In this document: piece by piece, positions 1 to 64,000 of the stretch
Numbering within the stretch: the stretch's first letter is position 1
Layout: every line of letters starts with the position of its first letter
Origin: Candidatus Aenigmatarchaeota archaeon
GTDB lineage: Archaea; Aenigmatarchaeota; Aenigmatarchaeia; GW2011-AR5
Direction of reading: 5' to 3'
Length of the DNA: 64,000 bases
NCBI GenBank assembly: GCA_016187335.1
Contig: JACPJW010000001.1
Span: 480,001 to 544,000 of the forward strand
The notes under the pieces: generated by a model
Databases searched by the model: none
Told to the model about the DNA's origin: nothing
What the model saw: the letters and a program-made list of their open reading frames with translations, nothing else
Position numbers and translations under genes: made by a program

Positions 1-276
1 GATTGCCTAGGCGTCACGGAAGACCAGCACACCAAGGAAGTTATCGTATCAGGAGATAATGCTTTGCTGCTGAAGATGCGCTCCGACAAGAAAGTTCCTT
101 TTGCCTGTACCATAGCCGTGGACAGGAACGTATGGCAGACGCTCCCGCAGGGCGAAGTGACTCTTAGATTCCAGATGTTCTATGTTTACAATGTAGATGC
201 AGAGGCTCCTGTGAAGGTCGTAGGCGTTGAGTCAGGGCAGACGGTGGAAGAAGTCGAAACAGGGCCGCCGGGATAA
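1..276 (+). CDS. 3' part of hypothetical protein (runs off window start)
   Basis: Frame of ORF 64..276 is open from base 1 (DCLGVTEDQHTKEV...); stop at 274-276. Confidence 0.6.
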   Translation, partial: DCLGVTEDQHTKEVIVSGDNALLLKMRSDKKVPFACTIAVDRNVWQTLPQGEVTLRFQMFYVYNVDAEAPVKVVGVESGQTVEEVETGPPG

Positions 277-332
277 AAACAAGATGAAATCGTTCTGCTT
301 ATTCTCTTATTCCAGCGTTATTTCTTTCCGCT

Positions 333-1634
333 TTACTTTGATAAAAATTCCCCCAGATTCTTCTGCGTTTTTTTGTAAGATTCCGTTTCCTTTTGGTACA
401 ACTTTTTGGAAAAGTTGTTTTTCTGAAAAGTTTCACCTATTACAGGCTTTCCGTAAACGCCGTCGTATCCTGGAATTACTTTGATATTGCCGTTCCTGTT
501 TTTTATGATTGCATCGGCAATTTTCTCGTCAACAATTTTTGACAAGTCATTTTCTTCAACATTTAATAAGATGTTGAATTCATTCCCAAAACGATTAATC
601 AATTTATTGTAGACTTCCCATACTTTCTTGCTGAACGTTTCCGTACTTAGAGTAACTGCAATTAACTCATTCAAAGGAATAAATTTCTTGAACGGAACGG
701 CATTTTCAGGGACGAAGCCTTCTTCCCTGTCGGCCAGTTCTTCCACCCGGTGAAGCACGCCTATTGTTAATTCTTTCAGACATTTCGGGCACAAATTATT
801 ATTAGCGATTGATTCTTTTGGAGGCAGCGATACGCCGCAGTTCCTGTGACCATCATAATGATATTTTCCCTCTTCCGGAAAAAATTCTAATGTCATCAAA
901 AATTTTTCTTTGTCTTTGGCTCTGATTATGTCAATGAGTTCTTTGTACGTTATCTCTTTCATATCAAATACACAACATTCTCTTCCTAAGCGCCAAGGCC
1001 AATGAGAATGGGCATCGGAAAAAGACAAAATAGCTAAATCATCCAGTTCAGAAATTCTCCAGTTCATAGAGGGGTCGGAAGATAGACCTGTCTCGATAGC
1101 ATGTATATGATTTAGATGGTCGCCAAAACAGTCCTTTATAGAATTGAAACCGGACTGGGAACCGTAAAGACTGAAGAACGGAGTCCATATGTGTGCAGGT
1201 ATGATTTCTATATCCTTGGAAATGCTCATCAGATTTTCAACTAGTTCCATAGAATTGAACCCGAATATTGGACGGCCGTCATAGTCGCGCCTTCCTTTCC
1301 TGTCAAGCCATTCGTTTATCTGGTCGACTACCTCGAAATTAGGAGCAAGAATTATGTGATGTATGCGGTATTGTTTTCTGCCCTGCGTATAAATCAGGGA
1401 AATCTCTACCGAGAGCATAAAATTCATCCCAGCGTATTCATAGATGCCCTCGGAATGCTCAGAAAGATTTTGTTTCAGATGCTCCAGCCATTTCGGGTGA
1501 GTGAAGTCCGCACTACCCATCAGATTGAGGCCCTTTATTCTTCCATATTTAGCAATGTTATCAAGATCCAGATCCTTGGATGTCGCACGGGAATATTTAG
1601 AATGTAAATGTAAGTCAGCATAAACTATGGTCAT
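333..1634 (-). CDS. endoQ: Endonuclease Q family protein (PHP domain + Zn finger)
   Basis: ADLHLHSKYSRATS, PAHIWTP, ETGLSSD, SFSDAHS, GKYHYDGHRNC and CPKC..TIGVLHRVEELADR motifs. Confidence 0.9.
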   Translation of the reverse strand: MTIVYADLHLHSKYSRATSKDLDLDNIAKYGRIKGLNLMGSADFTHPKWLEHLKQNLSEHSEGIYEYAGMNFMLSVEISLIYTQGRKQYRIHHIILAPNFEVVDQINEWLDRKGRRDYDGRPIFGFNSMELVENLMSISKDIEIIPAHIWTPFFSLYGSQSGFNSIKDCFGDHLNHIHAIETGLSSDPSMNWRISELDDLAILSFSDAHSHWPWRLGRECCVFDMKEITYKELIDIIRAKDKEKFLMTLEFFPEEGKYHYDGHRNCGVSLPPKESIANNNLCPKCLKELTIGVLHRVEELADREEGFVPENAVPFKKFIPLNELIAVTLSTETFSKKVWEVYNKLINRFGNEFNILLNVEENDLSKIVDEKIADAIIKNRNGNIKVIPGYDGVYGKPVIGETFQKNNFSKKLYQKETESYKKTQKNLGEFLSK

Positions 1635-1762
1635 TTTTTATCTTCTCCACTAAACTTTCATCAGAAAGGTCGAACTGATTAAGATCATTATAAGTGTTCG
1701 CAAATAAACGATTTAAATAAATTTTGCACCCCTATTAGAATTATCAACTGAGTGATTTGAAC

Positions 1763-1969
1763 ATGGCAAAAGACGATTACATGCGGATAGTGAAGATAGT
1801 GCTTGTGATACTTCTGGTCATACTGGTATTCTCGCTGATTTCCAGCATCATCGAGCTTGTAATCGGCAGCTCCATAGGAAAAATTCTCACGGCGATCATC
1901 ATGATTCTTGCCGTTCTTTGGCTTCTCAGCGACGAAGGCCAGAGGAAAATCAGGGATATGGTAGATTAA
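1763..1969 (+). CDS. Small two-TM membrane protein
   Basis: Two hydrophobic stretches; ATG at 1763. Confidence 0.6.
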   Translation: MAKDDYMRIVKIVLVILLVILVFSLISSIIELVIGSSIGKILTAIIMILAVLWLLSDEGQRKIRDMVD

Positions 1970-1973
1970 GCCT

Positions 1974-3242
1974 TCAGCTGTAAAAAATAAAATTACTGCA
2001 CAGTTCCCTGACGTCAGCATCAATTCTTTCCTTTGCTGCTGAATCGCTGCGCAATTCTATCGCCTTTGCAATGAATTCAGCCACGGCTTTCATCTCGCTT
2101 TCCTTCATGCCACGTGTTGTCAGAAAAGGTGTTCCCAGCCTTATGCCTGATGGATCAAAAGGCTTCCTCGGGTCGAAAGGAATCATGTTCTTGTTCACGG
2201 TGATGCCCACCTCGTCCAGGGCGGTTTCAGCTTCCTTGCCTGTGATGTTCTTGCCGCGCAGGTCAAGGACCATCAGGTGGTTTTCCGTCCCGCCCGTGAC
2301 AATATCAAAGCCGTAGTCCATGAGGGAACCAGCGAGCGCTTTTGCATTGCGCACTATTTGCTTGGCGTATTCGGCGAAAGCAGGCGTTGCCGCTTCTTTC
2401 AGCGCAACTGCTATGCCTGCTGTCGTGTGGTTGTGCGGCCCGCCCTGCAATCCGGGAAATATGGCGCGGTCAATCAGTGTAGGTATATTCTCCTTGCTCC
2501 GCTCAGCGGCCTTCAGCGGCTCCGAAGGATTCCCGTTGCATAAAATCATAGCTCCCCGCGGGCCCCGCAACGTCTTGTGCGTTGTAGTTGTTGTGACGTC
2601 AGCGTAGCCCACAGGCGACGGGTGAACGCCTCCCACAATCAGGCCGGCTATATGCGCAATGTCTGCGACAAGAAAAGCGTCTGCGGACAGGGCAATTTCT
2701 GAAAGCCGCTTGAAGTCAATTATCCTTGAATAAGCCGTGGCTCCGCAGAAAATTAATTTTGGCTTCTCTTTTTTCGCCATGCTTTCTATCAAATCATAAT
2801 CAAGCCACCCGTCCTGCGTTGTTGCGTAAGGAACGGAAACATAATATTTTGCCGAAAAATTCACGGCGGCGCCGTGCGTAAGGTGCCCGCCGTGTGAAAT
2901 GCTCATGCCCATCAATTTCTCGCCGGGATTGAGCAATGCAAAGCAGACAGCATGGTTAGCGGGGCTTCCGGAATAAGGCTGCACGTTGGCATGGCTTACG
3001 CCGAACAGTTTCTTCGCCCTTTCTATTGCAATGCTTTCTATTTCGTCAATGAAGACGTTTCCGCCGTAATACCTTTTTCCCGGATAGCCTTCGGAGTATT
3101 TGTTTGTAAGGACAGAGCCCATTGCCTCCAGAACCGCTGGCGATACAAGATTCTCAGAAGGAATTAACTCAAGTCCGTTCATCTGCCGCTGCTTTTCCTT
3201 TTCAATTAAAGCATCTATGTGCGGGTCCGTTTCCCTAAGCAT
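1974..3242 (-). CDS. glyA: Serine hydroxymethyltransferase, bacterial (THF-dependent) type
   Basis: LELIPSEN, NKYSEGYPGKRYYGG, GGHLTHG, TTTTHKTLRGPRG, GIRLGTP; likely start MLRETD at 3242. Confidence 0.97.
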   Translation of the reverse strand: MLRETDPHIDALIEKEKQRQMNGLELIPSENLVSPAVLEAMGSVLTNKYSEGYPGKRYYGGNVFIDEIESIAIERAKKLFGVSHANVQPYSGSPANHAVCFALLNPGEKLMGMSISHGGHLTHGAAVNFSAKYYVSVPYATTQDGWLDYDLIESMAKKEKPKLIFCGATAYSRIIDFKRLSEIALSADAFLVADIAHIAGLIVGGVHPSPVGYADVTTTTTHKTLRGPRGAMILCNGNPSEPLKAAERSKENIPTLIDRAIFPGLQGGPHNHTTAGIAVALKEAATPAFAEYAKQIVRNAKALAGSLMDYGFDIVTGGTENHLMVLDLRGKNITGKEAETALDEVGITVNKNMIPFDPRKPFDPSGIRLGTPFLTTRGMKESEMKAVAEFIAKAIELRSDSAAKERIDADVRELCSNFIFYS

Positions 3243-3396
3243 GCATGAAAATAAACAGCCAAAATATTTAAGGGAAGAATCCATCAGAACGGAAGCAAAG
3301 CAGAATAACAGGCTTCAATTAACAATGATCAGAGCCCGGACATCAGCTTCCGTATGATAATTTCTATTTTTATATTTTACTTTGATACTATCAGAC

Positions 3397-4218
3397 ATGC
3401 AGCAATATCTGGATTTGCTCCGGGAAATATTAGAAAAGGGCGTTGACAGGCCTACCAGAACGGGCATAAACACACGCTCCGTTTTCGGCAGGACCATGCG
3501 CTTTAAGATGGCTGATGGCTTCCCCGCCGTAACAACGAAAAAACTGGCTTTTGAATCGCTGAAGGCAGAATTATTATGGTTCATTTCCGGCAGCAGTGAT
3601 GTCAAGGAACTGCAAAAGCTCGGCAGCCGCATCTGGGACGCGAATGCCGAGGCGCCTTACTGGAAGCCGCGCGCTAAGTTTGAAGGGGATGTCGGAAGGA
3701 TTTACGGCGTTCAGTGGCGCAGATGGCGCGGTCCTGACGGGAAGGAAACAGACCAGCTGAAAAAAACCATAGAAAACATAAAGAAGAATCCGGAAAGCCG
3801 CCGGCACATAGTCAATGCATGGAACCCAGCGGAGCTTGACCAGATGGCGCTGCCGCCCTGCCACACATTTTTCCATTTCTATGTTGCTGACGGAAAATTG
3901 TCGCTGCTCATGTACCAGCGCAGCTGTGACATGTTCCTGGGAGTGCCTTTTAACATCGCATCTTATTCGTTGCTGCTTCACATGGTTGCGCAGGTATGTA
4001 ATTTGCAACCGGATGAGTTTGTTCATGTCCTCGGGGACACACACATTTACCACAACCATTTTGAGCAGGTAAAAGAGCAGCTGACAAGAAAACCTTTTCC
4101 ACTTCCGCAGCTGTGGCTGAATCCTGACGTGAAAAACATCGGCGACTTCAGGATGGACGACATAAAGCTGCTCAACTACCAGCACCACCCGCCGATAAAG
4201 GCGCCTATGGCTGTGTGA
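3397..4218 (+). CDS. thyA: Thymidylate synthase ThyA
   Basis: MQQYLDLL, RTGINT, ELLWFISG, MALPPCH (catalytic Cys), YQRSCDMFLGVPFNIASY, GDTHIY. Confidence 0.97.
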   Translation: MQQYLDLLREILEKGVDRPTRTGINTRSVFGRTMRFKMADGFPAVTTKKLAFESLKAELLWFISGSSDVKELQKLGSRIWDANAEAPYWKPRAKFEGDVGRIYGVQWRRWRGPDGKETDQLKKTIENIKKNPESRRHIVNAWNPAELDQMALPPCHTFFHFYVADGKLSLLMYQRSCDMFLGVPFNIASYSLLLHMVAQVCNLQPDEFVHVLGDTHIYHNHFEQVKEQLTRKPFPLPQLWLNPDVKNIGDFRMDDIKLLNYQHHPPIKAPMAV

Positions 4219-4229
4219 AAAGGATAATT

Positions 4230-4838
4230 ATGTATTCTAATGATTTTACAAATCGTATACACCAAAAATTAATAGAAATCAACGGAAGAATAAAAGCCAA
4301 CGGCCCATCGCGGCCGGATGGAAGAAATCTGAGAATCCTGCAGAGCATTCATGGCGGGCTTGGGATGATATACAAGCCTTCCTGTAGTTTGGATTTGGAA
4401 TTGACTAGGCAATCACGGTCAGAATTAGTAAGGCTTGTTGATGATGCTGTTGTGAGGGACCCTGTTGGCTCGAAACTTTACGAATTTGGATGGCAAGACA
4501 AATTACCATCCTATGTAAATGGGGACTGGTTTATTGCAGGCGCGAGGGAGGATTGGAACCGTCTTGGAAAAACCGGTAAGACAGATTTCAAAAGAAGATA
4601 TATGATGGTTTCTGACAGCGAAACGTGGGATTTCTTGGACAAAGCTTCAGAAGAAGAGTTGTTCGGGTTTTACGTTCATACGCAAGCAATATACGAAGAA
4701 AAGCAAAAAGCTTTTGACGCCTTGTTCAGAATGGCAGGTCGAAGCATGAAAAAATCAGAATACAAAGAATGGGCAGGCAAGTTTGGAATCAAGCTGACGG
4801 AAGATTTCTACGTCGGTTATTCATCTGTTCCGTTTTAA
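4230..4838 (+). CDS. Hypothetical orphan protein between thyA and folA
   Basis: Open ~200-codon frame, visibly more AT-rich than flanks; no recognisable motif. Confidence 0.65.
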   Translation: MYSNDFTNRIHQKLIEINGRIKANGPSRPDGRNLRILQSIHGGLGMIYKPSCSLDLELTRQSRSELVRLVDDAVVRDPVGSKLYEFGWQDKLPSYVNGDWFIAGAREDWNRLGKTGKTDFKRRYMMVSDSETWDFLDKASEEELFGFYVHTQAIYEEKQKAFDALFRMAGRSMKKSEYKEWAGKFGIKLTEDFYVGYSSVPF

Positions 4839-4862
4839 TCCTTTTTTTGATTTAGGTTAAGC

Positions 4863-5351
4863 ATGATCATCTCCCTTATCGCCGCCATGGGCAGAAACAG
4901 GGTTATAGGCAAGGACAACGGCCAGCCGTGGGACATGCCCGCTGACTGGGCTTATTTCAAAAGAAAAACGTTGGGCAAGCCGTGCATCATGGGCAGGAAG
5001 ACACACGAGGCAATCGGCAAGCCGCTGCCTGAAAGGGCAAACATCATCATAACAAGGGACCGAAATTACAAGGCAGAGGGATGCGTAGTTGTCCATTCAA
5101 TAGACGAAGCGCTCCACGCGGCTCGTGATGCCAAGGAAATAATGGTCATCGGCGGCGCCGAGATATACAGCCAGTTCCTGATTCATGCGGACAGGCTGTA
5201 TTTGACTTTCATCGACGAGGATTTCGAAGGCGACGCTTTCTTTCCCCGGTTCAACGAATCGGAATGGACCGAGGTCAGCAGGGAAGATCATGAAGCTGAC
5301 GAGAAAAACCCTTACAAATACAGCTTTGTGACGCTGGAAAGAAAGCGCTGA
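4863..5351 (+). CDS. folA: Dihydrofolate reductase
   Basis: ISLIAAM..NRVIGKDN..PW..PAD, IMGRKT, VIGGAEIY, GDAFFP. Confidence 0.97.
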   Translation: MIISLIAAMGRNRVIGKDNGQPWDMPADWAYFKRKTLGKPCIMGRKTHEAIGKPLPERANIIITRDRNYKAEGCVVVHSIDEALHAARDAKEIMVIGGAEIYSQFLIHADRLYLTFIDEDFEGDAFFPRFNESEWTEVSREDHEADEKNPYKYSFVTLERKR

Positions 5352-5706
5352 TCATTTCCCGAATTTCTCCAGTTCAATTCCTGCTTCCTTCATCAGTTCC
5401 GTTCCAAGCTCGACAGGATAATCCGCTTCTGAAACCCTGCACGATGGCATTTTCCTCTGCATGGTTGCACGCGCACTTGTCCAGATCCTCGCCGCTGTTT
5501 ATCCTGCCTTCTTTCCTGTCCATGCACCTTTTGCAGCCGCCCTCGTTGCAGTTCTTCACGTTGCGCGGCGTTCCGTTGTAGCCCGTGGAAATAATCTGCT
5601 TGTTCTTAACGAGAATCGCCCCTTTCGGCCTGGAAAGGCAGTTGGAGCGGAGCTTAACTGCTTCAGCTATGTTCATGAAATACTCGTCCCAGGAAGGTCT
5701 TGCCAT
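5352..5706 (-). pseudogene. dCMP deaminase (ComEB-like) with internal deletion and frameshift
   Basis: RPSWDEYFM..A, STGYNG.P and HAEENAIVQ in one frame; typical tail VSEADYPVELGTELMKEAGIELEKFGK* in another frame (5435..5352); PCxxC segment absent. Confidence 0.8.
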
Positions 5707-5764
5707 GCTTTTTGATTGAAGTCAAAATTGATAAGCTTTTCACAGGCCTGAAAAAGAAATAAAG

Positions 5765-5871
5765 TGGGCTCGAGCGGATTCGAACCGCTGACCTTATATG
5801 CTGCTTTCGCATCTGCACGTCAAGCAGACGTCATATTTGGTTTTTGCTGATAGCCACTAGACTACGAGCCC
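5765..5871 (-). tRNA. tRNA-Val(GAC) with two ~17-nt non-canonical introns (D-arm and variable region)
   Basis: GGGCTCG/CGAGCCC acceptor, TCTGC-TTGACGT-GCAGA anticodon arm, AGCGG-TTCGAAT-CCGCT T-arm; 107 nt minus 2x17 gives a 73-nt cloverleaf. Confidence 0.9.
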
Positions 5872-5920
5872 GCTGCAAATCTATAAGACAATTTCTTTTA
5901 ATTCTTTTAACAGAACGAAT

Positions 5921-6006
5921 GCACCAGTAGTCTAGAGCAAAAGCAGAAATTGGTATGACTTGAGCTTCCCAAGCTCAAGATCCGGGTTCGATTCCCGGCT
6001 GGTGCA
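5921..6006 (+). tRNA. tRNA-Gly(CCC) with ~15-nt D-loop intron
   Basis: GCACCAG/CTGGTGC acceptor, TGAGC-TTCCCAA-GCTCA anticodon arm, CCGGG-TTCGATT-CCCGG T-arm; insertion agcaaaagcagaaat between AG and TGG. Confidence 0.9.
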
Positions 6007-6501
6007 TTATTTCGTAGGCATCTCTTCTTCGCTGCGCCTTGAGGATAAGGAGAACCGCAGCTCAGGTTTTTTCAGGTTTTTCAGGAAATCCGTGCTTATT
6101 CCGCTTTCTTTTTTCGGCTTTTTTTCAGAAGTATCCTGCTTTTTCAGGAAGTTTGAGAAAAATTTCCACAAGCCTGCGGGGAACTCGTCGCGCTGCGCAG
6201 CGCTTTCCCATTCGTTCATGTGTATATGCTTGTTGCCGCAGAATTCGCAGCTTCTCACTTTCGAATTTGTCATGAAATTCCTTTCGCATACAGGGCAGTA
6301 GTACCTGTATTTTGCTGAAGTTGATTTTTTGCTGCTTATTACCTGCACGTCTTCGGAATCGCAGAATTTGCATTGGGTGATTTTGCTGACAGTGTCAAAG
6401 CTCCTTGCGCAGTTCCTGCAGAGATAAAGGCGGCTGAATTTCTGGCCTCGGAACTCATCTAGGTCGTTCAGCGAGCCGGCAGGATACTGGTCAACGCGCA
6501 T
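6007..6501 (-). CDS. Double zinc-ribbon protein
   Basis: Four CxxC motifs (CRNC, CKFC, CPVC, CEFC) and a basic tail. Confidence 0.75.
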   Translation of the reverse strand: MRVDQYPAGSLNDLDEFRGQKFSRLYLCRNCARSFDTVSKITQCKFCDSEDVQVISSKKSTSAKYRYYCPVCERNFMTNSKVRSCEFCGNKHIHMNEWESAAQRDEFPAGLWKFFSNFLKKQDTSEKKPKKESGISTDFLKNLKKPELRFSLSSRRSEEEMPTK

Positions 6502-6505
6502 AAAA

Positions 6506-6796
6506 TCACCCTAAAATGTTCCCGAAGCCCTCTGTGGCGCGGTCTTCCTGTTCCTGTATTCTTTTCAGGACGGTTTCGGAATCCTTGTATATTTCCGCAA
6601 TGCCTTTCAGCAGCTGTTCCGCTTGTTTCAGTGCCTGCTCCGACGCATCCAGCACGATAAAGTAGCCGTCTTCCTTCATGTCCAAGGATGATGCCAGCCT
6701 TATTAGAATGCTGCCCCTGCTTACCAGGTCGTCTTTCTTCAGGGCATCCTCCGCCTTCTGCTTGCTGTCGGCACTTACGAGGTATACAGATTTCAT
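6506..6796 (-). CDS. Conserved archaeal-type small hypothetical protein
   Basis: DDLVSRGSI..RLA..L and C-terminal EDRATEGFGNILG resemble a small archaeal family; likely start MKSVY at 6796. Confidence 0.65.
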   Translation of the reverse strand: MKSVYLVSADSKQKAEDALKKDDLVSRGSILIRLASSLDMKEDGYFIVLDASEQALKQAEQLLKGIAEIYKDSETVLKRIQEQEDRATEGFGNILG

Positions 6797-6916
6797 GCTC
6801 AGATATTGTAGGCAAGGCTTTATAAATCTTTCCATATTTTCACCACTTTTAAGTGAATATAAGTCGCCAAAGCGGTTACATGGGTACAGAAAATATATTA
6901 TTCAGAATTGCCGGCT

Positions 6917-7090
6917 TTACACGCCAATTTTTATCTTGTTCAAATTCTCAGGAGTAAGCTCGACCATCTCGCCCCTTTCAAGTCCGTACAATTCAACAAT
7001 CTCCTTTGGCAGCGTGATGACAAGACTTTGCCCTACCGTACGCACTTTTACTTTTATGCCGCTTTTCTTTAGAGCCTCAATTTTGCTTAT
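6917..7090 (-). pseudogene. AbrB/MazE/SpoVT-like DNA-binding domain, apparently 5'-truncated
   Basis: Manual translation ISKIEALKKSGIKVKVRTVGQSLVITLPKEIVELYGLERGEMVELTPENLNKIKIGV*; in-frame TAG directly upstream and no in-frame ATG upstream of the AbrB motif. Confidence 0.6.
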
Positions 7091-7179
7091 CTAAAACTAT
7101 AGTTAGTATAAATTCATAGTTGTGCGAAAAGACGCGCCGTGTGGACAAAAGTTATATATCAGCCCGATGAAAAGGAATT

Positions 7180-8385
7180 ATGGAAAGGGCGCTGACGCTG
7201 GTTCTATTGGCTGCAGTTCTGGTTTCCGGCTGCATATCAGGCTCGGACAAACCCGCCGTGAATCCGCTTGCCGCAGAGGCGGGCGCCACTGGAACCAACC
7301 AGCCCGCGCCGTGGCCGTTTGGTCCGGCAAGAGAGGAAAGAAGCACTTATGAGATGATAACCGAGAAGGAGCGCGCACTTCTGCCGGAATGCTCGGACGC
7401 AATGCTTACGCTGCCGCCGGTTGATCTCGGAAGGATAACCGCCATAGAGCCAATAGGCTCGAGCAATCCGCCGGAGCATACCCTGGCGAGCAGCAGCACC
7501 GACACGTACATAGCTGTCGACACCCAGAACACCGAGAGCACGGTCCCGCTGTACGCCCCGGGAAAGATATGGATCACGGTTATCCAGCCGAGGTACGGCG
7601 TGACCCAGGACCCGGAAGACCACGTGATACATTACGCGCTGTGCAGGGACGTGTTCGGCATAGTGGACCATGTGAAGTCATTCTCGCCTGAAATGATGAA
7701 AATTGTGGAAAACTACAAGTGCCCGTACGGGGGAACGCCGGGCGACAGCAGATGCCCCATCCTTCTGCTTGAGCCGGTGGAAGCGGGAACAAAGCTGGGA
7801 GAGGTCGGGAGGAAGCAGGGCAACTTCAATTTCGGGACATGGGATTTGAGGCACACGAATAATTTCGTGAATCCGGCCAGGTACGGGGTAAGGTCGCTTC
7901 ATTCGACGTGCCCTTTCGGCTATTACTCGAGCCCGCTTAGGGAGCAGCTTGCAGGGATGCTGGACAGGGAAGACAGGGACTGCGGAACCGTGGAATACGA
8001 CGTCCCGGGAACGCTGCAGGGGGAATGGTTCTACAACAACGCCACGAACAGGATGCGCGGGGACTGGTTCAACCAGCTGTTCCTCGGCTACAGCAACAGG
8101 CTCCCGGAGGCGGCTGTCATTTCCGTGGGCGGCGTGATTTCGGAGCCGATCAAGTGGATGTTCGTCCCGGAAAAGAGCGGCACGAGGAATGCAGGCTTCG
8201 AAACGGTGTCCGGCAGCGGGATATACTGCTACGAAAGCGACAGGAGCTACTGGAATTACGAAAAAGGCCCGGGCGGAAGAATCATCATACAGCTGATAAG
8301 CCCGCAGAAGCTCCGGATAGAGCACCAGCAGGGAACGTGCTCCGGGGCATATTCCTTCGCGAGCCCGAAGATCTATGAAAGGTGA
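7180..8385 (+). CDS. Secreted lipoprotein with degenerate M23-like signature
   Basis: Lipobox LVSGC; VPLYAPG, DHV and VEAGTKLGEVG motifs; GC-richer than flanks. Confidence 0.6.
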   Translation: MERALTLVLLAAVLVSGCISGSDKPAVNPLAAEAGATGTNQPAPWPFGPAREERSTYEMITEKERALLPECSDAMLTLPPVDLGRITAIEPIGSSNPPEHTLASSSTDTYIAVDTQNTESTVPLYAPGKIWITVIQPRYGVTQDPEDHVIHYALCRDVFGIVDHVKSFSPEMMKIVENYKCPYGGTPGDSRCPILLLEPVEAGTKLGEVGRKQGNFNFGTWDLRHTNNFVNPARYGVRSLHSTCPFGYYSSPLREQLAGMLDREDRDCGTVEYDVPGTLQGEWFYNNATNRMRGDWFNQLFLGYSNRLPEAAVISVGGVISEPIKWMFVPEKSGTRNAGFETVSGSGIYCYESDRSYWNYEKGPGGRIIIQLISPQKLRIEHQQGTCSGAYSFASPKIYER

Positions 8386-8529
8386 AGAGTTAGCATAGAC
8401 TAAAGATCATTTTACGCCTAAATACGAAGATGCTGTTAAATTTATAATTCAGATCGGCGCAGGTAACGAGACACCCAAGGACATAGAAAAGTGGATAGAG
8501 TTGGAAGATTGGAAGAAAGAGCAACAAGA

Positions 8530-8640
8530 CTAATGCTTTGCAAGCTTTCTAAGCAGTTTTTTATCTTCAACTATAATGGCTTTGGCAGCTTTCCTGAATT
8601 TTCTAAGTTCATTCTTCTGGGTTTTTGTCATTAAAATCAT
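8530..8640 (-). CDS. Small basic protein (36 aa), possible antitoxin-like peptide
   Basis: Manual translation MILMTKTQKNELRKFRKAAKAIIVEDKKLLRKLAKH*. Confidence 0.3.
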   Translation of the reverse strand: MILMTKTQKNELRKFRKAAKAIIVEDKKLLRKLAKH

Positions 8641-8818
8641 CTCTAGTTTGTTGCTTTACTTGAAACTTATAGGAAGGTAAATTATTTTAAGCCTTCGAGA
8701 GTCACCGAAGAGCGAGAACCAACAACTTCGAAGTCCAAGACTCCTTTAATCATGAATTTTTCTTGATATCTAATATATGACACCGCTAGGATAAAAAGAT
8801 TTCAAGCAAGTAGAAAAT

Positions 8819-10345
8819 ATGGACTATATAATTGAAGGGTCTATCGTTCAAGATGGCCGTAAGAATGAATATGAGGTTCTTGAACTTTTAGGGTCTGGTG
8901 GTTTTGGTAATGTATTCAAATTAAAAAGAAAAAGTGATGGAGAAATTTTTGCACTTAAGACATTGCAAGTAGGGTTTTCAGCGCAAGAGTATATAGATAG
9001 CTTCAGACACGAAAGCGAAGCGGCAACTACAATTTCTAATGCTAACGTCTTGAAGTATGTGTTTTTTCATGATGGAAGCTTGTTTGAACAGCTTCCTCCG
9101 TACATCATTATGGAGTTTGCTGACGGGGGTTCATTGCAACAGTTTCTCGAAGAGCAAAAAATGAAAGGCTACTTCTCAAATTCAGAGATTAAGTCGATGT
9201 TCAAACAACTTATATCTGGAATGAATGCAATTAATGAAAAAATTATACATAGAGACCTCAAACCTGCAAATGTTCTTATTTCTCAAAAAACTTTTAAGAT
9301 AAGCGATTTTGGACTTTCAAAAATTTCTGAGGATGATACGAGAACATGTACCTTTAAGGGAAGTGGCACTTACTCGTATATGTCACCTGAAGCATGGCGG
9401 CTGGAAAAAAATACAGTTCTAATGGACATATATTCTATGGGCTTGATATTTTTTGAAATAGCGACTCTTAAACATGCACTTACTGATGAAAAGACAGAAA
9501 GTGTGGAAAGTTGGAGAACACTACATTTATACACAGCTCCTAAGAATTTGATGCAACTCAATAAGGACTTGAGTCCTCTTATAGTACGACTGATTCAGCG
9601 AATGATTGCTAAAAATTCAACAGACCGCTTTAAGTCTTGGAAAGAAATTGAAGATTTTTTAGAAAAGGATAATTTACCTCAAACAGAGAATAGCGAGACG
9701 ATACGTCAGATACTTGAAAAAAAGTCGGAAGCTGATTACAAAAAAAATCAGGAAATAGCAAGGCTAGAATCAGAGGAAAAGGAAAGAATAGAGAAGAAAA
9801 AGCTCGTAGAATACATGTTTCATGAAAAGGTCGTGAGACCTGTAGAAAAATTTGTTGATGAGTTAAATCAAAAACTATTGCCCCAAGAAAAAATAACACT
9901 TTCAGAAGAAGACTTATTTGTTCGTATTGAATTTTCTAATAGTAAGAGTATAACAATAGAATGCACACCTGTATTAGAAGAAAATCTAACAAGTCGGGTA
10001 TACATGGATGGACACGGAATTCCACGAAAACCGCCAATAGAAATGCCTAAATTAAGACATAAAAGTGTAATAGCTTGGGGTATTATTAACTCGTCTTCTG
10101 AAAAAGGTTACAACTTATTGTTAACTGAAAAAGAAGATGATCCATATGGTGAATGGATTATACTTACAAATACGAGCAGTGCCCTTTATTCTGGTAGAAG
10201 ACAACAACCAGAACCATTTCCTTTTGACTATGATCAATTAGAAAGTGAACTACCAAATATAACTGCAATGCACATTTATGATATGAAAGATGAGATGTTA
10301 AATTTGAGTAAAATTTATGATTTGATTTCAGAGACACTAGTTTAG
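8819..10345 (+). CDS. Hanks-type Ser/Thr protein kinase with C-terminal extension
   Basis: LGSGGFGNVF, FALK, HRDLKPANVL, DFG, GTYSYMSPE, DIYSMG; strongly AT-rich. Confidence 0.95.
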   Translation: MDYIIEGSIVQDGRKNEYEVLELLGSGGFGNVFKLKRKSDGEIFALKTLQVGFSAQEYIDSFRHESEAATTISNANVLKYVFFHDGSLFEQLPPYIIMEFADGGSLQQFLEEQKMKGYFSNSEIKSMFKQLISGMNAINEKIIHRDLKPANVLISQKTFKISDFGLSKISEDDTRTCTFKGSGTYSYMSPEAWRLEKNTVLMDIYSMGLIFFEIATLKHALTDEKTESVESWRTLHLYTAPKNLMQLNKDLSPLIVRLIQRMIAKNSTDRFKSWKEIEDFLEKDNLPQTENSETIRQILEKKSEADYKKNQEIARLESEEKERIEKKKLVEYMFHEKVVRPVEKFVDELNQKLLPQEKITLSEEDLFVRIEFSNSKSITIECTPVLEENLTSRVYMDGHGIPRKPPIEMPKLRHKSVIAWGIINSSSEKGYNLLLTEKEDDPYGEWIILTNTSSALYSGRRQQPEPFPFDYDQLESELPNITAMHIYDMKDEMLNLSKIYDLISETLV

Positions 10346-10605
10346 TTTTTTCATTTCATCCAAACGCTCTTCGTATTTATCCTAATAACAAGCCCATAAT
10401 TTTTCATCTCTTTTAACACTTGAAGCCTGTTATCTTTTTTGACCCGAAAGAAAGAAACTAAAATATAGCTCACATCTGGCATAGTGATAAACCCATGCAT
10501 GTTCGCTTTGAGTGAAAGACGTTCAGCAAGCACTCTATAGAAGTATGGACAAGTTTGACTTCTATTCAATGAGCTAGAAACTAGTATACTATTCATCCTT
10601 ATCAT

Positions 10606-10830
10606 CTCGATTTCAGCCATTACCTTTTCTACGTCTTTTTTCGCAATTTCCCTAAAAGGCTTGCCAAAGCGTCTTGAGAGGCTCCGTAATGTATAGAGAT
10701 ATTTTACCACTCTTTTGGCAGTTTTCTGGGTAGCTAGCATATATTGTACAAAGTTCTGAATATCCTCTTTGTCGGATTTCAGCATTTCCCTGTCTTCCAG
10801 TACTGTTTTCAGTACGTTTTCCATTTCCAT
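10606..10830 (-). pseudogene. N-terminal (SAM-like) fragment of a tyrosine integrase
   Basis: RVVKYLYTLRSLSRRFGKPFREIAKKDVEKVMAEIE resembles the N-terminus of archaeal tRNA-adjacent integrases; catalytic domain absent; lies next to a tRNA fragment. Confidence 0.6.
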
Positions 10831-10885
10831 GCCTTTCCACTCTCCTCGCATCAAATAAAGGAGAGTGACTTAGAAGTCGGTATTC

Positions 10886-10918
10886 AAGAGCCACCGGAGG
10901 GAATTGAACCCCCAACCT
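10886..10918 (-). repeat. 33-bp direct repeat of the tRNA-Thr 3' end (att-like), copy 1
   Basis: aagagccaccggagggaattgaacccccaacct is identical to 11727..11759. Confidence 0.9.
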
Positions 10919-10935
10919 TCTGTTTACAAGGCAGA
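10889..10935 (-). pseudogene. 3' fragment of tRNA-Thr(TGT), anticodon arm to acceptor
   Basis: TCTGC-CTTGTAA-ACAGA-AGGTT-GGGGG-TTCAATT-CCCTC-CGGTGGC-T; no D-arm or 5' acceptor strand; C31:A39 mismatch. Confidence 0.75.
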
Positions 10936-10944
10936 TGATCATGA

Positions 10945-11127
10945 TCATTCGGTCTTTCTAGCGGGAACTCTTTTCATCTCAAGAAACTGTTCTTTTGTCA
11001 ATGATGCGCTCTTCAGGCATGAGTTGATTATGACATTCTGCTGTCTGGACCATTCGGAATCCGGATGAGTCCTTACATATTCGGCCCAGGCATCCACGAA
11101 TTTCATTCTCTGCTCTTGATTGTTCAT
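10945..11127 (-). CDS. Small conserved partner of the nucleotidyltransferase
   Basis: 60 aa (KFVDAWAEYVRTHPDSEWSRQQNVIINS); 4-nt overlap with upstream gene. Confidence 0.7.
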   Translation of the reverse strand: MNNQEQRMKFVDAWAEYVRTHPDSEWSRQQNVIINSCLKSASLTKEQFLEMKRVPARKTE

Positions 11128-11687
11128 CTGATCATCTTCTCAAATTCTCTAAGCTTCTTGGTGCTTAAATTGCTTCCAAGCATCAGCCTCAGATGCCTCG
11201 CGTCTTCCAGGTCCTTCGGTGATCCAAGTGCCTTTTCTTTATATGCTATCTGAAGCTCAAGGTTGGATATATGAAGAGTTTCTTTTCTGATATTTACCTT
11301 GATAGCTGAGGAAAGAGCCATTTTCTGAACAGGGGCCAGCGCGAACAATATTTCCATGTTTGGAATCACCACGCCTTCCGATGCAAATCTAACAGCTATC
11401 TTGTCGTTTAACAGTTCAAATGAACCATTTGGATCAGAGGCATTGAGGCAGTAGTATCCGCTTTTCAGAAGATGTTCATAGACAGACTTCCACTTTTCCG
11501 CGCTCATTTTGGGAATAATCATGTCTATGTCTTCGCTTGCTCTCGCCCTTCCCAGAAGGATAGAAACATAGCCGCTTACAATAACGTAATCTGTCTTCTT
11601 TGAAATAGTTTTGCAGAAATTAACTGCAAAATTATCAAGCTCTGACAACTCCCTGTCAAGAATAATCGCGCTTTTCGTTATCTCCAT
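11124..11687 (-). CDS. Pol-beta-superfamily nucleotidyltransferase-like protein
   Basis: VIVSGYVSILLGRARASEDIDMII (G...DxD) and late LQIAYK...SPKDLEDA motif. Confidence 0.75.
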   Translation of the reverse strand: MEITKSAIILDRELSELDNFAVNFCKTISKKTDYVIVSGYVSILLGRARASEDIDMIIPKMSAEKWKSVYEHLLKSGYYCLNASDPNGSFELLNDKIAVRFASEGVVIPNMEILFALAPVQKMALSSAIKVNIRKETLHISNLELQIAYKEKALGSPKDLEDARHLRLMLGSNLSTKKLREFEKMIR

Positions 11688-11729
11688 GAATACTAATTAC
11701 GAGAACTTTATTTATACGGTTTTTTAAAG

Positions 11730-11854
11730 AGCCACCGGAGGGAATTGAACCCCCAACCTATTGCTAGTTCTTTTGGGGTATGCAAAGACCTTTTCTTTCA
11801 AGAAAAGGGATTTGCTTACGAAGCAATCGCTCTGCCAGGTTGAGCTACGGTGGC
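11730..11854 (-). tRNA. tRNA-Thr(CGT) with 51-nt non-canonical intron at the 3' side of the anticodon stem
   Basis: GCCACCG/CGGTGGC acceptor, GCTC/GAGC D-stem, ATTGC-TTCGTAA-GCAAT after removing 11765..11815; intron flanked by a GCAA repeat. Confidence 0.88.
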
Positions 11855-11952
11855 GGCAGCAGTATGATAATTGATGAAAAGAAATTAAAGAGCAAATGAA
11901 AAGTAATATGTTTCTTTTTTCCGAGGGTTTTTCTTTTTGAAAGAAAAAAGCT

Positions 11953-12246
11953 CTACTTCTTCTTCCTGACCCAGATGTCCTGCGCGGAGTAGTAGATCAT
12001 GCCCAGCGAGACGGCAAGCACGGACAATGCCCAGAGCCACCCTATGTTTACGTAGGCGAGTATCTGCCTTGCAAATTCCTGGGTTTCTTCGACAGGGGCC
12101 CCGGCATTGGGCACCGCCGATGGTTCCGCGGATGCTAAGGCGTTCAGGCCGCCGCCTAGCTGCATCAGCATGTACATGAACACCACATTCCCGAGGAATG
12201 CGATGATGCCCACTATAAGGAACGCAACTGAAGATGTCCTTGCCAT
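11953..12246 (-). CDS. Small two-TM membrane protein
   Basis: Two hydrophobic helices and a basic C-terminus. Confidence 0.65.
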   Translation of the reverse strand: MARTSSVAFLIVGIIAFLGNVVFMYMLMQLGGGLNALASAEPSAVPNAGAPVEETQEFARQILAYVNIGWLWALSVLAVSLGMIYYSAQDIWVRKKK

Positions 12247-12270
12247 TTTGTGACACATCCCTTGTTTTGA

Positions 12271-12293
12271 TTAAACTTTTTCTAAAAGTTTAA
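12271..12293. repeat. Dispersed mini-palindrome (AAACTTTT-N3-AAAAGTTT family)
   Basis: ttaaactttt-tct-aaaagtttaa, 10-bp stem. Confidence 0.8.
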
Positions 12294-12296
12294 AAA

Positions 12297-12866
12297 TTAC
12301 CCTCCGAGGAGCGAAGCAAAATTGAAAACAATCATGGAATAAAACATCACGAAAAATGAAAGCATCAGAATGGACACGATGATGTACGATGTCAGCGTAT
12401 CGACTTTTGCAAGCTCCTTTGTCGACCTGTACAATGACGCGAGGCCTGTGGAGAAAGTCAGCGCAACGATGAATGACCCAAGGATGATGCCCACATAAGG
12501 AACGAAAAGGAGCAGCGATGTAATGAATAAACCCACCGAAGGCGCCGCCCAGAAAAACGATATGGCAGTGAGCGATTCATAGTATTTTCCGCGGCCGCCC
12601 ATTATCCCTGATATCATCTCGTGCACAAGCCCGAGGCCCAGCGAGACGAGAATAACAAGGGCGAAAACCGCCAGCAGAAAACCTGCAAAAATGCCGGGTG
12701 AAAACGCGCCTGCCAGGAACGCTATTTTTGAAACAAGCAGCGAAGCTCCCAGGGAAAAGAAAAACGCGGAAGTTATCAGCAGCTTCAGCGTCCTGCGAAG
12801 GTCGTGCTTCCTGTAGCTGTTCAGTGCTGACGCCGGCTTCCTGACAGCGTCCCAGTAATCTCTCAT
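12297..12866 (-). CDS. Yip1-like multi-pass membrane protein
   Basis: About five TM helices; GGRGKYYESLTAI...P pattern typical of Yip1/YIPF. Confidence 0.65.
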   Translation of the reverse strand: MRDYWDAVRKPASALNSYRKHDLRRTLKLLITSAFFFSLGASLLVSKIAFLAGAFSPGIFAGFLLAVFALVILVSLGLGLVHEMISGIMGGRGKYYESLTAISFFWAAPSVGLFITSLLLFVPYVGIILGSFIVALTFSTGLASLYRSTKELAKVDTLTSYIIVSILMLSFFVMFYSMIVFNFASLLGG

Positions 12867-12992
12867 TTTTAAAACCCTAGGTTTTGAAAAGAAGTGATCT
12901 CTTTAGAGGGCACTTCATGGATTATTCTTGTTGACGGCGGTTTTTAAAGGTAAGAATGGCTTAAATAATTAGCAGCTTTATTCTGAGCCAAT

Positions 12993-13334
12993 ATGGCAAT
13001 CTATGTGCCTCGTTTTGTAAAGGAACTCAGATTACTGGAAAGGGGATTTGTTCCTGACACATTTGGCGGGCGCGATTTCTACAGCCATTTTTCGTACGGA
13101 CCCATAGAGATTATTGTAGATGAAATTCAAGTGCCCGGCGGCGACGTTGTATGCGACATAATTTACAGGCACGAAGAGCCCGGTATTCCCGGTATTCGCG
13201 AAGAATATCGCGGGAGATTTATCAATGGTATAGCAGACGATGGGGCTGCCAGGAGAGTTGAAGAGAGAATAACCAGCATGCCAGTAATAAGACCGCGCGC
13301 GGAGGCTACTTATTCACGTCCTTCGGCGTTATGA
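12993..13334 (+). CDS. Hypothetical orphan protein
   Basis: ATG-started 113-aa ORF with an upstream TTAAATA box. Confidence 0.55.
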   Translation: MAIYVPRFVKELRLLERGFVPDTFGGRDFYSHFSYGPIEIIVDEIQVPGGDVVCDIIYRHEEPGIPGIREEYRGRFINGIADDGAARRVEERITSMPVIRPRAEATYSRPSAL

Positions 13335-13743
13335 CGATGCCGCCCATGCCGCTGGCAGCGAACTGGTGAAGAACGCCTGCAAGGATGTTGACAATATTCT
13401 GCACCTCGTCTATGCGGATTTCTTTTCTTTCAGGGCCAAGAATTTCCACTGCCGAAGGCCCGTAAAGTATGACGGCGTTGAGAAGCAGGAACAGCGTCTT
13501 GGTGACAAATTTTACCTCTACGAACTGGGAATAGCCTGTCTCCAGCCCCTCTATGGGCTTTTCAACCTGCTGCACGTCGCTGTAGTTCGTCTCGTAGATG
13601 ATTGTATCCGGCGTTTTGCTCAGCTTTTCCACGTGCTCTTTGAGGGTCTTGGTAAGGATTTCCTCCTTTGCGCCAAGCGCCTCTATGAGAAATACTACGT
13701 CGTACCAGCCGTCCCTCTTTTTCTTGTCAATGTCTTCTTTCAT
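13306..13743 (-). CDS. Conserved hypothetical protein
   Basis: Likely start MKEDIDKK at 13743; YGPSAVEILGP motif. Confidence 0.65.
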   Translation of the reverse strand: MKEDIDKKKRDGWYDVVFLIEALGAKEEILTKTLKEHVEKLSKTPDTIIYETNYSDVQQVEKPIEGLETGYSQFVEVKFVTKTLFLLLNAVILYGPSAVEILGPERKEIRIDEVQNIVNILAGVLHQFAASGMGGIVITPKDVNK

Positions 13744-14048
13744 GCGCAACACATCCGCGGCAATCTTTTTATCCGAGAATACGTTGAAAACTGCTGTCTT
13801 CAGACAGCAGATGAAACACAACGTATTCTGGATAACATGCACATAAACCCACGACTTTAGTCGTGGGTTCATATTAAAGCATGTTATTTAGCTTTTTTGC
13901 GCTTCAATCTTTTCAGCTTCTCCTTGTATGTTCCCGGATTTCCCTCAAGCTTATAGACCTTGCAATCCTTCCCTGGCCGATTAAGCGTTCCATTGCTCTC
14001 CCTAAATTCTCACATCTTTTTAAACCCTCTACCTTGTTAATTATATTC

Positions 14049-14972
14049 ATGAAAAAGGCGGTTTGGATCTTCCTCGTGCTGGCTGCGGCAGCGCTTTTCG
14101 CTGTTCCTGCCTATGCCGTGTCCATAAGGGACTGGGAAGTGGAAGTATCCTTGGAGCAGGACAGCTCTGTCTGGACAGCCGTGCTACGGTACAAGGAGAA
14201 CATAACCAAGAGCGACTACTTTGTCCTCGGGAAAATGACTGACCTGGACGTCATAGCTGACGAGCTTCCCATAAAATGCACTGTCACCGAACGGGTCGGC
14301 ACGAGCATTGTCTGCGACAACATCAATGCCAGGAAAATGACCTATAAGTTCAGGCTGCTGCACTCGTCTGACACTTTCCGCAATCTTAACGTCTTCAGGT
14401 ACAGGCAGTCCGTGACGCAGATAACCGACAGGTTCTCTTTTCTTGTCAAACTGCCTTTAGGGGCCGCCCTGGCTGAAAACAGCAGCCTGGAAGGGACTTC
14501 TCTCCAGCGCTTTGAGCCTGGCTGGGGTCATGAGGGCTCTGACGGCCGCCGGATTTTCGTGGAATGGGTTGCCAACGACCCGCCTCTTGGCGAAACGTAT
14601 GATTTTTCCGTGGTTTACGAAAGCATCTTCCCCCAGGGAGGGCTGCCTTTTTCCCCTCTCGTCGGATTTTTGCTGATGGCCGCGGCTATAGCTGCCATTA
14701 TATTATATTCCCGCCGCTCGGATATGCGCGAAATCCTCCCTGTTCTTACGGAAGGCGAAAGGAAGCTTGTTGAGATATTGCTCAGGGAGAAGAAGGATGT
14801 TGACCAGCGCGTTGTTGTCAAGGAGCTGGATTACAGCAAGTCAAAGGTGTCCAGAATAGTCAAGAACCTCATAGACCGGGGGCTTCTTGAAAAAACGCCG
14901 AAGGGCAGGACCAACCTGCTGAGGCTCAAAAAACCCTCTAAAACAGCGGAAAAACACGAAAAATCACAATAG
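14049..14972 (+). CDS. Membrane-anchored protein with extracellular domain and C-terminal winged-helix HTH
   Basis: Signal peptide MKKAVWIF..AYA, TM near aa 220, then LTEGERKLVEILL..VDQRVVVKELDYSKSKVSRIVKNLIDRGLLEKTPKGRTN. Confidence 0.85.
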   Translation: MKKAVWIFLVLAAAALFAVPAYAVSIRDWEVEVSLEQDSSVWTAVLRYKENITKSDYFVLGKMTDLDVIADELPIKCTVTERVGTSIVCDNINARKMTYKFRLLHSSDTFRNLNVFRYRQSVTQITDRFSFLVKLPLGAALAENSSLEGTSLQRFEPGWGHEGSDGRRIFVEWVANDPPLGETYDFSVVYESIFPQGGLPFSPLVGFLLMAAAIAAIILYSRRSDMREILPVLTEGERKLVEILLREKKDVDQRVVVKELDYSKSKVSRIVKNLIDRGLLEKTPKGRTNLLRLKKPSKTAEKHEKSQ

Positions 14973-15101
14973 AAAATTTACAGAAAAAATAAAGCTTTAT
15001 TTTTGTTAAAAAGAAAAAATATGGCGATTGAAACTTTTATAGAGTTGTTTCTTTGTGAATAAACTTTTTCTATCCAATATGAAATTGTGGTTAAGAGATA
15101 G

Positions 15102-15132
15102 TGAAACTGTTTCAAGTCAGTCTTATATATAT
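15102..15132 (+). promoter_or_regulatory. Candidate S-layer promoter: TGAAAC-T-GTTTCA palindrome followed by TATA box
   Basis: Palindrome at 15102..15114; ttatatatat at 15123..15132. Confidence 0.5.
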
Positions 15133-15170
15133 AGCAGGTTCATAGATAGAGTATCAATACATCGCATAGC

Positions 15171-15311
15171 GGAGCAGATATCTCTATCCGTATCTACCTG
15201 ATTTCTGCTCCTCTTATGCTCAAACCGTAAGGTTTGGCCAAACCGAACTGTCAGGCAAATATAAGACATTGAAGGCGTTGGCATGCAGCGCCTGAAAGCC
15301 TTGTTTGCCTG
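15171..15311 (+). ncRNA. Candidate structured 5' leader of the S-layer gene
   Basis: Stems ggagcaga/tctgctcc, caaacc-gtaa-ggtttg, caggcaaa/tttgcctg and aggcgttg/cagcgcct. Confidence 0.4.
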
Positions 15312-15344
15312 GCTTGTACCAATTCAGGAAGGAGGTTGCAAATA

Positions 15345-18053
15345 ATGCAACTCAAAAAAATCGCTGCAGGTTCTTTGGGCCTTTTAATGGTAGGTTCATC
15401 GCTGGCCTTTGCAGCCTTGCAAGATCTCCCGGCGCCATTCGTCGGTTCTTCCGGCGTACAGAGCCTGATAGTAGTGGGTTCTGCCGCAGCTCCAAGTGAC
15501 GTTGTCGGTGCAATAGACATCGCAGCCCGCTGGGGAGGGGAAGTGACCACGGAAGTCTCGGTGCCAGGAGCAGCAGGCGTGCCAACAGTTAGTGGCGAGG
15601 GCAAGGCGCTATGGACAGACACTACAAAGGTCTTCCTGCAGGACAATCTAGGAAAAACTGGTCTAAGAACTACCCTGACAAAGGACGACTTGCCGACAAT
15701 CTTGGCAAGAAGCTCTTTTGACGATGCAGATGGAACGCACAAGTATAACCAGTTCATTGACCTGACACCTGTCGGAACAGCTGCGAACTACAGGATGGAT
15801 TACGACAAGCCTGGTTCCAGCTCTTCAGCCGACCCGACATACAACTTCGGGCGATTCACGACATCACCATCAGACACGGAATATCTGTACCGAACAAGAA
15901 TCGTCTTTGACGTCGGGGTCAACGGCTCCAAGGCAGTTGGCAAGATAATGAACATCTTCGGAGGCAAGTACACCATCGACTCCACTACAACAGCAAACTT
16001 TGCCGGCACGACATCTGACAAGGTCGTCTTGCTGGGAAGTTCTGATACCAAGACACTGTCTGGTGGTCAGACAATAACAACTACCATCAGCGGCAAGGAA
16101 TATACAATAAAACTGCTCGGCGTAACAAGCACTCCCGCAGCTTCAATTCAGGTAGGAGACACAACCGAGACGGTCACCAAACAGGCAACATCCACAAAAT
16201 TCGGCGACCTGAAGATCTACGTTGACGACGCAGCTCAGTTGTCCACGACGGACCAGACGCAGAACTTTGCTACTCTGCTGATAGGTGCTGACAGAATCAC
16301 ACTGCAGCATGGGGCAAAGGTCAAGAAAGGTACGTCTGACGACCCTGTCGACGGAACGTATGTCAACCTGACGGTAAGCAGCAGCTTGCTTAGCCAGATA
16401 ACAGTATGGGCAGGCGGTTCATCCTCAACAGCCGATTACATCGCGCTTGGTGGGGAGACCTACATGTCGCCCATCTGGAAGAACTTTGGCATAGGGTTCC
16501 CATCCACGTCACCGTCTGTTGGCGGCAGCCTGGACGACAAGGTTGACATCAGAAACTCTGGTGACAACAACATGCAGGTTGCGTTCACGGACTTCAACGG
16601 CAACTCAGGAACCGTGAACTGGGCTTACAAGGCAACAAGCGCTGGCACAACACTGAGCATTGCAGACAGCAGCGGTAACGTAATCCACGTCGCTGAAAAC
16701 GAGTCAGTAGCACGAGACGAATACATCGTCCTGGATGCAGGCGGCTTCCCTCACATGTTCAAGGTGTCCGGAGTGACCCTTGACGGAAGCACTTCGGCGT
16801 CCATAGACCTTCAGGATGTGTTCTCGGGCTCCACGACAAAGGTCACGACAGGAAACGACAACCGCGAAGGATTCGTAATTGACGGGCAAACGTACAACTT
16901 CGTGAACCTGACAAGTACGACATTCGCTGTCACATGGGGCACTTCAGCAGGCCTGGGAACATCCACGACATCAAGCGGTATCGTGGGTACATACCTGACA
17001 GTATTCCCGACGCTGAAGACAAAGAACGGCGCCAGAGTAGCTTTGACAAAGCCGTCACAGAGGGTCTACTACGCAAACCAGAACACCACCATACAACTGC
17101 CAACGGGTGCAATACTCCTGACAAACGCAAACGCTACAGTCCTCAACATAACAGCCGCATCACAGGAGGACGGAACTGCATCAGCTTGTGCGTCATCCCC
17201 TTGCGTGCTGAACTTTGACGAGACCGCTGCAACAAACACGACATTCACGCTAGGCAGAACAACGGCAGGCGGTGTTACTTACAACATCGTCCGTGACGTT
17301 GCAAACTCGGCCTTCAACATATCCATTGCAGACGGCGCTCAGTTAAACCAGCCTGCAATCATTGTCTGGGAAGAAAAAGATGACAACGGAAACCAGGCAG
17401 GCGTGATAGTTCAGTCACAGACAGGCGCATCCGGAAGCAACAACCTTGCAGGCGCAGGAACACCAAACTTCACTGCATCAGTAAGCGCGGGAGCGCAGTC
17501 ATGGGGAAGCAACTCGAACAAAGCGTCCAATGCAGACTACTGGGGTACAGTATCAACGCGTGATACAAGCACATCCGCGCAGCCGACTGTGACGCTCTGG
17601 TATCCAGACACACAGCGCTATGCGAATGTCTTCGTATTGGCGAAGGGTGCCACAGTGTCTTCAAGCGGAGTTTCAGGCACTGTCAAATCAGCCGTGCCGA
17701 TAAAGACACCGCTTGGTAAGCTGGACTCTGAGGTAACATCAGCTGACAAGTCAACAAAGAACCTAGTCCTCGTAGGTGGTCCTGTTGTCAACACACTTGT
17801 CGCGGAATTAGCAGCCGCAGGCAAGTCAAGAGACACCGCATGGTACCGCACACAGGGCGCAGGAACGGCGTTGATAGACTATGTAAGCGACGCATTTACC
17901 GCCGGCAAGGTGGCACTGGTCGTTGCAGGTCATTCAGCTGCTGACACGAGAACAGCTGCTTCATGGGTGCAGAACTTCGACGCGCACGCCAGCGATCTGA
18001 AGGGCATGAGAGTTGTCCTGAAGAACGGCGTGCTGCAGACATCCGCAGCCTAA
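15345..18053 (+). CDS. S-layer protein (archaeal type with conserved N- and C-terminal domains)
   Basis: MQLKKIAAGSLG signal; IVVGSAAAPSDVVGAIDIA N-domain; NLVLVGGPVVN and LVVAGHSAADTRTAA C-domain; GGAGG RBS at 15331. Confidence 0.92.
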   Translation: MQLKKIAAGSLGLLMVGSSLAFAALQDLPAPFVGSSGVQSLIVVGSAAAPSDVVGAIDIAARWGGEVTTEVSVPGAAGVPTVSGEGKALWTDTTKVFLQDNLGKTGLRTTLTKDDLPTILARSSFDDADGTHKYNQFIDLTPVGTAANYRMDYDKPGSSSSADPTYNFGRFTTSPSDTEYLYRTRIVFDVGVNGSKAVGKIMNIFGGKYTIDSTTTANFAGTTSDKVVLLGSSDTKTLSGGQTITTTISGKEYTIKLLGVTSTPAASIQVGDTTETVTKQATSTKFGDLKIYVDDAAQLSTTDQTQNFATLLIGADRITLQHGAKVKKGTSDDPVDGTYVNLTVSSSLLSQITVWAGGSSSTADYIALGGETYMSPIWKNFGIGFPSTSPSVGGSLDDKVDIRNSGDNNMQVAFTDFNGNSGTVNWAYKATSAGTTLSIADSSGNVIHVAENESVARDEYIVLDAGGFPHMFKVSGVTLDGSTSASIDLQDVFSGSTTKVTTGNDNREGFVIDGQTYNFVNLTSTTFAVTWGTSAGLGTSTTSSGIVGTYLTVFPTLKTKNGARVALTKPSQRVYYANQNTTIQLPTGAILLTNANATVLNITAASQEDGTASACASSPCVLNFDETAATNTTFTLGRTTAGGVTYNIVRDVANSAFNISIADGAQLNQPAIIVWEEKDDNGNQAGVIVQSQTGASGSNNLAGAGTPNFTASVSAGAQSWGSNSNKASNADYWGTVSTRDTSTSAQPTVTLWYPDTQRYANVFVLAKGATVSSSGVSGTVKSAVPIKTPLGKLDSEVTSADKSTKNLVLVGGPVVNTLVAELAAAGKSRDTAWYRTQGAGTALIDYVSDAFTAGKVALVVAGHSAADTRTAASWVQNFDAHASDLKGMRVVLKNGVLQTSAA

Positions 18054-18076
18054 GTAGAAAACCGCTGATTTAAACC

Positions 18077-18106
18077 GTTTTTTCTTTTTTCTTTTTCTTT
18101 CATTTT
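18077..18106 (+). terminator. Oligo-T terminator tract after S-layer gene
   Basis: Repeated T-tracts immediately downstream of the stop. Confidence 0.6.
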
Positions 18107-18180
18107 GCAAGAACTAGAGGGGAGAATGTTCTCTAAAGATTTTGCTAAAAATTCCTTTCTAAGAAAATTGCAGGAACAGA

Positions 18181-18579
18181 TCAGTCTTTATACAAAGTAG
18201 ACGGGAACAGTCCCGGTAAAATTATATCCCAAAAAGAGAGACCGCCTTCGGGTTGAGGATTGTCTGAAAGTAATTTCACCCCAACTTGAATGCCGTGGGA
18301 CTGTGTAATTTTGTCTGCCAATGCCGCCATTTTTGGAAGCTCGTCTTTTCCATGGACTTCCAGAAGGCACCCGCTGTCATATAATGGCCAGGACTGGCCT
18401 TCGGGGCATAAAGTTCCTACATACAAAGGCTTTTGCCTTCTAGGTAATCCTAAAAAGCCTCTGGTAGGTTCCCGTGGTTTTAGGATTCCGATACGGCCTG
18501 ATTCTGCATAACCCCAATCTGTAATCTGATAGCCTGCACTTCTAATATCAGTTTCCAGAGCGCGTCTTGCAACAACCAT
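18181..18579 (-). CDS. Hypothetical orphan protein
   Basis: ATG-started 132-aa ORF with an AT-rich promoter-like upstream region. Confidence 0.55.
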   Translation of the reverse strand: MVVARRALETDIRSAGYQITDWGYAESGRIGILKPREPTRGFLGLPRRQKPLYVGTLCPEGQSWPLYDSGCLLEVHGKDELPKMAALADKITQSHGIQVGVKLLSDNPQPEGGLSFWDIILPGLFPSTLYKD

Positions 18580-18691
18580 TTTCTCACTTGCTTATAAATT
18601 AAGCACGCTAACTTTTAAAAATCAATTTTTCCTTTTCCAGAAAGTCTGATGAAAAAATAGATATATCTTTTCACGTTTTCATCTTAGCAAA

Positions 18692-19231
18692 TTATTTCTT
18701 AACCGCCCTCAGCTTGAAGTAAACTGCTTCCGCGCCGCCGACCCAGTAGCACCAGAGCCGCTCGAAGCTCATCGGGAACCTGTTGGCAAGCCATTCTATG
18801 GGCATAAGAAAGAAATGCCACCTTGTCCTTGATTTATTGTGTGGATATTCCCTGCCTTCCACAAGGATCCTTGTTTCAATTGGTTCAAAAGTAAAGCCGT
18901 ATTCCTCCGGCTTGTGCGAGCGGAACGTGAAGTAAGAGCCGCCGCGCCTGTGCTGCAGGTGCGTCCATGCCTGGTGAGAGGAGAAGTGCGGCATCCATAC
19001 CTCGACAACAGCGCCGTTCCTGCATACCCTGTGGACCTCTTTCATCGCGTTGAAAGCGTCAACGTGCTCAAGGATTGAGCGCATGTAGACCTTTGTGAAA
19101 GTATTGTCCTTGAACGGTATGCCATGGTTGATGTCGCATATAACGTCGGCATCGCTGCTTTTGTCTACGTCAATACCCAGTGCGTTGCCCTTTCTGGTGC
19201 CGCAGCCCACCTCAAGCGTTTGGAATTTCAT
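18692..19231 (-). CDS. Class I SAM-dependent methyltransferase (type 11-like)
   Basis: LEVGCG, DINHGIPFKDNTF, ILEHV, EVHRVCRNGA. Confidence 0.88.
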   Translation of the reverse strand: MKFQTLEVGCGTRKGNALGIDVDKSSDADVICDINHGIPFKDNTFTKVYMRSILEHVDAFNAMKEVHRVCRNGAVVEVWMPHFSSHQAWTHLQHRRGGSYFTFRSHKPEEYGFTFEPIETRILVEGREYPHNKSRTRWHFFLMPIEWLANRFPMSFERLWCYWVGGAEAVYFKLRAVKK

Positions 19232-19277
19232 CAATTATCTTCTGAACCAAGATTTTTAAAGCGGATTCATTCTTGCT

Positions 19278-22200
19278 CTATTTTCTTAGCAGTTTTGTTT
19301 TGCGCGAATAAAGGAAAGCGCCGCCGACAACGACAGCAGCGGCTGCAAAAACAATGGTAAAATCTGCTATATTATAAGGTTTTGCAGTGACCTGCCCTGT
19401 GGGCGCTGTTTGATTGGCAGTTTTATTTTCGTTTTCCTGGTGCGGTGCAGCGGAGGCATTCACTGTTTGATTGACAGCTGTACTGGTTGTGTTCAGGGTT
19501 TGTCCTGCCGTATTGTTTCTGGATGTGTTTGTCGCCGCAGGCGGCGGGCTGCCGCTGCTGCTTGATGACGATGATGAGGAAGACGATGACGAAGATGAAG
19601 GCTGCGAAGGCGGCGTGTAGGTGAAAGTCACGTTCGTCTGGTTTACGTTGCTGGATGTGTCGTTCGCATAAAGAACAAGCGTGTTGCTGCCTGACGAAGC
19701 CGTTATCGTTGTGTTTGCGCAGCTGTCCAAAGTTGTGTTGGAGCCCGAATTCAGCCTGTACCAGCATTTGTCAACAGCAGCATTGTCGCTGACCGTGTAT
19801 GTTAACGATACGTTAGATGACGAATAAGTCGTTGCAGCCGGCAATGTCATTGTCAAAGAAGGCGCTGCCGTGTCGTTCCCGCCGGCGCCGCCCGAGAACG
19901 ACGGCAGAAAGAGAGTAGAGCTGTTGGCTGACAAATTGTAGCACGGCTTGTTGGTAACGTTGGCGTTGCAGGCGTTTGATATTCTTGTCGTTGTGACATT
20001 GATGCTCGTGCCGTTCAGGTAGAAATAAAGCGCGTAAGCGCGCGGGAAAGTTATTTTTGCCGTGAAGTTATCTGCTGGCAGCATGTCATTAAGGTCAACC
20101 CATACGTAGCTGTCCAATGCGCCACCAGAGTTGATGAACGCCCTTGATATATTCTGCTCTGATGTTATGTTTTTTGTCATGTTTATTGCCGCAGAAGAAT
20201 TGAGATTTCCTACAATGAAATCAGAGGTTTCTACCAGAATATTTGATATGTTGAACCGCAAGGTATAGTTATCAAATGAGGTGAGATTGTCGCTGTCAGC
20301 AAGTCCGCCTGTTGAATTGAGGAGCAGCAGCGTTATGTTCAGTCCTGACAAGCTTTGGTTAAGGCTCTTTATCACGGAAGTTATGTTTCTTGTCACGTTA
20401 ACGAAGACCCACCGCGCTTCCGTTGAATTCATATTGCCGAAGGAATCTGTGGCATTGACCCTGAAAGTATAGTTTCCTTCAGCCAGCTTTGTTTTCACCT
20501 TGAACCAGCTCAGCCCCGAGCCGTTCATTGATTCATTCACACCGTTCCATTCCAAGAATATTGAAGAAGGCACGTCGCTTGTCGTGACATTTACAGTAAA
20601 GGAATTGCTTGTGTTCAGGAAAAAATTAACTGGATTTTCAAAGGACATCTCCACGAATGCTACGTCGACGGTCACTGTTCGCGTGAGGTTCGTGGCATTT
20701 ATATTGCCTGCCTTGTCGGTCATCTGGATTTCTATTTTGTAAATGCCATCCGAAGGCACTCCCGTGCAGTACGTAGATGTGCAGGATCCATTCCATGTTT
20801 TAAGAATTGACAATGTGTTCTTCACTGTCTGGAAAGTCTTCACCCTGCTGCCGTTCTGCGCAAGAATGTACGTCGTGCTGAAATTGACAACTTCGTTAGC
20901 AGTCACATTGAAGCTTATTTCATCATAAAAGCCGTCGTTGTTCGGCGAGAAAATATTTCCCCTTGCGCCGCTGAAGCTGACATTAGCCTGCGGCACTGTC
21001 ATGTCAAAAGTTACATTTTTTTCAGTGAACGCGCTGTTTGACGCGGAATCGTTCACGTATATTTTGTATGAATGAAAGCCTTCCGAAGAGGACTTGTTGA
21101 TGAAGCAGTTAGCAGCAGAAGAGTTCATCGTCTCATTTGTTCCGTCCCATTCTAAAAAGCACCGGAACGGATTCGTTTCGTTCACTGTAACGTTAACAAA
21201 AGTGTAGTTTCTGTTCAAGAAGCGTCCGTTGTCATCGCTTATGTTTGTTATCGCAGGAAATATAGTGTCCACAAAGAACCTGATGGAGGAAAACGATGAT
21301 AATCCGTTGTCATCGATACAGGTCACGTTTACTTCATTAGAACCTTCAGGCAATACCTCATTAATGAATCCATAAGCCGAATCGAAATTATACGTGAAAT
21401 TTATTTTCAGGTTGTTCATATTGTACGTGCATTCCTGGGATGTCTGTACCCTCCTGTTGAGCAATACTTTATGTATTATGAGACTGGATTCGTTAAGATA
21501 AGTCCCGTTAGTTATGTTCGTTATATTTATTTTCGTCGCGGCGTTTGCCAGTTGATTTAGTATTTTATTATTCGATGTTACCGAGTAGCTGAGTGTCTGG
21601 TTCGGAATTATTTTCAAGATCCATAAGCCGGTCCCGCCGGAAAGGGAAAAATTAAGCCGCGTCCTGTTTTCCGGCAATACAGAAACTAACGACGAATAAT
21701 TGTAGAGCAAGGCGTTCACCGTCGCATTTCCAGTCCAGTCAATGCTGATTTCTATCGTCGTGTTCGTTACATTCAGTTCATGATACGTTGTTTCATTGAT
21801 TGAAGCGCTGAAGAGAAAGAGCTGGCCTGAAAGAGCAATGCTTGATGCCAAGGCGTATTTCTGCGTCCCGTTGACGTAAGTGCCATTCACAACCAGCTTC
21901 CAGTATCCTGATGACGGATTGGAAAAAATTATCTTTTCGTCCGTGTTGTTTATTGATAGCGAAGCGTTTCGCTGCGTGCCGGAGGGATCATAGAGCAGCA
22001 AATCCAGGTTGTTGTGCTCGCTGTAATTCTCCGGCCAGTAGAGGGTCGCGCGAAGCTCGCTGCTGCCGTCAGGCACGAAAATATTGTGCGCGCGGGAATA
22101 GTTGCCGATGATTGCTGACACGGTATAATTTATCTCACCGAGCAGCCGTGAGACATTTACAACGCCCGCCCCGTAGCTGTTGTTCTTCTCACGCCCGTCC

Positions 22201-23312
22201 GCCGTGTTCATCAGCAGTGCCTTGAACTCAGCCGGCGTAAGGTTGCCTCTCGCCTGCAATGCGAGCGCGGCAACGCCGGCTATGTGCGGCGCGGCCATGC
22301 TCGTGCCTCGCAGCGTAACAAAGCCGCCGTCGCTTGATGCGGAAGTTATCCACTCACCTGGTGCAATGATATCGGGCTTGATGCGGCCATCCCCTGTCGG
22401 GCCGCGGCTGCTGAACTCGCTTACGACATTTTTCTGTGTTCCGAGTGATCCGTTCTGCAGTTTGCCAGTCTGCCCGGAGCCCACAGTTATTGCCTTGTGC
22501 GACAGACCCGGGCTCTGTATGGACATAGCATCCGGACCTGCGTTTCCAGCGGAAACAGTAACGATTTTTTCCTGGTCCACGGCGTAATCCAAATACTGCG
22601 AAAGAGCATCGCTTCCGTCGTTATTGCCGTCAGCGCCGCCCAGGCTCAGCGTCAGCACATGCGCGCCCTGCGCTATGCACCAGTCAATACCTCTCATTAT
22701 GTCAGGATCAGGAGCGAACGAGTTTTCTGTTACGTTATCGACATTATAGAAAACTTTGGCATTGAGCAGTGACACACCCGGCGCGATCCCCCTGTAAGTA
22801 TTGTCGCCGCTTCCAACAATGCCCGCGACGTGTGTCCCGTGGCCAGTGCCGATATCATTCGTGCTGTTGCCGTCTTCATCATCCAGAACAAAATCTCTTT
22901 CTGCGACAATTCTGCCGGCGAGAGCAGGATGACTGCTGTTCATGCCCGTGTCAATGACGCACACCTTGACGCCGAAGCCGTTGTAGTATTGCCATATACC
23001 GCTTGCACCGATAAGCGGCGCAGAAACGTCAAGAAGCGGCCTGCTTTTTCTTTCAAGCCATACTTTTTTCACGCCTGCAGAATTTTCCAGGAAGGCGAAG
23101 TTAATTTTGCTTATGTTCGCGGCATAGAAGCCGCCGGTAAAATTTTCATATTCATGCGATACGGAAGCTATCAGCGGAAGCGCGGTTTCATCCGCCTTGA
23201 TGATGACCTTTACGTAATCAGTGCTCTGCCGGTAAACAGACGGCTCTATCTTGTCAGCGCTTGCAGCGGCGGCAATCAGCAGAACAGCAAAAATGAATAC
23301 AACAGGTCTCAT
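19278..23312 (-). CDS. Large membrane-anchored subtilisin (S8) protease with PPC-like and Ig-like domains
   Basis: Triad motifs [22 protein letters not shown]; signal peptide; Ser/Thr-rich stalk; C-terminal TM and basic tail. Confidence 0.95.
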
Positions 23313-23427
23313 TAACAAAAATAAGCAGGGCACAAGGATTTAACCAAAAAAGTGCGGCTTTGGAAGGAGGTTTTTTGTTAATAAGAGCGATAAGAATTCC
23401 TTTGAAGTTCTTTTTCCCATCAAGGAT

Positions 23428-23443
23428 TTTTCTTTCAAGAAAA
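23428..23443. repeat. Intergenic hairpin identical to the tRNA-Thr intron hairpin core
   Basis: ttttctttcaagaaaa is identical to 11791..11806. Confidence 0.7.
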
Positions 23444-23548
23444 ATGCTTGTGTCATACTTTTTCATACACTTTAGCATTACAAAGCCATTACCATTGCAA
23501 CTCCATAGTGATTAAATAGCGTCAATGTCGCCGCAATAAAGCTTAAAT

Positions 23549-23767
23549 ATGAATGTTACCAAAAGAATTTTGATGTCTGAAGGTAAGGGTGTGGAAAAGA
23601 AGATTATTACCATACTAAACCAGAGACTCCTTTCTACTTCTCAGATTGCGAAAAAACTGGACATGCGAAGAGAAGTCACTACAGGATATCTCGAAGCCCT
23701 CGTCCACCAAGGAAAAATCAGGAAAGATAAGGTGGGGCGCTCAAACGTTTACACTGTAAAGCACTGA
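23549..23767 (+). CDS. Small winged-helix HTH protein
   Basis: LSTSQIAKKLDMRREVTTGYLEALVHQGKI..KVGRS; alternative start at 23573. Confidence 0.8.
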   Translation: MNVTKRILMSEGKGVEKKIITILNQRLLSTSQIAKKLDMRREVTTGYLEALVHQGKIRKDKVGRSNVYTVKH

Positions 23768-23803
23768 ACAAATATATACGGGTAAAACCAATAGTTTAGA
23801 AGG

Positions 23804-26800
23804 ATGATGTTGCCGATGGATATGCGAAAAGGCGTTGTCAAAGGGTTCGTAGCAGTCAGCGCAATATTCCTGCTTGCGCTAGCCGTTTTCTTCGTTGCAA
23901 ATTACGTCTTCACGGTTTTCGCAACAGCTTCTTTGTCTTCCAACAATGTCGCGGCAGGACAGGGCAATGCGACCTTTGACACGAACCAGACGGGCATAGA
24001 CATAAACATAACGATAAACATCACGTCAATAAGCGGCGGCGTGAGCCAGGCGATTCAGGCGATAGATGTCAACATTACGCAGGCAGGATTTGTAAATGTA
24101 ACGGCAGAAAATCTGAGGTGTCCTGACAGTGCAACACTGACATGGGTTAATTCTTCTCTCACCGCAGGCACTGATGTTGTGCTCCGCTGCGCGAACGGAA
24201 CAGCGGCAGGCGCAGCACAGCTTAACAACACAGTTACGCAGCTCCGAATTGTCGGATTGACAGCAAGGAACAGCCCGGGAACTCCTACGTTTAACGTAAG
24301 CCTGAAGTACAACTCTTCAATGGCTGTTGAAAACAGCACTTTGATGACATTGACAATCCTTGAACTCCAGGCATCATCTTCTTTGAATGATACGACATCG
24401 CGCATAGACGAGCAGCGCAGCTACAACTTCACCATAACAAATAACGCGACAGAAAACGAGAACTACGAAAAAATAGATGAAATCAGAATAGATTATACGC
24501 TTTCAGGATTCACGGATACAGGCGGCGCGAATGTAACGTGCCCTACAAACTTGGGAACTCCTGCATGGGACCTGGTGAACAGCTCGGCAAGCAATGTCAT
24601 AAGATGTTCAAAGCCTGCAAGCGGAGGTTCGTCTTTGGACAAAGGTTCGTCCACTAACATTGTCATCAGAAACTGGGGCGCTTCGCCGATAGCCCAGACA
24701 AGAAGGTTTATCATAATTGTCAACGGCACCAACGCCAACGGCACATACACGGTTGCAAACCAATCAAGCCCTAGCGTTGTTGTGAACGGAACAATTAATG
24801 TTACGGGAACATCTGTCACGCCTTCCACGGTTGCGAGGAACGCGACAAATGTCACTTTGATGCGTTATGCATTCAACACGGTCGGCGAGCAGTTCAACGT
24901 GTCTTTGATAAAGCTCACGCTGAGCGGCTCTGCGGCAGAAAGCGACTTTGACGGGATAAGGCTTGTAAACGACTCCAACGCCGACGGCGCGTATGACGCA
25001 ACAGACACACCTGTTTTGAACGCTTCAGCCCTTTCTGCTGCGAGGCAATACGAGTTCGTCGGCAACCTCAGGATTTCCGACAACAACACTTTGCTTTTGG
25101 TTGCAAACTTTTCCGGCTCTGCGGTGGGCGGGCGCACTTTCAGGTTCAATCTCAATGCAACATCCGACATAGATTCCCTTGGCGGGAATTCCGGCGCTAA
25201 CGTCACGGAATCATTGGTAACAACGCAGTCAAACCAGGGCACGATACACGGCACCCTTGTGGTGAAGGGATACAACCTGGTGCCTACAACGAAAGCGATA
25301 AACACTGCAAACCTTGCCTTTGCTTACCTTGAATTCAACGCGACCGGCGAGGGCATGAACATATCACTGTTCAATATTACAAGAACAGGCTCTGCAACAG
25401 ACAGCGACGTTGTCCTTGTCCGTCTGTTCAACGACACGAACGCAAATGCTGCATTTGACGCGGGAACGGACACCCAGCTCGGCGCCGCGCTGAACGCAAG
25501 CTCCAGCAGCCAATATACATTCACAGGCTTCCAGTACAACATTTCAGCAGGCAGCGAAAGCAGGATATTCATTGTCGCGAACATAACATCGGCAACAGGC
25601 GGCCGGCTTGTTTCCTTCGGCCTGAACAGGACGGGCGACTTGCAGGTTGTCGGCGCAGCGACCAACGAAAACTTCACAGCCACGAAAAACATATCGTTTG
25701 TCACCGCGCAGTCCGGGACGACAAAAATACACGGAACGCTCAATATTATAGGAAAGGCCTTGAACCCTAATACGACGGCGATAAACACAGCAGGCTTGGC
25801 TGTATTGCTCCTGAACTTTACCGCAGAGGGCGAAACGATCAACGTGACGCAGATTAATCTTACAAGGACGGGATCGGTAACTGACGGCGACGGCATATTC
25901 AACGTGAGCCTGTACAACGACACGGACAGGAGCGGAACATGGAATTCCGCGGATATAGTTGTCACAAACGACACAGCGAATGCGCTGAACGTGACAACAT
26001 CAAGCCAGTACATTTTCCTGACATTGAATGATCAATCTGGGGACCTTGCCGGCAACGGCTACAACGTAACGACCGCGGGCTCTTCCCTGCTTGTGGTTGT
26101 AACAACAAACGCCTCCACGTCAACAGGCGGCAAGACGTTCAACCTGACCCTTAACGGCTCGGGCAGCGTGCAGGCATTCACCAATACATCCGCAGTGAAC
26201 CTCACAGGCTCCACAAATGTGACGCTGACGACCACGAACGGGAATCTGACGACAATATTCGGTACCCTTGCTGTATCCGGCACGCACATAGCGCCCGCGA
26301 CAGCTGATGCGGGCCAGCTTGCCGTCGCAATATTAAATGTCACGTTCGCAGCGACGGGCGAGCAGATGAACATAACCCAGATCAACATAACGCTGAACAA
26401 TACAAACAACAACGACGCATCTGCCGTCAAGCTGTACAACGACACGGACAGGAGCGGCTCTGTGAATGCCGGCGATTTACTTGTGGCAACAGCGACGGTC
26501 TCAGGCAGCATAGCAAGGTTCGGCACAGGAGCGGGTCAGCTGTTCAACGTCAGCGCCGGCGCGCAGAAAACCATGCTTGTGGCTTACGACATTAACTCAA
26601 CGGCAACGGGCGGCGACACATTGGATGCACACTTGGATGCAGCAGGAAACTTGACCGTGACCAGCGGCACGTCAGGCTTGTCAATAACCGCGTCAGGAAC
26701 TCCGGTGAACCCTGCTGGCAGCACGCAGGTAGTTGCGTTAGTTGCTACGGTCACTCTTGATTTCACATCCACGACGATAACGGCAACCGACAACTACAAT

Positions 26801-29800
26801 TTCACTATACAGAACACGGGCGGCGAGGAAATAAACAGCATGATGATAGATTACACGGCTTCAGGCTACTTTGACCCGCTCGGAAGCGATGTGACATGCC
26901 CGACGATAGCAGGAGGGGCATGGACCAAAACGAATGTGACCACAATAAACACACTAAACTGCACTTCGCCGGGCGGTGCCAACAACCTTGCCGTAAACGG
27001 CAAGGCAAACATAACCGTAAAGAACTTCCAGGCTGGCACATCAGCGGGCATCAAGACGTTCATTGTGCAGGTGCGCGGAACATCAGGCGGATTCTTCAAT
27101 GCGACGTCCAGCAACGTTACTGTTTCCGGATTCCTGAACATAACAGGAGCGAACCAGATCGCGGCAGCAGTTGCTGTTAATTCGACAAACGTTTCCGTCA
27201 TCAGGTACAACTTCACAGCAAGTGGCGAGCAGATGAACATAACGGTGATAAAGCTCACCCGCGCGGGAACATCGCGAGAAAGCGACATTGTCAGCGTGAA
27301 ATTGTTCAACGATACTAATGCTGACCAGCTGTATACACAAGCAACGGACGCGACCCAGATAGGAACGACAAAGACAGCAAACAACACCGGTGGCCAGTAT
27401 GAATTCACCGGCTTGTCGTTCTTCGTGCCTACAGACGGCAACATGTCCCTGTTCGCTGTGGTTGAAACAGGCGGCACGACGTCAACAGGCGGAAAGACGC
27501 TGATACTTAACCTGAACGGAACAGGCGATGTCAACGCCGCCGGCTCGTCAACCGGAGCGAATATCACGGAAAACCTTACCGGAACGGCATCAACAGCGTC
27601 AACGATATTCAGCAAGTTAGTAGTCTTAGGAAAGAGCCTTGTTTCATCAACGGTTGGCCTGAACACGAGCGGCTTAGCAGTTGTCCAGTTCAACCTGACA
27701 TCGCAGGGCGGCGAGCAGATAAACATAACTGAAATAAATCTTTCAAGGGTCGGCTCCGTAGTTGACGGCGACGTATTCAACGTGTCGCTTTACAACGACA
27801 CCGACCTCTCAGGAACGTTCAACGGCGGCGACACTGCCATAGGAACTGTAGGCCTGAATACAACAGCATCACCAGGATTGTACAGATTCACGGCCATAAA
27901 CTTCAACATGACGACAGCAACGAAGACGCTGTTCGTTGTGCTTACTGTCAATGATACGGGCTCGGGCAGGACATTCAACGTGAGCATAAACTCAACAGGC
28001 AGCATCCACGCATGGGCAACGACATCAAACATCAACCTGACCGGCACAACAAACCTCACATTGACGACGGCATCATCGTCAACAACCACGATAGCAGGCG
28101 GTTTCACAGTAACAGGAAAGAACCTAGCGCCTTCAACGAAGGTCATCAGCACCGCAGGCCTGCCGGTATTGCAGCTCAACTTCACCGCGACTGGGGAAAT
28201 GATGAACGTCACAGTGATAAAGATAACGCAAAAAGGAAGTGTTACAGCCGGCGAGGTTTACAATGTTTCGCTTTATAAGGACACGGATGCCTCAGGCACC
28301 TTCAACGCAGGCGATACGTTGCTAGGAAGCCCTCAGAATACCACATCAGCTAGCCAGTATGTGTTCACAGGATTCCTGTATAACATCACAACAACGGCCC
28401 AGGGCAACAGTACCCTGTTTGTTATAGTTACTATAAACAATACTGCCGGAAACGCATTCAATCTGAGCCTTAATTCAACAGGCGATATTGATACATTATC
28501 AGACACAACCCAACAGAATGTGAGCGAAACAATAACGACAGCAGAATCTTCAACGACGACAATACACGGAACGCTCACGGTCACAGGAAAGACAATCGCG
28601 CCGCTGACGAAGGTGATAGGTACTGCGAACCTTTCCGTGCTGCAGCTCAACTTCACGGCATCAGGCGAAGCCATGAATATATCGCTTGTAAATTTCAGCC
28701 TGATAGGAACAGCAACAGAAGCTAACCTGACAAACGTCAGGCTTGTGAACGACACCAACGGCAACGGCCAGTATGACGCAACCACGGATACGCTGCTGAG
28801 CCCTGTGCTGAACACGACGTCCGGAGTATTATTCAGATTCGGCTCGCTGACTTACTTCGCGAACACGGGCGGCGTGAACACGATATTTGTAGTGGTCAAC
28901 ATTACAGGAGTAACCGCAGGCACAGGCGGCAACTTCTTCAACTTCAGCATAAACACCACCAATGACATGCATGTTGTCGGAAGAAGTTCCATAATCAACA
29001 TAACAGCCACGACAAACATAACGCTTACAAGCACGGCTTCGTCCGTGAACACGACAATACACGGAACATTGAACGTAACCGGCAAGAGCCTTGCTATTTC
29101 GGCAACAACGCCTTCAACGGCAAACTACACCGTGATGCTTATCAACTTCACGGCAGTCGGCGAGGGCATGAACATAACCAAGATAAACATAACGCGTTCA
29201 GGAACGGCAACTGACGGCAACTTCACGCTGCTGAGATTATTCAACGACACCGACCTCTCAGGAACGTTCAACGGCGGCGACCTCCAGATGCTCGGCGCCA
29301 TAAACTCGTCGACAAACGGAGAATACGTGTTCAGCGGCCTCTTCAACATCACGGGAGGAGCTAGCAACACGCTGATACTTGTAATAAACATAACAAACAC
29401 AGCCTCCGGCGGCGCAACGTTCAACTTCAGCGTGACGGGCACAGACAAGTTGCAGGTGTTCACAACATCATCAAATGTGAACCTGACCGCCTCGAGCAAC
29501 ATTACCGTAAGCAATGTGTCATCATCAACAACGACAATCAATTCAGTCACACTGCAGGGACTAAGCCTGATAGAAACAGCTACAAACAAGACGTTGGACA
29601 GCGGGACCGGCTTTTATGAAATCCCTTCAAACGAGGCTAACATAGCTGTCATGCGCATAAACCTGACTGCCGTCGGCGAGAACATGAACCTGTCAGTCAT
29701 CAAACTTACACGGGCAGGATCAAGCGGACTTTCAGATGACAACATTGTAAATGTAAGGTTATTCAACGACACCAACGGCAACGGAAGGTTTGATTCCGGA

Positions 29801-30394
29801 AGCGATACGCAGATCGGCTCGGCGGTAAACGGGGTAGTTTCCAACAAATATGAGCTGACAGGATTCCAGTATAATGTGACGACAAGCGGCGTCAACACGC
29901 TGTTCGTTGTCCTTAACACGACAGCAAAGCCTTCATGGAATCCCGAGGTGTACTTTAACCTGAGCATCGCGTCAACGGATGACGTGAACATAATAGGCGC
30001 CGTAACGGCAACCAACATGTCGGAAACGCTGACGACAGTGCTTATGAACTCAACAAAGATAACTTACAGGGGATGGTATAATTTCACCTTCACAAGCAGT
30101 GGAACCATTACCGCGTTTGGAGTCGGGTGGAACAGTTTCACTTTGCCTATACAGACGGATATAGAAGGGACTGGAAGAAACGCTTCAAGCACAGGCAACT
30201 TTAATGTATCGTCCATAATGTCGAGCTTAGGCTCAAACTGGAGGTACATACGCTACAACACGAATGGCTCAAGTACAGGCTGGGTGCTTGCCGACAGGAC
30301 AGATCCTGGAGGCTCAACGCTTCAGTACATGAACAACACGAACAGCAATCCTTACTGGATAAACATGGCTGCGACAGACAGGCTTGAGCTGTGA
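23804..30394 (+). CDS. Giant (2196 aa) Asn/Thr-rich repeat surface glycoprotein
   Basis: N-terminal signal/TM; 10 repeats with L(F/Y/V)(N/K)D(T/S)xxxGxxxxxD; three CP..W..C modules; dense NxS/T sequons; C-terminal GWNSFTLP...PYWINM domain. Confidence 0.9.
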   Translation: MMLPMDMRKGVVKGFVAVSAIFLLALAVFFVANYVFTVFATASLSSNNVAAGQGNATFDTNQTGIDINITINITSISGGVSQAIQAIDVNITQAGFVNVTAENLRCPDSATLTWVNSSLTAGTDVVLRCANGTAAGAAQLNNTVTQLRIVGLTARNSPGTPTFNVSLKYNSSMAVENSTLMTLTILELQASSSLNDTTSRIDEQRSYNFTITNNATENENYEKIDEIRIDYTLSGFTDTGGANVTCPTNLGTPAWDLVNSSASNVIRCSKPASGGSSLDKGSSTNIVIRNWGASPIAQTRRFIIIVNGTNANGTYTVANQSSPSVVVNGTINVTGTSVTPSTVARNATNVTLMRYAFNTVGEQFNVSLIKLTLSGSAAESDFDGIRLVNDSNADGAYDATDTPVLNASALSAARQYEFVGNLRISDNNTLLLVANFSGSAVGGRTFRFNLNATSDIDSLGGNSGANVTESLVTTQSNQGTIHGTLVVKGYNLVPTTKAINTANLAFAYLEFNATGEGMNISLFNITRTGSATDSDVVLVRLFNDTNANAAFDAGTDTQLGAALNASSSSQYTFTGFQYNISAGSESRIFIVANITSATGGRLVSFGLNRTGDLQVVGAATNENFTATKNISFVTAQSGTTKIHGTLNIIGKALNPNTTAINTAGLAVLLLNFTAEGETINVTQINLTRTGSVTDGDGIFNVSLYNDTDRSGTWNSADIVVTNDTANALNVTTSSQYIFLTLNDQSGDLAGNGYNVTTAGSSLLVVVTTNASTSTGGKTFNLTLNGSGSVQAFTNTSAVNLTGSTNVTLTTTNGNLTTIFGTLAVSGTHIAPATADAGQLAVAILNVTFAATGEQMNITQINITLNNTNNNDASAVKLYNDTDRSGSVNAGDLLVATATVSGSIARFGTGAGQLFNVSAGAQKTMLVAYDINSTATGGDTLDAHLDAAGNLTVTSGTSGLSITASGTPVNPAGSTQVVALVATVTLDFTSTTITATDNYNFTIQNTGGEEINSMMIDYTASGYFDPLGSDVTCPTIAGGAWTKTNVTTINTLNCTSPGGANNLAVNGKANITVKNFQAGTSAGIKTFIVQVRGTSGGFFNATSSNVTVSGFLNITGANQIAAAVAVNSTNVSVIRYNFTASGEQMNITVIKLTRAGTSRESDIVSVKLFNDTNADQLYTQATDATQIGTTKTANNTGGQYEFTGLSFFVPTDGNMSLFAVVETGGTTSTGGKTLILNLNGTGDVNAAGSSTGANITENLTGTASTASTIFSKLVVLGKSLVSSTVGLNTSGLAVVQFNLTSQGGEQINITEINLSRVGSVVDGDVFNVSLYNDTDLSGTFNGGDTAIGTVGLNTTASPGLYRFTAINFNMTTATKTLFVVLTVNDTGSGRTFNVSINSTGSIHAWATTSNINLTGTTNLTLTTASSSTTTIAGGFTVTGKNLAPSTKVISTAGLPVLQLNFTATGEMMNVTVIKITQKGSVTAGEVYNVSLYKDTDASGTFNAGDTLLGSPQNTTSASQYVFTGFLYNITTTAQGNSTLFVIVTINNTAGNAFNLSLNSTGDIDTLSDTTQQNVSETITTAESSTTTIHGTLTVTGKTIAPLTKVIGTANLSVLQLNFTASGEAMNISLVNFSLIGTATEANLTNVRLVNDTNGNGQYDATTDTLLSPVLNTTSGVLFRFGSLTYFANTGGVNTIFVVVNITGVTAGTGGNFFNFSINTTNDMHVVGRSSIINITATTNITLTSTASSVNTTIHGTLNVTGKSLAISATTPSTANYTVMLINFTAVGEGMNITKINITRSGTATDGNFTLLRLFNDTDLSGTFNGGDLQMLGAINSSTNGEYVFSGLFNITGGASNTLILVINITNTASGGATFNFSVTGTDKLQVFTTSSNVNLTASSNITVSNVSSSTTTINSVTLQGLSLIETATNKTLDSGTGFYEIPSNEANIAVMRINLTAVGENMNLSVIKLTRAGSSGLSDDNIVNVRLFNDTNGNGRFDSGSDTQIGSAVNGVVSNKYELTGFQYNVTTSGVNTLFVVLNTTAKPSWNPEVYFNLSIASTDDVNIIGAVTATNMSETLTTVLMNSTKITYRGWYNFTFTSSGTITAFGVGWNSFTLPIQTDIEGTGRNASSTGNFNVSSIMSSLGSNWRYIRYNTNGSSTGWVLADRTDPGGSTLQYMNNTNSNPYWINMAATDRLEL

Positions 30395-30425
30395 TAAACT
30401 TTCTTAGAAAGAAAGTTTAATCAAA
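30395..30425. repeat. Dispersed mini-palindrome directly after the giant gene stop
   Basis: taaactttctt-aga-aagaaagtttaatcaaa. Confidence 0.75.
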
Positions 30426-30481
30426 GAAATAATCCCTTTTATTTTTATTTGCATTATATTCATCAGAACGGGTGTGGAAAA

Positions 30482-31810
30482 GTGAAGAATAAATTTTTTT
30501 TATCACTGACGGTATTTTTAGTTCTGCTTGCTTCCGTTTCATTTGCATCGCCTTACTTCTTCAAAGGCATTGCCCATGTCAACGGCTCCCTGGCGCCTAA
30601 CGGCACTGTGATAGAAGTTTTTATCCCATCCAACGCTTCAACCCCGCGAAGTTCCGTGACAATAGGAGAAGGTAATCTGGCCGGCCTTGACCCCGGCAAA
30701 TACGTCATTTCATTTGACGCCGACGCCGGCAATACGCTTTCGTTCAGGGTCAACGGATTAAACATGACCACAGGCAACGGGACGGACAACACAACGCAGA
30801 CACTGGGCGCGGATATTGTATCAGGCTTCAATCTTTCAATAAACAAGTCAGCCAACGCCGCGGCGTGCACTTTTGCTAATGCATGCACAGGCGGCTTCTG
30901 CGTGCATTCCCTATGCAGGAGCGCGTCAACCTTCTGCGGCGACGGATTCTGCGATTCGGGCGAATCCACGTCCAGCTGCAGCGCTGACTGCGGCTCATCA
31001 TCAAGCAGCAGCAGTAGCACCAGCGGAGGCGGCGGAGGCGGGGGGACAGGGCCTTCAACAACGCTGCCGTCAACAACGACATCGCCTGTGACCGTAACGG
31101 CAAATACGCCGGCAGCAGTTGCAATCACGGAAACAAAGCTGCCCGTGAGCGAGATAGTTTTGACAACGAATGCTGATGTGACGAATGTCCAGGTTACTGT
31201 CAAGGAAGTTTCGCAGCCTTCCGGCGCGAGCGTTGCAATTTCCTCGGATGTCGGCAAAGTTTTCAAATACATTGAAATAACAACGACCGCCGCCGTCGCT
31301 CAGGTCAGCAAGGCAAAAGTGAAATTCAAGGTTGACAAGGTATGGCTAAGCTCGAATAATATTGATTCGTCAACAGTCGCTTTGAACAGGCTTGTCGGCA
31401 CTTCATGGACCAAGCTGCCTACGACAAAGACGTCGGAGGATTTCGCCGTCGTATATTTCGAAGCAGAAACGCCGGGCTTTTCAACCTTTGCTATTACCGG
31501 AGAGAAAGTAACCGCTGCGCCCGCGTGCGGCAACAATATTATTGAATCGGGCGAGGAATGCGACAGTCAGCAGCTTTCAGGGCAGACGTGCGTGACAAAA
31601 GGATTCACGGGCGGAACGCTGAAGTGCACTTCGTGCAGGTTTGATACAAGCGGATGCACGGGTCCCGGGCCAGCGCCGCCGCCGGGCGAAGAAAAGCCGC
31701 CTGAGGAAAAGCCAATAACTGCTGTCCCAGACATAACACTTTACGCTGCGATAGCTGTTGTGATCCTGCTGGTTTACTACTTCTTTTTCCGCAAAAAGGG
31801 GAAGAAATAG
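30482..31810 (+). CDS. PGF-pre-PGF domain surface protein with Cys-rich modules
   Basis: YFEAETPGFSTFAITG, KVFKYIEI, CGDGFCD, CGNNIIESGEECD; C-terminal TM + RKKGKK; likely GTG start at 30482. Confidence 0.9.
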   Translation: MKNKFFLSLTVFLVLLASVSFASPYFFKGIAHVNGSLAPNGTVIEVFIPSNASTPRSSVTIGEGNLAGLDPGKYVISFDADAGNTLSFRVNGLNMTTGNGTDNTTQTLGADIVSGFNLSINKSANAAACTFANACTGGFCVHSLCRSASTFCGDGFCDSGESTSSCSADCGSSSSSSSSTSGGGGGGGTGPSTTLPSTTTSPVTVTANTPAAVAITETKLPVSEIVLTTNADVTNVQVTVKEVSQPSGASVAISSDVGKVFKYIEITTTAAVAQVSKAKVKFKVDKVWLSSNNIDSSTVALNRLVGTSWTKLPTTKTSEDFAVVYFEAETPGFSTFAITGEKVTAAPACGNNIIESGEECDSQQLSGQTCVTKGFTGGTLKCTSCRFDTSGCTGPGPAPPPGEEKPPEEKPITAVPDITLYAAIAVVILLVYYFFFRKKGKK

Positions 31811-31905
31811 GAAAATTACATGATACGAGAACATACCACCGACTTTAGTCAGTGGATTATGTTTATATCACTTTCTTAAATTTTCATCTTAATCTTATTT
31901 GCATT

Positions 31906-32475
31906 ATGTTGCCAAAAAAAGTTGTGCGAAGCAAATTATTATTTGTCTTTATGCTGTTTTCCGTTCTTCTCGTATCCGGCTGCGTCCAGCAGCAGAGGGA
32001 AATAAAGGAGATTACCATACCCGGGCATCCCCAGATATATTCATTCAGCAACGACTTGCGCGAGGTTCTGAAAGTCCCTGTCAGCGGCAAGGCTGACATG
32101 CAGATTTTGTTTCTGCAAAGCAGTTCAATAGACATAGTTTTCAACGGGACAAGCACGCAAGACAACGCTTACTTCAGGGTGGTTCTCATAGATATGATAA
32201 CGAAGATGCAGGCATATGCTTCAAATGAAGGGAAGCAGCTGACGTTCAGGTCGTATTATTTTGTTGACAGCAAATGGTACAATTCCACGAACGGGGAAAT
32301 AGAAAAGCCTGGGCTGGGCACAGCCATCTGGCTCAAGGGTCCCGAAACAGGGGCCGAGGAAACCTCTGTAAGAGCTGATGAAAGCATAATCACGGTGCAG
32401 GGCACTTCTTACAAGAACCTTACGCTTGCAGGCGACCGTCTCGTTCTTGTTGTTTTTGGGATAGACAGAATATGA
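31906..32475 (+). CDS. Lipoprotein
   Basis: Lipobox LLVSGC after a hydrophobic signal. Confidence 0.75.
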   Translation: MLPKKVVRSKLLFVFMLFSVLLVSGCVQQQREIKEITIPGHPQIYSFSNDLREVLKVPVSGKADMQILFLQSSSIDIVFNGTSTQDNAYFRVVLIDMITKMQAYASNEGKQLTFRSYYFVDSKWYNSTNGEIEKPGLGTAIWLKGPETGAEETSVRADESIITVQGTSYKNLTLAGDRLVLVVFGIDRI

Positions 32476-33857
32476 TTAAAGGAAAAAGGACGATGGAATT
32501 AAGAAACATAAGCACGAAGAACGAAAAGCGCTCTGCATTGGAAATTATTTACGAGAATAAATTCATTGCGGCAATTTTTCTTTTCAGCACCCTGTTCTTT
32601 TTGTGGCAGCATTCCACGGGATTTTCATGGGATTTTTCTGCTTACATTCTTAACGCAAAGTATCTGGCTGGTTCGGGTTTTTATTATGAATGGGCAAGGC
32701 AGCCTTTGCCTTCGTTGCTGATGCTGCCGTTTTCATTTTTTGGCTGGCTCCTTGCGGAATATGCCTACATTATTTTTGTTTCTTTGCTCCATCTGTTTTC
32801 TTCTCTGAAGTTCGCCGAAAAATTCGGCGTTGACAGGACTTTGTTTTATGTTTTTTCAATGAACGCTTACGTCCTTGTATTCGGGCAGAAGCTCGGCAGT
32901 GAGCTGCTTTCCCTGGCGATGCTGCAGCTCTTCATGGCTTATATTTACGAAAAGAGGACGGGTATATTTGCAGCACTTTCTTTTCTTGCGCGATACAGCA
33001 ACCTTAATTTTCTGGTTTTCATTTTTCTTCAAAGAAATGCGAAGAAAATAATAATTTCCTTTTTCCTGGCCCTGTTTGTCATATCGCCGTGGCTTTATTT
33101 CAACTACGCAAGAACAGGAAATCCGCTGACAAGCGTCAGGGATTCATACCTGCTTAACATTGTTTTCAGGAACCTGGATAACTACGTAAATTCCTTCAGC
33201 CTTTTTGATTTGCTGCTTGCGCTGAACCTGCTGCTTCCTATCATGCTTTTTGGATTGCTTTCTGAAAGGGGCGAAAAATACCACGTTGTGCTCGCTTTTC
33301 TCGCGCTTTCGGTTATATCGTACTTTTTTATACCGTTCAAGGAAGAAAGATACCTGTTTCCGATAACGCTGCCGGCTGCCTTTTTTGCCGCAAAGGGAGC
33401 GGAGAATCTTGATAAGCGTAAAATTATGCTCGTGTTTATTATTTTTTCCCTGGCGCTTTTGTTCTTTCTGCTTCCATTAGCAAGGAACGAGCCGCCTTAT
33501 CTTTACCAGTCAGTAAAATCTGATTGCATGGCCCGGTCAAACGCATGGGTAGCGCTGAATTATTACGGCGTCCCGAGCGAGCCTTACCCTGAGCAGAAGG
33601 ATTTTGCCGCCGCGCTGGAAGAAGGCTACAGGATTATTCTGTTCAAGGGCACAAAATTTCCGGTTTACGTAAATAATGAGACGTTCCTTGGACAATTTCC
33701 CGTCATGGAAGAAAACGACGGGGTTGTCGTTTACGGCGATTCCGGCAGATGCAAGAAGCCGGCAAGGTATGAGATGCTGTTTTTTGACAGGATAAGAAAA
33801 AAGATTGAAGAAGGCGACGTTGTCTGCGATTTCTTCTCATGCCGCTATTTGAAGTAA
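32472..33857 (+). CDS. GT-C-fold (ArnT/PMT-like) polytopic membrane glycosyltransferase
   Basis: About 10 TM helices; WDFSAYILNA..YYEWARQPL first loop; LARY, KEERYLFP. Confidence 0.7.
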   Translation: MIKGKRTMELRNISTKNEKRSALEIIYENKFIAAIFLFSTLFFLWQHSTGFSWDFSAYILNAKYLAGSGFYYEWARQPLPSLLMLPFSFFGWLLAEYAYIIFVSLLHLFSSLKFAEKFGVDRTLFYVFSMNAYVLVFGQKLGSELLSLAMLQLFMAYIYEKRTGIFAALSFLARYSNLNFLVFIFLQRNAKKIIISFFLALFVISPWLYFNYARTGNPLTSVRDSYLLNIVFRNLDNYVNSFSLFDLLLALNLLLPIMLFGLLSERGEKYHVVLAFLALSVISYFFIPFKEERYLFPITLPAAFFAAKGAENLDKRKIMLVFIIFSLALLFFLLPLARNEPPYLYQSVKSDCMARSNAWVALNYYGVPSEPYPEQKDFAAALEEGYRIILFKGTKFPVYVNNETFLGQFPVMEENDGVVVYGDSGRCKKPARYEMLFFDRIRKKIEEGDVVCDFFSCRYLK

Positions 33858-33864
33858 GAATTTG

Positions 33865-34170
33865 TCAATATCCCAGTTCTCTCAAAATTTTTCCTGCAGC
33901 TTCATCAGACGTGAACCCATGTGAATTTTCAATCAGCCTGCCGTTTGACCCTTCATAAGTGATAGAAAAGCCATCATAGATTCGCTCTATGGTAACTTCT
34001 TCTTCAGGCTTCCCGTCCCTATTTCTCGTAAACGTAGTCCCCAGCCTGTTCTCTCTTCCCGGAACCCGTTTCTCAGCAAGTGAACTTCCAAGTTTCCCAG
34101 CGGCGTTTTTACCACCTTTCTCCAAAATCGTTTTGATTGAACTTTTTGAAAAGTTCACCTGATTAATGGC
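33865..34170 (-). CDS. Possible hypothetical protein (start uncertain)
   Basis: 3' part of ORF 33865..34323 fills the gap; no clear ATG outside the upstream gene. Confidence 0.35.
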   Translation of the reverse strand, partial: AINQVNFSKSSIKTILEKGGKNAAGKLGSSLAEKRVPGRENRLGTTFTRNRDGKPEEEVTIERIYDGFSITYEGSNGRLIENSHGFTSDEAAGKILRELGY

Positions 34171-34172
34171 AA

Positions 34173-34802
34173 TCAGCAGAGTCTTTCGTAACTGGAGCAC
34201 AATATCTGCTGGACTTTTTCCCTTGTCTGCAGGCCTTCGTATTTCGTTCCGTTTATTACTATGGCAGGCGTGGCGTTGACCTGGTAGTTTGCCATGAGAA
34301 GCCTTATGATAGGCTCCTCCCACTCCCTGTTGAAGGCAAATACGCTTATGCTTTCGTTTGAGCGGTAAACAAGGTAGTCAAGGACCCTTCCCTGTTCCCT
34401 CGATATTTCCGATTCATCAAAGAAAAATATGACGCGGGGGGTTGTTATGTTGCACTGCTCTTCCTGGACTTCCGAGAAGAACCAGTACCTCATCAGCGAT
34501 ATTACGTACTGTTTCTGCAGCGTTTTCGCTTCTTCCTTGGGGATGTCGCCGATGTCAAATTTCCTCCCCAGATCGACCTTTCTTTTTATGACGTCCGGCA
34601 GCCTGTAGCCTATGTAGTCGCAGGCATTCGTGTTTTTTATCAGCGACAATTCCAGTTCAAGGCTCTGGAAATCAAGGAGGTCATTCTGCAAAGTCCTCTG
34701 TATTTCCTCTGTTCTTGAGGCTGTTATTTTTGAGCCTATGAAAAGCCCCGAGACGAAAACCAGCGAAGTTATCAGGAACGCAATAAGGTATTTCTTATCC
34801 AT
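34173..34802 (-). CDS. Membrane-anchored thioredoxin-fold-like protein (no CxxC)
   Basis: N-terminal TM; YQVNATPAIVINGTKYEGL C-terminal motif. Confidence 0.7.
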   Translation of the reverse strand: MDKKYLIAFLITSLVFVSGLFIGSKITASRTEEIQRTLQNDLLDFQSLELELSLIKNTNACDYIGYRLPDVIKRKVDLGRKFDIGDIPKEEAKTLQKQYVISLMRYWFFSEVQEEQCNITTPRVIFFFDESEISREQGRVLDYLVYRSNESISVFAFNREWEEPIIRLLMANYQVNATPAIVINGTKYEGLQTREKVQQILCSSYERLC

Positions 34803-34907
34803 GTTAAAAATCACTCCATGATTTTTACACCTCAGAAACCTTCGGTTTCTGCAGGTATCAGCACCACATCATATTACAGTTAATTTAGGCAGTCCGATAC
34901 CTCCATC

Positions 34908-36107
34908 TTACCACTTCTTTTTTGTTCTCAGCATCTCCTGCGTGAAAGCCGCTATCCAGAGGAAAAGGTTTATGAAAGGGTAAACAATCATGTAGAGGGC
35001 GTATTCAAAGGGGCTTATTTTTTCCTTTATCTGACGCTCGCTGACTTTCAGTATGAGAAGGAACGTTGCAAACAGCGTCACAACGAAAAATGTGAAGGGA
35101 TTTATAAAATTGAAACTGGCCGTGCCGAAAAAATACAGGAAGTCGTAGCCGACAAGCTTTATATCAATGATATTTTTAGCCAAGGCAAGCAGGAAATCGT
35201 AGATTCCGAGCACGAGAAACGGGCTTGTGACAGCCAGAAGTATGTACTGTATGGGGAGTATGAAAATCCCAAGGTCACCATGCTTTTTTGAGAAGAACAT
35301 GTGCGAATATTTTTTTGTGTTGTAAATGTGCCCGCGATACCATCGCATGCGCTGGTCAAAAAGGTCGTGCATTGTTTTTGGCACCACGGTATAGGCGTAA
35401 TCCTCTGCCGTATTTTCTATCCTGTAGCCGTTGTCTTTCAGGCGAAGCCCTATCTCAAGGTCCTCCGTCAGGTTGTCCTCGTCAAAGCCCCCCAGTTTCT
35501 TCACTATTTCCGTTTTATAAAGCGCAAATCCCGGGGTGTAATACAATGAATTCAAAAAGCTCATCAGCTTTCGCGTGAAGGAAGCTATCATATACTCAAT
35601 TTTCTGGATTCTTTCCACAAAGTTGCGGGGTTCCACAGGCTTTATGACTGCTATGACAGCCGCGGCATCACTGGAAAAATAAGCCATCATGTTTCTCAAT
35701 GCGTTTTTTGACAGGGACGTGTCGGCATCAATAAAACCGAAGAATTTGCTGTTCACTGTTGAAAGGCCGGTATTGAGCGCGGCTGCCTTCCCCCGGTTTT
35801 CCTTTCTTATGTACCTTATGAAAGAATATTTTCTTGACAGTCTTTTGCCTGCTTCAGCTGTACTGTCCGTAGAGCCGTCGTCCACGATTATTATTTTCAG
35901 GCCCGGATAGTCCTGGCCTATCAGGGATTCCACGCAGTTTTCCAGATGATGCTCTTCGTTGTGGGCAGGTATGATCACTGACAATGAAGGCAGTTTTTTT
36001 AGGGATTTTCTTTTCGTTTCCTTGTTTCCAAGGAAAACCAGAAGCCAGAAAACCGACACGAAAAGCGACACGTAAACTGTTGTGTAGAAAAGTATGTCGT
36101 CAATCAT
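34908..36107 (-). CDS. Processive GT2 glycosyltransferase (CesA/PgaC-like)
   Basis: IIPAHNEE, VDDGSTD, GKAAALN, IDAD, TED, DQRMRW; N- and C-terminal TMs. Confidence 0.92.
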   Translation of the reverse strand: MIDDILFYTTVYVSLFVSVFWLLVFLGNKETKRKSLKKLPSLSVIIPAHNEEHHLENCVESLIGQDYPGLKIIIVDDGSTDSTAEAGKRLSRKYSFIRYIRKENRGKAAALNTGLSTVNSKFFGFIDADTSLSKNALRNMMAYFSSDAAAVIAVIKPVEPRNFVERIQKIEYMIASFTRKLMSFLNSLYYTPGFALYKTEIVKKLGGFDEDNLTEDLEIGLRLKDNGYRIENTAEDYAYTVVPKTMHDLFDQRMRWYRGHIYNTKKYSHMFFSKKHGDLGIFILPIQYILLAVTSPFLVLGIYDFLLALAKNIIDIKLVGYDFLYFFGTASFNFINPFTFFVVTLFATFLLILKVSERQIKEKISPFEYALYMIVYPFINLFLWIAAFTQEMLRTKKKW

Positions 36108-37061
36108 CTAGCGGACCTCTTTCTTTGTGACTTCTCTTAAAACGACGGTAGCGTAGCTGCCTGGCGGCAGGGTAAAGTTTAGCAACGCTTTGTTGCCATT
36201 AATCGTATATTTTAAATAAGTTTTAATAAATGCCTTTCTTTCGCCGCCGGAGCACGACAGCCTGAGCTTGCTGACCATGAAATCCTTCGGGCTGATTTTT
36301 TCCCTTTTCATTATTTCGGAGGACTTTCCAGGCTTCTTTGTATTGCAGCCAATCAGCGGTATGAAGCCGCTGAAGTACTTCCCTTTCCTCACATAGCCAG
36401 CCAGCGTTTCATTGAAAATCCACGACTGGTAGGCGTTTACAAAGAACTTTAGGATTTCTTTTTTAACGTGGAATATTTCCTTGTAGTCTTTGCCATAAGA
36501 CTTGTTTATCAATTGCAAAGCTTTGTCAAACTTTCTTTTGACGATAAGCCGCCCTATGGCATGGTTATTGCCGCCGGCTCCGAAACGCTGCGGCCCGAAA
36601 TAATTAGGAAAGCCCCTTTTGTTTATTTCTGCAATGACTTTTTGCAATTTCTTTGCATTACATCCGTGCAGGGTTATTATAAATTCGTTGCCGATAAGGT
36701 TTCCTTTTGACAGCATTTTGTCGGAGGTTCCCGCCTTAACCAGTTCAATGCCGTTTTCTTTGAAGTCGCTCCCCCCTTCCATTGTTATGTGCTGTTCCGT
36801 TACGGCTTTCTTGTCTTTGAGGCCGGCAAAGCCTATTTTGCCTGCGCCGAACCTTTTCCTCAGCAATGCCAGGGCTTCGTGCGTCGTCATGTTCCTTTTT
36901 CTCAGCAGGAAAAGGTCGTACTTTCCTTCTTTCCTGCTGACACCGCCTGCCGTCCTGTACTTTGCAAAGTACTTCCTGTGGATGGTTTCCTTTACAATAA
37001 AATCTTCGGGCGATTTTATTTTTCCACCCGTTCCTGCTGACCTCGTCCAGTAAGGAAGCAT
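36108..37061 (-). CDS. truD: tRNA pseudouridine(13) synthase
   Basis: IKSPEDFIVKE, FAGLKDKKAVTEQ, GFPNYFGPQRFG, FTLPPGSYATVVLRE. Confidence 0.93.
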   Translation of the reverse strand: MLPYWTRSAGTGGKIKSPEDFIVKETIHRKYFAKYRTAGGVSRKEGKYDLFLLRKRNMTTHEALALLRKRFGAGKIGFAGLKDKKAVTEQHITMEGGSDFKENGIELVKAGTSDKMLSKGNLIGNEFIITLHGCNAKKLQKVIAEINKRGFPNYFGPQRFGAGGNNHAIGRLIVKRKFDKALQLINKSYGKDYKEIFHVKKEILKFFVNAYQSWIFNETLAGYVRKGKYFSGFIPLIGCNTKKPGKSSEIMKREKISPKDFMVSKLRLSCSGGERKAFIKTYLKYTINGNKALLNFTLPPGSYATVVLREVTKKEVR

Positions 37062-37081
37062 GAGAATACTTCGGGCGCAGT

Positions 37082-37426
37082 TCATTTAAGCAGCGGCAGC
37101 GAGCCCGTGACCCTGTTTATTACGCCGTCTTCGTGCGGGCCGATGCCCAGAGCGGTTATCGTTCCGGGCTTCGTTTCCGTAAGGCCCGCATCAGAAATTA
37201 GTGCATGAGGTATCCTGAGATGCTCGCATTTTTCCTTCAGCAGCAGCAGCTCTTTAAGGTCTTTTGCCTTTAGTATGACTTTCTTTTCTCCTTCTTTGTT
37301 CCATAATCCGATTATCTTTTTGTCGGAGCGCTTGTACGCCTCCAGCGATGCGTGGGCGCATTGCGCGGCTGTTTTTCCTTTGCTCAGCTTCAGGTCAGCT
37401 CTTACAACAATAACCTGCTTGTACAT
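37082..37426 (-). CDS. pth2: Peptidyl-tRNA hydrolase 2
   Basis: YKQVIVVRADLKLSKGKTAAQCAHA, DAGLTE..PGTITALGIGP. Confidence 0.95.
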   Translation of the reverse strand: MYKQVIVVRADLKLSKGKTAAQCAHASLEAYKRSDKKIIGLWNKEGEKKVILKAKDLKELLLLKEKCEHLRIPHALISDAGLTETKPGTITALGIGPHEDGVINRVTGSLPLLK

Positions 37427-37451
37427 GGCTAATTAATGTATAAGCTGGTTT

Positions 37452-38039
37452 TTAGCTTTTGGCTGCCGCGGCCAGAATCCTCTGGACAGCTGATATGTTC
37501 GTCAGAACAGCGAGGAGAATGATTGCGTACGACAAATAAAGCGTGCTGAAATGCGCGGCCACTATGCCGGCAAACAGCAGAATAAGCCGCTCGGCCCTCT
37601 CAAGAAAACCTCCCTTTATTTCAGCAATTTCTTTCTCCTTTGCCGCGGCCTTCGCGTAAGTAGTCATCATGCTTCCGAAAAAGTAAATGAACAGCCAGAA
37701 ATATGAAGGAAAAAGCAAGCCCGGGATGTTTACGAACAGGAGCCCGATGATAATTATTCCTTCAACGTACCTGTCAATGATTGTATCCAGGTAAGCTCCC
37801 AGTTTTGTGACGTTGCCCGTGACCCGCGCCACGCTTCCGTCAATAAGGTCTATGAACGATGCGATAATGAAAAATGCCGCTGAAAGAAGGAACTGTTCCC
37901 TGACTAGGAAATAAAGCGCCGCAAAGGTCGGCAGCAGCGTGAGCAAAGTCCACTGGTTCGGGCTCAATCCCAAACGGCTGAATATTATGCCGACCTTTAC
38001 GCTGAGTTTGTTGAACCTTTCCCTTTGTCTGTACAGCAT
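37452..38039 (-). CDS. CDP-alcohol phosphatidyltransferase (archaetidylinositol-phosphate synthase-like)
   Basis: SPNQWT, DLIDGSVARVTG..TKLGAYLDTIIDRYVE, ERAER. Confidence 0.92.
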   Translation of the reverse strand: MLYRQRERFNKLSVKVGIIFSRLGLSPNQWTLLTLLPTFAALYFLVREQFLLSAAFFIIASFIDLIDGSVARVTGNVTKLGAYLDTIIDRYVEGIIIIGLLFVNIPGLLFPSYFWLFIYFFGSMMTTYAKAAAKEKEIAEIKGGFLERAERLILLFAGIVAAHFSTLYLSYAIILLAVLTNISAVQRILAAAAKS

Positions 38040-38111
38040 ATAACATGCTCCTTTTGATTCTTCAATGCACAGGAAGCGTGTAACGAATCCATGTCCATTG
38101 AATCTCGAGAA

Positions 38112-39212
38112 TTACCTTTCCCTTGAACCCTTGATGAATTCTTCCACCATTATGCGCGCCACGTCGTCAGGAAACTGCTGCGGCGGGCTTTTCATTGTGT
38201 AGGCAGAAATGGAATGCAGCGGCCCGCTTATGCCGCGGTCCAAAGCAATCTTGCAGCATCTTACGGCGTCTATAGCGGAGCCGGCTGAATTCGGCGAATC
38301 CTCAACAAGCAGTCTTAGTTCCAGTTCTACGGGCACCCCGCCGAATTTGCTGCCTTCTATCCTGAGGAAGCATATCTTCCTGTCGTTAAGCCAGGGAACG
38401 TAGTCGCTGGGGCCGATGTGTATGTTTTCTTGAGCAAGCTTATGCGGAAGAATAGATTGCACTGCCTGCGTCTTGCTTATCTTTTTTGAAGCAAGCCTGT
38501 CGCGGGCGAGCATGTTGAGAAAATCCGTGTTCCCGCCCACGTTCAGCTGGTACATCCTTTCTATCTTGACGCCCCTGTCTGCAAAAAGCTTGGCGAGCGT
38601 GCGATGAACGATTGTGGCTCCCACCTGTGATTTTATGTCGTCCCCTATAACAGGCAGCTTTGCGTCGGAGAATTTTTTCTGCCATTCGGGGCTTGACGCA
38701 ATGAAGACAGGCATGCAGTTGACCAGGGCAGTCTTGGCTTCCAGGCATGCATTGGCATAGTATTTCGCAGCCTCCTCGCTCCCCACGGGCAGGTAATTTA
38801 TCAGCATGTCAGCCTTTTTTTCCTTCAACACATCCGCCACGTCAGCGGCCGCTTCCATGCCGACTTTGAACGTGCTGCTTTCCGGGTAGTCCTTCATATG
38901 CGAAGCAACGCCGTCAAGAACAGGAGCCTTCATTACTTCTACGCTGAGGTTCGGCACGTCGCGCTGGAAAACATAGGTGCAGTTGGGCTTTGCAAATATC
39001 GCTTCACTGAGGTCTTTTCCTACCTTCCGCGCATCTATGTCAAACGCGGCAACAGGTTCTATGTCAGAAATCCTGTACCCTCCAAGGACATTGTGCATGA
39101 GCCCGGGCACGGCATCGTCATTGCTCGCTATGTCCTTGTAGTAAAATATGCCCTGGACAAGCGATGACGCGCAGTTCCCGACGCCTGCAATAGCGATCCT
39201 TATTTTCGGCAT
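38112..39212 (-). CDS. ino1: myo-inositol-1-phosphate synthase
   Basis: [59 protein letters not shown]. Confidence 0.96.
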
Positions 39213-39216
39213 AGTG

Positions 39217-39260
39217 TATTTTACGTATGTAAAATATATATACTTTACATTGGTAAAATA
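39217..39260. promoter_or_regulatory. Tandem inverted repeats (TTTAC-N4-GTAAA), candidate PadR operator
   Basis: tattttac-gtat-gtaaaata (39217..39236) and tactttac-attg-gtaaaata (39241..39260), between divergent ino1 and padR. Confidence 0.65.
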
Positions 39261-39288
39261 TTAAAACCGCTGCGCTGAATGATTAATA

Positions 39289-39651
39289 ATGACAAGGCAC
39301 GGAAAGAGCACCGGAAAGGGATTTTACGGTCCTGATGCTTCCGACACGCCTGAAATGCGGCGCCTGAAGAGAATGCTTACCACGGAATCCCTGTGGCTTT
39401 GGATATTAATTTTGCTGTCAAGGAAACCGAGGCATGCTTACGTTCTAAGAAACGAAATAAGAGATGAATTCGGGTTCATGCCGGGCAACGTGACATGCTA
39501 TAAAGTTCTTTATTTTCTCAAAAGAGGAAACTACGTAGGCATTAAAGAAGAAGGGAGAAAGAAAATATATTACATAACAGAAAAAGGCAGGAAAGAGCTG
39601 TCAAAAGCAAAGAAATTTCTGGAAGAAACTTCCGAAGAATTATTTGACTGA
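39289..39651 (+). CDS. PadR-family transcriptional regulator
   Basis: ILILLSRKPRHAYVL, PGNVTCYKVLYFL, RKKIYYITEKGRKEL. Confidence 0.88.
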   Translation: MTRHGKSTGKGFYGPDASDTPEMRRLKRMLTTESLWLWILILLSRKPRHAYVLRNEIRDEFGFMPGNVTCYKVLYFLKRGNYVGIKEEGRKKIYYITEKGRKELSKAKKFLEETSEELFD

Positions 39652-39665
39652 ATAAGAGGATTATA

Positions 39666-40154
39666 ATGGTATTCGGGATATCGGCGCTTGTGAGCCTTGT
39701 AAACGCATACGGATATCCCGCCATATTCGTTGTCGGCTTTCTGAGCAGCTTCACGTTGTTCATCCCTTCGCCGGCTTTTTTTGTCGTCTTCCTTTTTGGC
39801 GCCACGCTCAACCCTGTTGCCCTGGGCGTTATTGCAGGCGCTGGAGCGGCGCTGGGTGAAACGACGGGATATATAGCCGGTTACGGCATCAGCAAACTGG
39901 CGAAAAATCAGAGGAAAAAGCTGGCTGAAATACGGAAGCTGATCCACAAATACAGCCCCGAAGTTGTCATATTCCTTTTTGCCGCCACGCCGCTGCCCTT
40001 TGATTTTGTCGGCATATTCTGCGGCACGATAAATTTTGACAGGAAGAAGTTTTTTGTTGCCACGCTCCTTGGAAAGATTGTCAAATTCATTTTCATTGCT
40101 TATGCCGGCTTCTACGGGCTTCACTGGGTCCTGAACTACGCCGGGCCTGACTAA
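39666..40154 (+). CDS. VTT/DedA (SNARE-associated) membrane protein
   Basis: GAALGETTGYIAG, FAATPLPFD..GIFCG, TLLGKIVK. Confidence 0.85.
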   Translation: MVFGISALVSLVNAYGYPAIFVVGFLSSFTLFIPSPAFFVVFLFGATLNPVALGVIAGAGAALGETTGYIAGYGISKLAKNQRKKLAEIRKLIHKYSPEVVIFLFAATPLPFDFVGIFCGTINFDRKKFFVATLLGKIVKFIFIAYAGFYGLHWVLNYAGPD

Positions 40155-40301
40155 TTATCCTCTTCTTTTCTCAGCTTCGTCTATCGATTATTCTTTCAAT
40201 CGATACATTCCTTTTCTGTTTATGATAATATTTTTCTTTCCGTTAACGCTTTCTAATATTTTCTTTTCCGCGAACGCTTTTCTTTTCAAAAGAAAAGGGT
40301 T

Positions 40302-40817
40302 CTACCACGGGTGCTTTTTCAGCTTCAGTATGTAGGCTACGTTGTTGGTTGCCCAATGCACGACAGGCGTCATGATAAAGAGGAGAATAATCATGCTTAT
40401 TTCAGGCCTGTAAGCCGGCGAAGAAATAATCAAAGCCGCTATAAGGAATGTAAGCTGGTCAAACAGCGGAAAGTGCTGTCCCCTGGGTATCCCGAATCTC
40501 CTTTTTATGAAAGACCCCCCCACATCCCCGATAAGTGCGCCTGCGCTTAATAACAGAACCAGAGTTAAATTCAGTTTCACGAGATTAAGGTTTGCCGGCA
40601 GGTAATCCTGTGCGTATATCTGCGCCAGTCCGAACAAGGTCCCTATCGCGATGCCGCCGAACGTGCCTTCCCACGTCTTTCCGTCGCCCAAAAGCCTGTT
40701 TTTGCCCAGCCTCCTGCCGAAGTCCAGCGGCCTCTTGCCCTTGAGGAGAACCGGCGAGGCATTGGCTATGTAGGCAGGAGCTATGAACCACAAGGACTGC
40801 AAAATAAGCGAGAACAT
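40302..40817 (-). CDS. carS: CDP-archaeol synthase
   Basis: PAYIANASP, PLDFG...LLGDGKTWEG, GDVGGSFIKRR.G..RG...P.FDQLTF. Confidence 0.92.
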   Translation of the reverse strand: MFSLILQSLWFIAPAYIANASPVLLKGKRPLDFGRRLGKNRLLGDGKTWEGTFGGIAIGTLFGLAQIYAQDYLPANLNLVKLNLTLVLLLSAGALIGDVGGSFIKRRFGIPRGQHFPLFDQLTFLIAALIISSPAYRPEISMIILLFIMTPVVHWATNNVAYILKLKKHPW

Positions 40818-40869
40818 TTGTTAAACTATATCCGATGTTATTAAAATGCTTTGCCCGAAAGGAATAACC

Positions 40870-42057
40870 ATGAGAATAGCGATGTTCACAGATTCTTACA
40901 GTCCCCAGATAAACGGCCTTGTGACGTCTATAGATGCTTTTTTGAAGCAATTGAGGAAAAAAGGGCATGACGTCCACGTCTTCGCGCCGCGCGTGCCCGG
41001 TTACCATGATAAGGACAGGAGAATACACCGCTCCGCTTCCTTCGAGTTCGCGCCGTACAAGGAGTACAGGATAGCCGTGCCCGCCGCCATAAAGGGCAGT
41101 TTCGATATCGTCCATGTCCACAGCCCGTTTTCCATGGGGTTTTCCGGCATTGCTTATGCAAGAAAAAACAGAATCCCGGTTATCGGGACGTTTCATACGC
41201 TGTTCCCTGAATACGGGCATTATCTCATAAAATCAGAGAAGCTGCTGCGCCTTTTCAGGGGCGCCTACAGAAAAATAAGCTGGTCGTACCTGCGGTGGTT
41301 CTACAGCAAATGCGATTACATCACCGTGCCTTCCGGGCATGTAAAGAAACAGATGATAAAGCACGGGATAAAAAGGCCTGTATACGTCATTCCAACGGGC
41401 ATAGAAGTGAAAAGCCTGGGGAAAGGCAGGAAATCGCTGCGCAGGAAGCACGGCTTTGCCGGCGAGAAAATAATACTGCACGTAGGGCGTCTGACTAGGG
41501 AAAAAAACATCCTTTTCATCTTGCGCTCGCTGGAAAAACTGCTCAGAAAAGAAAACGCCGTCTTTGTCATCACTTCAGACGGGCCTTACAGGAGTGAGCT
41601 GGAAAGAGAAGCAGTGAAGCTGGGGCTGCAGAAGAAAGTGAAGTTCACGGGTTATGTGGACAGCGAACGCCTTGGGGAATTGTACGCCATAGCCGATGTT
41701 TTTGTCATCGCGTCAAAAACGGAGACGCAGGGCATAGTCCTTATAGAAGCCGTTGCGAATAAGCTGCCGATAGTCGCGCTGAACGCCCCGGTTACAGGCG
41801 ATTTCCTGAAAGAAAACGAATACGGAATTGTCGCCAACAGCAAAAATTTCGCCGGCAGGGTCTCCGCTGTCCTGAAAAGCGGAAGGAAAGCAGAGGAAAG
41901 CGTCAAGAACGCCCCTGTTGTGCTGGAAAAATACAGCGCTGAAAGCTGCGCTGATGAGATGCTGAAGTTATACGAAAAAGCAGCCGGAAAAATGACCTCT
42001 TCAGCGGTTAATCATAGTCGGGATAGCCCTGCTTCAGTGCGCCGCCCTTCAGCATGA
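40870..42057 (+). CDS. GT4 glycosyltransferase (glycolipid synthase-like)
   Basis: MRIAMFTDSYSPQINGLVTS, HVHSPFSMG, GRLTREKN, SKTETQGIVLIEA. Confidence 0.92.
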   Translation: MRIAMFTDSYSPQINGLVTSIDAFLKQLRKKGHDVHVFAPRVPGYHDKDRRIHRSASFEFAPYKEYRIAVPAAIKGSFDIVHVHSPFSMGFSGIAYARKNRIPVIGTFHTLFPEYGHYLIKSEKLLRLFRGAYRKISWSYLRWFYSKCDYITVPSGHVKKQMIKHGIKRPVYVIPTGIEVKSLGKGRKSLRRKHGFAGEKIILHVGRLTREKNILFILRSLEKLLRKENAVFVITSDGPYRSELEREAVKLGLQKKVKFTGYVDSERLGELYAIADVFVIASKTETQGIVLIEAVANKLPIVALNAPVTGDFLKENEYGIVANSKNFAGRVSAVLKSGRKAEESVKNAPVVLEKYSAESCADEMLKLYEKAAGKMTSSAVNHSRDSPASVRRPSA

Positions 42058-42718
42058 AAGCGGCCGAGGCTTTTATGTAGAAACTTACAATGCCCAGCCA
42101 TCCCATCTTTCCTATTCTTCTTGAAGAGGTGCGCACCTTTATGTCGTGGAAAAAGACGAAGCGCCTGTGCTTGTGCATCCTTTTCGCCAGCTCGTGGTCC
42201 TCGTTTGTTTTGAGAGCGGGATTGAAGCCGCCTACGGCGTGGAAGTGCTCTTTCCTGTAAATGAAGCAGCTGCCGGCTGTCATCGGCATCCCTGCTTTTG
42301 TCAGAAGGCGCGGTATGTAATTTATCCAGTCATAGATTTTTCTTGTGTACGGCCCGCCGTCGTAGCATTCCAGGACGCATACGCCGCCGCCAATGTCCCT
42401 GCTGGAAAATTTTTTCTCTATCTTGTCCAGAAAGTTTTTGTCAAAGCGCACATCGGCATCGGCAAAGATAAGTATGCCGCCTTGTGCGCATTCCGCTCCG
42501 GTGTTGCGGGCAAGGCCGATGCCTTTCCTTGGTTCCTGGACAAGCAATCCGTGCTTTTCAGCTATCCTGTGAGTTCCGTCTTTGCTCAGGGTGTCAACAA
42601 CTATTATTTCGTAATCGCTGCGCCGCTGGTTCTTTATGGATTTTATACATTCCTCTAAATAGCTCTCTTCGTTCCGCGTAGGGATGATGAACGAAAATTT
42701 CGGTTTCATGTTTTTCAT
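42008..42718 (-). CDS. GT2 family glycosyltransferase
   Basis: SFIIPTRNEE, VVDTLSKDGT, ARNTGA, FADAD, NED, TSSRR; the ORF-track start runs through the tRNA, so the real start is 42718 or 42709. Confidence 0.9.
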   Translation of the reverse strand: MKNMKPKFSFIIPTRNEESYLEECIKSIKNQRRSDYEIIVVDTLSKDGTHRIAEKHGLLVQEPRKGIGLARNTGAECAQGGILIFADADVRFDKNFLDKIEKKFSSRDIGGGVCVLECYDGGPYTRKIYDWINYIPRLLTKAGMPMTAGSCFIYRKEHFHAVGGFNPALKTNEDHELAKRMHKHRRFVFFHDIKVRTSSRRIGKMGWLGIVSFYIKASAAFMLKGGALKQGYPDYD

Positions 42719-42720
42719 AG

Positions 42721-42887
42721 TGCCCCCAGCGGGATTCGAACCCACGTCACGAGCTTGTTGCTTTTCCGTAGACGCTTTTGCGAAAGCAAAAGGGTCTCCG
42801 CAAGCTCGCATTCTCTTCGGATAAATTGTTATCCGAGACCTCGGAAATCTCTGATTTCCGCAGATGTCCAGGCTAAACTATAGGGGC
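42721..42887 (-). tRNA. tRNA-Arg(GCG) with 51-nt D-loop intron and 42-nt canonical 37/38 intron
   Basis: GCCCCTA/TGGGGGC acceptor, CGAGC-TTGCGGA-GCTCG after splicing, GTGGG-TTCGAAT-CCCGC T-arm; 74+51+42=167; TTGC/GCAA central helix at the anticodon intron. Confidence 0.9.
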
Positions 42888-42952
42888 AAAATTTAATATT
42901 TAATGCATCTCAAAACAACCTTTTAAATCATTTATGTGCAATTAGCGTAGTG

Positions 42953-42981
42953 GAAACTTTTCAGAAAAGTTTCATCAAAAC
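42953..42981. repeat. Dispersed mini-palindrome
   Basis: gaaactttt-cag-aaaagtttcatcaaaac. Confidence 0.78.
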
Positions 42982-43002
42982 GACATAAATGAGGTTATGA
43001 TT

Positions 43003-43161
43003 ATGAAGTGCATATCGTGCCACAAGAATCTTTTGTCTGAAGACGATTTCACGAAATTCAGCTGCCCATCGTGCGGCGGCGAAGAAATCTTAAGGTGCGC
43101 AAACTGCCGCGTGAAAGGCGTCCTGTATCAATGCACAAAGTGCGACTTTGAGGGGCCTTAG
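43003..43161 (+). CDS. Small zinc-finger protein (DUF1610/HVO_2753-like), absent from ORF track
   Basis: MKCISCHKNLLSEDDFTKFSCPSCGGEEILRCANCRVKGVLYQCTKCDFEGP*; four CxxC; usual neighbour of EF-1beta. Confidence 0.9.
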   Translation: MKCISCHKNLLSEDDFTKFSCPSCGGEEILRCANCRVKGVLYQCTKCDFEGP

Positions 43162-43191
43162 AAAAGCAGAAAGCCTTGGCAGATGATAATC

Positions 43192-43464
43192 ATGGGAAAC
43201 GTAGCTGTCACATTGAAGATAATGCCCGAATCGCCTGAGGTTGACATGGCTGGGCTCAGGAAAAAGATAGAACAGCTGTTTGAGGAGTTCCACGAGGCAA
43301 AGCTTCAGCAAATCAGCGAAATGCCCATAGGCTTCGGGCTGGCGGCGCTGCAGGTTTTGCTCGTTCTGCCGGACACGGCAGGCGGATCTGACGCTATAGA
43401 AAAGGCGATATCAGCAATAGAAGGCGTCGCTTCAGTTGAAAGCGAAGGCGTTACGCTTATCTAG
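43192..43464 (+). CDS. ef1b: Translation elongation factor 1-beta
   Basis: VAVTLKIMPESPEVD, PIGFGLAAL, IEGVASVE. Confidence 0.93.
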   Translation: MGNVAVTLKIMPESPEVDMAGLRKKIEQLFEEFHEAKLQQISEMPIGFGLAALQVLLVLPDTAGGSDAIEKAISAIEGVASVESEGVTLI

Positions 43465-43512
43465 TTCACTGAATCTACTTTAAATTATTATTGAGCATAT
43501 TATCCCTTATTC

Positions 43513-43953
43513 ATGAGATATGACTTTACTCTGGATGATGGAGAAACCGTCAGCGTTGATACAAGAGAATTAAGTTACGGAGCAATTTGGAATGCGCTGC
43601 GGCTGAAAGGCAGGGAAAGAGAAGCAGCAAACAGAGTTATTGATTTGTACAATAGGGAGCCGCCGCGCCATCAAGCAGACCATTATAGGACTAGGATGGA
43701 GATAGAAAGAGCCGCGCAAAACAATAAGCTTGTAAGGAAATTGATTCATTGCAGAATTCTTGAGCTTCATTTCAAGTGGTGGCGACATCTGGTTACAAGA
43801 AGAGAAGAAAGAGGCGGAATTAGAATTGGTCCGGGACATGCAAGGCATCTCCAGGCACCGTACAGGTTGGATGTTTGGAAACTTCACACACTGGATCCGG
43901 ACTACGAACCTGAATACGAGGAATCTGAGCACGAGCCTGCACATACATACTAA
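43513..43953 (+). CDS. Hypothetical orphan protein
   Basis: ATG-started 146-aa ORF, AT-richer than flanks. Confidence 0.6.
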   Translation: MRYDFTLDDGETVSVDTRELSYGAIWNALRLKGREREAANRVIDLYNREPPRHQADHYRTRMEIERAAQNNKLVRKLIHCRILELHFKWWRHLVTRREERGGIRIGPGHARHLQAPYRLDVWKLHTLDPDYEPEYEESEHEPAHTY

Positions 43954-44007
43954 GCATTATAAATCTTCTTCTGCAATTTTATTGTAGTTTTCCGCTCTGG
44001 TGAAAAG

Positions 44008-45024
44008 ATGGGAATACAGATGACAAGCCTCGTCGAGGGCGAGGAAGCAACTATAGAGCAGTTCTTTGACAAGAAAATAGCCGTGGACGCTTACAACTGG
44101 ATTTACCAGTTTCTGAGCATTATCAGGCAGCCCGACGGCGAGCCCCTGAAGGACAGCAGGGGCAGGATTACTTCCCATCTGTCCGGACTGTTTTACAGGA
44201 CGATGAAGCTGATGGAAGCCGGCATAAAGCCCATATACGTTTTTGACGGCAAGCCTCCTGAGTTTAAGCGGGCTACGGCAGACCAGCGCCGTGACGTGCG
44301 GGCGGAAGCAGCGCGCGAATGGGAAGAGGCGCTGAAAAGAAAGGATTACGAGGCGGCGAGAAAATACGCGCAGCGCGCTGTCACCATAACCGGCGAAATC
44401 GTGGAGCAGTCAAAACGGCTTCTGGAGGCGATGGGCCTGCCGGCAGTGCAGGCGCCCAGCGAGGGGGAAGCTCTGTGCTCGCTTATGTGCAGGCGCAGCG
44501 ATGTGTACGCCGTCGCGACGCAGGACTACGATTCCCTGCTGTTCGGCGCAACTCGCCTTGTCCGCAACCTGTCAATTACAGGAAAGAAAAAGCGCGGCTC
44601 GGAATACATAACAATAAACCCGGAAATGCTCGTCCTGAATAAGGTGCTGGAGCAGTTGGAAATCACACAGGACCAGCTTATATTATTAGGCATCCTTATT
44701 GGCACGGACTACAACCCGGGCGGCGTTCCCGGCTACGGACCGAAAAAAGCACTGGAGCTTGTCAGGGAAAAGAAAACGCTGCATGCCGTGAAGGAAAGCG
44801 TCATCTGGGATTTTGACGTCGACATGGAGGATATCTTCGCTTTTTTCAAGAAGCCAGAGGATGCTGACTACGACATAACCTTCGGCAAACTCAGCGAGGA
44901 AAAAATCGTAAAGATGCTCTGCGACGAGCACGACTTCAGCGAGGAAAGAATCGTAAACGCCTTGAAGAAGTACAAAGAATCAAAAGGCGAAGGCCAGCGC
45001 TCGCTGGGCGGTTGGGTGAAATAG
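44008..45024 (+). CDS. fen: Flap endonuclease 1
   Basis: IAVDAYNWIYQFL, TSHLSGLFYRT, YVFDGKPP, QAPSEGEA, TQDYDSLLFG, GTDYNPGGVPGYGPKKA, PIP-box QRSLGGW. Confidence 0.97.
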   Translation: MGIQMTSLVEGEEATIEQFFDKKIAVDAYNWIYQFLSIIRQPDGEPLKDSRGRITSHLSGLFYRTMKLMEAGIKPIYVFDGKPPEFKRATADQRRDVRAEAAREWEEALKRKDYEAARKYAQRAVTITGEIVEQSKRLLEAMGLPAVQAPSEGEALCSLMCRRSDVYAVATQDYDSLLFGATRLVRNLSITGKKKRGSEYITINPEMLVLNKVLEQLEITQDQLILLGILIGTDYNPGGVPGYGPKKALELVREKKTLHAVKESVIWDFDVDMEDIFAFFKKPEDADYDITFGKLSEEKIVKMLCDEHDFSEERIVNALKKYKESKGEGQRSLGGWVK

Positions 45025-45030
45025 ACCCTT

Positions 45031-45150
45031 TCAAACTTTTAGAAAAAGTTTGATTAAAACGGAAAGAGAAAGCGTCTGCGGAAATCTGCAAAGAGCAAAG
45101 CTCTTTGAGATGCCAGGAAGCTTTGCTTTCTGAGCAAGAAGCATATTAAA
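45031..45150. repeat. Composite intergenic palindromic element
   Basis: tcaaactttt-aga-aaaagtttga (45031..45053) followed by motifs shared with tRNA-Arg introns. Confidence 0.7.
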
Positions 45151-45170
45151 AATTTAGAAATTTGCGAGAA

Positions 45171-45503
45171 TCAGACCGGGCAGCCGCATCCTCTCAGGCA
45201 GGCATCTTGCAATTCAGCGCCTGTAACGCCAGGGTATTTTTGCCCGCATATAACATCTAACCTTGTTGTTTCTCCGGGAGCTTTGTAATCCTTGACCTCT
45301 ACGTCATCTATCTTGGTTCTATCGCAGCTGTAAGCGCTCCTCAATGTCTGGCAGCCTTTTCCATAAGCCTGCTCCATCTGGATTGTTCCTGCGCCTGCGC
45401 CGAACTGGCTGCTGAACAAAGCCGCCGCCACAACAAGAACGAGCACGGCTATGGCCACGATGACTATGACATTGATAGGAAGTTCCAGCCCTTTTGAAGC
45501 CAT
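45171..45503 (-). CDS. Pilin-like protein with class III signal peptide
   Basis: MASKG|LELPINVIVIVAIAVLVLVV; C-terminal Cys pairs. Confidence 0.85.
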   Translation of the reverse strand: MASKGLELPINVIVIVAIAVLVLVVAAALFSSQFGAGAGTIQMEQAYGKGCQTLRSAYSCDRTKIDDVEVKDYKAPGETTRLDVICGQKYPGVTGAELQDACLRGCGCPV

Positions 45504-45578
45504 GAAATCACTCTAATCTTAATTGCGTGAGGCTGTATATAAAGTTTGGTCGTCTGACGGGAAAGAAAAGTGGCATAA

Positions 45579-45905
45579 TTATTTATTTTCCGCCTTCGGC
45601 AAGGGCTGCGGGCAGAAAAGGCTGCAGCAGGTCTGGACGCACTCTTTGCCTCCCTGGGTTTTGCATTTTTCATAGTTAAGCTTGGTGCATAGCCTGACAA
45701 GCTCGGTTTCAGCGCCTTTGGTGCATTCTATGTCGTTGTTCACGTGCTTGATGCACAGGTCCCTCTGCTTGTTGAGGTCGTCGATGCTGCTTTCCGCCGG
45801 CCGGAAATTGGCATTGAAAAAGTAAAGAAGCACTGTCAGCACAAGAACTGATAGCGTAAGGACAACAATCGTTTCCAGGGTCAGCGAAACGCCTTTCCTT
45901 CGCAT
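45579..45905 (-). CDS. Pilin-like protein with class III signal peptide
   Basis: MRRKG|VSLTLETIVVLTLSVLVL; Cys-rich C-terminus. Confidence 0.85.
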   Translation of the reverse strand: MRRKGVSLTLETIVVLTLSVLVLTVLLYFFNANFRPAESSIDDLNKQRDLCIKHVNNDIECTKGAETELVRLCTKLNYEKCKTQGGKECVQTCCSLFCPQPLPKAENK

Positions 45906-46028
45906 GATTATTATTTTGGTTTCCGATATATAAACAAAATCCACCATCTAAAAAATCACAAAACTCATAAATGCGGCAGAATCGGGCTTGCCTTTACTTT
46001 AACTTCTGCTTTGAGATTTATTGCTTGC

Positions 46029-47960
46029 TCATTCAGGCTCCGAGGTTTTTTCGCCGCAGACGTAATCGCCGATTTTTTCTCCTAAAGGCATTTTTCTCGC
46101 TGCGCCGCTCAGGGACGCGCCGCCCGCTCTGCACACGCTTTCATCCATTCCCGGAATATCAGCATTTCCGCACGTGTAAAGGCATCCCTGGTAGCATACA
46201 AGGTCCGCGGTGCTGCCTTTGTCCCAGTGGTAGAACCTGTACTGCAGGACGCGCACGGCGTTGCTGACGCCTTCCGTATAAGCTGGATGCACCCTCGTGC
46301 AGTCTATCGCAGGCAGATAATCTTCAGCGTTGAATTCCAGCGTGAACGGCCTTCTTAAAAATTCTTTTTTCGCTTCGTCAAAATAGTAATAGTTCCCGCC
46401 GGAGAAGGCCGCAATTGCCGAAGGCGGCTTGACATTCGGGGAGCCTGTGGTAGGTTCTGAAGAGCATGTTTTTTGCGTTGATGCGCCGCAGTCGTCCGTA
46501 TAGAGAACGCATGGGTTCACCGTGCCTTTGTCTATGGCATCGCTTGCATCACGCATCTCAAAATGAAGGTGCGGTCCCGTTCCTTCCCCGGTGCTCCCGG
46601 TCTTCGCTATTTCTTCGCCGGCAGTTACTTTTTCTTTTCTTTTGAATACCAAGTCGTTGTTTATGCTGCTCAGGTGCATGTACCACGTATAATAAGTCTC
46701 TCCGCCGAAGTCATGCCTTATCCTCATGCATACGCCGCCGCCTCCGCATGCATTGGGATTTATGTTGACGAAATCCACGGTGCCGTCAGCCGCGGCGTAT
46801 ACAGGTTCGCCCGTGTTCGCGCCTATGTCAATGCCGCCGTGAAAGTCCTGATTCCCGTTAAGTGTCCTGGTGCCAAAGCAGCTTGTAATCGCGTGGCTTT
46901 TTGTCGGCCATTTGAGAAATCCGGAGCTTGCAGAACCGCCTTCTGTTATCTTCACGTTCGCGTCGTAGTGCAGGTAAAGGCCTGCTCCTGCCGGCAGGAC
47001 GCCGCTTTCCGTCGGGACAATCAATTCCGGCCTTGTCCTGTAGTTCACGTTGATGACGGCTTTCTCAAGGTTGCCGGGATTTCTCAGCAGCAGTATATCG
47101 AGCAGCCCGTCCTTGTTGCTGTTGGTGAATTTTTTCAGATAATCGTCAGCGCTTTGTGTTGCTGCAATTCCAACGAAACGCGGAGCCCAGTCGTCCTGAT
47201 ACCTGAATTCATGCCTGTAAAGCTCGTTGCTGCCTGAGGACAGCTTCTCCGTGAAGCTGACGGAAAGTCCCAGAAGCAGTTTGGTTATCGCCTCCGCTGA
47301 AAGCCGCATCCTCTTGAATTCCGTTTCAACGAGGAACTTGTTTTCCAGCGGCCCGTAGGTGCACACAGCATTTTCGCAGCTGCCGGCGGATACGATGACG
47401 TCATGTTTCATCAGACCTTCAATGCCCTTGTCCGTTGCGGTTATTTTTGGATTCACGTTCTTTATTTCAATCGTCAGGCCGTTTGCCTCAAATTTTCGGA
47501 AATTTCCAAGCGAAATCATCTTTGCTTTCAGATAGCTGCTAAGCTGTTCATCATCCGGAATGCACGTCATCGGGTTGCCGCTGCCGTACAAACCCTTGGG
47601 CAAAAGTGATTCGTACAATTCCTGGCCTGACGACGCTGCAGTGCTTTTTTCTATTGCAGCATCCGTCTGCAGCCAGTACTTCTCCTTGAACCCTGCGGGC
47701 CTTCCGCCCTGAAGCCCGCAGCCTATCGCTTCGTCGCCTGTCTGGAAAACGCTTTGTATGGTTGAGACGGTCCAGGTGTTTCTCAGTGATTTCTGCAGAA
47801 GCGTGAACGTGTCGGATGTTTTTATTATCTGCAAAGAATCAAGGACCATTTTTTCCTGGCGCGCGCTGCCTGCTATTGCGTCCTCGTTCACTACAAACGT
47901 TAGAACAAGGACTATTCCGGTCATTATAATCAGCCCGTAAGTCATTGCAGCGCCTTTCAC
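46029..47960 (-). CDS. Pilin-like protein carrying an M23 metallopeptidase domain
   Basis: MKG|AAMTYGLIIM N-terminus; WP...ITSCFG.R, FHGGIDIG, VYAAADGTV, YMHLS, VTAGEEIAKTGSTG.GTGPHLHFE. Confidence 0.92.
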   Translation of the reverse strand: MKGAAMTYGLIIMTGIVLVLTFVVNEDAIAGSARQEKMVLDSLQIIKTSDTFTLLQKSLRNTWTVSTIQSVFQTGDEAIGCGLQGGRPAGFKEKYWLQTDAAIEKSTAASSGQELYESLLPKGLYGSGNPMTCIPDDEQLSSYLKAKMISLGNFRKFEANGLTIEIKNVNPKITATDKGIEGLMKHDVIVSAGSCENAVCTYGPLENKFLVETEFKRMRLSAEAITKLLLGLSVSFTEKLSSGSNELYRHEFRYQDDWAPRFVGIAATQSADDYLKKFTNSNKDGLLDILLLRNPGNLEKAVINVNYRTRPELIVPTESGVLPAGAGLYLHYDANVKITEGGSASSGFLKWPTKSHAITSCFGTRTLNGNQDFHGGIDIGANTGEPVYAAADGTVDFVNINPNACGGGGVCMRIRHDFGGETYYTWYMHLSSINNDLVFKRKEKVTAGEEIAKTGSTGEGTGPHLHFEMRDASDAIDKGTVNPCVLYTDDCGASTQKTCSSEPTTGSPNVKPPSAIAAFSGGNYYYFDEAKKEFLRRPFTLEFNAEDYLPAIDCTRVHPAYTEGVSNAVRVLQYRFYHWDKGSTADLVCYQGCLYTCGNADIPGMDESVCRAGGASLSGAARKMPLGEKIGDYVCGEKTSEPE

Positions 47961-49294
47961 TATTTGTCACCAACAGTCACTATGATTTTAGGAACATCTT
48001 TCGCTGTTTTCTCGCCGAAATTGCATTCCTCGCCTGTCGGTTCAATCGGCGGCGAGGTTTTTACCTTTCTCAAATCAGCTGTCACGCAGCACTGGTATGT
48101 GTTGCCTCTGGAAGCAGGGCAGTCTTTTGATATCTCGTGGTCTTTCACGCCGATAGATTCGCACTTCTGCACGTCAAGGCAGAATCCGCTCTTGCCTGTG
48201 GTTGTCGTGCATTTTATTGTCTGCGTCACGCAGCACAGATTTGCCGCGTCATTGCAAAAGCCGCGCGCAAGTTCGCCGCTGCACAAAGATTGCTTTGTTT
48301 TGGGGTCAGTGATTTTAGGGTCAACGCAGTAAAAAACCGGCGCGCCTTCCTTTGTTCTGTAAAGCAGCGGCACTTCAGCGGAGACAAGCGCTCCCAGTTC
48401 GGCAATGCCGACTTTGTCAGCAGGCGCGCAGCATGTTGTCGCGTCAAATGAAAAGGTTTTCCCGCCGCCCGGCAAGGGCACATTAACAACAGGCAGTTTT
48501 TCCGGCACGGTAATCCTTTTGCCCTTGCATTCGTTGGAGCCTTGCGGTATTTCTATCCTTCCTTCGCTGCAGAAATAATCGCACACACCAAGATCATTCG
48601 CGCCGCATCTTGCGACTGAAGGCTTGTCCGGCGGCGGGTTGTTGTAATCGCCGTTTTCTTTCACATCTTCCTTGCAGCACGCGGTGTTCAGATTGACAAG
48701 GCTTTTTTTCGTGTCAAGGAAATTGAACAAAGGGCATTTGCCTTCTGCTGAAATTTCAATTCTTCCGACGCCGCAGGGCGCTGCCGGCGTGGGATTGTTT
48801 ATCGGGTCAAGCTGCGGCGTTGAGCAGAATCCCTCGTCTTTCGCGCCGCATCGCCTTCCGTTCTTGTCAAGCTCGTATGTTACGGCTTCCCCGGAAATTA
48901 TTTTTACATTGTAATATTCTAAAGGCAGACCACTCAGATAATTCCTTATCGCGTAGTCAAGCTTGTCCCTGTCGCTTGCAGGCATTTTTCCTGTAATTGC
49001 TGACTGCAAAGCTATTTCAGCAATTGTCCGCTCGTCAGGCTTCAGCAGCATCATGATGTGCGCAATGGAATAAGGGTCCTTTGAAAGAAGGATAATTTCA
49101 TAGCTCCGCGACGACCTCGGGTCCGCGCCTGCTATCGCAAGGATAGTTTTCATGACAAGGGTTAATATGATCATAATGATTCCTATGAAAACAATAAGCA
49201 GTACGCCGACAGGCTCTATCTGCCCCTTGAAGGATTTCCGGATTTTCCCTGTTTTGTTTTTCCCTGATTTATAGTGATTTTTCATAAACATCAC
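47960..49294 (-). CDS. Pilin-like protein with four Cys-rich repeats
   Basis: FKG|QIEPVGVLLIV; repeated C..G.C...C...C...CC units. Confidence 0.8.
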   Translation of the reverse strand: MMFMKNHYKSGKNKTGKIRKSFKGQIEPVGVLLIVFIGIIMIILTLVMKTILAIAGADPRSSRSYEIILLSKDPYSIAHIMMLLKPDERTIAEIALQSAITGKMPASDRDKLDYAIRNYLSGLPLEYYNVKIISGEAVTYELDKNGRRCGAKDEGFCSTPQLDPINNPTPAAPCGVGRIEISAEGKCPLFNFLDTKKSLVNLNTACCKEDVKENGDYNNPPPDKPSVARCGANDLGVCDYFCSEGRIEIPQGSNECKGKRITVPEKLPVVNVPLPGGGKTFSFDATTCCAPADKVGIAELGALVSAEVPLLYRTKEGAPVFYCVDPKITDPKTKQSLCSGELARGFCNDAANLCCVTQTIKCTTTTGKSGFCLDVQKCESIGVKDHEISKDCPASRGNTYQCCVTADLRKVKTSPPIEPTGEECNFGEKTAKDVPKIIVTVGDK

Positions 49295-49300
49295 GAAATT

Positions 49301-50185
49301 TTAGCCGGCACTGCCCGATGTTCCCGGCGGGGCTTCGTTCTTTTCTATGCATAATAACACCGAGCCGACTTCATCGCTCACACCTGCTATCGCATCTTTG
49401 ACTAGGTTCCCACACTCCGCATTTGCTCCGGGCTTTATGGGATAAGCAGCCAGAATTAATTCCTTTTCACTCTTGTCAAGGCCGCCGGAAAAGGAATAAG
49501 AAACAGGCACGCCCTTGTAAAACCTGCATTCGCTGAAAGGCAGGCTCGGATGCTTTAAGCACAGCATATTATTGCCGTTGTCGTAAGTTAGGACGAAGTA
49601 GCACGTAACAGATTTTTCCGGCTGGGGGTCGCCGGATAAATATGCATCCGACCGCGGGGTTTTGCAGTTTAACTTTTCTATTTTTTTCAAAACCTGCGCC
49701 CTTTCAACGATGCACTGGACATCGCTCAGCGTGTCTTCATAAATCCTCAGGGTGAGCCTTGCAGGCTTCTCGTCAACGCTCACCGGAAATGTGGCTGTGT
49801 ATTCGTAGAGAAATCCAAGCCCGAGCCTGTTTATCGCACCTCTGAGCAGGGTTGTTTTTGGCTTGAATCCAAAACTCCATTCTTTGCCGTCGCTTTCTAT
49901 TTCCGCGCCATAGGCAAGGCTGCAGTGACGGACGAAAGGCTCTTCCAATTTCCCGTTGACATTGTCCAGCTCTGCTGACGAGAAAACAGACTTTGAAGCT
50001 GTCAGCGGCGATACGAAAAGGTTTTCAGATATTTCCACCGCAGCTCTGGGCGCCTGTTTTGAATATATGGTGGGCTCAAACGGGAACATAAGGAAAAACA
50101 CAATGGCTATTATCGCTATTTCGAATATCACGAAAATTACCCAGAAGAACGTGTTTATCTGCAATGATACTTCTTCTTCTGCCAT
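49301..50185 (-). CDS. Pilin-locus membrane-anchored protein
   Basis: N-terminal hydrophobic helix; co-oriented within the operon. Confidence 0.7.
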   Translation of the reverse strand: MAEEEVSLQINTFFWVIFVIFEIAIIAIVFFLMFPFEPTIYSKQAPRAAVEISENLFVSPLTASKSVFSSAELDNVNGKLEEPFVRHCSLAYGAEIESDGKEWSFGFKPKTTLLRGAINRLGLGFLYEYTATFPVSVDEKPARLTLRIYEDTLSDVQCIVERAQVLKKIEKLNCKTPRSDAYLSGDPQPEKSVTCYFVLTYDNGNNMLCLKHPSLPFSECRFYKGVPVSYSFSGGLDKSEKELILAAYPIKPGANAECGNLVKDAIAGVSDEVGSVLLCIEKNEAPPGTSGSAG

Positions 50186-50186
50186 A

Positions 50187-50681
50187 CTATCCCCTTATAC
50201 AGTCGTTGACCGGCTCAAAAATGTTTATTGCGCTTTTGGTTTTGACAAAGCAAAATGTCTTCCTCATGTTTTCTGAACATTCAAAATTTATTTTTTTTAT
50301 TTTCATACCTGTCTGCAAAATGTCCGATTTGTACTGCCGGCCCTCAGATTCGTACAAAACGTACATCTGGTTTATTTCTATCCTGCACTTTCCCTGCACT
50401 GTGCGGAACATGGCGTGTGTTGTCTCCGGAGCGGATTGCAGGATGTTTATTATGCTTGCGAGCTGCTCCGCCTGCGTGAATGAAGCCCTTTCCACAGCGA
50501 TTTTTGTCGCATTTTTCCACATGCTGAACCCGAAAAAGAAAAGAAGCAGGACGATTACCAGGAAAGGCACAAAGCCGTATTCCTGGCCTTTCCTGCGGCA
50601 AAATTTTTTTTCCCCTGCGTGGTTTTTCTTTTTAATCAGAAACACAAAATCCCCTTTTAGTTTTAGCCGGGCCATTTCCAT
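50187..50681 (-). CDS. Pilin-like protein with class III signal peptide
   Basis: RRKG|QEYGFVPFLVIVLLL. Confidence 0.75.
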   Translation of the reverse strand: MEMARLKLKGDFVFLIKKKNHAGEKKFCRRKGQEYGFVPFLVIVLLLFFFGFSMWKNATKIAVERASFTQAEQLASIINILQSAPETTHAMFRTVQGKCRIEINQMYVLYESEGRQYKSDILQTGMKIKKINFECSENMRKTFCFVKTKSAINIFEPVNDCIRG

Positions 50682-52276
50682 TCAAAGCCTAATATTTCTT
50701 TCACTGAAGACGGGCTGAAAGGCGTTTTCGTTATGGGCTTTACATGTATTGTGTTCTTGTCAAGGAATTCCGTGTTGTCAACAACGACTGTCAGGTCAAG
50801 CTCCCATGAAATGTCATTATAGAACCAGGACCTCCACTGCTCCCTGTAGGCGTTTTTCGTCCAGCAAAAGCCTTCCGGAGGGTCTTGTATCGTTATCTGC
50901 AGGCATTTCCCTGTCGGCGCATCATCCGGTTTTACGTCGTTTTTTCCGGCAGGGCCGAGGCCTTCAACGCACTGGTAATGCGTGCCAACCTCCTGAACCT
51001 TTTTTCCGCTATCGTCAACGAAAACGTTGTATATCGGGTATTTGAGCCAGCGCTCGCATTTGTCGGGGCCCGAGCCTTTGAGCGCGCTGCAGTCTTTTTT
51101 TTCTATCAGTATCGTTTTGTCAATATTGCATGGAGATGCAATATAGAAATCCGATGTCTTCACGCCTGCAAATGCGGTGACTATAAGGCCTGAAAATTCG
51201 CGCAGGCCCCTGTAAGCTATATTGGTTACCGCCGCTCCGAATATAGCATCTATAAAAGGTATTTTTCCCAAATATTTGAAAATGAATTTCAGAAATCCCG
51301 CGCTCTTGAGGACAACTTTTCCTACAATTGTTTTTTCAAGAACCGTCCCAAGGGCAGCTATTCCGCCTGCTTTTACAATAGCCACACCAACTGCTGCAGT
51401 ACCCGCTGTTGTAGCGACAAGAAATCCGGCTGTCTGAAGTTTTCTTGCGTCAGAAGCGACATAATTCAGGTGCACGTACTGTATGTCACCGCACGCGGAG
51501 CTCAGCGGTATGCGCGTTACGGCTTCCGGTGTTTTCAGGCAGAGCGACCTCACGCCGCACGGCCTGTATTTAATGAAAGACTTCTGCTCATTGCTCATGC
51601 TCAGGTCAAGGCGGAAAACATCCGGCTGGCCTAATGGGTTATGATAAATCCATTCCCCCGCGTTACCTTTCTTGTACTCAACCTTGCCTATGGTCGGCAG
51701 GACCGGCTTTGCCTCCGATGTCGGCATGATGTTGACGTAATCGCTGAGCATTATGTTCGGAATCACGACAGATATTTTTTCCCTTTGAAGCTGTAGTTTT
51801 CCTTCGGCAATACTTTTCAGGACAGTTTCGTACCTGCTGTTCTGCCCTGCGTAAAGCTGCCTTTCAAAATTGGTTGCGTCCTTCAGGCCCTCTGAATCGG
51901 CGGTAAACGGTGCGAAGACCCTATGGCCGATAGAATTGCCCTGGTAAACCTCCCATCCCAGGCCTTCGCCTATAGGGAACGCCTCGTAGTAAAGAAGGAA
52001 ATCAGGGTCGCCAAGACCTTTTATCCTGTAAGCTGCTAGGGCATTTACAACAATTATTTTCGCAGGCCTTACCTGCGGGAATGAAAATCCCTCAAGCTCA
52101 GCCCTCTCTTTTATGCAAGCCTCGTGAATTTTTGAGCGCAGCAGCTCCGTGTTCAGCCTTGCGACCTGTTCGTTGGAAGGTATGGTTGACAGGAAGTAAA
52201 GAAAAGCGCCTGCCATTATGGCTATCAGAATCATCTGCATTACAAGATATACCGGTTCTGAAAACCCCTTTGTCAT
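50663..52276 (-). CDS. Large pilin-like protein
   Basis: MTKG|FSEPVYLVMQMILIA; internal Gly/Ala-rich hydrophobic segment. Confidence 0.75.
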   Translation of the reverse strand: MTKGFSEPVYLVMQMILIAIMAGAFLYFLSTIPSNEQVARLNTELLRSKIHEACIKERAELEGFSFPQVRPAKIIVVNALAAYRIKGLGDPDFLLYYEAFPIGEGLGWEVYQGNSIGHRVFAPFTADSEGLKDATNFERQLYAGQNSRYETVLKSIAEGKLQLQREKISVVIPNIMLSDYVNIMPTSEAKPVLPTIGKVEYKKGNAGEWIYHNPLGQPDVFRLDLSMSNEQKSFIKYRPCGVRSLCLKTPEAVTRIPLSSACGDIQYVHLNYVASDARKLQTAGFLVATTAGTAAVGVAIVKAGGIAALGTVLEKTIVGKVVLKSAGFLKFIFKYLGKIPFIDAIFGAAVTNIAYRGLREFSGLIVTAFAGVKTSDFYIASPCNIDKTILIEKKDCSALKGSGPDKCERWLKYPIYNVFVDDSGKKVQEVGTHYQCVEGLGPAGKNDVKPDDAPTGKCLQITIQDPPEGFCWTKNAYREQWRSWFYNDISWELDLTVVVDNTEFLDKNTIHVKPITKTPFSPSSVKEILGFEWKWPG

Positions 52277-52294
52277 TTTCCGCCCTCTTGGATT

Positions 52295-52435
52295 TTACCT
52301 GTTCGGGAAAACAAGATTCAGCATGCTGTCTATGCCTGTCTTGAAAGTCGGGACAGCCTTCCCCAGAATCAAAATCGTGGCAAGCAATATTACCAGAAAT
52401 ATTATTATGCTGACTACGACGTGCTCAAGGCGCAT
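52295..52435 (-). CDS. Micro pilin-like peptide (46 aa), absent from ORF track
   Basis: MRLEHVVVSIIIFLVILLATILILGKAVPTFKTGIDSMLNLVFPNR*. Confidence 0.6.
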   Translation of the reverse strand: MRLEHVVVSIIIFLVILLATILILGKAVPTFKTGIDSMLNLVFPNR

Positions 52436-52521
52436 GATTACATATCCGTCCAGCGATTAAAATAGTTTCTGGAATTGCTGTAAAAATAATCTTTATTACT
52501 TGCAGAAAAGAAAGATTCATC

Positions 52522-52671
52522 ATGGGCATTATTGAACGCCCGATGGACTATTTTCTTGGGATAGCACTTATGGCTCTTGTCCTCGGCGTGGGGTTCTTTT
52601 TCCTGCTTTCCAACAAGGATACGGTAATCAGGATAATATCAATAATTTCCGGCTCCCTGGGGTTCGGGTAG
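52522..52671 (+). CDS. Small membrane peptide (49 aa), absent from ORF track
   Basis: MGIIERPMDYFLGIALMALVLGVGFFFLLSNKDTVIRIISIISGSLGFG*. Confidence 0.5.
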   Translation: MGIIERPMDYFLGIALMALVLGVGFFFLLSNKDTVIRIISIISGSLGFG

Positions 52672-52686
52672 TCATGCAGAATCAGT

Positions 52687-53298
52687 TCAGCCGCTGCATT
52701 TCATGACCCTGCCTGTCATGAAAAACGACCTCATTATGATCCAGCCGCAGGAATCCGTGAACTCTTTAAGCGTCACTCCTTTCTTCGCAAGCGCATCGCA
52801 GCCTTTGTCGGGGTTTATGAACCCGAAAACGAATGTTTCCTCGTCTTTCAGGCCTATGGAATTGAGGTCCTCTTCCTTTGCCGGGGGCGCAGTGAACCTT
52901 CTTGATGTTATAGTCTTTGTATTCGTATCCGGGGATATCTCAATAGTATATTCTCCTGTTTCCTGATTGCCGCCTATGTAGCCGGCAACAACAACTCCCT
53001 TCATCAGGAAAAACATGTTCGCCTTCACCTTTTCTTTGTATTCAAACCCTACGTTGTCAAGAATGATTTTCTTCTCGTCGGAGCAGACCTTAACCTTTTT
53101 TGCAAGGTCTTCAGGCCTGTCGGTGATTTGTATTTCCTTGTCAACGCCTGCAAATTTTATGTTTTTTGCCGTGTTGCTTGAAGTCAGCAGGACGTGGTAA
53201 ATTATCAGCAGGACAATTACCATTACTATTACTTTCAAAGCGTAATCAAAGGCGACCATGATATTAACTGTGCTTTCTGTATAATAAGTTTTCCTCAA
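52687..53298 (-). CDS. Pilin-locus membrane-anchored protein
   Basis: N-terminal TM; start may be ATG 53259. Confidence 0.7.
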   Translation of the reverse strand: MRKTYYTESTVNIMVAFDYALKVIVMVIVLLIIYHVLLTSSNTAKNIKFAGVDKEIQITDRPEDLAKKVKVCSDEKKIILDNVGFEYKEKVKANMFFLMKGVVVAGYIGGNQETGEYTIEISPDTNTKTITSRRFTAPPAKEEDLNSIGLKDEETFVFGFINPDKGCDALAKKGVTLKEFTDSCGWIIMRSFFMTGRVMKCSG

Positions 53299-54299
53299 AT
53301 CCCGCTTTCAGCGCTTTCTATGCAATCGTCCGCTGAATAATCCCCAGGCTTTACCTCTATGAACATCGGGCCGTAAAAATCGGTTTTATCTGGTATGAAA
53401 TTGCAGTCGTAAGCGTCGGAAACCTTGCCGCAGAAGCCGATGACAAATTTTTCCTTCAGCCGGGGGTCAATTTCCTTTTTCTCCGGAGCGAACAGGGGCT
53501 GGAGCTTTTCGGAAGTGTCTATAAGAAATACAGGCTTCGCTTTTGAGCACACATCCTTGTTCCTGAATTCCAGCAGCTTCATTGTCAGCGAGGAACCGCA
53601 CACGCTGACGGATTTATCGCACAATTTCTTGTCATCACCTTCACATTCCGTGAACTTTAATATTTTCCTTTCCGGGACAGAGGCCCCGTAGCACTGGACC
53701 TGCGCTGCTACTGTGCATTTTGCATCTGAAGCCGGAATACCCGCAAGAATTTCCGCCACGGTAATGCTTCCCACAAGTGACTGGTCTATTATTGAAATGT
53801 CGTAATCGTTTATCACAATCCTCTGGTCCTTGAGAAGATAGCCGTGATAAATTTTATCGTCTTTGAATATTGTCGGCGGCTCCGTGGAAGTTATTGTGTA
53901 TTCAATGCCTTCTTCTGCATTGAACGTTTTGTCGTCGCCTGATTTCAGGACGAGCGAGGATTTTTTCAAGTCCAGCGATTTTTTATCCTTGTAGCTCAGG
54001 ACAGGCATCACTGTGATTTCCCTGTGCGGATTCCTGTCGTCCCTGAACTTCACGCCAAGGTCTTTTATGGTGACTTCGTATTTGTAAATTCCGCCGCTTT
54101 TTGTGCATGTTATCGTTGCATCGGATTTCAGCGTCGCCGTTATTAGCTCGTTTATTTTCTGTATTTCAGGTTTCTGCTTTTCCAGAACAGACGCGAATTC
54201 CTTTGACTCTTTTGTTCCGACAACCGCAACAAGAATGATTACCGACAGGCTGACGACGGCAACTGTCATGCCGAGGCCTGCCCTCATGCCTATGTCCAT
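53295..54299 (-). CDS. Pilin-like protein
   Basis: MRAG|LGMTVAVVSLSVIIL; Cys-containing extracellular domain. Confidence 0.7.
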   Translation of the reverse strand: MDIGMRAGLGMTVAVVSLSVIILVAVVGTKESKEFASVLEKQKPEIQKINELITATLKSDATITCTKSGGIYKYEVTIKDLGVKFRDDRNPHREITVMPVLSYKDKKSLDLKKSSLVLKSGDDKTFNAEEGIEYTITSTEPPTIFKDDKIYHGYLLKDQRIVINDYDISIIDQSLVGSITVAEILAGIPASDAKCTVAAQVQCYGASVPERKILKFTECEGDDKKLCDKSVSVCGSSLTMKLLEFRNKDVCSKAKPVFLIDTSEKLQPLFAPEKKEIDPRLKEKFVIGFCGKVSDAYDCNFIPDKTDFYGPMFIEVKPGDYSADDCIESAESGI

Positions 54300-54303
54300 A
54301 GTA

Positions 54304-54474
54304 TCACGCCGCCACAGGGCCGCCGCTTGTGTACCTTATAGCTTCGTTTATTGCAGTCACTATAAATTTTCCGAACCCCGGCAAAAGGTTAGTGTTCAGA
54401 AGCGCGATAGCAACAAGGCCGAATGCAAGGGCTACCAACAGAGCAGTCATAAGGTCAAAGCCGGAATCGCTCAT
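54304..54474 (-). CDS. Micro pilin-like peptide (56 aa), absent from ORF track
   Basis: MSDSG|FDLMTALLVALAFGLVAIALL...; GGTGAG RBS upstream. Confidence 0.6.
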   Translation of the reverse strand: MSDSGFDLMTALLVALAFGLVAIALLNTNLLPGFGKFIVTAINEAIRYTSGGPVAA

Positions 54475-54478
54475 AAAC

Positions 54479-54598
54479 TCACCCGAAGACAGGCTTGAGT
54501 GCGGGTATTATGTCAAAGACGCCTTCCTTTTGGCTGGCAAAAATCAAAATTACAATCACAGCGGCGACAATAGTAAGTATCTGCCATATATACTGCAT
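54479..54598 (-). CDS. Micro membrane peptide (39 aa), absent from ORF track
   Basis: MQYIWQILTIVAAVIVILIFASQKEGVFDIIPALKPVFG*. Confidence 0.5.
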   Translation of the reverse strand: MQYIWQILTIVAAVIVILIFASQKEGVFDIIPALKPVFG

Positions 54599-54656
54599 TA
54601 TAAGCCGCTTTTGTAGCATATTTCCTATATTGCTCCGGTATTTATAATAAATTCCG

Positions 54657-56609
54657 CTACCCGGTTATCACCACGAGCGGCGCGAATATCTGCAGCGTCA
54701 CGAAAAGCGATATCACGAAAACCAGGAACGATACCCACATGATATGGCCGCGGTTGTAGTCACGCCCAATGGGGTCCTGGCCGCTTTCTATGCCGTTTAT
54801 GAATGACGAAAGTATGAAGGACGTTTCCAGCAGGTATATGCCTACGATGAGGATGAACTCAAAAGGCGTTATATTTATCTGGCTGAACTGGCTGAGCAGG
54901 TTGGGCCCGAGCGTTGGCGATATGCCCTGAAGCCTGGTCTGCAGCTGGTTCAGTATCTGGATTATAATCATCGCCATCGTGACAATGACGCCGGAAATGA
55001 ACGGCGAGAGGAAGTACGCCTGGAATTTCAATGAGCTCACTGTCTCGTTGAAGGATTCCCGGACCTCTTCCTGCGTCTGGTGTATTCCCTTGAGGTAAGC
55101 AGAAATAGAAAGCATCGCCGCGGAAACCGTCTGCACGCCCCTTTTTGCTGACTCAACCGCGACGCGCATGACTGTTTTTATCATCTTGGAAGGATAGTAG
55201 CGCGTCGCGCCGTATTCCTTGTCGAAGAACGAATCGGAAAATGTCATGCCGAGGTTTTTCATGTTCTTCAGCGCATGGATGAACAGCTGCTTTATCGTGA
55301 GGTTCTCCATTTTCTTTACTGACCGCTCCAGGGACACTTCCAAAGGAACTCCCACGGATATATGGTTTCCTATCTGGAACAAAGCTTCAGAGAATTCCTG
55401 CTCTATTGCCCTGGTCTCGTTCCTTATTTTTATGCGGATTTTTGAAAGAAGTATGTAGTAGACAGCGAACCCAAGGAAAAGCCCGCCAAGGAGCAGAACG
55501 GGCGAGAGGACGCTTGCCGTGCCCTCGACAACGTACACGGCAAAGCCAAGGTAGCTGATGACAAAGACAACCAGCAGCGCCACGGGCCACGCAGGGAAAT
55601 AATTGTTGCCATGAAGGCGGAACTTGCCTTTAGGCGGGGCCTCGGGGTTCTCGGAAATGTCTATCTTGCTGAACGTTGCGGGTCTTGTTTCAAGTATGCT
55701 GTTTATCACGAAAATAAGGATTAGCGGCAGTATTATGTCGTAGCCTATGAAAAGAAATATAGACTTGACGCCGAGGAATATGGATATTATCGGGAAAAGC
55801 ACGAGTCCGAGGATAGGCAGGATAATGCCCAGGGCATGGACAACCATCACGGGCATCTTCAGATTCTGGTTGAAGTGGCGCGCGTTCTCCCTGTTGCCGT
55901 TCAGTATGACGTTGATGGCCTCGTCAAGCATTATCAGCCTTCTCTCGCCCGGCTGCTCTAGGGAAGCTATCAGTATTTCCAGGGATTCAACGAATTCCCT
56001 GTTGTTCTCCCACTTCTTGGCGTAGTCAAGCAGCGCGTCCTGTATGTTGAGGTAGTTTCCGATTTCTACGTCCCATAGCAGCTTTCTTATTTCGTAAGAA
56101 AGGCTGCCGGTAAGGTTTTCAGAGGCGAATTTCACAGCGCCCTCAAGGTTGGGCGTGTTTCTCATGTGCATGGACATGTAAAGGATGAACGAAACGATTT
56201 CGGAGCCTGCGTCGATTTCGTATACCTTTTTCAGGTGGAATGGATAGTTGTACAGGTAGTAAACCAGGAGCATCGTCAGAAAAAGGATTATCATGCCGAT
56301 GCCGAAAGACAGCCCGTGGTACCCAGCAATATCAAGCCCGAAAACATTGACAGTGAGCAGCGCCAGCACGATAACAGAAACAAACAGCCCGATGCCCATG
56401 GGCATTGACGAAACGTCGTCCGGCGTCACCTTGAGATGGGAAAAATCAATGGCCTTTTGCAGTTTTTCGCGCGTTTTCTTGTCCGGAGAAATTTTCAGCG
56501 TTTTGCCGAAAAACCTGCATATCTTCTCGTAGAAAGTCCGCGGCAATGACGCTATTCTTTCTTCCTCGCGGAATATCCTGTACTGCCGCGACACGGGAAT
56601 GTCAGGCAT
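54657..56609 (-). CDS. Type IV pilus platform protein (TadC/PilC/T2SSF-like)
   Basis: Two T2SSF-like halves (TPNLEGAVKFA..; EFSEALFQIGNHISVGVPLE) separated by TM bundles. Confidence 0.85.
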   Translation of the reverse strand: MPDIPVSRQYRIFREEERIASLPRTFYEKICRFFGKTLKISPDKKTREKLQKAIDFSHLKVTPDDVSSMPMGIGLFVSVIVLALLTVNVFGLDIAGYHGLSFGIGMIILFLTMLLVYYLYNYPFHLKKVYEIDAGSEIVSFILYMSMHMRNTPNLEGAVKFASENLTGSLSYEIRKLLWDVEIGNYLNIQDALLDYAKKWENNREFVESLEILIASLEQPGERRLIMLDEAINVILNGNRENARHFNQNLKMPVMVVHALGIILPILGLVLFPIISIFLGVKSIFLFIGYDIILPLILIFVINSILETRPATFSKIDISENPEAPPKGKFRLHGNNYFPAWPVALLVVFVISYLGFAVYVVEGTASVLSPVLLLGGLFLGFAVYYILLSKIRIKIRNETRAIEQEFSEALFQIGNHISVGVPLEVSLERSVKKMENLTIKQLFIHALKNMKNLGMTFSDSFFDKEYGATRYYPSKMIKTVMRVAVESAKRGVQTVSAAMLSISAYLKGIHQTQEEVRESFNETVSSLKFQAYFLSPFISGVIVTMAMIIIQILNQLQTRLQGISPTLGPNLLSQFSQINITPFEFILIVGIYLLETSFILSSFINGIESGQDPIGRDYNRGHIMWVSFLVFVISLFVTLQIFAPLVVITG

Positions 56610-56684
56610 GATTATAATTGTTAAGGGCTATTAAAATAAAACGGAAGAAAGTAATTTTTTAACGTTTCACATGTTCAGTATTTC

Positions 56685-57275
56685 ATGAAAATCATCCTCG
56701 CGACGGCATCGCCTTACCGCAAGCGCGCGTTCGCCGCGCTTGGAATTCCTTTCACGGCCGAAGGAAGCGGTGTCGAAGAAGACTTTGAAGGCAGGCCCGG
56801 GAACCCCGAAGAGCTTGTTCTTGTCCTGGCAAAGAAAAAGGCAGAAGCTGTTGCCAAAAATCACAGGGAAGGGATAGTCATAGGTTTTGATTCCGTCGGC
56901 TTGTTCGAAGGAGCGGTTCTCGAAAAGCCGGAATCTGAAGAGGAGCTTTTTGAGCGTCTGAAAGACCTTTCAGGAAAAAGCCACGAGTTCATAACAGGCG
57001 TCCACATGATAAACGTTTCTTCGGGCAGATTTTTGTCAAAGGCCGTGAAGACAAAGGCTTTCTTCAGGGTTCTGAAAGACGAAGAAATAAAAAAATACAT
57101 CAGCGAAGACCCTGACTACGGCACCTTTGCCGTTGGCTACGACCCGTGGAACCACATAAGCTCCAGCTTCGCTGAGCGCATTGAAGGCAGCTATCACAAT
57201 CTCATAAGCGGGGTGCCGTTGGAAGCGATAGTGGAAATGCTTTATGAAATGGGATTCAGGTTAACCAAGAATTAA
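56685..57275 (+). CDS. maf: Maf-family nucleoside triphosphate pyrophosphatase
   Basis: IILATASPYRK, LAKKKA, IGFDSV, LEKP, LSGKSHE..TGV, IEGSYHNL.SGVP. Confidence 0.9.
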   Translation: MKIILATASPYRKRAFAALGIPFTAEGSGVEEDFEGRPGNPEELVLVLAKKKAEAVAKNHREGIVIGFDSVGLFEGAVLEKPESEEELFERLKDLSGKSHEFITGVHMINVSSGRFLSKAVKTKAFFRVLKDEEIKKYISEDPDYGTFAVGYDPWNHISSSFAERIEGSYHNLISGVPLEAIVEMLYEMGFRLTKN

Positions 57276-57652
57276 AGATGGGGCAAATAAGGGAGGTCCA
57301 TAATTGCCCTGTTAGATTCACATAAAGAGTCGAATCTGTCTAGGAACCCGCGATTTTCAGCTACCACTCGGGCAGTCTGCCTGTCGCACCAATTAGATAA
57401 TGTTTTATAAAAAACTCTTTCATCGTAGCCATGTTCTATAACAGACTCTTCCAAACGCCTTTTTAATTTGAACTGCTTTCGAATCACGTATAATGAATAA
57501 GCACATCCAGCAAGAATAACAGTAGCGCTAATTAAATTTCTGTATTGAAGAGAAGCAGCAAGGGCGCCTGCACTGAGGAGGAAAAAAGTCTCTCCTACAG
57601 GTGCTGCCCTGTAAAAATCTATTACGCCTTTGATTCTCACTCGTTCAAGCAT
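57272..57652 (-). CDS. Hypothetical AT-rich membrane protein
   Basis: ATG-started 126-aa ORF with two hydrophobic segments. Confidence 0.6.
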   Translation of the reverse strand: MLERVRIKGVIDFYRAAPVGETFFLLSAGALAASLQYRNLISATVILAGCAYSLYVIRKQFKLKRRLEESVIEHGYDERVFYKTLSNWCDRQTARVVAENRGFLDRFDSLCESNRAIMDLPYLPHL

Positions 57653-57681
57653 GATTCATTAAAACAGATAAGTTATTTAAA

Positions 57682-59901
57682 TCAAAACCTGTTCTTGAGC
57701 CAGCCCTGCCATTTCTCATAAATCAGAGCGCTGTCCAGTTCGCCTGTTTCCTCTTTTACTTCGCTGCTGATTATGTGGAACATTGAGTTGCTCTCGATGA
57801 CCGTAGGCGCTTCCAGGACCTCAGGGCCTTTTGCTTTTGAATAATCCGTGAGCGTCTTCAGTATGTTCGCGCGCAGCTGGATGTTGCTCCAGATGGAGTC
57901 CCAGTTTCCTTTCCACTCGCGGACGCGCGACGCTATGTCATTTAGAACAACGCTTTCGCCTGTCAGCAGCGTTGATGTGGGCTTCAGCACATCGTCTTTG
58001 GCAGAATACTCCAGCAGGTTGACGAATCCTCCTTCATCCGCAGGGTCGCTTTTCCAGTGCTTTCTCACTTCCGTAAGCTCAACAACCCTGCGGAACGCGT
58101 GCAGGCCGTCGGGCGACCTCAGCATGTTGGCAATGACGATGAGGTCAGTCGCCTTGAAGCTTGTAGGCGGCACGCCCAGGTCGTTAACAACCCTGTCGAA
58201 GACGCCGTAGGCGGATTCGCCATGGATAGTGCCGGCAACTACGTTTGCCAAAGCGCCGATTCTCATTGCTTCGTATAATGCCAGCGCTTCGCGCGAGCGG
58301 ACCTCGCCGACGATGAGCGCGGAATCGCCCAAGCGCAGCGCGGTACGCAGCGCTTCTTCTGCCGGCAATTCCGTTTCCACGCGCGTGATGACAGAACGGG
58401 ATTTCAGCCGCTCGATATTGTATTCAAGTGCGCGCATCTGCTCAACAGGGAGCTCCAAGGTGTCTTCAACCGTGACAATCCTGATCTTCGGCATTATCTG
58501 GACCATGCATGCGCCCAGAAAACTGCTTTTTCCGCTGCTGCGCGTGCCTGCAATCAGCATCGTCCTCGCGCCGTCAATCAGGAACCACAAAAGTCCCGCG
58601 GAGAAAGGGTCAATCATCTTGTTTTGAATGAATAATGGAAATGTCCACGGCTTGTCCCTGTGGCGTCGCAGCGCGAAGCCCAGGCCGTCAGGCGACAGCG
58701 AACGCGTTATAGCCGCGACCCTTGCGCGTCCGCCCGGTACGCTGAGTTCCGTGTCAAGAACGGGATTCGCCTCGTCCAAAGGCCGTCCGGAAAGCAGGCG
58801 GAAGCGCGTTGCCCATGACTCGGCGTCCTCCATGCTGGGAACGATGTTCGTCTCGCACTCCTCGTAAACGCCGTGAAAAACATATATGGGCGAATAGCCC
58901 ACGGGCGAATTCACGGAAATGTCCTGGATGTTCTCGTCCTCAAGGATAAGCTCTATGGTCCCCAATCCCGCCGTGTACCTTGTCAGTATGTCGGCAAGTT
59001 CCTGCAGCCTTTTTTCGGAAATTTCTATTTTATTTACCTTTGACAGATCGCGGAGCATGTCCAGCCCTATCCTGAATAAATTCTCTCTCAGCCTGTGGGG
59101 ATCCTGCAGTTCAACCTCTCTCGGCTCGTGCCTGCCTATGTATCGCCGTGCATTGTCCAGCAATGTATACTCTTCCTCGGCCAGTCGGAATTCCGGCGGA
59201 ATGAGATGGTAAAGTTTGCGCGTTTTTCCATGCATCTGGTATATCTCGACAATGCTGTCGCCGACAGCATAGCGCTCAACCAGTTCGGCGTCAGCAGGCG
59301 GCAGCGTCATGTAGTGCGTATACATGAAGTTCGGCCGCACGGTGGGGTGGAAAAACTTTCTGTACAATGAGCGGTTCTTGTGTTCCGCTAAGTGCGGCTT
59401 CGCTTTCTGGATCAGCAGGCAGCTGTCCAGCAGTTTCTCTATGGGAAGCAGTGCGCTGTTAAGGTAGTGCTGCAGGCAGCTGCGCTTCAGGTCGTCGTAT
59501 TCCCGCTGCGCCCTCACGCTTGTGTGCCTGATCTCCCTCAGCAGTTGCTTGTAGGCTTCTATGGGGTCGTAGCGCATCTCGGCAACAAATTTCTGCAGGA
59601 ACTCGTAGCGCGGCGCCGCGTCGTCCTCGCACCCCCGTATGACGACGTTCTTGATGCTTATTACTTCCTTCATGGTGCGTTCCAGCGCCAGGGCAATTTC
59701 CAGCAGCATCTTGGATTCGCTGAAGTCGTATTCATGCTCCCGCGTGTCCGCAAGAACAATCCTGACTGATTTTTTTATCTCCATGAGCTTGTCTATTGTC
59801 GCGGCCATCCATACCGGATAGTCCTCTATGCTGGCGCCGTAAACGCTCTTCAGGACGTTCATCCTTATGCGCTGGTTCTCCTCGTCATATTCATACGCCA
59901 T
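57682..59901 (-). CDS. Type II/IV secretion (PilB/CpaF/VirB11-like) ATPase with long N-terminal extension
   Basis: QDISVN, Walker A GTRSSGKSS, VEDTLEL, Walker B LIVGEVR, GTIHG. Confidence 0.93.
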   Translation of the reverse strand: MAYEYDEENQRIRMNVLKSVYGASIEDYPVWMAATIDKLMEIKKSVRIVLADTREHEYDFSESKMLLEIALALERTMKEVISIKNVVIRGCEDDAAPRYEFLQKFVAEMRYDPIEAYKQLLREIRHTSVRAQREYDDLKRSCLQHYLNSALLPIEKLLDSCLLIQKAKPHLAEHKNRSLYRKFFHPTVRPNFMYTHYMTLPPADAELVERYAVGDSIVEIYQMHGKTRKLYHLIPPEFRLAEEEYTLLDNARRYIGRHEPREVELQDPHRLRENLFRIGLDMLRDLSKVNKIEISEKRLQELADILTRYTAGLGTIELILEDENIQDISVNSPVGYSPIYVFHGVYEECETNIVPSMEDAESWATRFRLLSGRPLDEANPVLDTELSVPGGRARVAAITRSLSPDGLGFALRRHRDKPWTFPLFIQNKMIDPFSAGLLWFLIDGARTMLIAGTRSSGKSSFLGACMVQIMPKIRIVTVEDTLELPVEQMRALEYNIERLKSRSVITRVETELPAEEALRTALRLGDSALIVGEVRSREALALYEAMRIGALANVVAGTIHGESAYGVFDRVVNDLGVPPTSFKATDLIVIANMLRSPDGLHAFRRVVELTEVRKHWKSDPADEGGFVNLLEYSAKDDVLKPTSTLLTGESVVLNDIASRVREWKGNWDSIWSNIQLRANILKTLTDYSKAKGPEVLEAPTVIESNSMFHIISSEVKEETGELDSALIYEKWQGWLKNRF

Positions 59902-59995
59902 ATGCTATAATTCTGGCCTTCGCACTATAAATTTTTCCTTCTTGGCATTAACCTTAATATACAGGGCAAAACAACAATAATTCGTAGGAGATATT

Positions 59996-60361
59996 ATGCC
60001 CAAAGAAGACATCACGCGCGTCTATTCCATCCTGCAGGAACTGGTCAGGCGCAGCACCGAGATGAACACAAGGATGCGCATGCTTGAGCAGCGCCTTGAC
60101 GGCGTCGAGTCGCGTCTGGCGTCCGTGGAGTCATCAACCATGGAAAGGACAAAGAAAACAAATACGAAGTACGTGGAGATAGATGTAACTCTAAGAAATT
60201 TAAACGACGAGATACTAAGAATAAAAAACAACCTCGAGAAAATCAACCGGCAGGTAGGCAAGTTTGCGCGCAAAAGGGATGTCCGCGAGATTGAAAAGAT
60301 GATGGAGCTCCTCGGTCCTTCCAGGTATAAGCTGCCCGTTGAGGAAGAGGTTGAAAGCTGA
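59996..60361 (+). CDS. Coiled-coil protein, divergent from the ATPase
   Basis: Heptad-rich (RMRMLEQRLDGVESRL); FARKRDVREIEKMMELLGP tail. Confidence 0.75.
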   Translation: MPKEDITRVYSILQELVRRSTEMNTRMRMLEQRLDGVESRLASVESSTMERTKKTNTKYVEIDVTLRNLNDEILRIKNNLEKINRQVGKFARKRDVREIEKMMELLGPSRYKLPVEEEVES

Positions 60362-60556
60362 ATTCCAATGCGGAAACCAGCGCTATATATAAATATAGTG
60401 AATGACATAATATTTCATACAAAATTGATGTCATTCACATATAGCACTGACAAACTATTATGTATAATAACTTTTGTCAGATGCTATAGCAGGAAAATCA
60501 AATAAGTTAAGGCAGAATATTGTCCCTGACATTCCGCTTTGGTACGAGTTGATAAA

Positions 60557-61219
60557 ATGCTGTTTTTCGGAAAAAAGAAGCAGGAAGAAAAGCTTATCCC
60601 GCCCGCAGAAGTGGAGCGGATGGCAAAAATGGGCCTGAGCGACAAGGACATAATCAAGTACCTGAAGGCGCAGGGCTATTCCTATCCGGAAATTGAGAAA
60701 GCCATGATGGCTGCAGTCAAGAAAGGGGCGACGGAAGAGCCGCAGCAATCGCAATTGCAGGCGCCTGTCCAGAAAGAAGCGGCAAAGGCGCCCGACCTGC
60801 CCGACCTGCCCGAGATAAGCAGCGAGCCCACTTTTGAAGAGGAGCTTGGCATGGGCGCCGAGCCCGAGATGGACATCAACCCGGAAGTCATTGTCGAGGA
60901 GCTCGTTGAAGGCGTTGTGAATGAGAAATGGCAGAAATTCGAGGAAAGGATGAACCGCACAGAAGACGAGCTGAACAAGCTTCACGCGGATTTGCAGCAG
61001 TCCCTGAGCAGGCTGGAATCCATAAAGCACGAGCCCCACGGCAAGGAAAGCGATGCCAAAATTCAGGAGTTGTCCGAGCAATTAGAAGAATTACAGGCGC
61101 GCGTCGGCGGCCTTGAAAAGGCCTTCAAGCAGTTCCTGCCCGCGCTGACGAAGAACATAGAATCGCTGTCGAACATGATTCACGAGATGAAGGAAAAGCG
61201 CGGCGTTGTGGAAGCTTGA
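60557..61219 (+). CDS. Acidic coiled-coil protein
   Basis: MLFFGKKK start; EELVEGVVNEKW, ARVGGLEKAFKQFLP. Confidence 0.75.
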   Translation: MLFFGKKKQEEKLIPPAEVERMAKMGLSDKDIIKYLKAQGYSYPEIEKAMMAAVKKGATEEPQQSQLQAPVQKEAAKAPDLPDLPEISSEPTFEEELGMGAEPEMDINPEVIVEELVEGVVNEKWQKFEERMNRTEDELNKLHADLQQSLSRLESIKHEPHGKESDAKIQELSEQLEELQARVGGLEKAFKQFLPALTKNIESLSNMIHEMKEKRGVVEA

Positions 61220-61256
61220 CCAAAAAATGAGACGTAGTTTTTAGCGGGTTTTTGAT

Positions 61257-61475
61257 ATGATGAAATTGAACAAGGAAACAACGCTTGCGTCAACGCTGTT
61301 TTTCCTGGGCGTTTCGGCATTGAGCCTTTTCCTGCTTTCCGTTTACCAGAGCCTGACGTTTCCTTTCGGCAACGAAACCGTCACGGGATTCCTCTCCGTG
61401 CTTTACATAGCATCCACGCTGCTGACTGGCGTGTTTTCACTGCTCGCTTTCTGGCATCATGTCAAGAGGAAGTAA
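61257..61475 (+). CDS. Small two-TM membrane protein
   Basis: Two hydrophobic helices. Confidence 0.6.
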   Translation: MMKLNKETTLASTLFFLGVSALSLFLLSVYQSLTFPFGNETVTGFLSVLYIASTLLTGVFSLLAFWHHVKRK

Positions 61476-61478
61476 GCC

Positions 61479-62372
61479 CTATTTTTTCACGCACAGTTCA
61501 TTGCTGTTTTCTTTATTCTCTGGTTTGCAATCAAGGTTGCACGCGTCTTCTTTGCAGGCTCGCTCGTTCATGAAGACAAACCATTCAGGGTTGTAGATAT
61601 TGTAGTAGTCTCCGCAACTTTTTACGTTGGAGCAAGGGACGCACTTTCCAAGCTCAGGAACGACATAGTATGCAATGCCTATTCCTGCAAGAACGACAAT
61701 TATTGCAGGACCTAACCTTTCTTCTCCCAATTGCTTCGATATGTAGCCTGATGATGCAAGCACTGCAAACTGAGGAAATCCGTTAAAGCCCAGAAAGTAG
61801 CATTTGTCCGGGGATTCCCTGTTTGACTGCTCACAGTTTTTTCTTGTTGTCAGGAAAGACGCGCACGTAACGGGTTCTTTAGGAGTGAAAGGTTTTGACT
61901 GGCTCTGTGCAGCAGCCCCTGTTATCATGTCGCTGACGTCGCTGTAAGCAACAAGGTCGTTTTCAACCGCATACTGGGCTGTCAGCATGTTGGACTTTGC
62001 AACCAGCGGCTCGCCCAGTTCTTCTGAAGCGACCGCCCCCAAATCTTCTCCCGCTTCGCATTTATCTGCAATGTAGTTTTCCCAAAGGCCTGTTTTTTCG
62101 TTTACACCGCCGCAGACCCTTACCGGGTTTTGTGCTGTGTAGCAGATGCAGTAAGGAACAGAAATCCCTCTGTACACAGCGTCTGTGCAGCTCTCTGAAG
62201 TAAGCATGTAGACTTCATTGTCGTACGCTCCTCTGTCGCATATGCCGTTTTCGTAGCCTATCAGGTTACATTCGCCCGTGCACGAGGCATCGGCTTCCTC
62301 CAGAAGAGCAGCAAATGAAACAGAAGAAAGGATGATTGTAGAAGCCAGAAAAAGAGCGAGGAATTTGCGCAT
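61479..62372 (-). CDS. Secreted Cys-rich protein
   Basis: Signal peptide MRKFLALFLA..FA; many Cys; internal hydrophobic segments. Confidence 0.7.
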   Translation of the reverse strand: MRKFLALFLASTIILSSVSFAALLEEADASCTGECNLIGYENGICDRGAYDNEVYMLTSESCTDAVYRGISVPYCICYTAQNPVRVCGGVNEKTGLWENYIADKCEAGEDLGAVASEELGEPLVAKSNMLTAQYAVENDLVAYSDVSDMITGAAAQSQSKPFTPKEPVTCASFLTTRKNCEQSNRESPDKCYFLGFNGFPQFAVLASSGYISKQLGEERLGPAIIVVLAGIGIAYYVVPELGKCVPCSNVKSCGDYYNIYNPEWFVFMNERACKEDACNLDCKPENKENSNELCVKK

Positions 62373-62407
62373 GAGTATAATTGCCGCGTCAAATATAAAT
62401 TATAATT

Positions 62408-62878
62408 TCATCCCTTCATCAAAAAGGTTATAGAAGCGCCGATGATGAGGATTACAAGGACAATGCTCCATGTGACGTCAGTGACGCGGATGCCGAAAGC
62501 CGTCCCGGCCGCGACGAAAAACACTATGATGCCCACAGCTACCAAGGCGTACTTCACGCCCCCGCCGCTCATCATCTTGGATACATCACCGCCTGTCATC
62601 GCCAGAAAAAGTATGATTACAAGAAGCCCTGCCAGGACAACCGTGCCGAAGCCGAAAAGCGTTGTGAAGAAGATTGCTATTGCCGGGCCGCCGAACCCGA
62701 CAATGAAGAATGCCAGCACAAGCGATATGGAGCCGATTATTTTCTTGTCCTCACCGAGGACTTTCGTTTTCAGCAGCGCCGCGAAGGTTACGGCAAGAAT
62801 GAACAGGAACGGCAGGAAAAAGCCGAAGAAGCCCATGGCTTCCAGGTTCGTGACAAGGATTTCAAACGGGTTCGCCAT
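62408..62878 (-). CDS. Multi-TM membrane protein, paralog 3 of a tandem set
   Basis: FFLPFLFILAVTFAALLKTKVLGEDKKI..ISLVLAFFIV. Confidence 0.8.
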   Translation of the reverse strand: MANPFEILVTNLEAMGFFGFFLPFLFILAVTFAALLKTKVLGEDKKIIGSISLVLAFFIVGFGGPAIAIFFTTLFGFGTVVLAGLLVIILFLAMTGGDVSKMMSGGGVKYALVAVGIIVFFVAAGTAFGIRVTDVTWSIVLVILIIGASITFLMKG

Positions 62879-62956
62879 GATTACCAGTTATTCTTTATCT
62901 GTCGTCCATGCTTAAATTGTTTTGCGGTAACGCACCAAAAATTTCCAAGAAAGAAA

Positions 62957-63469
62957 TTATCCGCCGGCTGCTTTTGGCGCCGGTTTTTCGCCCTCGTCCT
63001 TCCCGCTCATCACGAAGTGCGCCGCTACGAGGACGATGACAACGGCGAAAATCAGGGTTGCCGTGTCGCCGCTGAGCGTGATGCCGAGGAACCCGCCGCC
63101 GGCTGAAGCAAGGAACAGGACAACGGCTATGATTACAACAACAGCTAATGCCCATTCATTCTTGGCCCAGTAGTCTGTTATGTTTCTGCCCAGCATCGCG
63201 CCAAAGAGCAGGACAACTAAAATTCCCGCCAGGAAAACGGATGTCCCGCCGAACAGGTTGATGAAGAAAGCCGCGAGCTGCGGCCCGCCGACAGCAGTAA
63301 CGAAGAATGCAATGACAAAAGCCAGGGCCGCAGATACCTTGTCGTTCTTCTTTTCCCCGAATATGTTTAATTTGATTAACAAGCCGTAAACTATGGCGAA
63401 CGTGAATATCCATGGAAGTATGAATCCGTAGAACTCGGGTCCTAACAACTGGGGAATCTCAACAGCCAC
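62957..63469 (-). CDS. Multi-TM membrane protein, paralog 2 of a tandem set
   Basis: FILPWIFTFAIVYGLLIKLNIFGEKKNDKVSAALAFVIAFFVT. Confidence 0.8.
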   Translation of the reverse strand: MAVEIPQLLGPEFYGFILPWIFTFAIVYGLLIKLNIFGEKKNDKVSAALAFVIAFFVTAVGGPQLAAFFINLFGGTSVFLAGILVVLLFGAMLGRNITDYWAKNEWALAVVVIIAVVLFLASAGGGFLGITLSGDTATLIFAVVIVLVAAHFVMSGKDEGEKPAPKAAGG

Positions 63470-63602
63470 TTGTAATCACTTGTTATTTTATTGTTGCACT
63501 GGTTTTTATACGTTAGCATGCTTTGTTTTTCAGTCAGGGCAATTACAGCAGAATCACTGCGGACAGGGAGCGAAGCCCGTTAATCCGTCTTGATAGTATC
63601 TG

Positions 63603-64000
63603 CTATTTTGCGGGCTGCTGGTAAGCTACAATAAATACGAGGAGGGCAACCGCAATCCCCAGTATCCACAAAACGTTTGAGGAGCTCAGACCTTCCACTG
63701 GTATGTTTATCCTGTCCCAGAAAGCGCCTAGAAGTATGAGCCCTATGGCAAGCAAGGCAACAGGCGGGAACGCGTCAAAGTGCTCGCCTTCTTTCTTCGG
63801 CTTGAAGACTTCCTTCACAAAAACGAGGAAAAACAATATAACAAGCGGTATCACGAGTATCGGCAGTATGTTAAAAAGCCCTGTCCGGAAAGGCTCAAAG
63901 GACGCGGCGAAAATCCCGAAGACTAAAGCTATTGCCGCGTTGACGTTCTTAGGGAAGCCGAACATCTTTGCGTAAGAAAGAAGCCCGAAGACAATGGCGA
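63603..64000 (-). CDS. Multi-TM membrane protein, paralog 1 (runs off window end)
   Basis: IVFGLLSYAKMFGFPKNVNAAIALVFGIFA pattern; frame open to window edge. Confidence 0.7.
   Translation of the reverse strand, partial: AIVFGLLSYAKMFGFPKNVNAAIALVFGIFAASFEPFRTGLFNILPILVIPLVILFFLVFVKEVFKPKKEGEHFDAFPPVALLAIGLILLGAFWDRINIPVEGLSSSNVLWILGIAVALLVFIVAYQQPAK

What the first reader, a model, noticed from the sequence alone, without database searches (positions are those of the whole stretch)
46029..47960. Pilin-like protein fused to an intact M23 peptidase: a candidate pilus-delivered cell-wall hydrolase in an archaeon
Seen: an MKG|hydrophobic N-terminus and a complete M23 Zn site (HGGID, YMHL, HLHF at about 46555..46915), encoded within the pilus operon. 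Established: M23/LytM enzymes cleave peptidoglycan peptide cross-links; archaea do not make bacterial peptidoglycan, and this cell encodes an S-layer. Inference: a pilus-tip enzyme aimed at another organism's wall, implying contact-dependent attack on, or attachment to, bacteria (or wall-bearing archaea) by a DPANN-like cell. This is the strongest candidate novel system in the window.
Basis: partly seen in the sequence, partly recalled or inferred. Interest (0 to 1): 0.78.

Follow-up and report, generated by a model that had tools for sequence, protein, structure and literature searches.

The report
Archaeal pilin-like protein carrying murein peptidase
A tiny groundwater archaeon (Aenigmatarchaeota, DPANN) with no detectable wall-building genes carries an intact bacterial-cell-wall-cutting enzyme inside a pilus-subunit-like protein of a conserved pilus operon, and its relatives swap other wall-cutting enzymes into the same slot, which points to a surface device for docking onto or breaching bacteria.

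Summary
ORF 46029..47960 (-) encodes 643 aa. It has a KG|hydrophobic class III-type N-terminus and a predicted 73-residue N-terminal helix followed by a beta-sheet head. Its M23 domain has all five catalytic and zinc residues.

The gene sits in a type IV pilus-like operon (ATPase, platform protein, seven larger pilin-like proteins, two small pilins). This synteny is conserved in about 18 relatives.

The new point is that the protein is not a one-off fusion. It belongs to a small family confined to one order of Aenigmatarchaeota (131 cluster representatives among 1.84 billion proteins). Conserved N- and C-terminal scaffold parts flank a variable cassette. Every murein-unrelated Pfam hit among 94 representatives was a single weak one; the recurrent domains are all murein hydrolases: M23 42, SLT 38, and amidases, CHAP, VanY, glucosaminidase and NlpC/P60. 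The cassette changed at least 23 times on the scaffold tree.

No Mur ligase or PBP transpeptidase was found in the 91%-complete genome, and a prepilin peptidase is present. The target is therefore most likely bacterial peptidoglycan.

Processing, mounting on the pilus, tip position and enzyme activity remain untested.

This scan has found the same kind of system before in other DPANN genomes. I found no paper describing it.

The parts
46029..47960 (-). Gene X: a 643-aa modular pilin-like protein carrying an M23 peptidase (stop codon included)
   Evidence: ORF. Pfam M23. Orthologues occupy the same operon slot in about 18 loci.
47952..47960 (-). Predicted 3-residue class III leader, M-K-G, with cleavage expected after G3
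   Evidence: K2 and G3 are invariant in 17 orthologues. The motif recurs across family representatives. The GTG start overlaps the upstream TAG, and GGTGA lies 6 nt upstream.
47733..47951 (-). Hydrophobic stretch plus a long N-terminal alpha-helix (residues 4-76), pilin alpha-1-like
   Evidence: The AF2 models place a helix at 4-76 (full length) and 3-77 (N-domain alone), with pLDDT 69-95 in this stretch.
46941..47960 (-). Conserved N-terminal scaffold domain (residues 1-340): helix plus beta-sheet head
   Evidence: Alignment A3. The profile finds 131 representatives among 1.84e9 proteins. VIA-align hit to GspK, Z 7.0 (weak).
46485..46928 (-). M23 (LytM/lysostaphin-type) metallopeptidase cassette, residues 345-492, with H374, D378, H429, H464 and H466 intact
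   Evidence: Pfam, NCBIfam MepM/ShyA-like, motifs, Foldseek hits to DipM/LytM/lysostaphin at E down to 5e-10. Low-pLDDT linkers at 342-347 and 493-521 flank it.
46032..46403 (-). Conserved Cys-rich C-terminal scaffold domain (residues 520-643)
   Evidence: It matches orthologues whether or not they carry a cassette. C554 and C597 are invariant. No Pfam family and no informative atlas hit.
47960..49294 (-). p444: a Cys-rich pilin-like protein (FKG|QIEPVG...), translationally coupled to X
   Evidence: ORF. Conserved neighbour. Alignment A6.
49301..50185 (-). p294: a conserved operon protein with an N-terminal hydrophobic helix
50187..50681 (-). p164: a pilin-like protein (RKG|QEYGFVP...)
50663..52276 (-). 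p537: a large pilin-like protein (TKG|FSEPVY...)
52687..53298 (-). p203: an operon protein with an N-terminal hydrophobic helix
53295..54299 (-). p334: a pilin-like protein (RAG|LGMTVAVV...)
54657..56609 (-). Platform membrane protein (T2SSF/TadC-like), 650 aa
   Evidence: Pfam T2SSF, 27.1 bits against a cut-off of 25.2. 50-60% identical in relatives.
57682..59901 (-). Type IV pilus/secretion ATPase (T2SSE family), 739 aa
   Evidence: Pfam T2SSE, E 1.4e-16. Conserved in relatives.
45579..45947 (-). p122: a small pilin (RKG|VSLTLETIVV...)
45171..45503 (-). p110: a small pilin and candidate major subunit (SKG|LELPINVIVIV...)

Best explanation
Gene X encodes a modular, pilin-like subunit of a type IV pilus-like apparatus in an Aenigmatarchaeota (DPANN) cell. 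The proposed sequence of events is as follows. The protein is inserted in the membrane by its N-terminal hydrophobic helix. The genome's A24 prepilin peptidase removes the M-K-G leader. The protein is then assembled, with the six other larger pilin-like proteins of the operon, into or onto the filament built from the small pilins p110 and p122. It most likely joins the priming (tip) complex. Its scaffold has a conserved N-terminal pilin-like domain and a conserved Cys-rich C-terminal domain. Between flexible linkers, the scaffold displays an intact M23 zinc endopeptidase. On contact with a bacterial cell, this enzyme cuts peptide cross-links of peptidoglycan. That would loosen the wall locally so the archaeon can attach closely, penetrate, or lyse and feed. 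Relatives have exchanged this cassette for SLT lytic transglycosylase, amidases, CHAP, VanY or glucosaminidase, or combinations of them, presumably tracking different bacterial wall types. Shown computationally: the domain content, the intact catalytic residues, the conserved KG motif, the operon linkage, the cassette swapping, and the lack of detectable own murein genes. Inferred: leader cleavage, incorporation in the filament, tip position, enzymatic activity, and the bacterial partner.
For: The M23 domain scores 87.9 bits, with H374/D378/H429/H464/H466 intact. Its fold matches DipM, LytM and lysostaphin. K2 and G3 are invariant, followed by about 21 hydrophobic residues, in 17 orthologues and across the family representatives. 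AF2 predicts a helix at 4-76 and then a beta-sheet head. The synteny ATPase-platform-p334-p537-p164-p294-p444-X-p122-p110-FEN1 is conserved in about 18 loci from several families of the order. In those loci M23 and SLT hits fall in slot X only, with one weak exception. Slot X carries M23, SLT+M23, SLT, SLT+Amidase_3+M23, Glucosaminidase+M23+Amidase_3, or nothing. Over 94 representatives, the recurrent Pfam hits are all murein hydrolases, and the few unrelated hits are single and weak. The scaffold tree needs at least 23 cassette changes. A prepilin peptidase, PF01478, is present in the genome. No Mur_ligase_M or PBP transpeptidase was found in the 90.8%-complete genome. SLT occurs in 86 of 301 genomes sampled from the phylum.
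Against: There is no experimental or expression evidence. The leader would be only 3 residues long. The family consensus, KG-x-G-x-T, has Gly at +2, which departs from the usual archaeal class III pattern (from my memory of FlaFind, not tested). The N-domain has no significant Foldseek match to any pilin. The GspK and XcpW matches (Z 7.0 and 5.8) lie in the range the tool itself calls common. Archaeal class III signal peptides also occur on non-pilin surface proteins such as the Sulfolobus sugar-binding proteins (established knowledge), so the motif alone does not prove filament incorporation. No cell-wall-binding domain was found in X or in the genome (PG_binding_1).
Confidence: 0.55

Rival explanations
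1. X is a surface-anchored or released murein hydrolase that is not part of a filament. In this reading the class III-type N-terminus and the pilus-like machinery serve only for export, anchoring or display, like a bindosome or a type II secretion pseudopilus. The enzyme would be used to digest bacterial wall debris for nutrients, or as a bacteriocin-like weapon.
For: Archaeal class III signals occur on non-pilin surface proteins (established knowledge: Sulfolobus bindosome substrates). Secreted archaeal peptidoglycan hydrolases do kill bacteria (PMC12352652). Murein hydrolase modules in this lineage also sit on another, non-pilin scaffold, a giant Cys-rich protein. There is no significant structural match to pilins.
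Against: The hydrolase cassette is tied to one slot of the pilus operon in about 18 genomes. The scaffold keeps a 73-residue N-terminal helix plus a beta head, as pilins do. The gene is translationally coupled to another pilin-like gene.
Confidence: 0.25
2. The M23 module is a non-catalytic peptidoglycan-binding adhesin, like the degenerate LytM domains of EnvC and NlpD. It would hold the pilus to bacterial walls without cutting them.
For: Many LytM domains are binders or activators rather than enzymes (established knowledge; EnvC and NlpD appear among the NCBIfam and Foldseek hits). A few orthologues have substitutions in the HxH motif (L022 N-I-H, L036 H-L-D).
Against: All five catalytic and zinc residues are intact in the window protein and in most M23-bearing orthologues. 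The co-occurring cassettes (SLT, amidases, CHAP, VanY) are catalytic families.
Confidence: 0.07
3. The enzyme remodels the producer's own envelope so the pilus can pass, as VirB1, FlgJ and other machine-associated lytic enzymes do in bacteria.
For: Specialised murein hydrolases are often encoded inside operons of trans-envelope machines in bacteria (established knowledge).
Against: No Mur ligase, PBP transpeptidase or SLT was found in the 90.8%-complete genome. Archaea of this kind are not known to make murein. Orthologues without any cassette keep the rest of the operon.
Confidence: 0.03
4. The target is the pseudomurein wall of methanogenic archaea rather than bacterial murein.
For: All cultivated DPANN so far have archaeal hosts (abstract of PMC11291902). 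An M23 peptidase alone could in principle cut a peptide bridge.
Against: The same slot carries SLT, MurNAc-L-Ala amidases (Amidase_2 and Amidase_3) and glucosaminidase. The substrates of these enzymes (MurNAc, beta-1,4 glycan, D-amino-acid stems) are absent from pseudomurein (established knowledge). The M23 domain's nearest relatives are bacterial wall enzymes.
Confidence: 0.03
5. The gene is a bacterial contaminant or a mis-binned fragment.
For: The M23 domain's best outside hits are bacterial, such as Paenibacillus at 39-48% identity over about 130 residues.
Against: The gene lies on a contig of at least 544 kb, between archaeal genes (FEN1 at 44008..45024). It keeps the same neighbours in about 18 genomes from independent studies. 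The scaffold domains are found only in this archaeal order.
Confidence: 0.01

Closest known systems
Bacterial modular type IV pilins (Streptococcus sanguinis PilB with a vWA module and PilC with a lectin module; Raynaud et al. 2021, PMC8179133)
   Same: Both have a class III signal peptide and a pilin module carrying a grafted functional module. Both are unusually large, are encoded in the pilus locus, and are proposed to sit at the filament tip. That paper reports more than 1,200 such bacterial proteins in 264 architectures.
   Different: The protein here is archaeal, with a KG-type leader rather than the bacterial N-methylation motif. The module is inserted between two conserved scaffold parts instead of appended at the C-terminus. 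The cargo is an enzyme that cuts another organism's wall, and it is swapped among several murein hydrolase families. The paper's text does not mention archaea or murein hydrolases.
GspK, the large tip minor pseudopilin of the type II secretion system (GspK-GspI-GspJ complex, PDB 3ci0)
   Same: Both are large minor pilin-type subunits with an extra domain inserted in the pilin fold, capping a filament together with smaller minor pilins. GspK is the best non-trivial structural match of the N-domain: Z 7.0, rmsd 2.8 A, 93 residues.
   Different: The match is weak and within the range the tool calls common. There is no sequence similarity. GspK's insert is not an enzyme.
Large extracellular lytic murein transglycosylases of Woesearchaeota (AR20 genome of Castelle et al. 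2015, as cited by Vigneron et al. 2022, PMC9723730)
   Same: These are DPANN archaea without their own murein that encode bacterial-type wall hydrolases, read as a sign of attack on bacteria.
   Different: Those reports concern GH23/SLT enzymes in another phylum. They do not link the enzymes to pilins or pilus operons; 'pili' and 'pilus' occur 0 times in that paper. Here the enzyme is M23 and sits in a pilin-like scaffold.
Archaeal modular peptidoglycan hydrolases that kill bacteria (Woldo and Danwoldo of Halogranum salarium; Strock et al. 2025, PMC12352652)
   Same: Both are archaeal proteins with an M23 catalytic domain of bacterial origin aimed at bacterial peptidoglycan. That paper notes M23 homologues in four Nanoarchaeia genomes.
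   Different: Those proteins are secreted enzymes with PG_binding_1 cell-wall-binding domains. X has no detectable wall-binding domain. It carries a pilin-like scaffold and operon context instead, and the paper does not mention pili.
Type IV pili of episymbiotic Patescibacteria (Saccharibacteria TM7; PMC9894109, PMC11623550)
   Same: These are ultrasmall, genome-reduced epibionts that use type IV pili to find and hold bacterial hosts (titles and abstracts).
   Different: The system is bacterial. I did not check whether its pilins carry hydrolases. The likeness is in lifestyle, not in shown homology.

Membership tests
Peptidase family M23 (LytM/lysostaphin-type zinc endopeptidases) | Match to the family profile above the curated threshold | tested here: met
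   PF01551: 87.9 bits against a cut-off of 28.7, E 5.2e-25, profile positions 2-95 of 96.
Peptidase family M23 (LytM/lysostaphin-type zinc endopeptidases) | HxxxD and HxH zinc and catalytic motifs, plus the central catalytic His | tested here: met
   H374-G-G-I-D378, H429 (YMHL) and H464-L-H466 are all present, and are conserved in most M23-bearing orthologues.
Peptidase family M23 (LytM/lysostaphin-type zinc endopeptidases) | M23 beta-sheet core fold | tested here: met
   Foldseek of the AF2 model hits DipM LytM (E 5.4e-10, TMt 0.75), EnpA (TMt 0.77-0.79), lysostaphin and LytM. This is a predicted structure only.
Peptidase family M23 (LytM/lysostaphin-type zinc endopeptidases) | Hydrolysis of peptidoglycan peptide bridges | not testable with these tools
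   Needs an enzyme assay.
Archaeal type IV pilins (class III signal peptide proteins) | N-terminal [K/R]-[G/A] cleavage motif followed by about 20 hydrophobic residues | tested here: met
   M-K-G|AAMTYGLIIMTGIVLVLTFVV. K2 and G3 are invariant in 17 orthologues and recur in most family representatives. This depends on the GTG start, which one search supports.
Archaeal type IV pilins (class III signal peptide proteins) | Long N-terminal alpha-helix protruding from a beta-sheet head (lollipop fold) | tested here: inconclusive
   AF2 predicts a helix at 4-76 and then antiparallel strands. Foldseek finds no pilin at E<=0.001. The VIA-align hits to GspK (Z 7.0) and XcpW (Z 5.8) are weak.
Archaeal type IV pilins (class III signal peptide proteins) | Encoded with a type IV pilus ATPase and platform protein | tested here: met
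   T2SSE and T2SSF genes lie in the same co-oriented cluster. The linkage is conserved in relatives.
Archaeal type IV pilins (class III signal peptide proteins) | A cognate prepilin peptidase is present in the genome | tested here: met
   PF01478, 31.5 bits against a cut-off of 26.5, at G000:C2:106781-107086 in a 267-aa open frame. It lies outside the window.
Archaeal type IV pilins (class III signal peptide proteins) | Leader cleavage and incorporation into a filament | not testable with these tools
   Needs biochemistry or imaging.
Modular type IV pilins (sensu Raynaud et al. 2021) | A pilin module joined by short linkers to a separate functional module | tested here: met
   Low-confidence linkers at 342-347 and 493-521 flank the M23 domain. 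Cassette-free orthologues join the N and C parts directly. The difference is that the module is inserted, not terminal.
Machine-associated autolysins (VirB1/FlgJ-type, acting on the producer's own wall) | The producer has a peptidoglycan wall that the machine must cross | tested here: not met
   No Mur_ligase_M, PBP transpeptidase or SLT was found in the 90.8%-complete genome.
Archaeal modular peptidoglycan hydrolases (Strock et al. 2025: catalytic domain plus cell-wall-binding domain) | A recognisable cell-wall-binding domain (PG_binding_1, LysM, SH3 or similar) beside the catalytic domain | tested here: not met
   M23 is the only Pfam family found in X. PG_binding_1 was not found anywhere in the genome. 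LysM and SH3 were not searched genome-wide.

The most novel reading that the evidence does not exclude
This order of Aenigmatarchaeota lives as epibionts or predators of bacteria, not of archaea. Its type IV pilus carries, on a dedicated minor-pilin scaffold in the tip complex, a swappable murein-hydrolase 'drill head'. The enzyme composition (endopeptidase, lytic transglycosylase, amidase and others) is exchanged between lineages, and with a second giant surface scaffold, to match the wall chemistry of the bacterial host. That would amount to a host-range cassette for a cross-domain symbiosis.
Probability: 0.3. Interest if true: 0.85.

Novelty: new variant of a known kind. Interest (0 to 1): 0.66.

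Why it matters
Every cultivated DPANN archaeon so far depends on an archaeal host. The partners of most DPANN lineages, Aenigmatarchaeota included, are unknown. A murein-cutting enzyme built into a pilin-like subunit of a lineage-wide pilus operon gives that question a concrete, testable molecular handle. It is one gene that can be expressed and assayed on defined sacculi. It is also an antigen to localise on cells, and a cassette whose type could be correlated with co-occurring bacteria. In addition, it extends the modular-pilin idea from bacteria to archaea and from binding modules to wall-degrading enzymes. Finally, it shows that database start-codon choices hide the pilin signal in these proteins.

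Tried and rejected
1. Complex prediction of X(31-338) with the upstream pilin-like p444(56-444) returned no answer: score 0.00, controls not run. This is not evidence either way.

2. Foldseek of the N-domain model against PDB gave nothing at E<=0.001. The top rows were actin-capping proteins and phosphatases with rmsd above 20 A, which is noise.

3. A profile search of the N-domain against PDB sequences gave only two chance hits at E about 0.5.

4. hhalign of the N-domain (A3) against p444 (A6) found no homology beyond a 23-column stretch at 46% probability.

5. The protein-atlas search on the C-domain gave no usable feature hit, and structure rows had TM of 0.33 or less. On the N-domain it returned only unnamed archaeal clusters.

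6. The search for related loci with the full-length family alignment failed for lack of a conserved stretch. It was redone with the platform protein, but a 10-kb flank reached slot X in only 13 of 61 loci.

8. Pfam and NCBIfam found no family for the other eight pilin-like operon proteins.

9. I considered and rejected own-wall remodelling, a pseudomurein target and contamination (see rivals).

10. Literature searches for pilin-linked murein hydrolases in DPANN or Aenigmatarchaeota found no description. The library does not hold all journals.
Full report
**What is there.** The minus-strand ORF 46029..47960 encodes 643 residues from a GTG start, inside a 645-codon open frame.
- Pfam finds one family, Peptidase_M23: E 5.2e-25, 87.9 bits against a cut-off of 28.7, residues 373-477.
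- NCBIfam places the domain nearest to murein DD-endopeptidases (MepM, ShyA, DipM), but far below their equivalog cut-offs.
- The five residues that define an active M23 enzyme are all present: H374 and D378 (HGGID), H429 (YMHL), and H464 and H466 (HLHF).
- In an AlphaFold2 model (mean pLDDT 76.6), this part matches solved M23 domains of DipM, EnpA, LytM and lysostaphin. Foldseek E values go down to 5e-10, and target-normalised TM is 0.72-0.86 for single-domain targets.

**The N-terminus.** Gene callers started the database entry at the ATG six codons later (P0001, 638 aa). I favour the GTG for three reasons:
- It overlaps the TAG stop of the upstream gene by one base.
- GGTGA lies six bases upstream.
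- In an alignment of 17 orthologous N-terminal domains, K2 and G3 are invariant and are followed by about 20 hydrophobic residues. The same [K/R]G motif heads most of the roughly 90 longer family representatives listed.

The metagenomic homologue P0002 was also called too short. Extending its frame upstream gives ...GRKG|IGITISSILIII. The AF2 models predict one long helix (residues 4-76) followed by antiparallel strands. That is the general shape of a type IV pilin.

Structural searches with the N-domain alone were weak:
- Foldseek found nothing significant.
- The wider VIA-align search ranked the tip pseudopilin GspK second (Z 7.0, rmsd 2.8 A, 93 residues) and the minor pseudopilin XcpW at Z 5.8. 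The tool itself warns this range is common.

I therefore treat the fold as pilin-like but unproven.

**Context.** The gene lies in a co-oriented cluster:
- a T2SSE-family ATPase (57682..59901);
- a T2SSF/TadC-like platform protein (54657..56609);
- six further proteins of 164-537 aa, most with KG- or AG-type leaders;
- then X, and then two small pilins of 122 and 110 aa.

A prepilin peptidase (PF01478, above its cut-off) is encoded elsewhere in the genome. Record titles of related loci identify the lineage as Candidatus Aenigmatarchaeota, a DPANN phylum, mostly from groundwater and including GW2011_AR5. The genome is 1.01 Mb in two contigs and 90.8% complete.

**The comparative result that changes the picture.** I fetched the homologous regions of 18 relatives. 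The order ATPase, platform, p334, p537, p164, p294, p444, X, p122, p110, FEN1 is conserved across several families of the order.

Protein X always keeps an N-terminal domain (window residues 1-340) and a Cys-rich C-terminal domain (about 520-620). What lies between them differs:

| Cassette in slot X | Examples |
|---|---|
| M23 alone | this genome, G017, G006, G019 and the metagenome contig L004 |
| SLT + M23 | G021, G008, G022, G027 |
| SLT alone | G020, G011, G012 (G016 has only a sub-threshold SLT hit) |
| SLT + Amidase_3 + M23 | G028 |
| Glucosaminidase + M23 + Amidase_3 | G034 |
| nothing | G015 (471 aa), G003 (520 aa) |

So the M23 domain is a cassette in a fixed slot of a conserved scaffold, not a one-off fusion. 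Within these loci, home-made M23 and SLT profiles hit slot X only, apart from one weak SLT hit.

**Family-wide survey.**
- A profile of the N-domain searched against 1.84 billion cluster representatives found only 131 proteins, 78 of them at E<1e-30.
- I scanned the 94 representatives of 400 aa or more against Pfam. The counts were M23 42, SLT 38, SLT_2 3, Amidase_2 5, Amidase_3 1, CHAP 2, VanY 1, Glucosaminidase 1, NlpC/P60 1, Lysozyme_like 4 and M15_4 1.
- No family unrelated to murein recurred. The only other hits were single weak ones.
- About a third have neither M23 nor SLT. Roughly half of those are short, cassette-free forms. Some carry other hydrolases, and some have inserts with no Pfam match.
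- On a tree of the N-domain (70 rows, quick method, many weak forks), the cassette state needs at least 23 changes where 5 is the minimum. It differs even between close relatives, such as P0133 (SLT) and P0142 (SLT+M23).
- In a sample of 301 genomes of the phylum, the scaffold was found in 38. All 38 are in the window's order, and 28 of 33 genomes of its family have it.
- SLT domains as such are more widespread, in 86 of 301 genomes, and often sit on other large proteins.

**Whose wall?**
- In the window's genome I found no Mur ligase, no PBP transpeptidase, no SLT, no Amidase_2, no glucosaminidase and no PG_binding_1. The caveat is 91% completeness.
- An own murein or pseudomurein wall is therefore unlikely, which removes the VirB1/FlgJ-type reading (digging through the producer's own wall).
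- The sister cassettes are lytic transglycosylases and MurNAc-L-alanine amidases. These act on structures that pseudomurein lacks (established knowledge). The family's common target is therefore bacterial peptidoglycan.
- The nearest outside relatives of the M23 domain are bacterial, for example Paenibacillus at 39-48% identity over about 130 residues. This fits acquisition from bacteria.

**Most likely mechanism.** I take X to be a modular minor-pilin-like subunit. It would be membrane-inserted by its helix, trimmed after G3 by the A24 peptidase, and assembled with the other large pilin-like proteins at the start (tip) of a filament made of p110 and p122. The M23 module would sit on flexible linkers; the model has low confidence at 342-347 and 493-521. 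On contact, the enzyme would cut peptide cross-links in a bacterial sacculus and so permit close attachment, penetration or lysis.

The steps from processing onwards are inference. My attempt to test one contact (X with p444) gave no answer.

The main rival, which I put at about one in four, is that the pilin-like N-terminus only exports or anchors the enzyme. The enzyme would then act as a surface or released hydrolase for feeding or competition, as shown for haloarchaeal M23 enzymes (PMC12352652).

**Relation to what is known.**
- Modular pilins that carry a grafted functional module are established in bacteria (PMC8179133).
- DPANN type IV pilus loci with unrecognisable pilins have been noted (PMC6393860).
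- 'Large lytic murein transglycosylases' of Woesearchaeota have been read as signs of attack on bacteria (PMC9723730).
- Archaeal peptidoglycan hydrolases that kill bacteria have been demonstrated (PMC12352652).

None of the papers I could search links murein hydrolases to pilin-like scaffolds or pilus operons in archaea. I therefore rate this a new variant of known kinds.

Within this scan, the same kind of system has already been reported from other Aenigmatarchaeota and Woesearchaeota genomes. I reached my reading before seeing those notes, and it agrees with them.

**Limits.** All evidence is computational.
- There are no expression data.
- The leader would be very short, at three residues.
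- The pilin fold is not confirmed by a significant structural match.
- Some cassette-free representatives may be truncated gene calls on short contigs.
- The tree was built with the quick method and has many unsupported forks.

Noticed in passing
window 47940-47960 (-); L004:3463-3649: Database gene calls start X at the ATG of codon 6, and start its metagenome homologue P0002 inside the helix. This removes the KG class III motif, so automated surveys of archaeal pilins would miss this family.
   Followed up: yes
L021:45-6086 (G001, same genus); G000:C2:466555-470178 (outside the window, about 10-13 kb upstream of it): A sister species has a 2013-aa Cys-rich protein with Glucosaminidase + M23, and its M23 is 52% identical to X's. 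The orthologue in this genome (a 1494-aa frame) matches on both sides but lacks that hydrolase segment. SLT hits in frames of 1400-2000 aa in other relatives (G015, G003, G006, G017, G157) may belong to the same second scaffold. Hydrolase modules seem to move between surface scaffolds.
   Followed up: partly
L003:889-2001 (-) = G000:C2, around 33340-34452: A second exported M23-like protein of 370 aa. Its N-terminus looks like a twin-arginine signal (TRREVVK...), and its HxH motif appears degenerate (VLHF).
   Followed up: no
L002:1381-2055 (-) = G000:C2, around 120371-121045: A third M23-like protein of 224 aa with no signal peptide, so probably cytoplasmic. Its role is unknown.
   Followed up: no
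window 47960-49294 (-): p444 and its orthologues share a conserved pattern of invariant cysteines (C149, C157, C174, C187, C206-C207, C230, C238, C242, C256, C288-C289). Some carry an optional extra Cys-rich C-terminal extension, present here and in four of 15 relatives.
   Followed up: partly
L035:8738-11998 (G004): The 1086-aa slot-X orthologue has no Pfam hit. It nevertheless aligns to the M23 region with a degenerate first motif (T-G-I-D) and retained Y-T-H-L and H-V-H. It may be a diverged or inactivated M23.
   Followed up: no
window 11730-11854 (-), 5937-6006 (+), 10892-10953 (-): Rfam finds three tRNA genes, one spanning 125 nt and so probably intron-containing. ARAGORN reports only one odd tRNA, at 5920-6007.
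   Followed up: no
window 56685-57275 (+): A Maf-like gene lies on the opposite strand between the ATPase block and the platform gene, so it interrupts the otherwise co-oriented pilus cluster.
   Followed up: no
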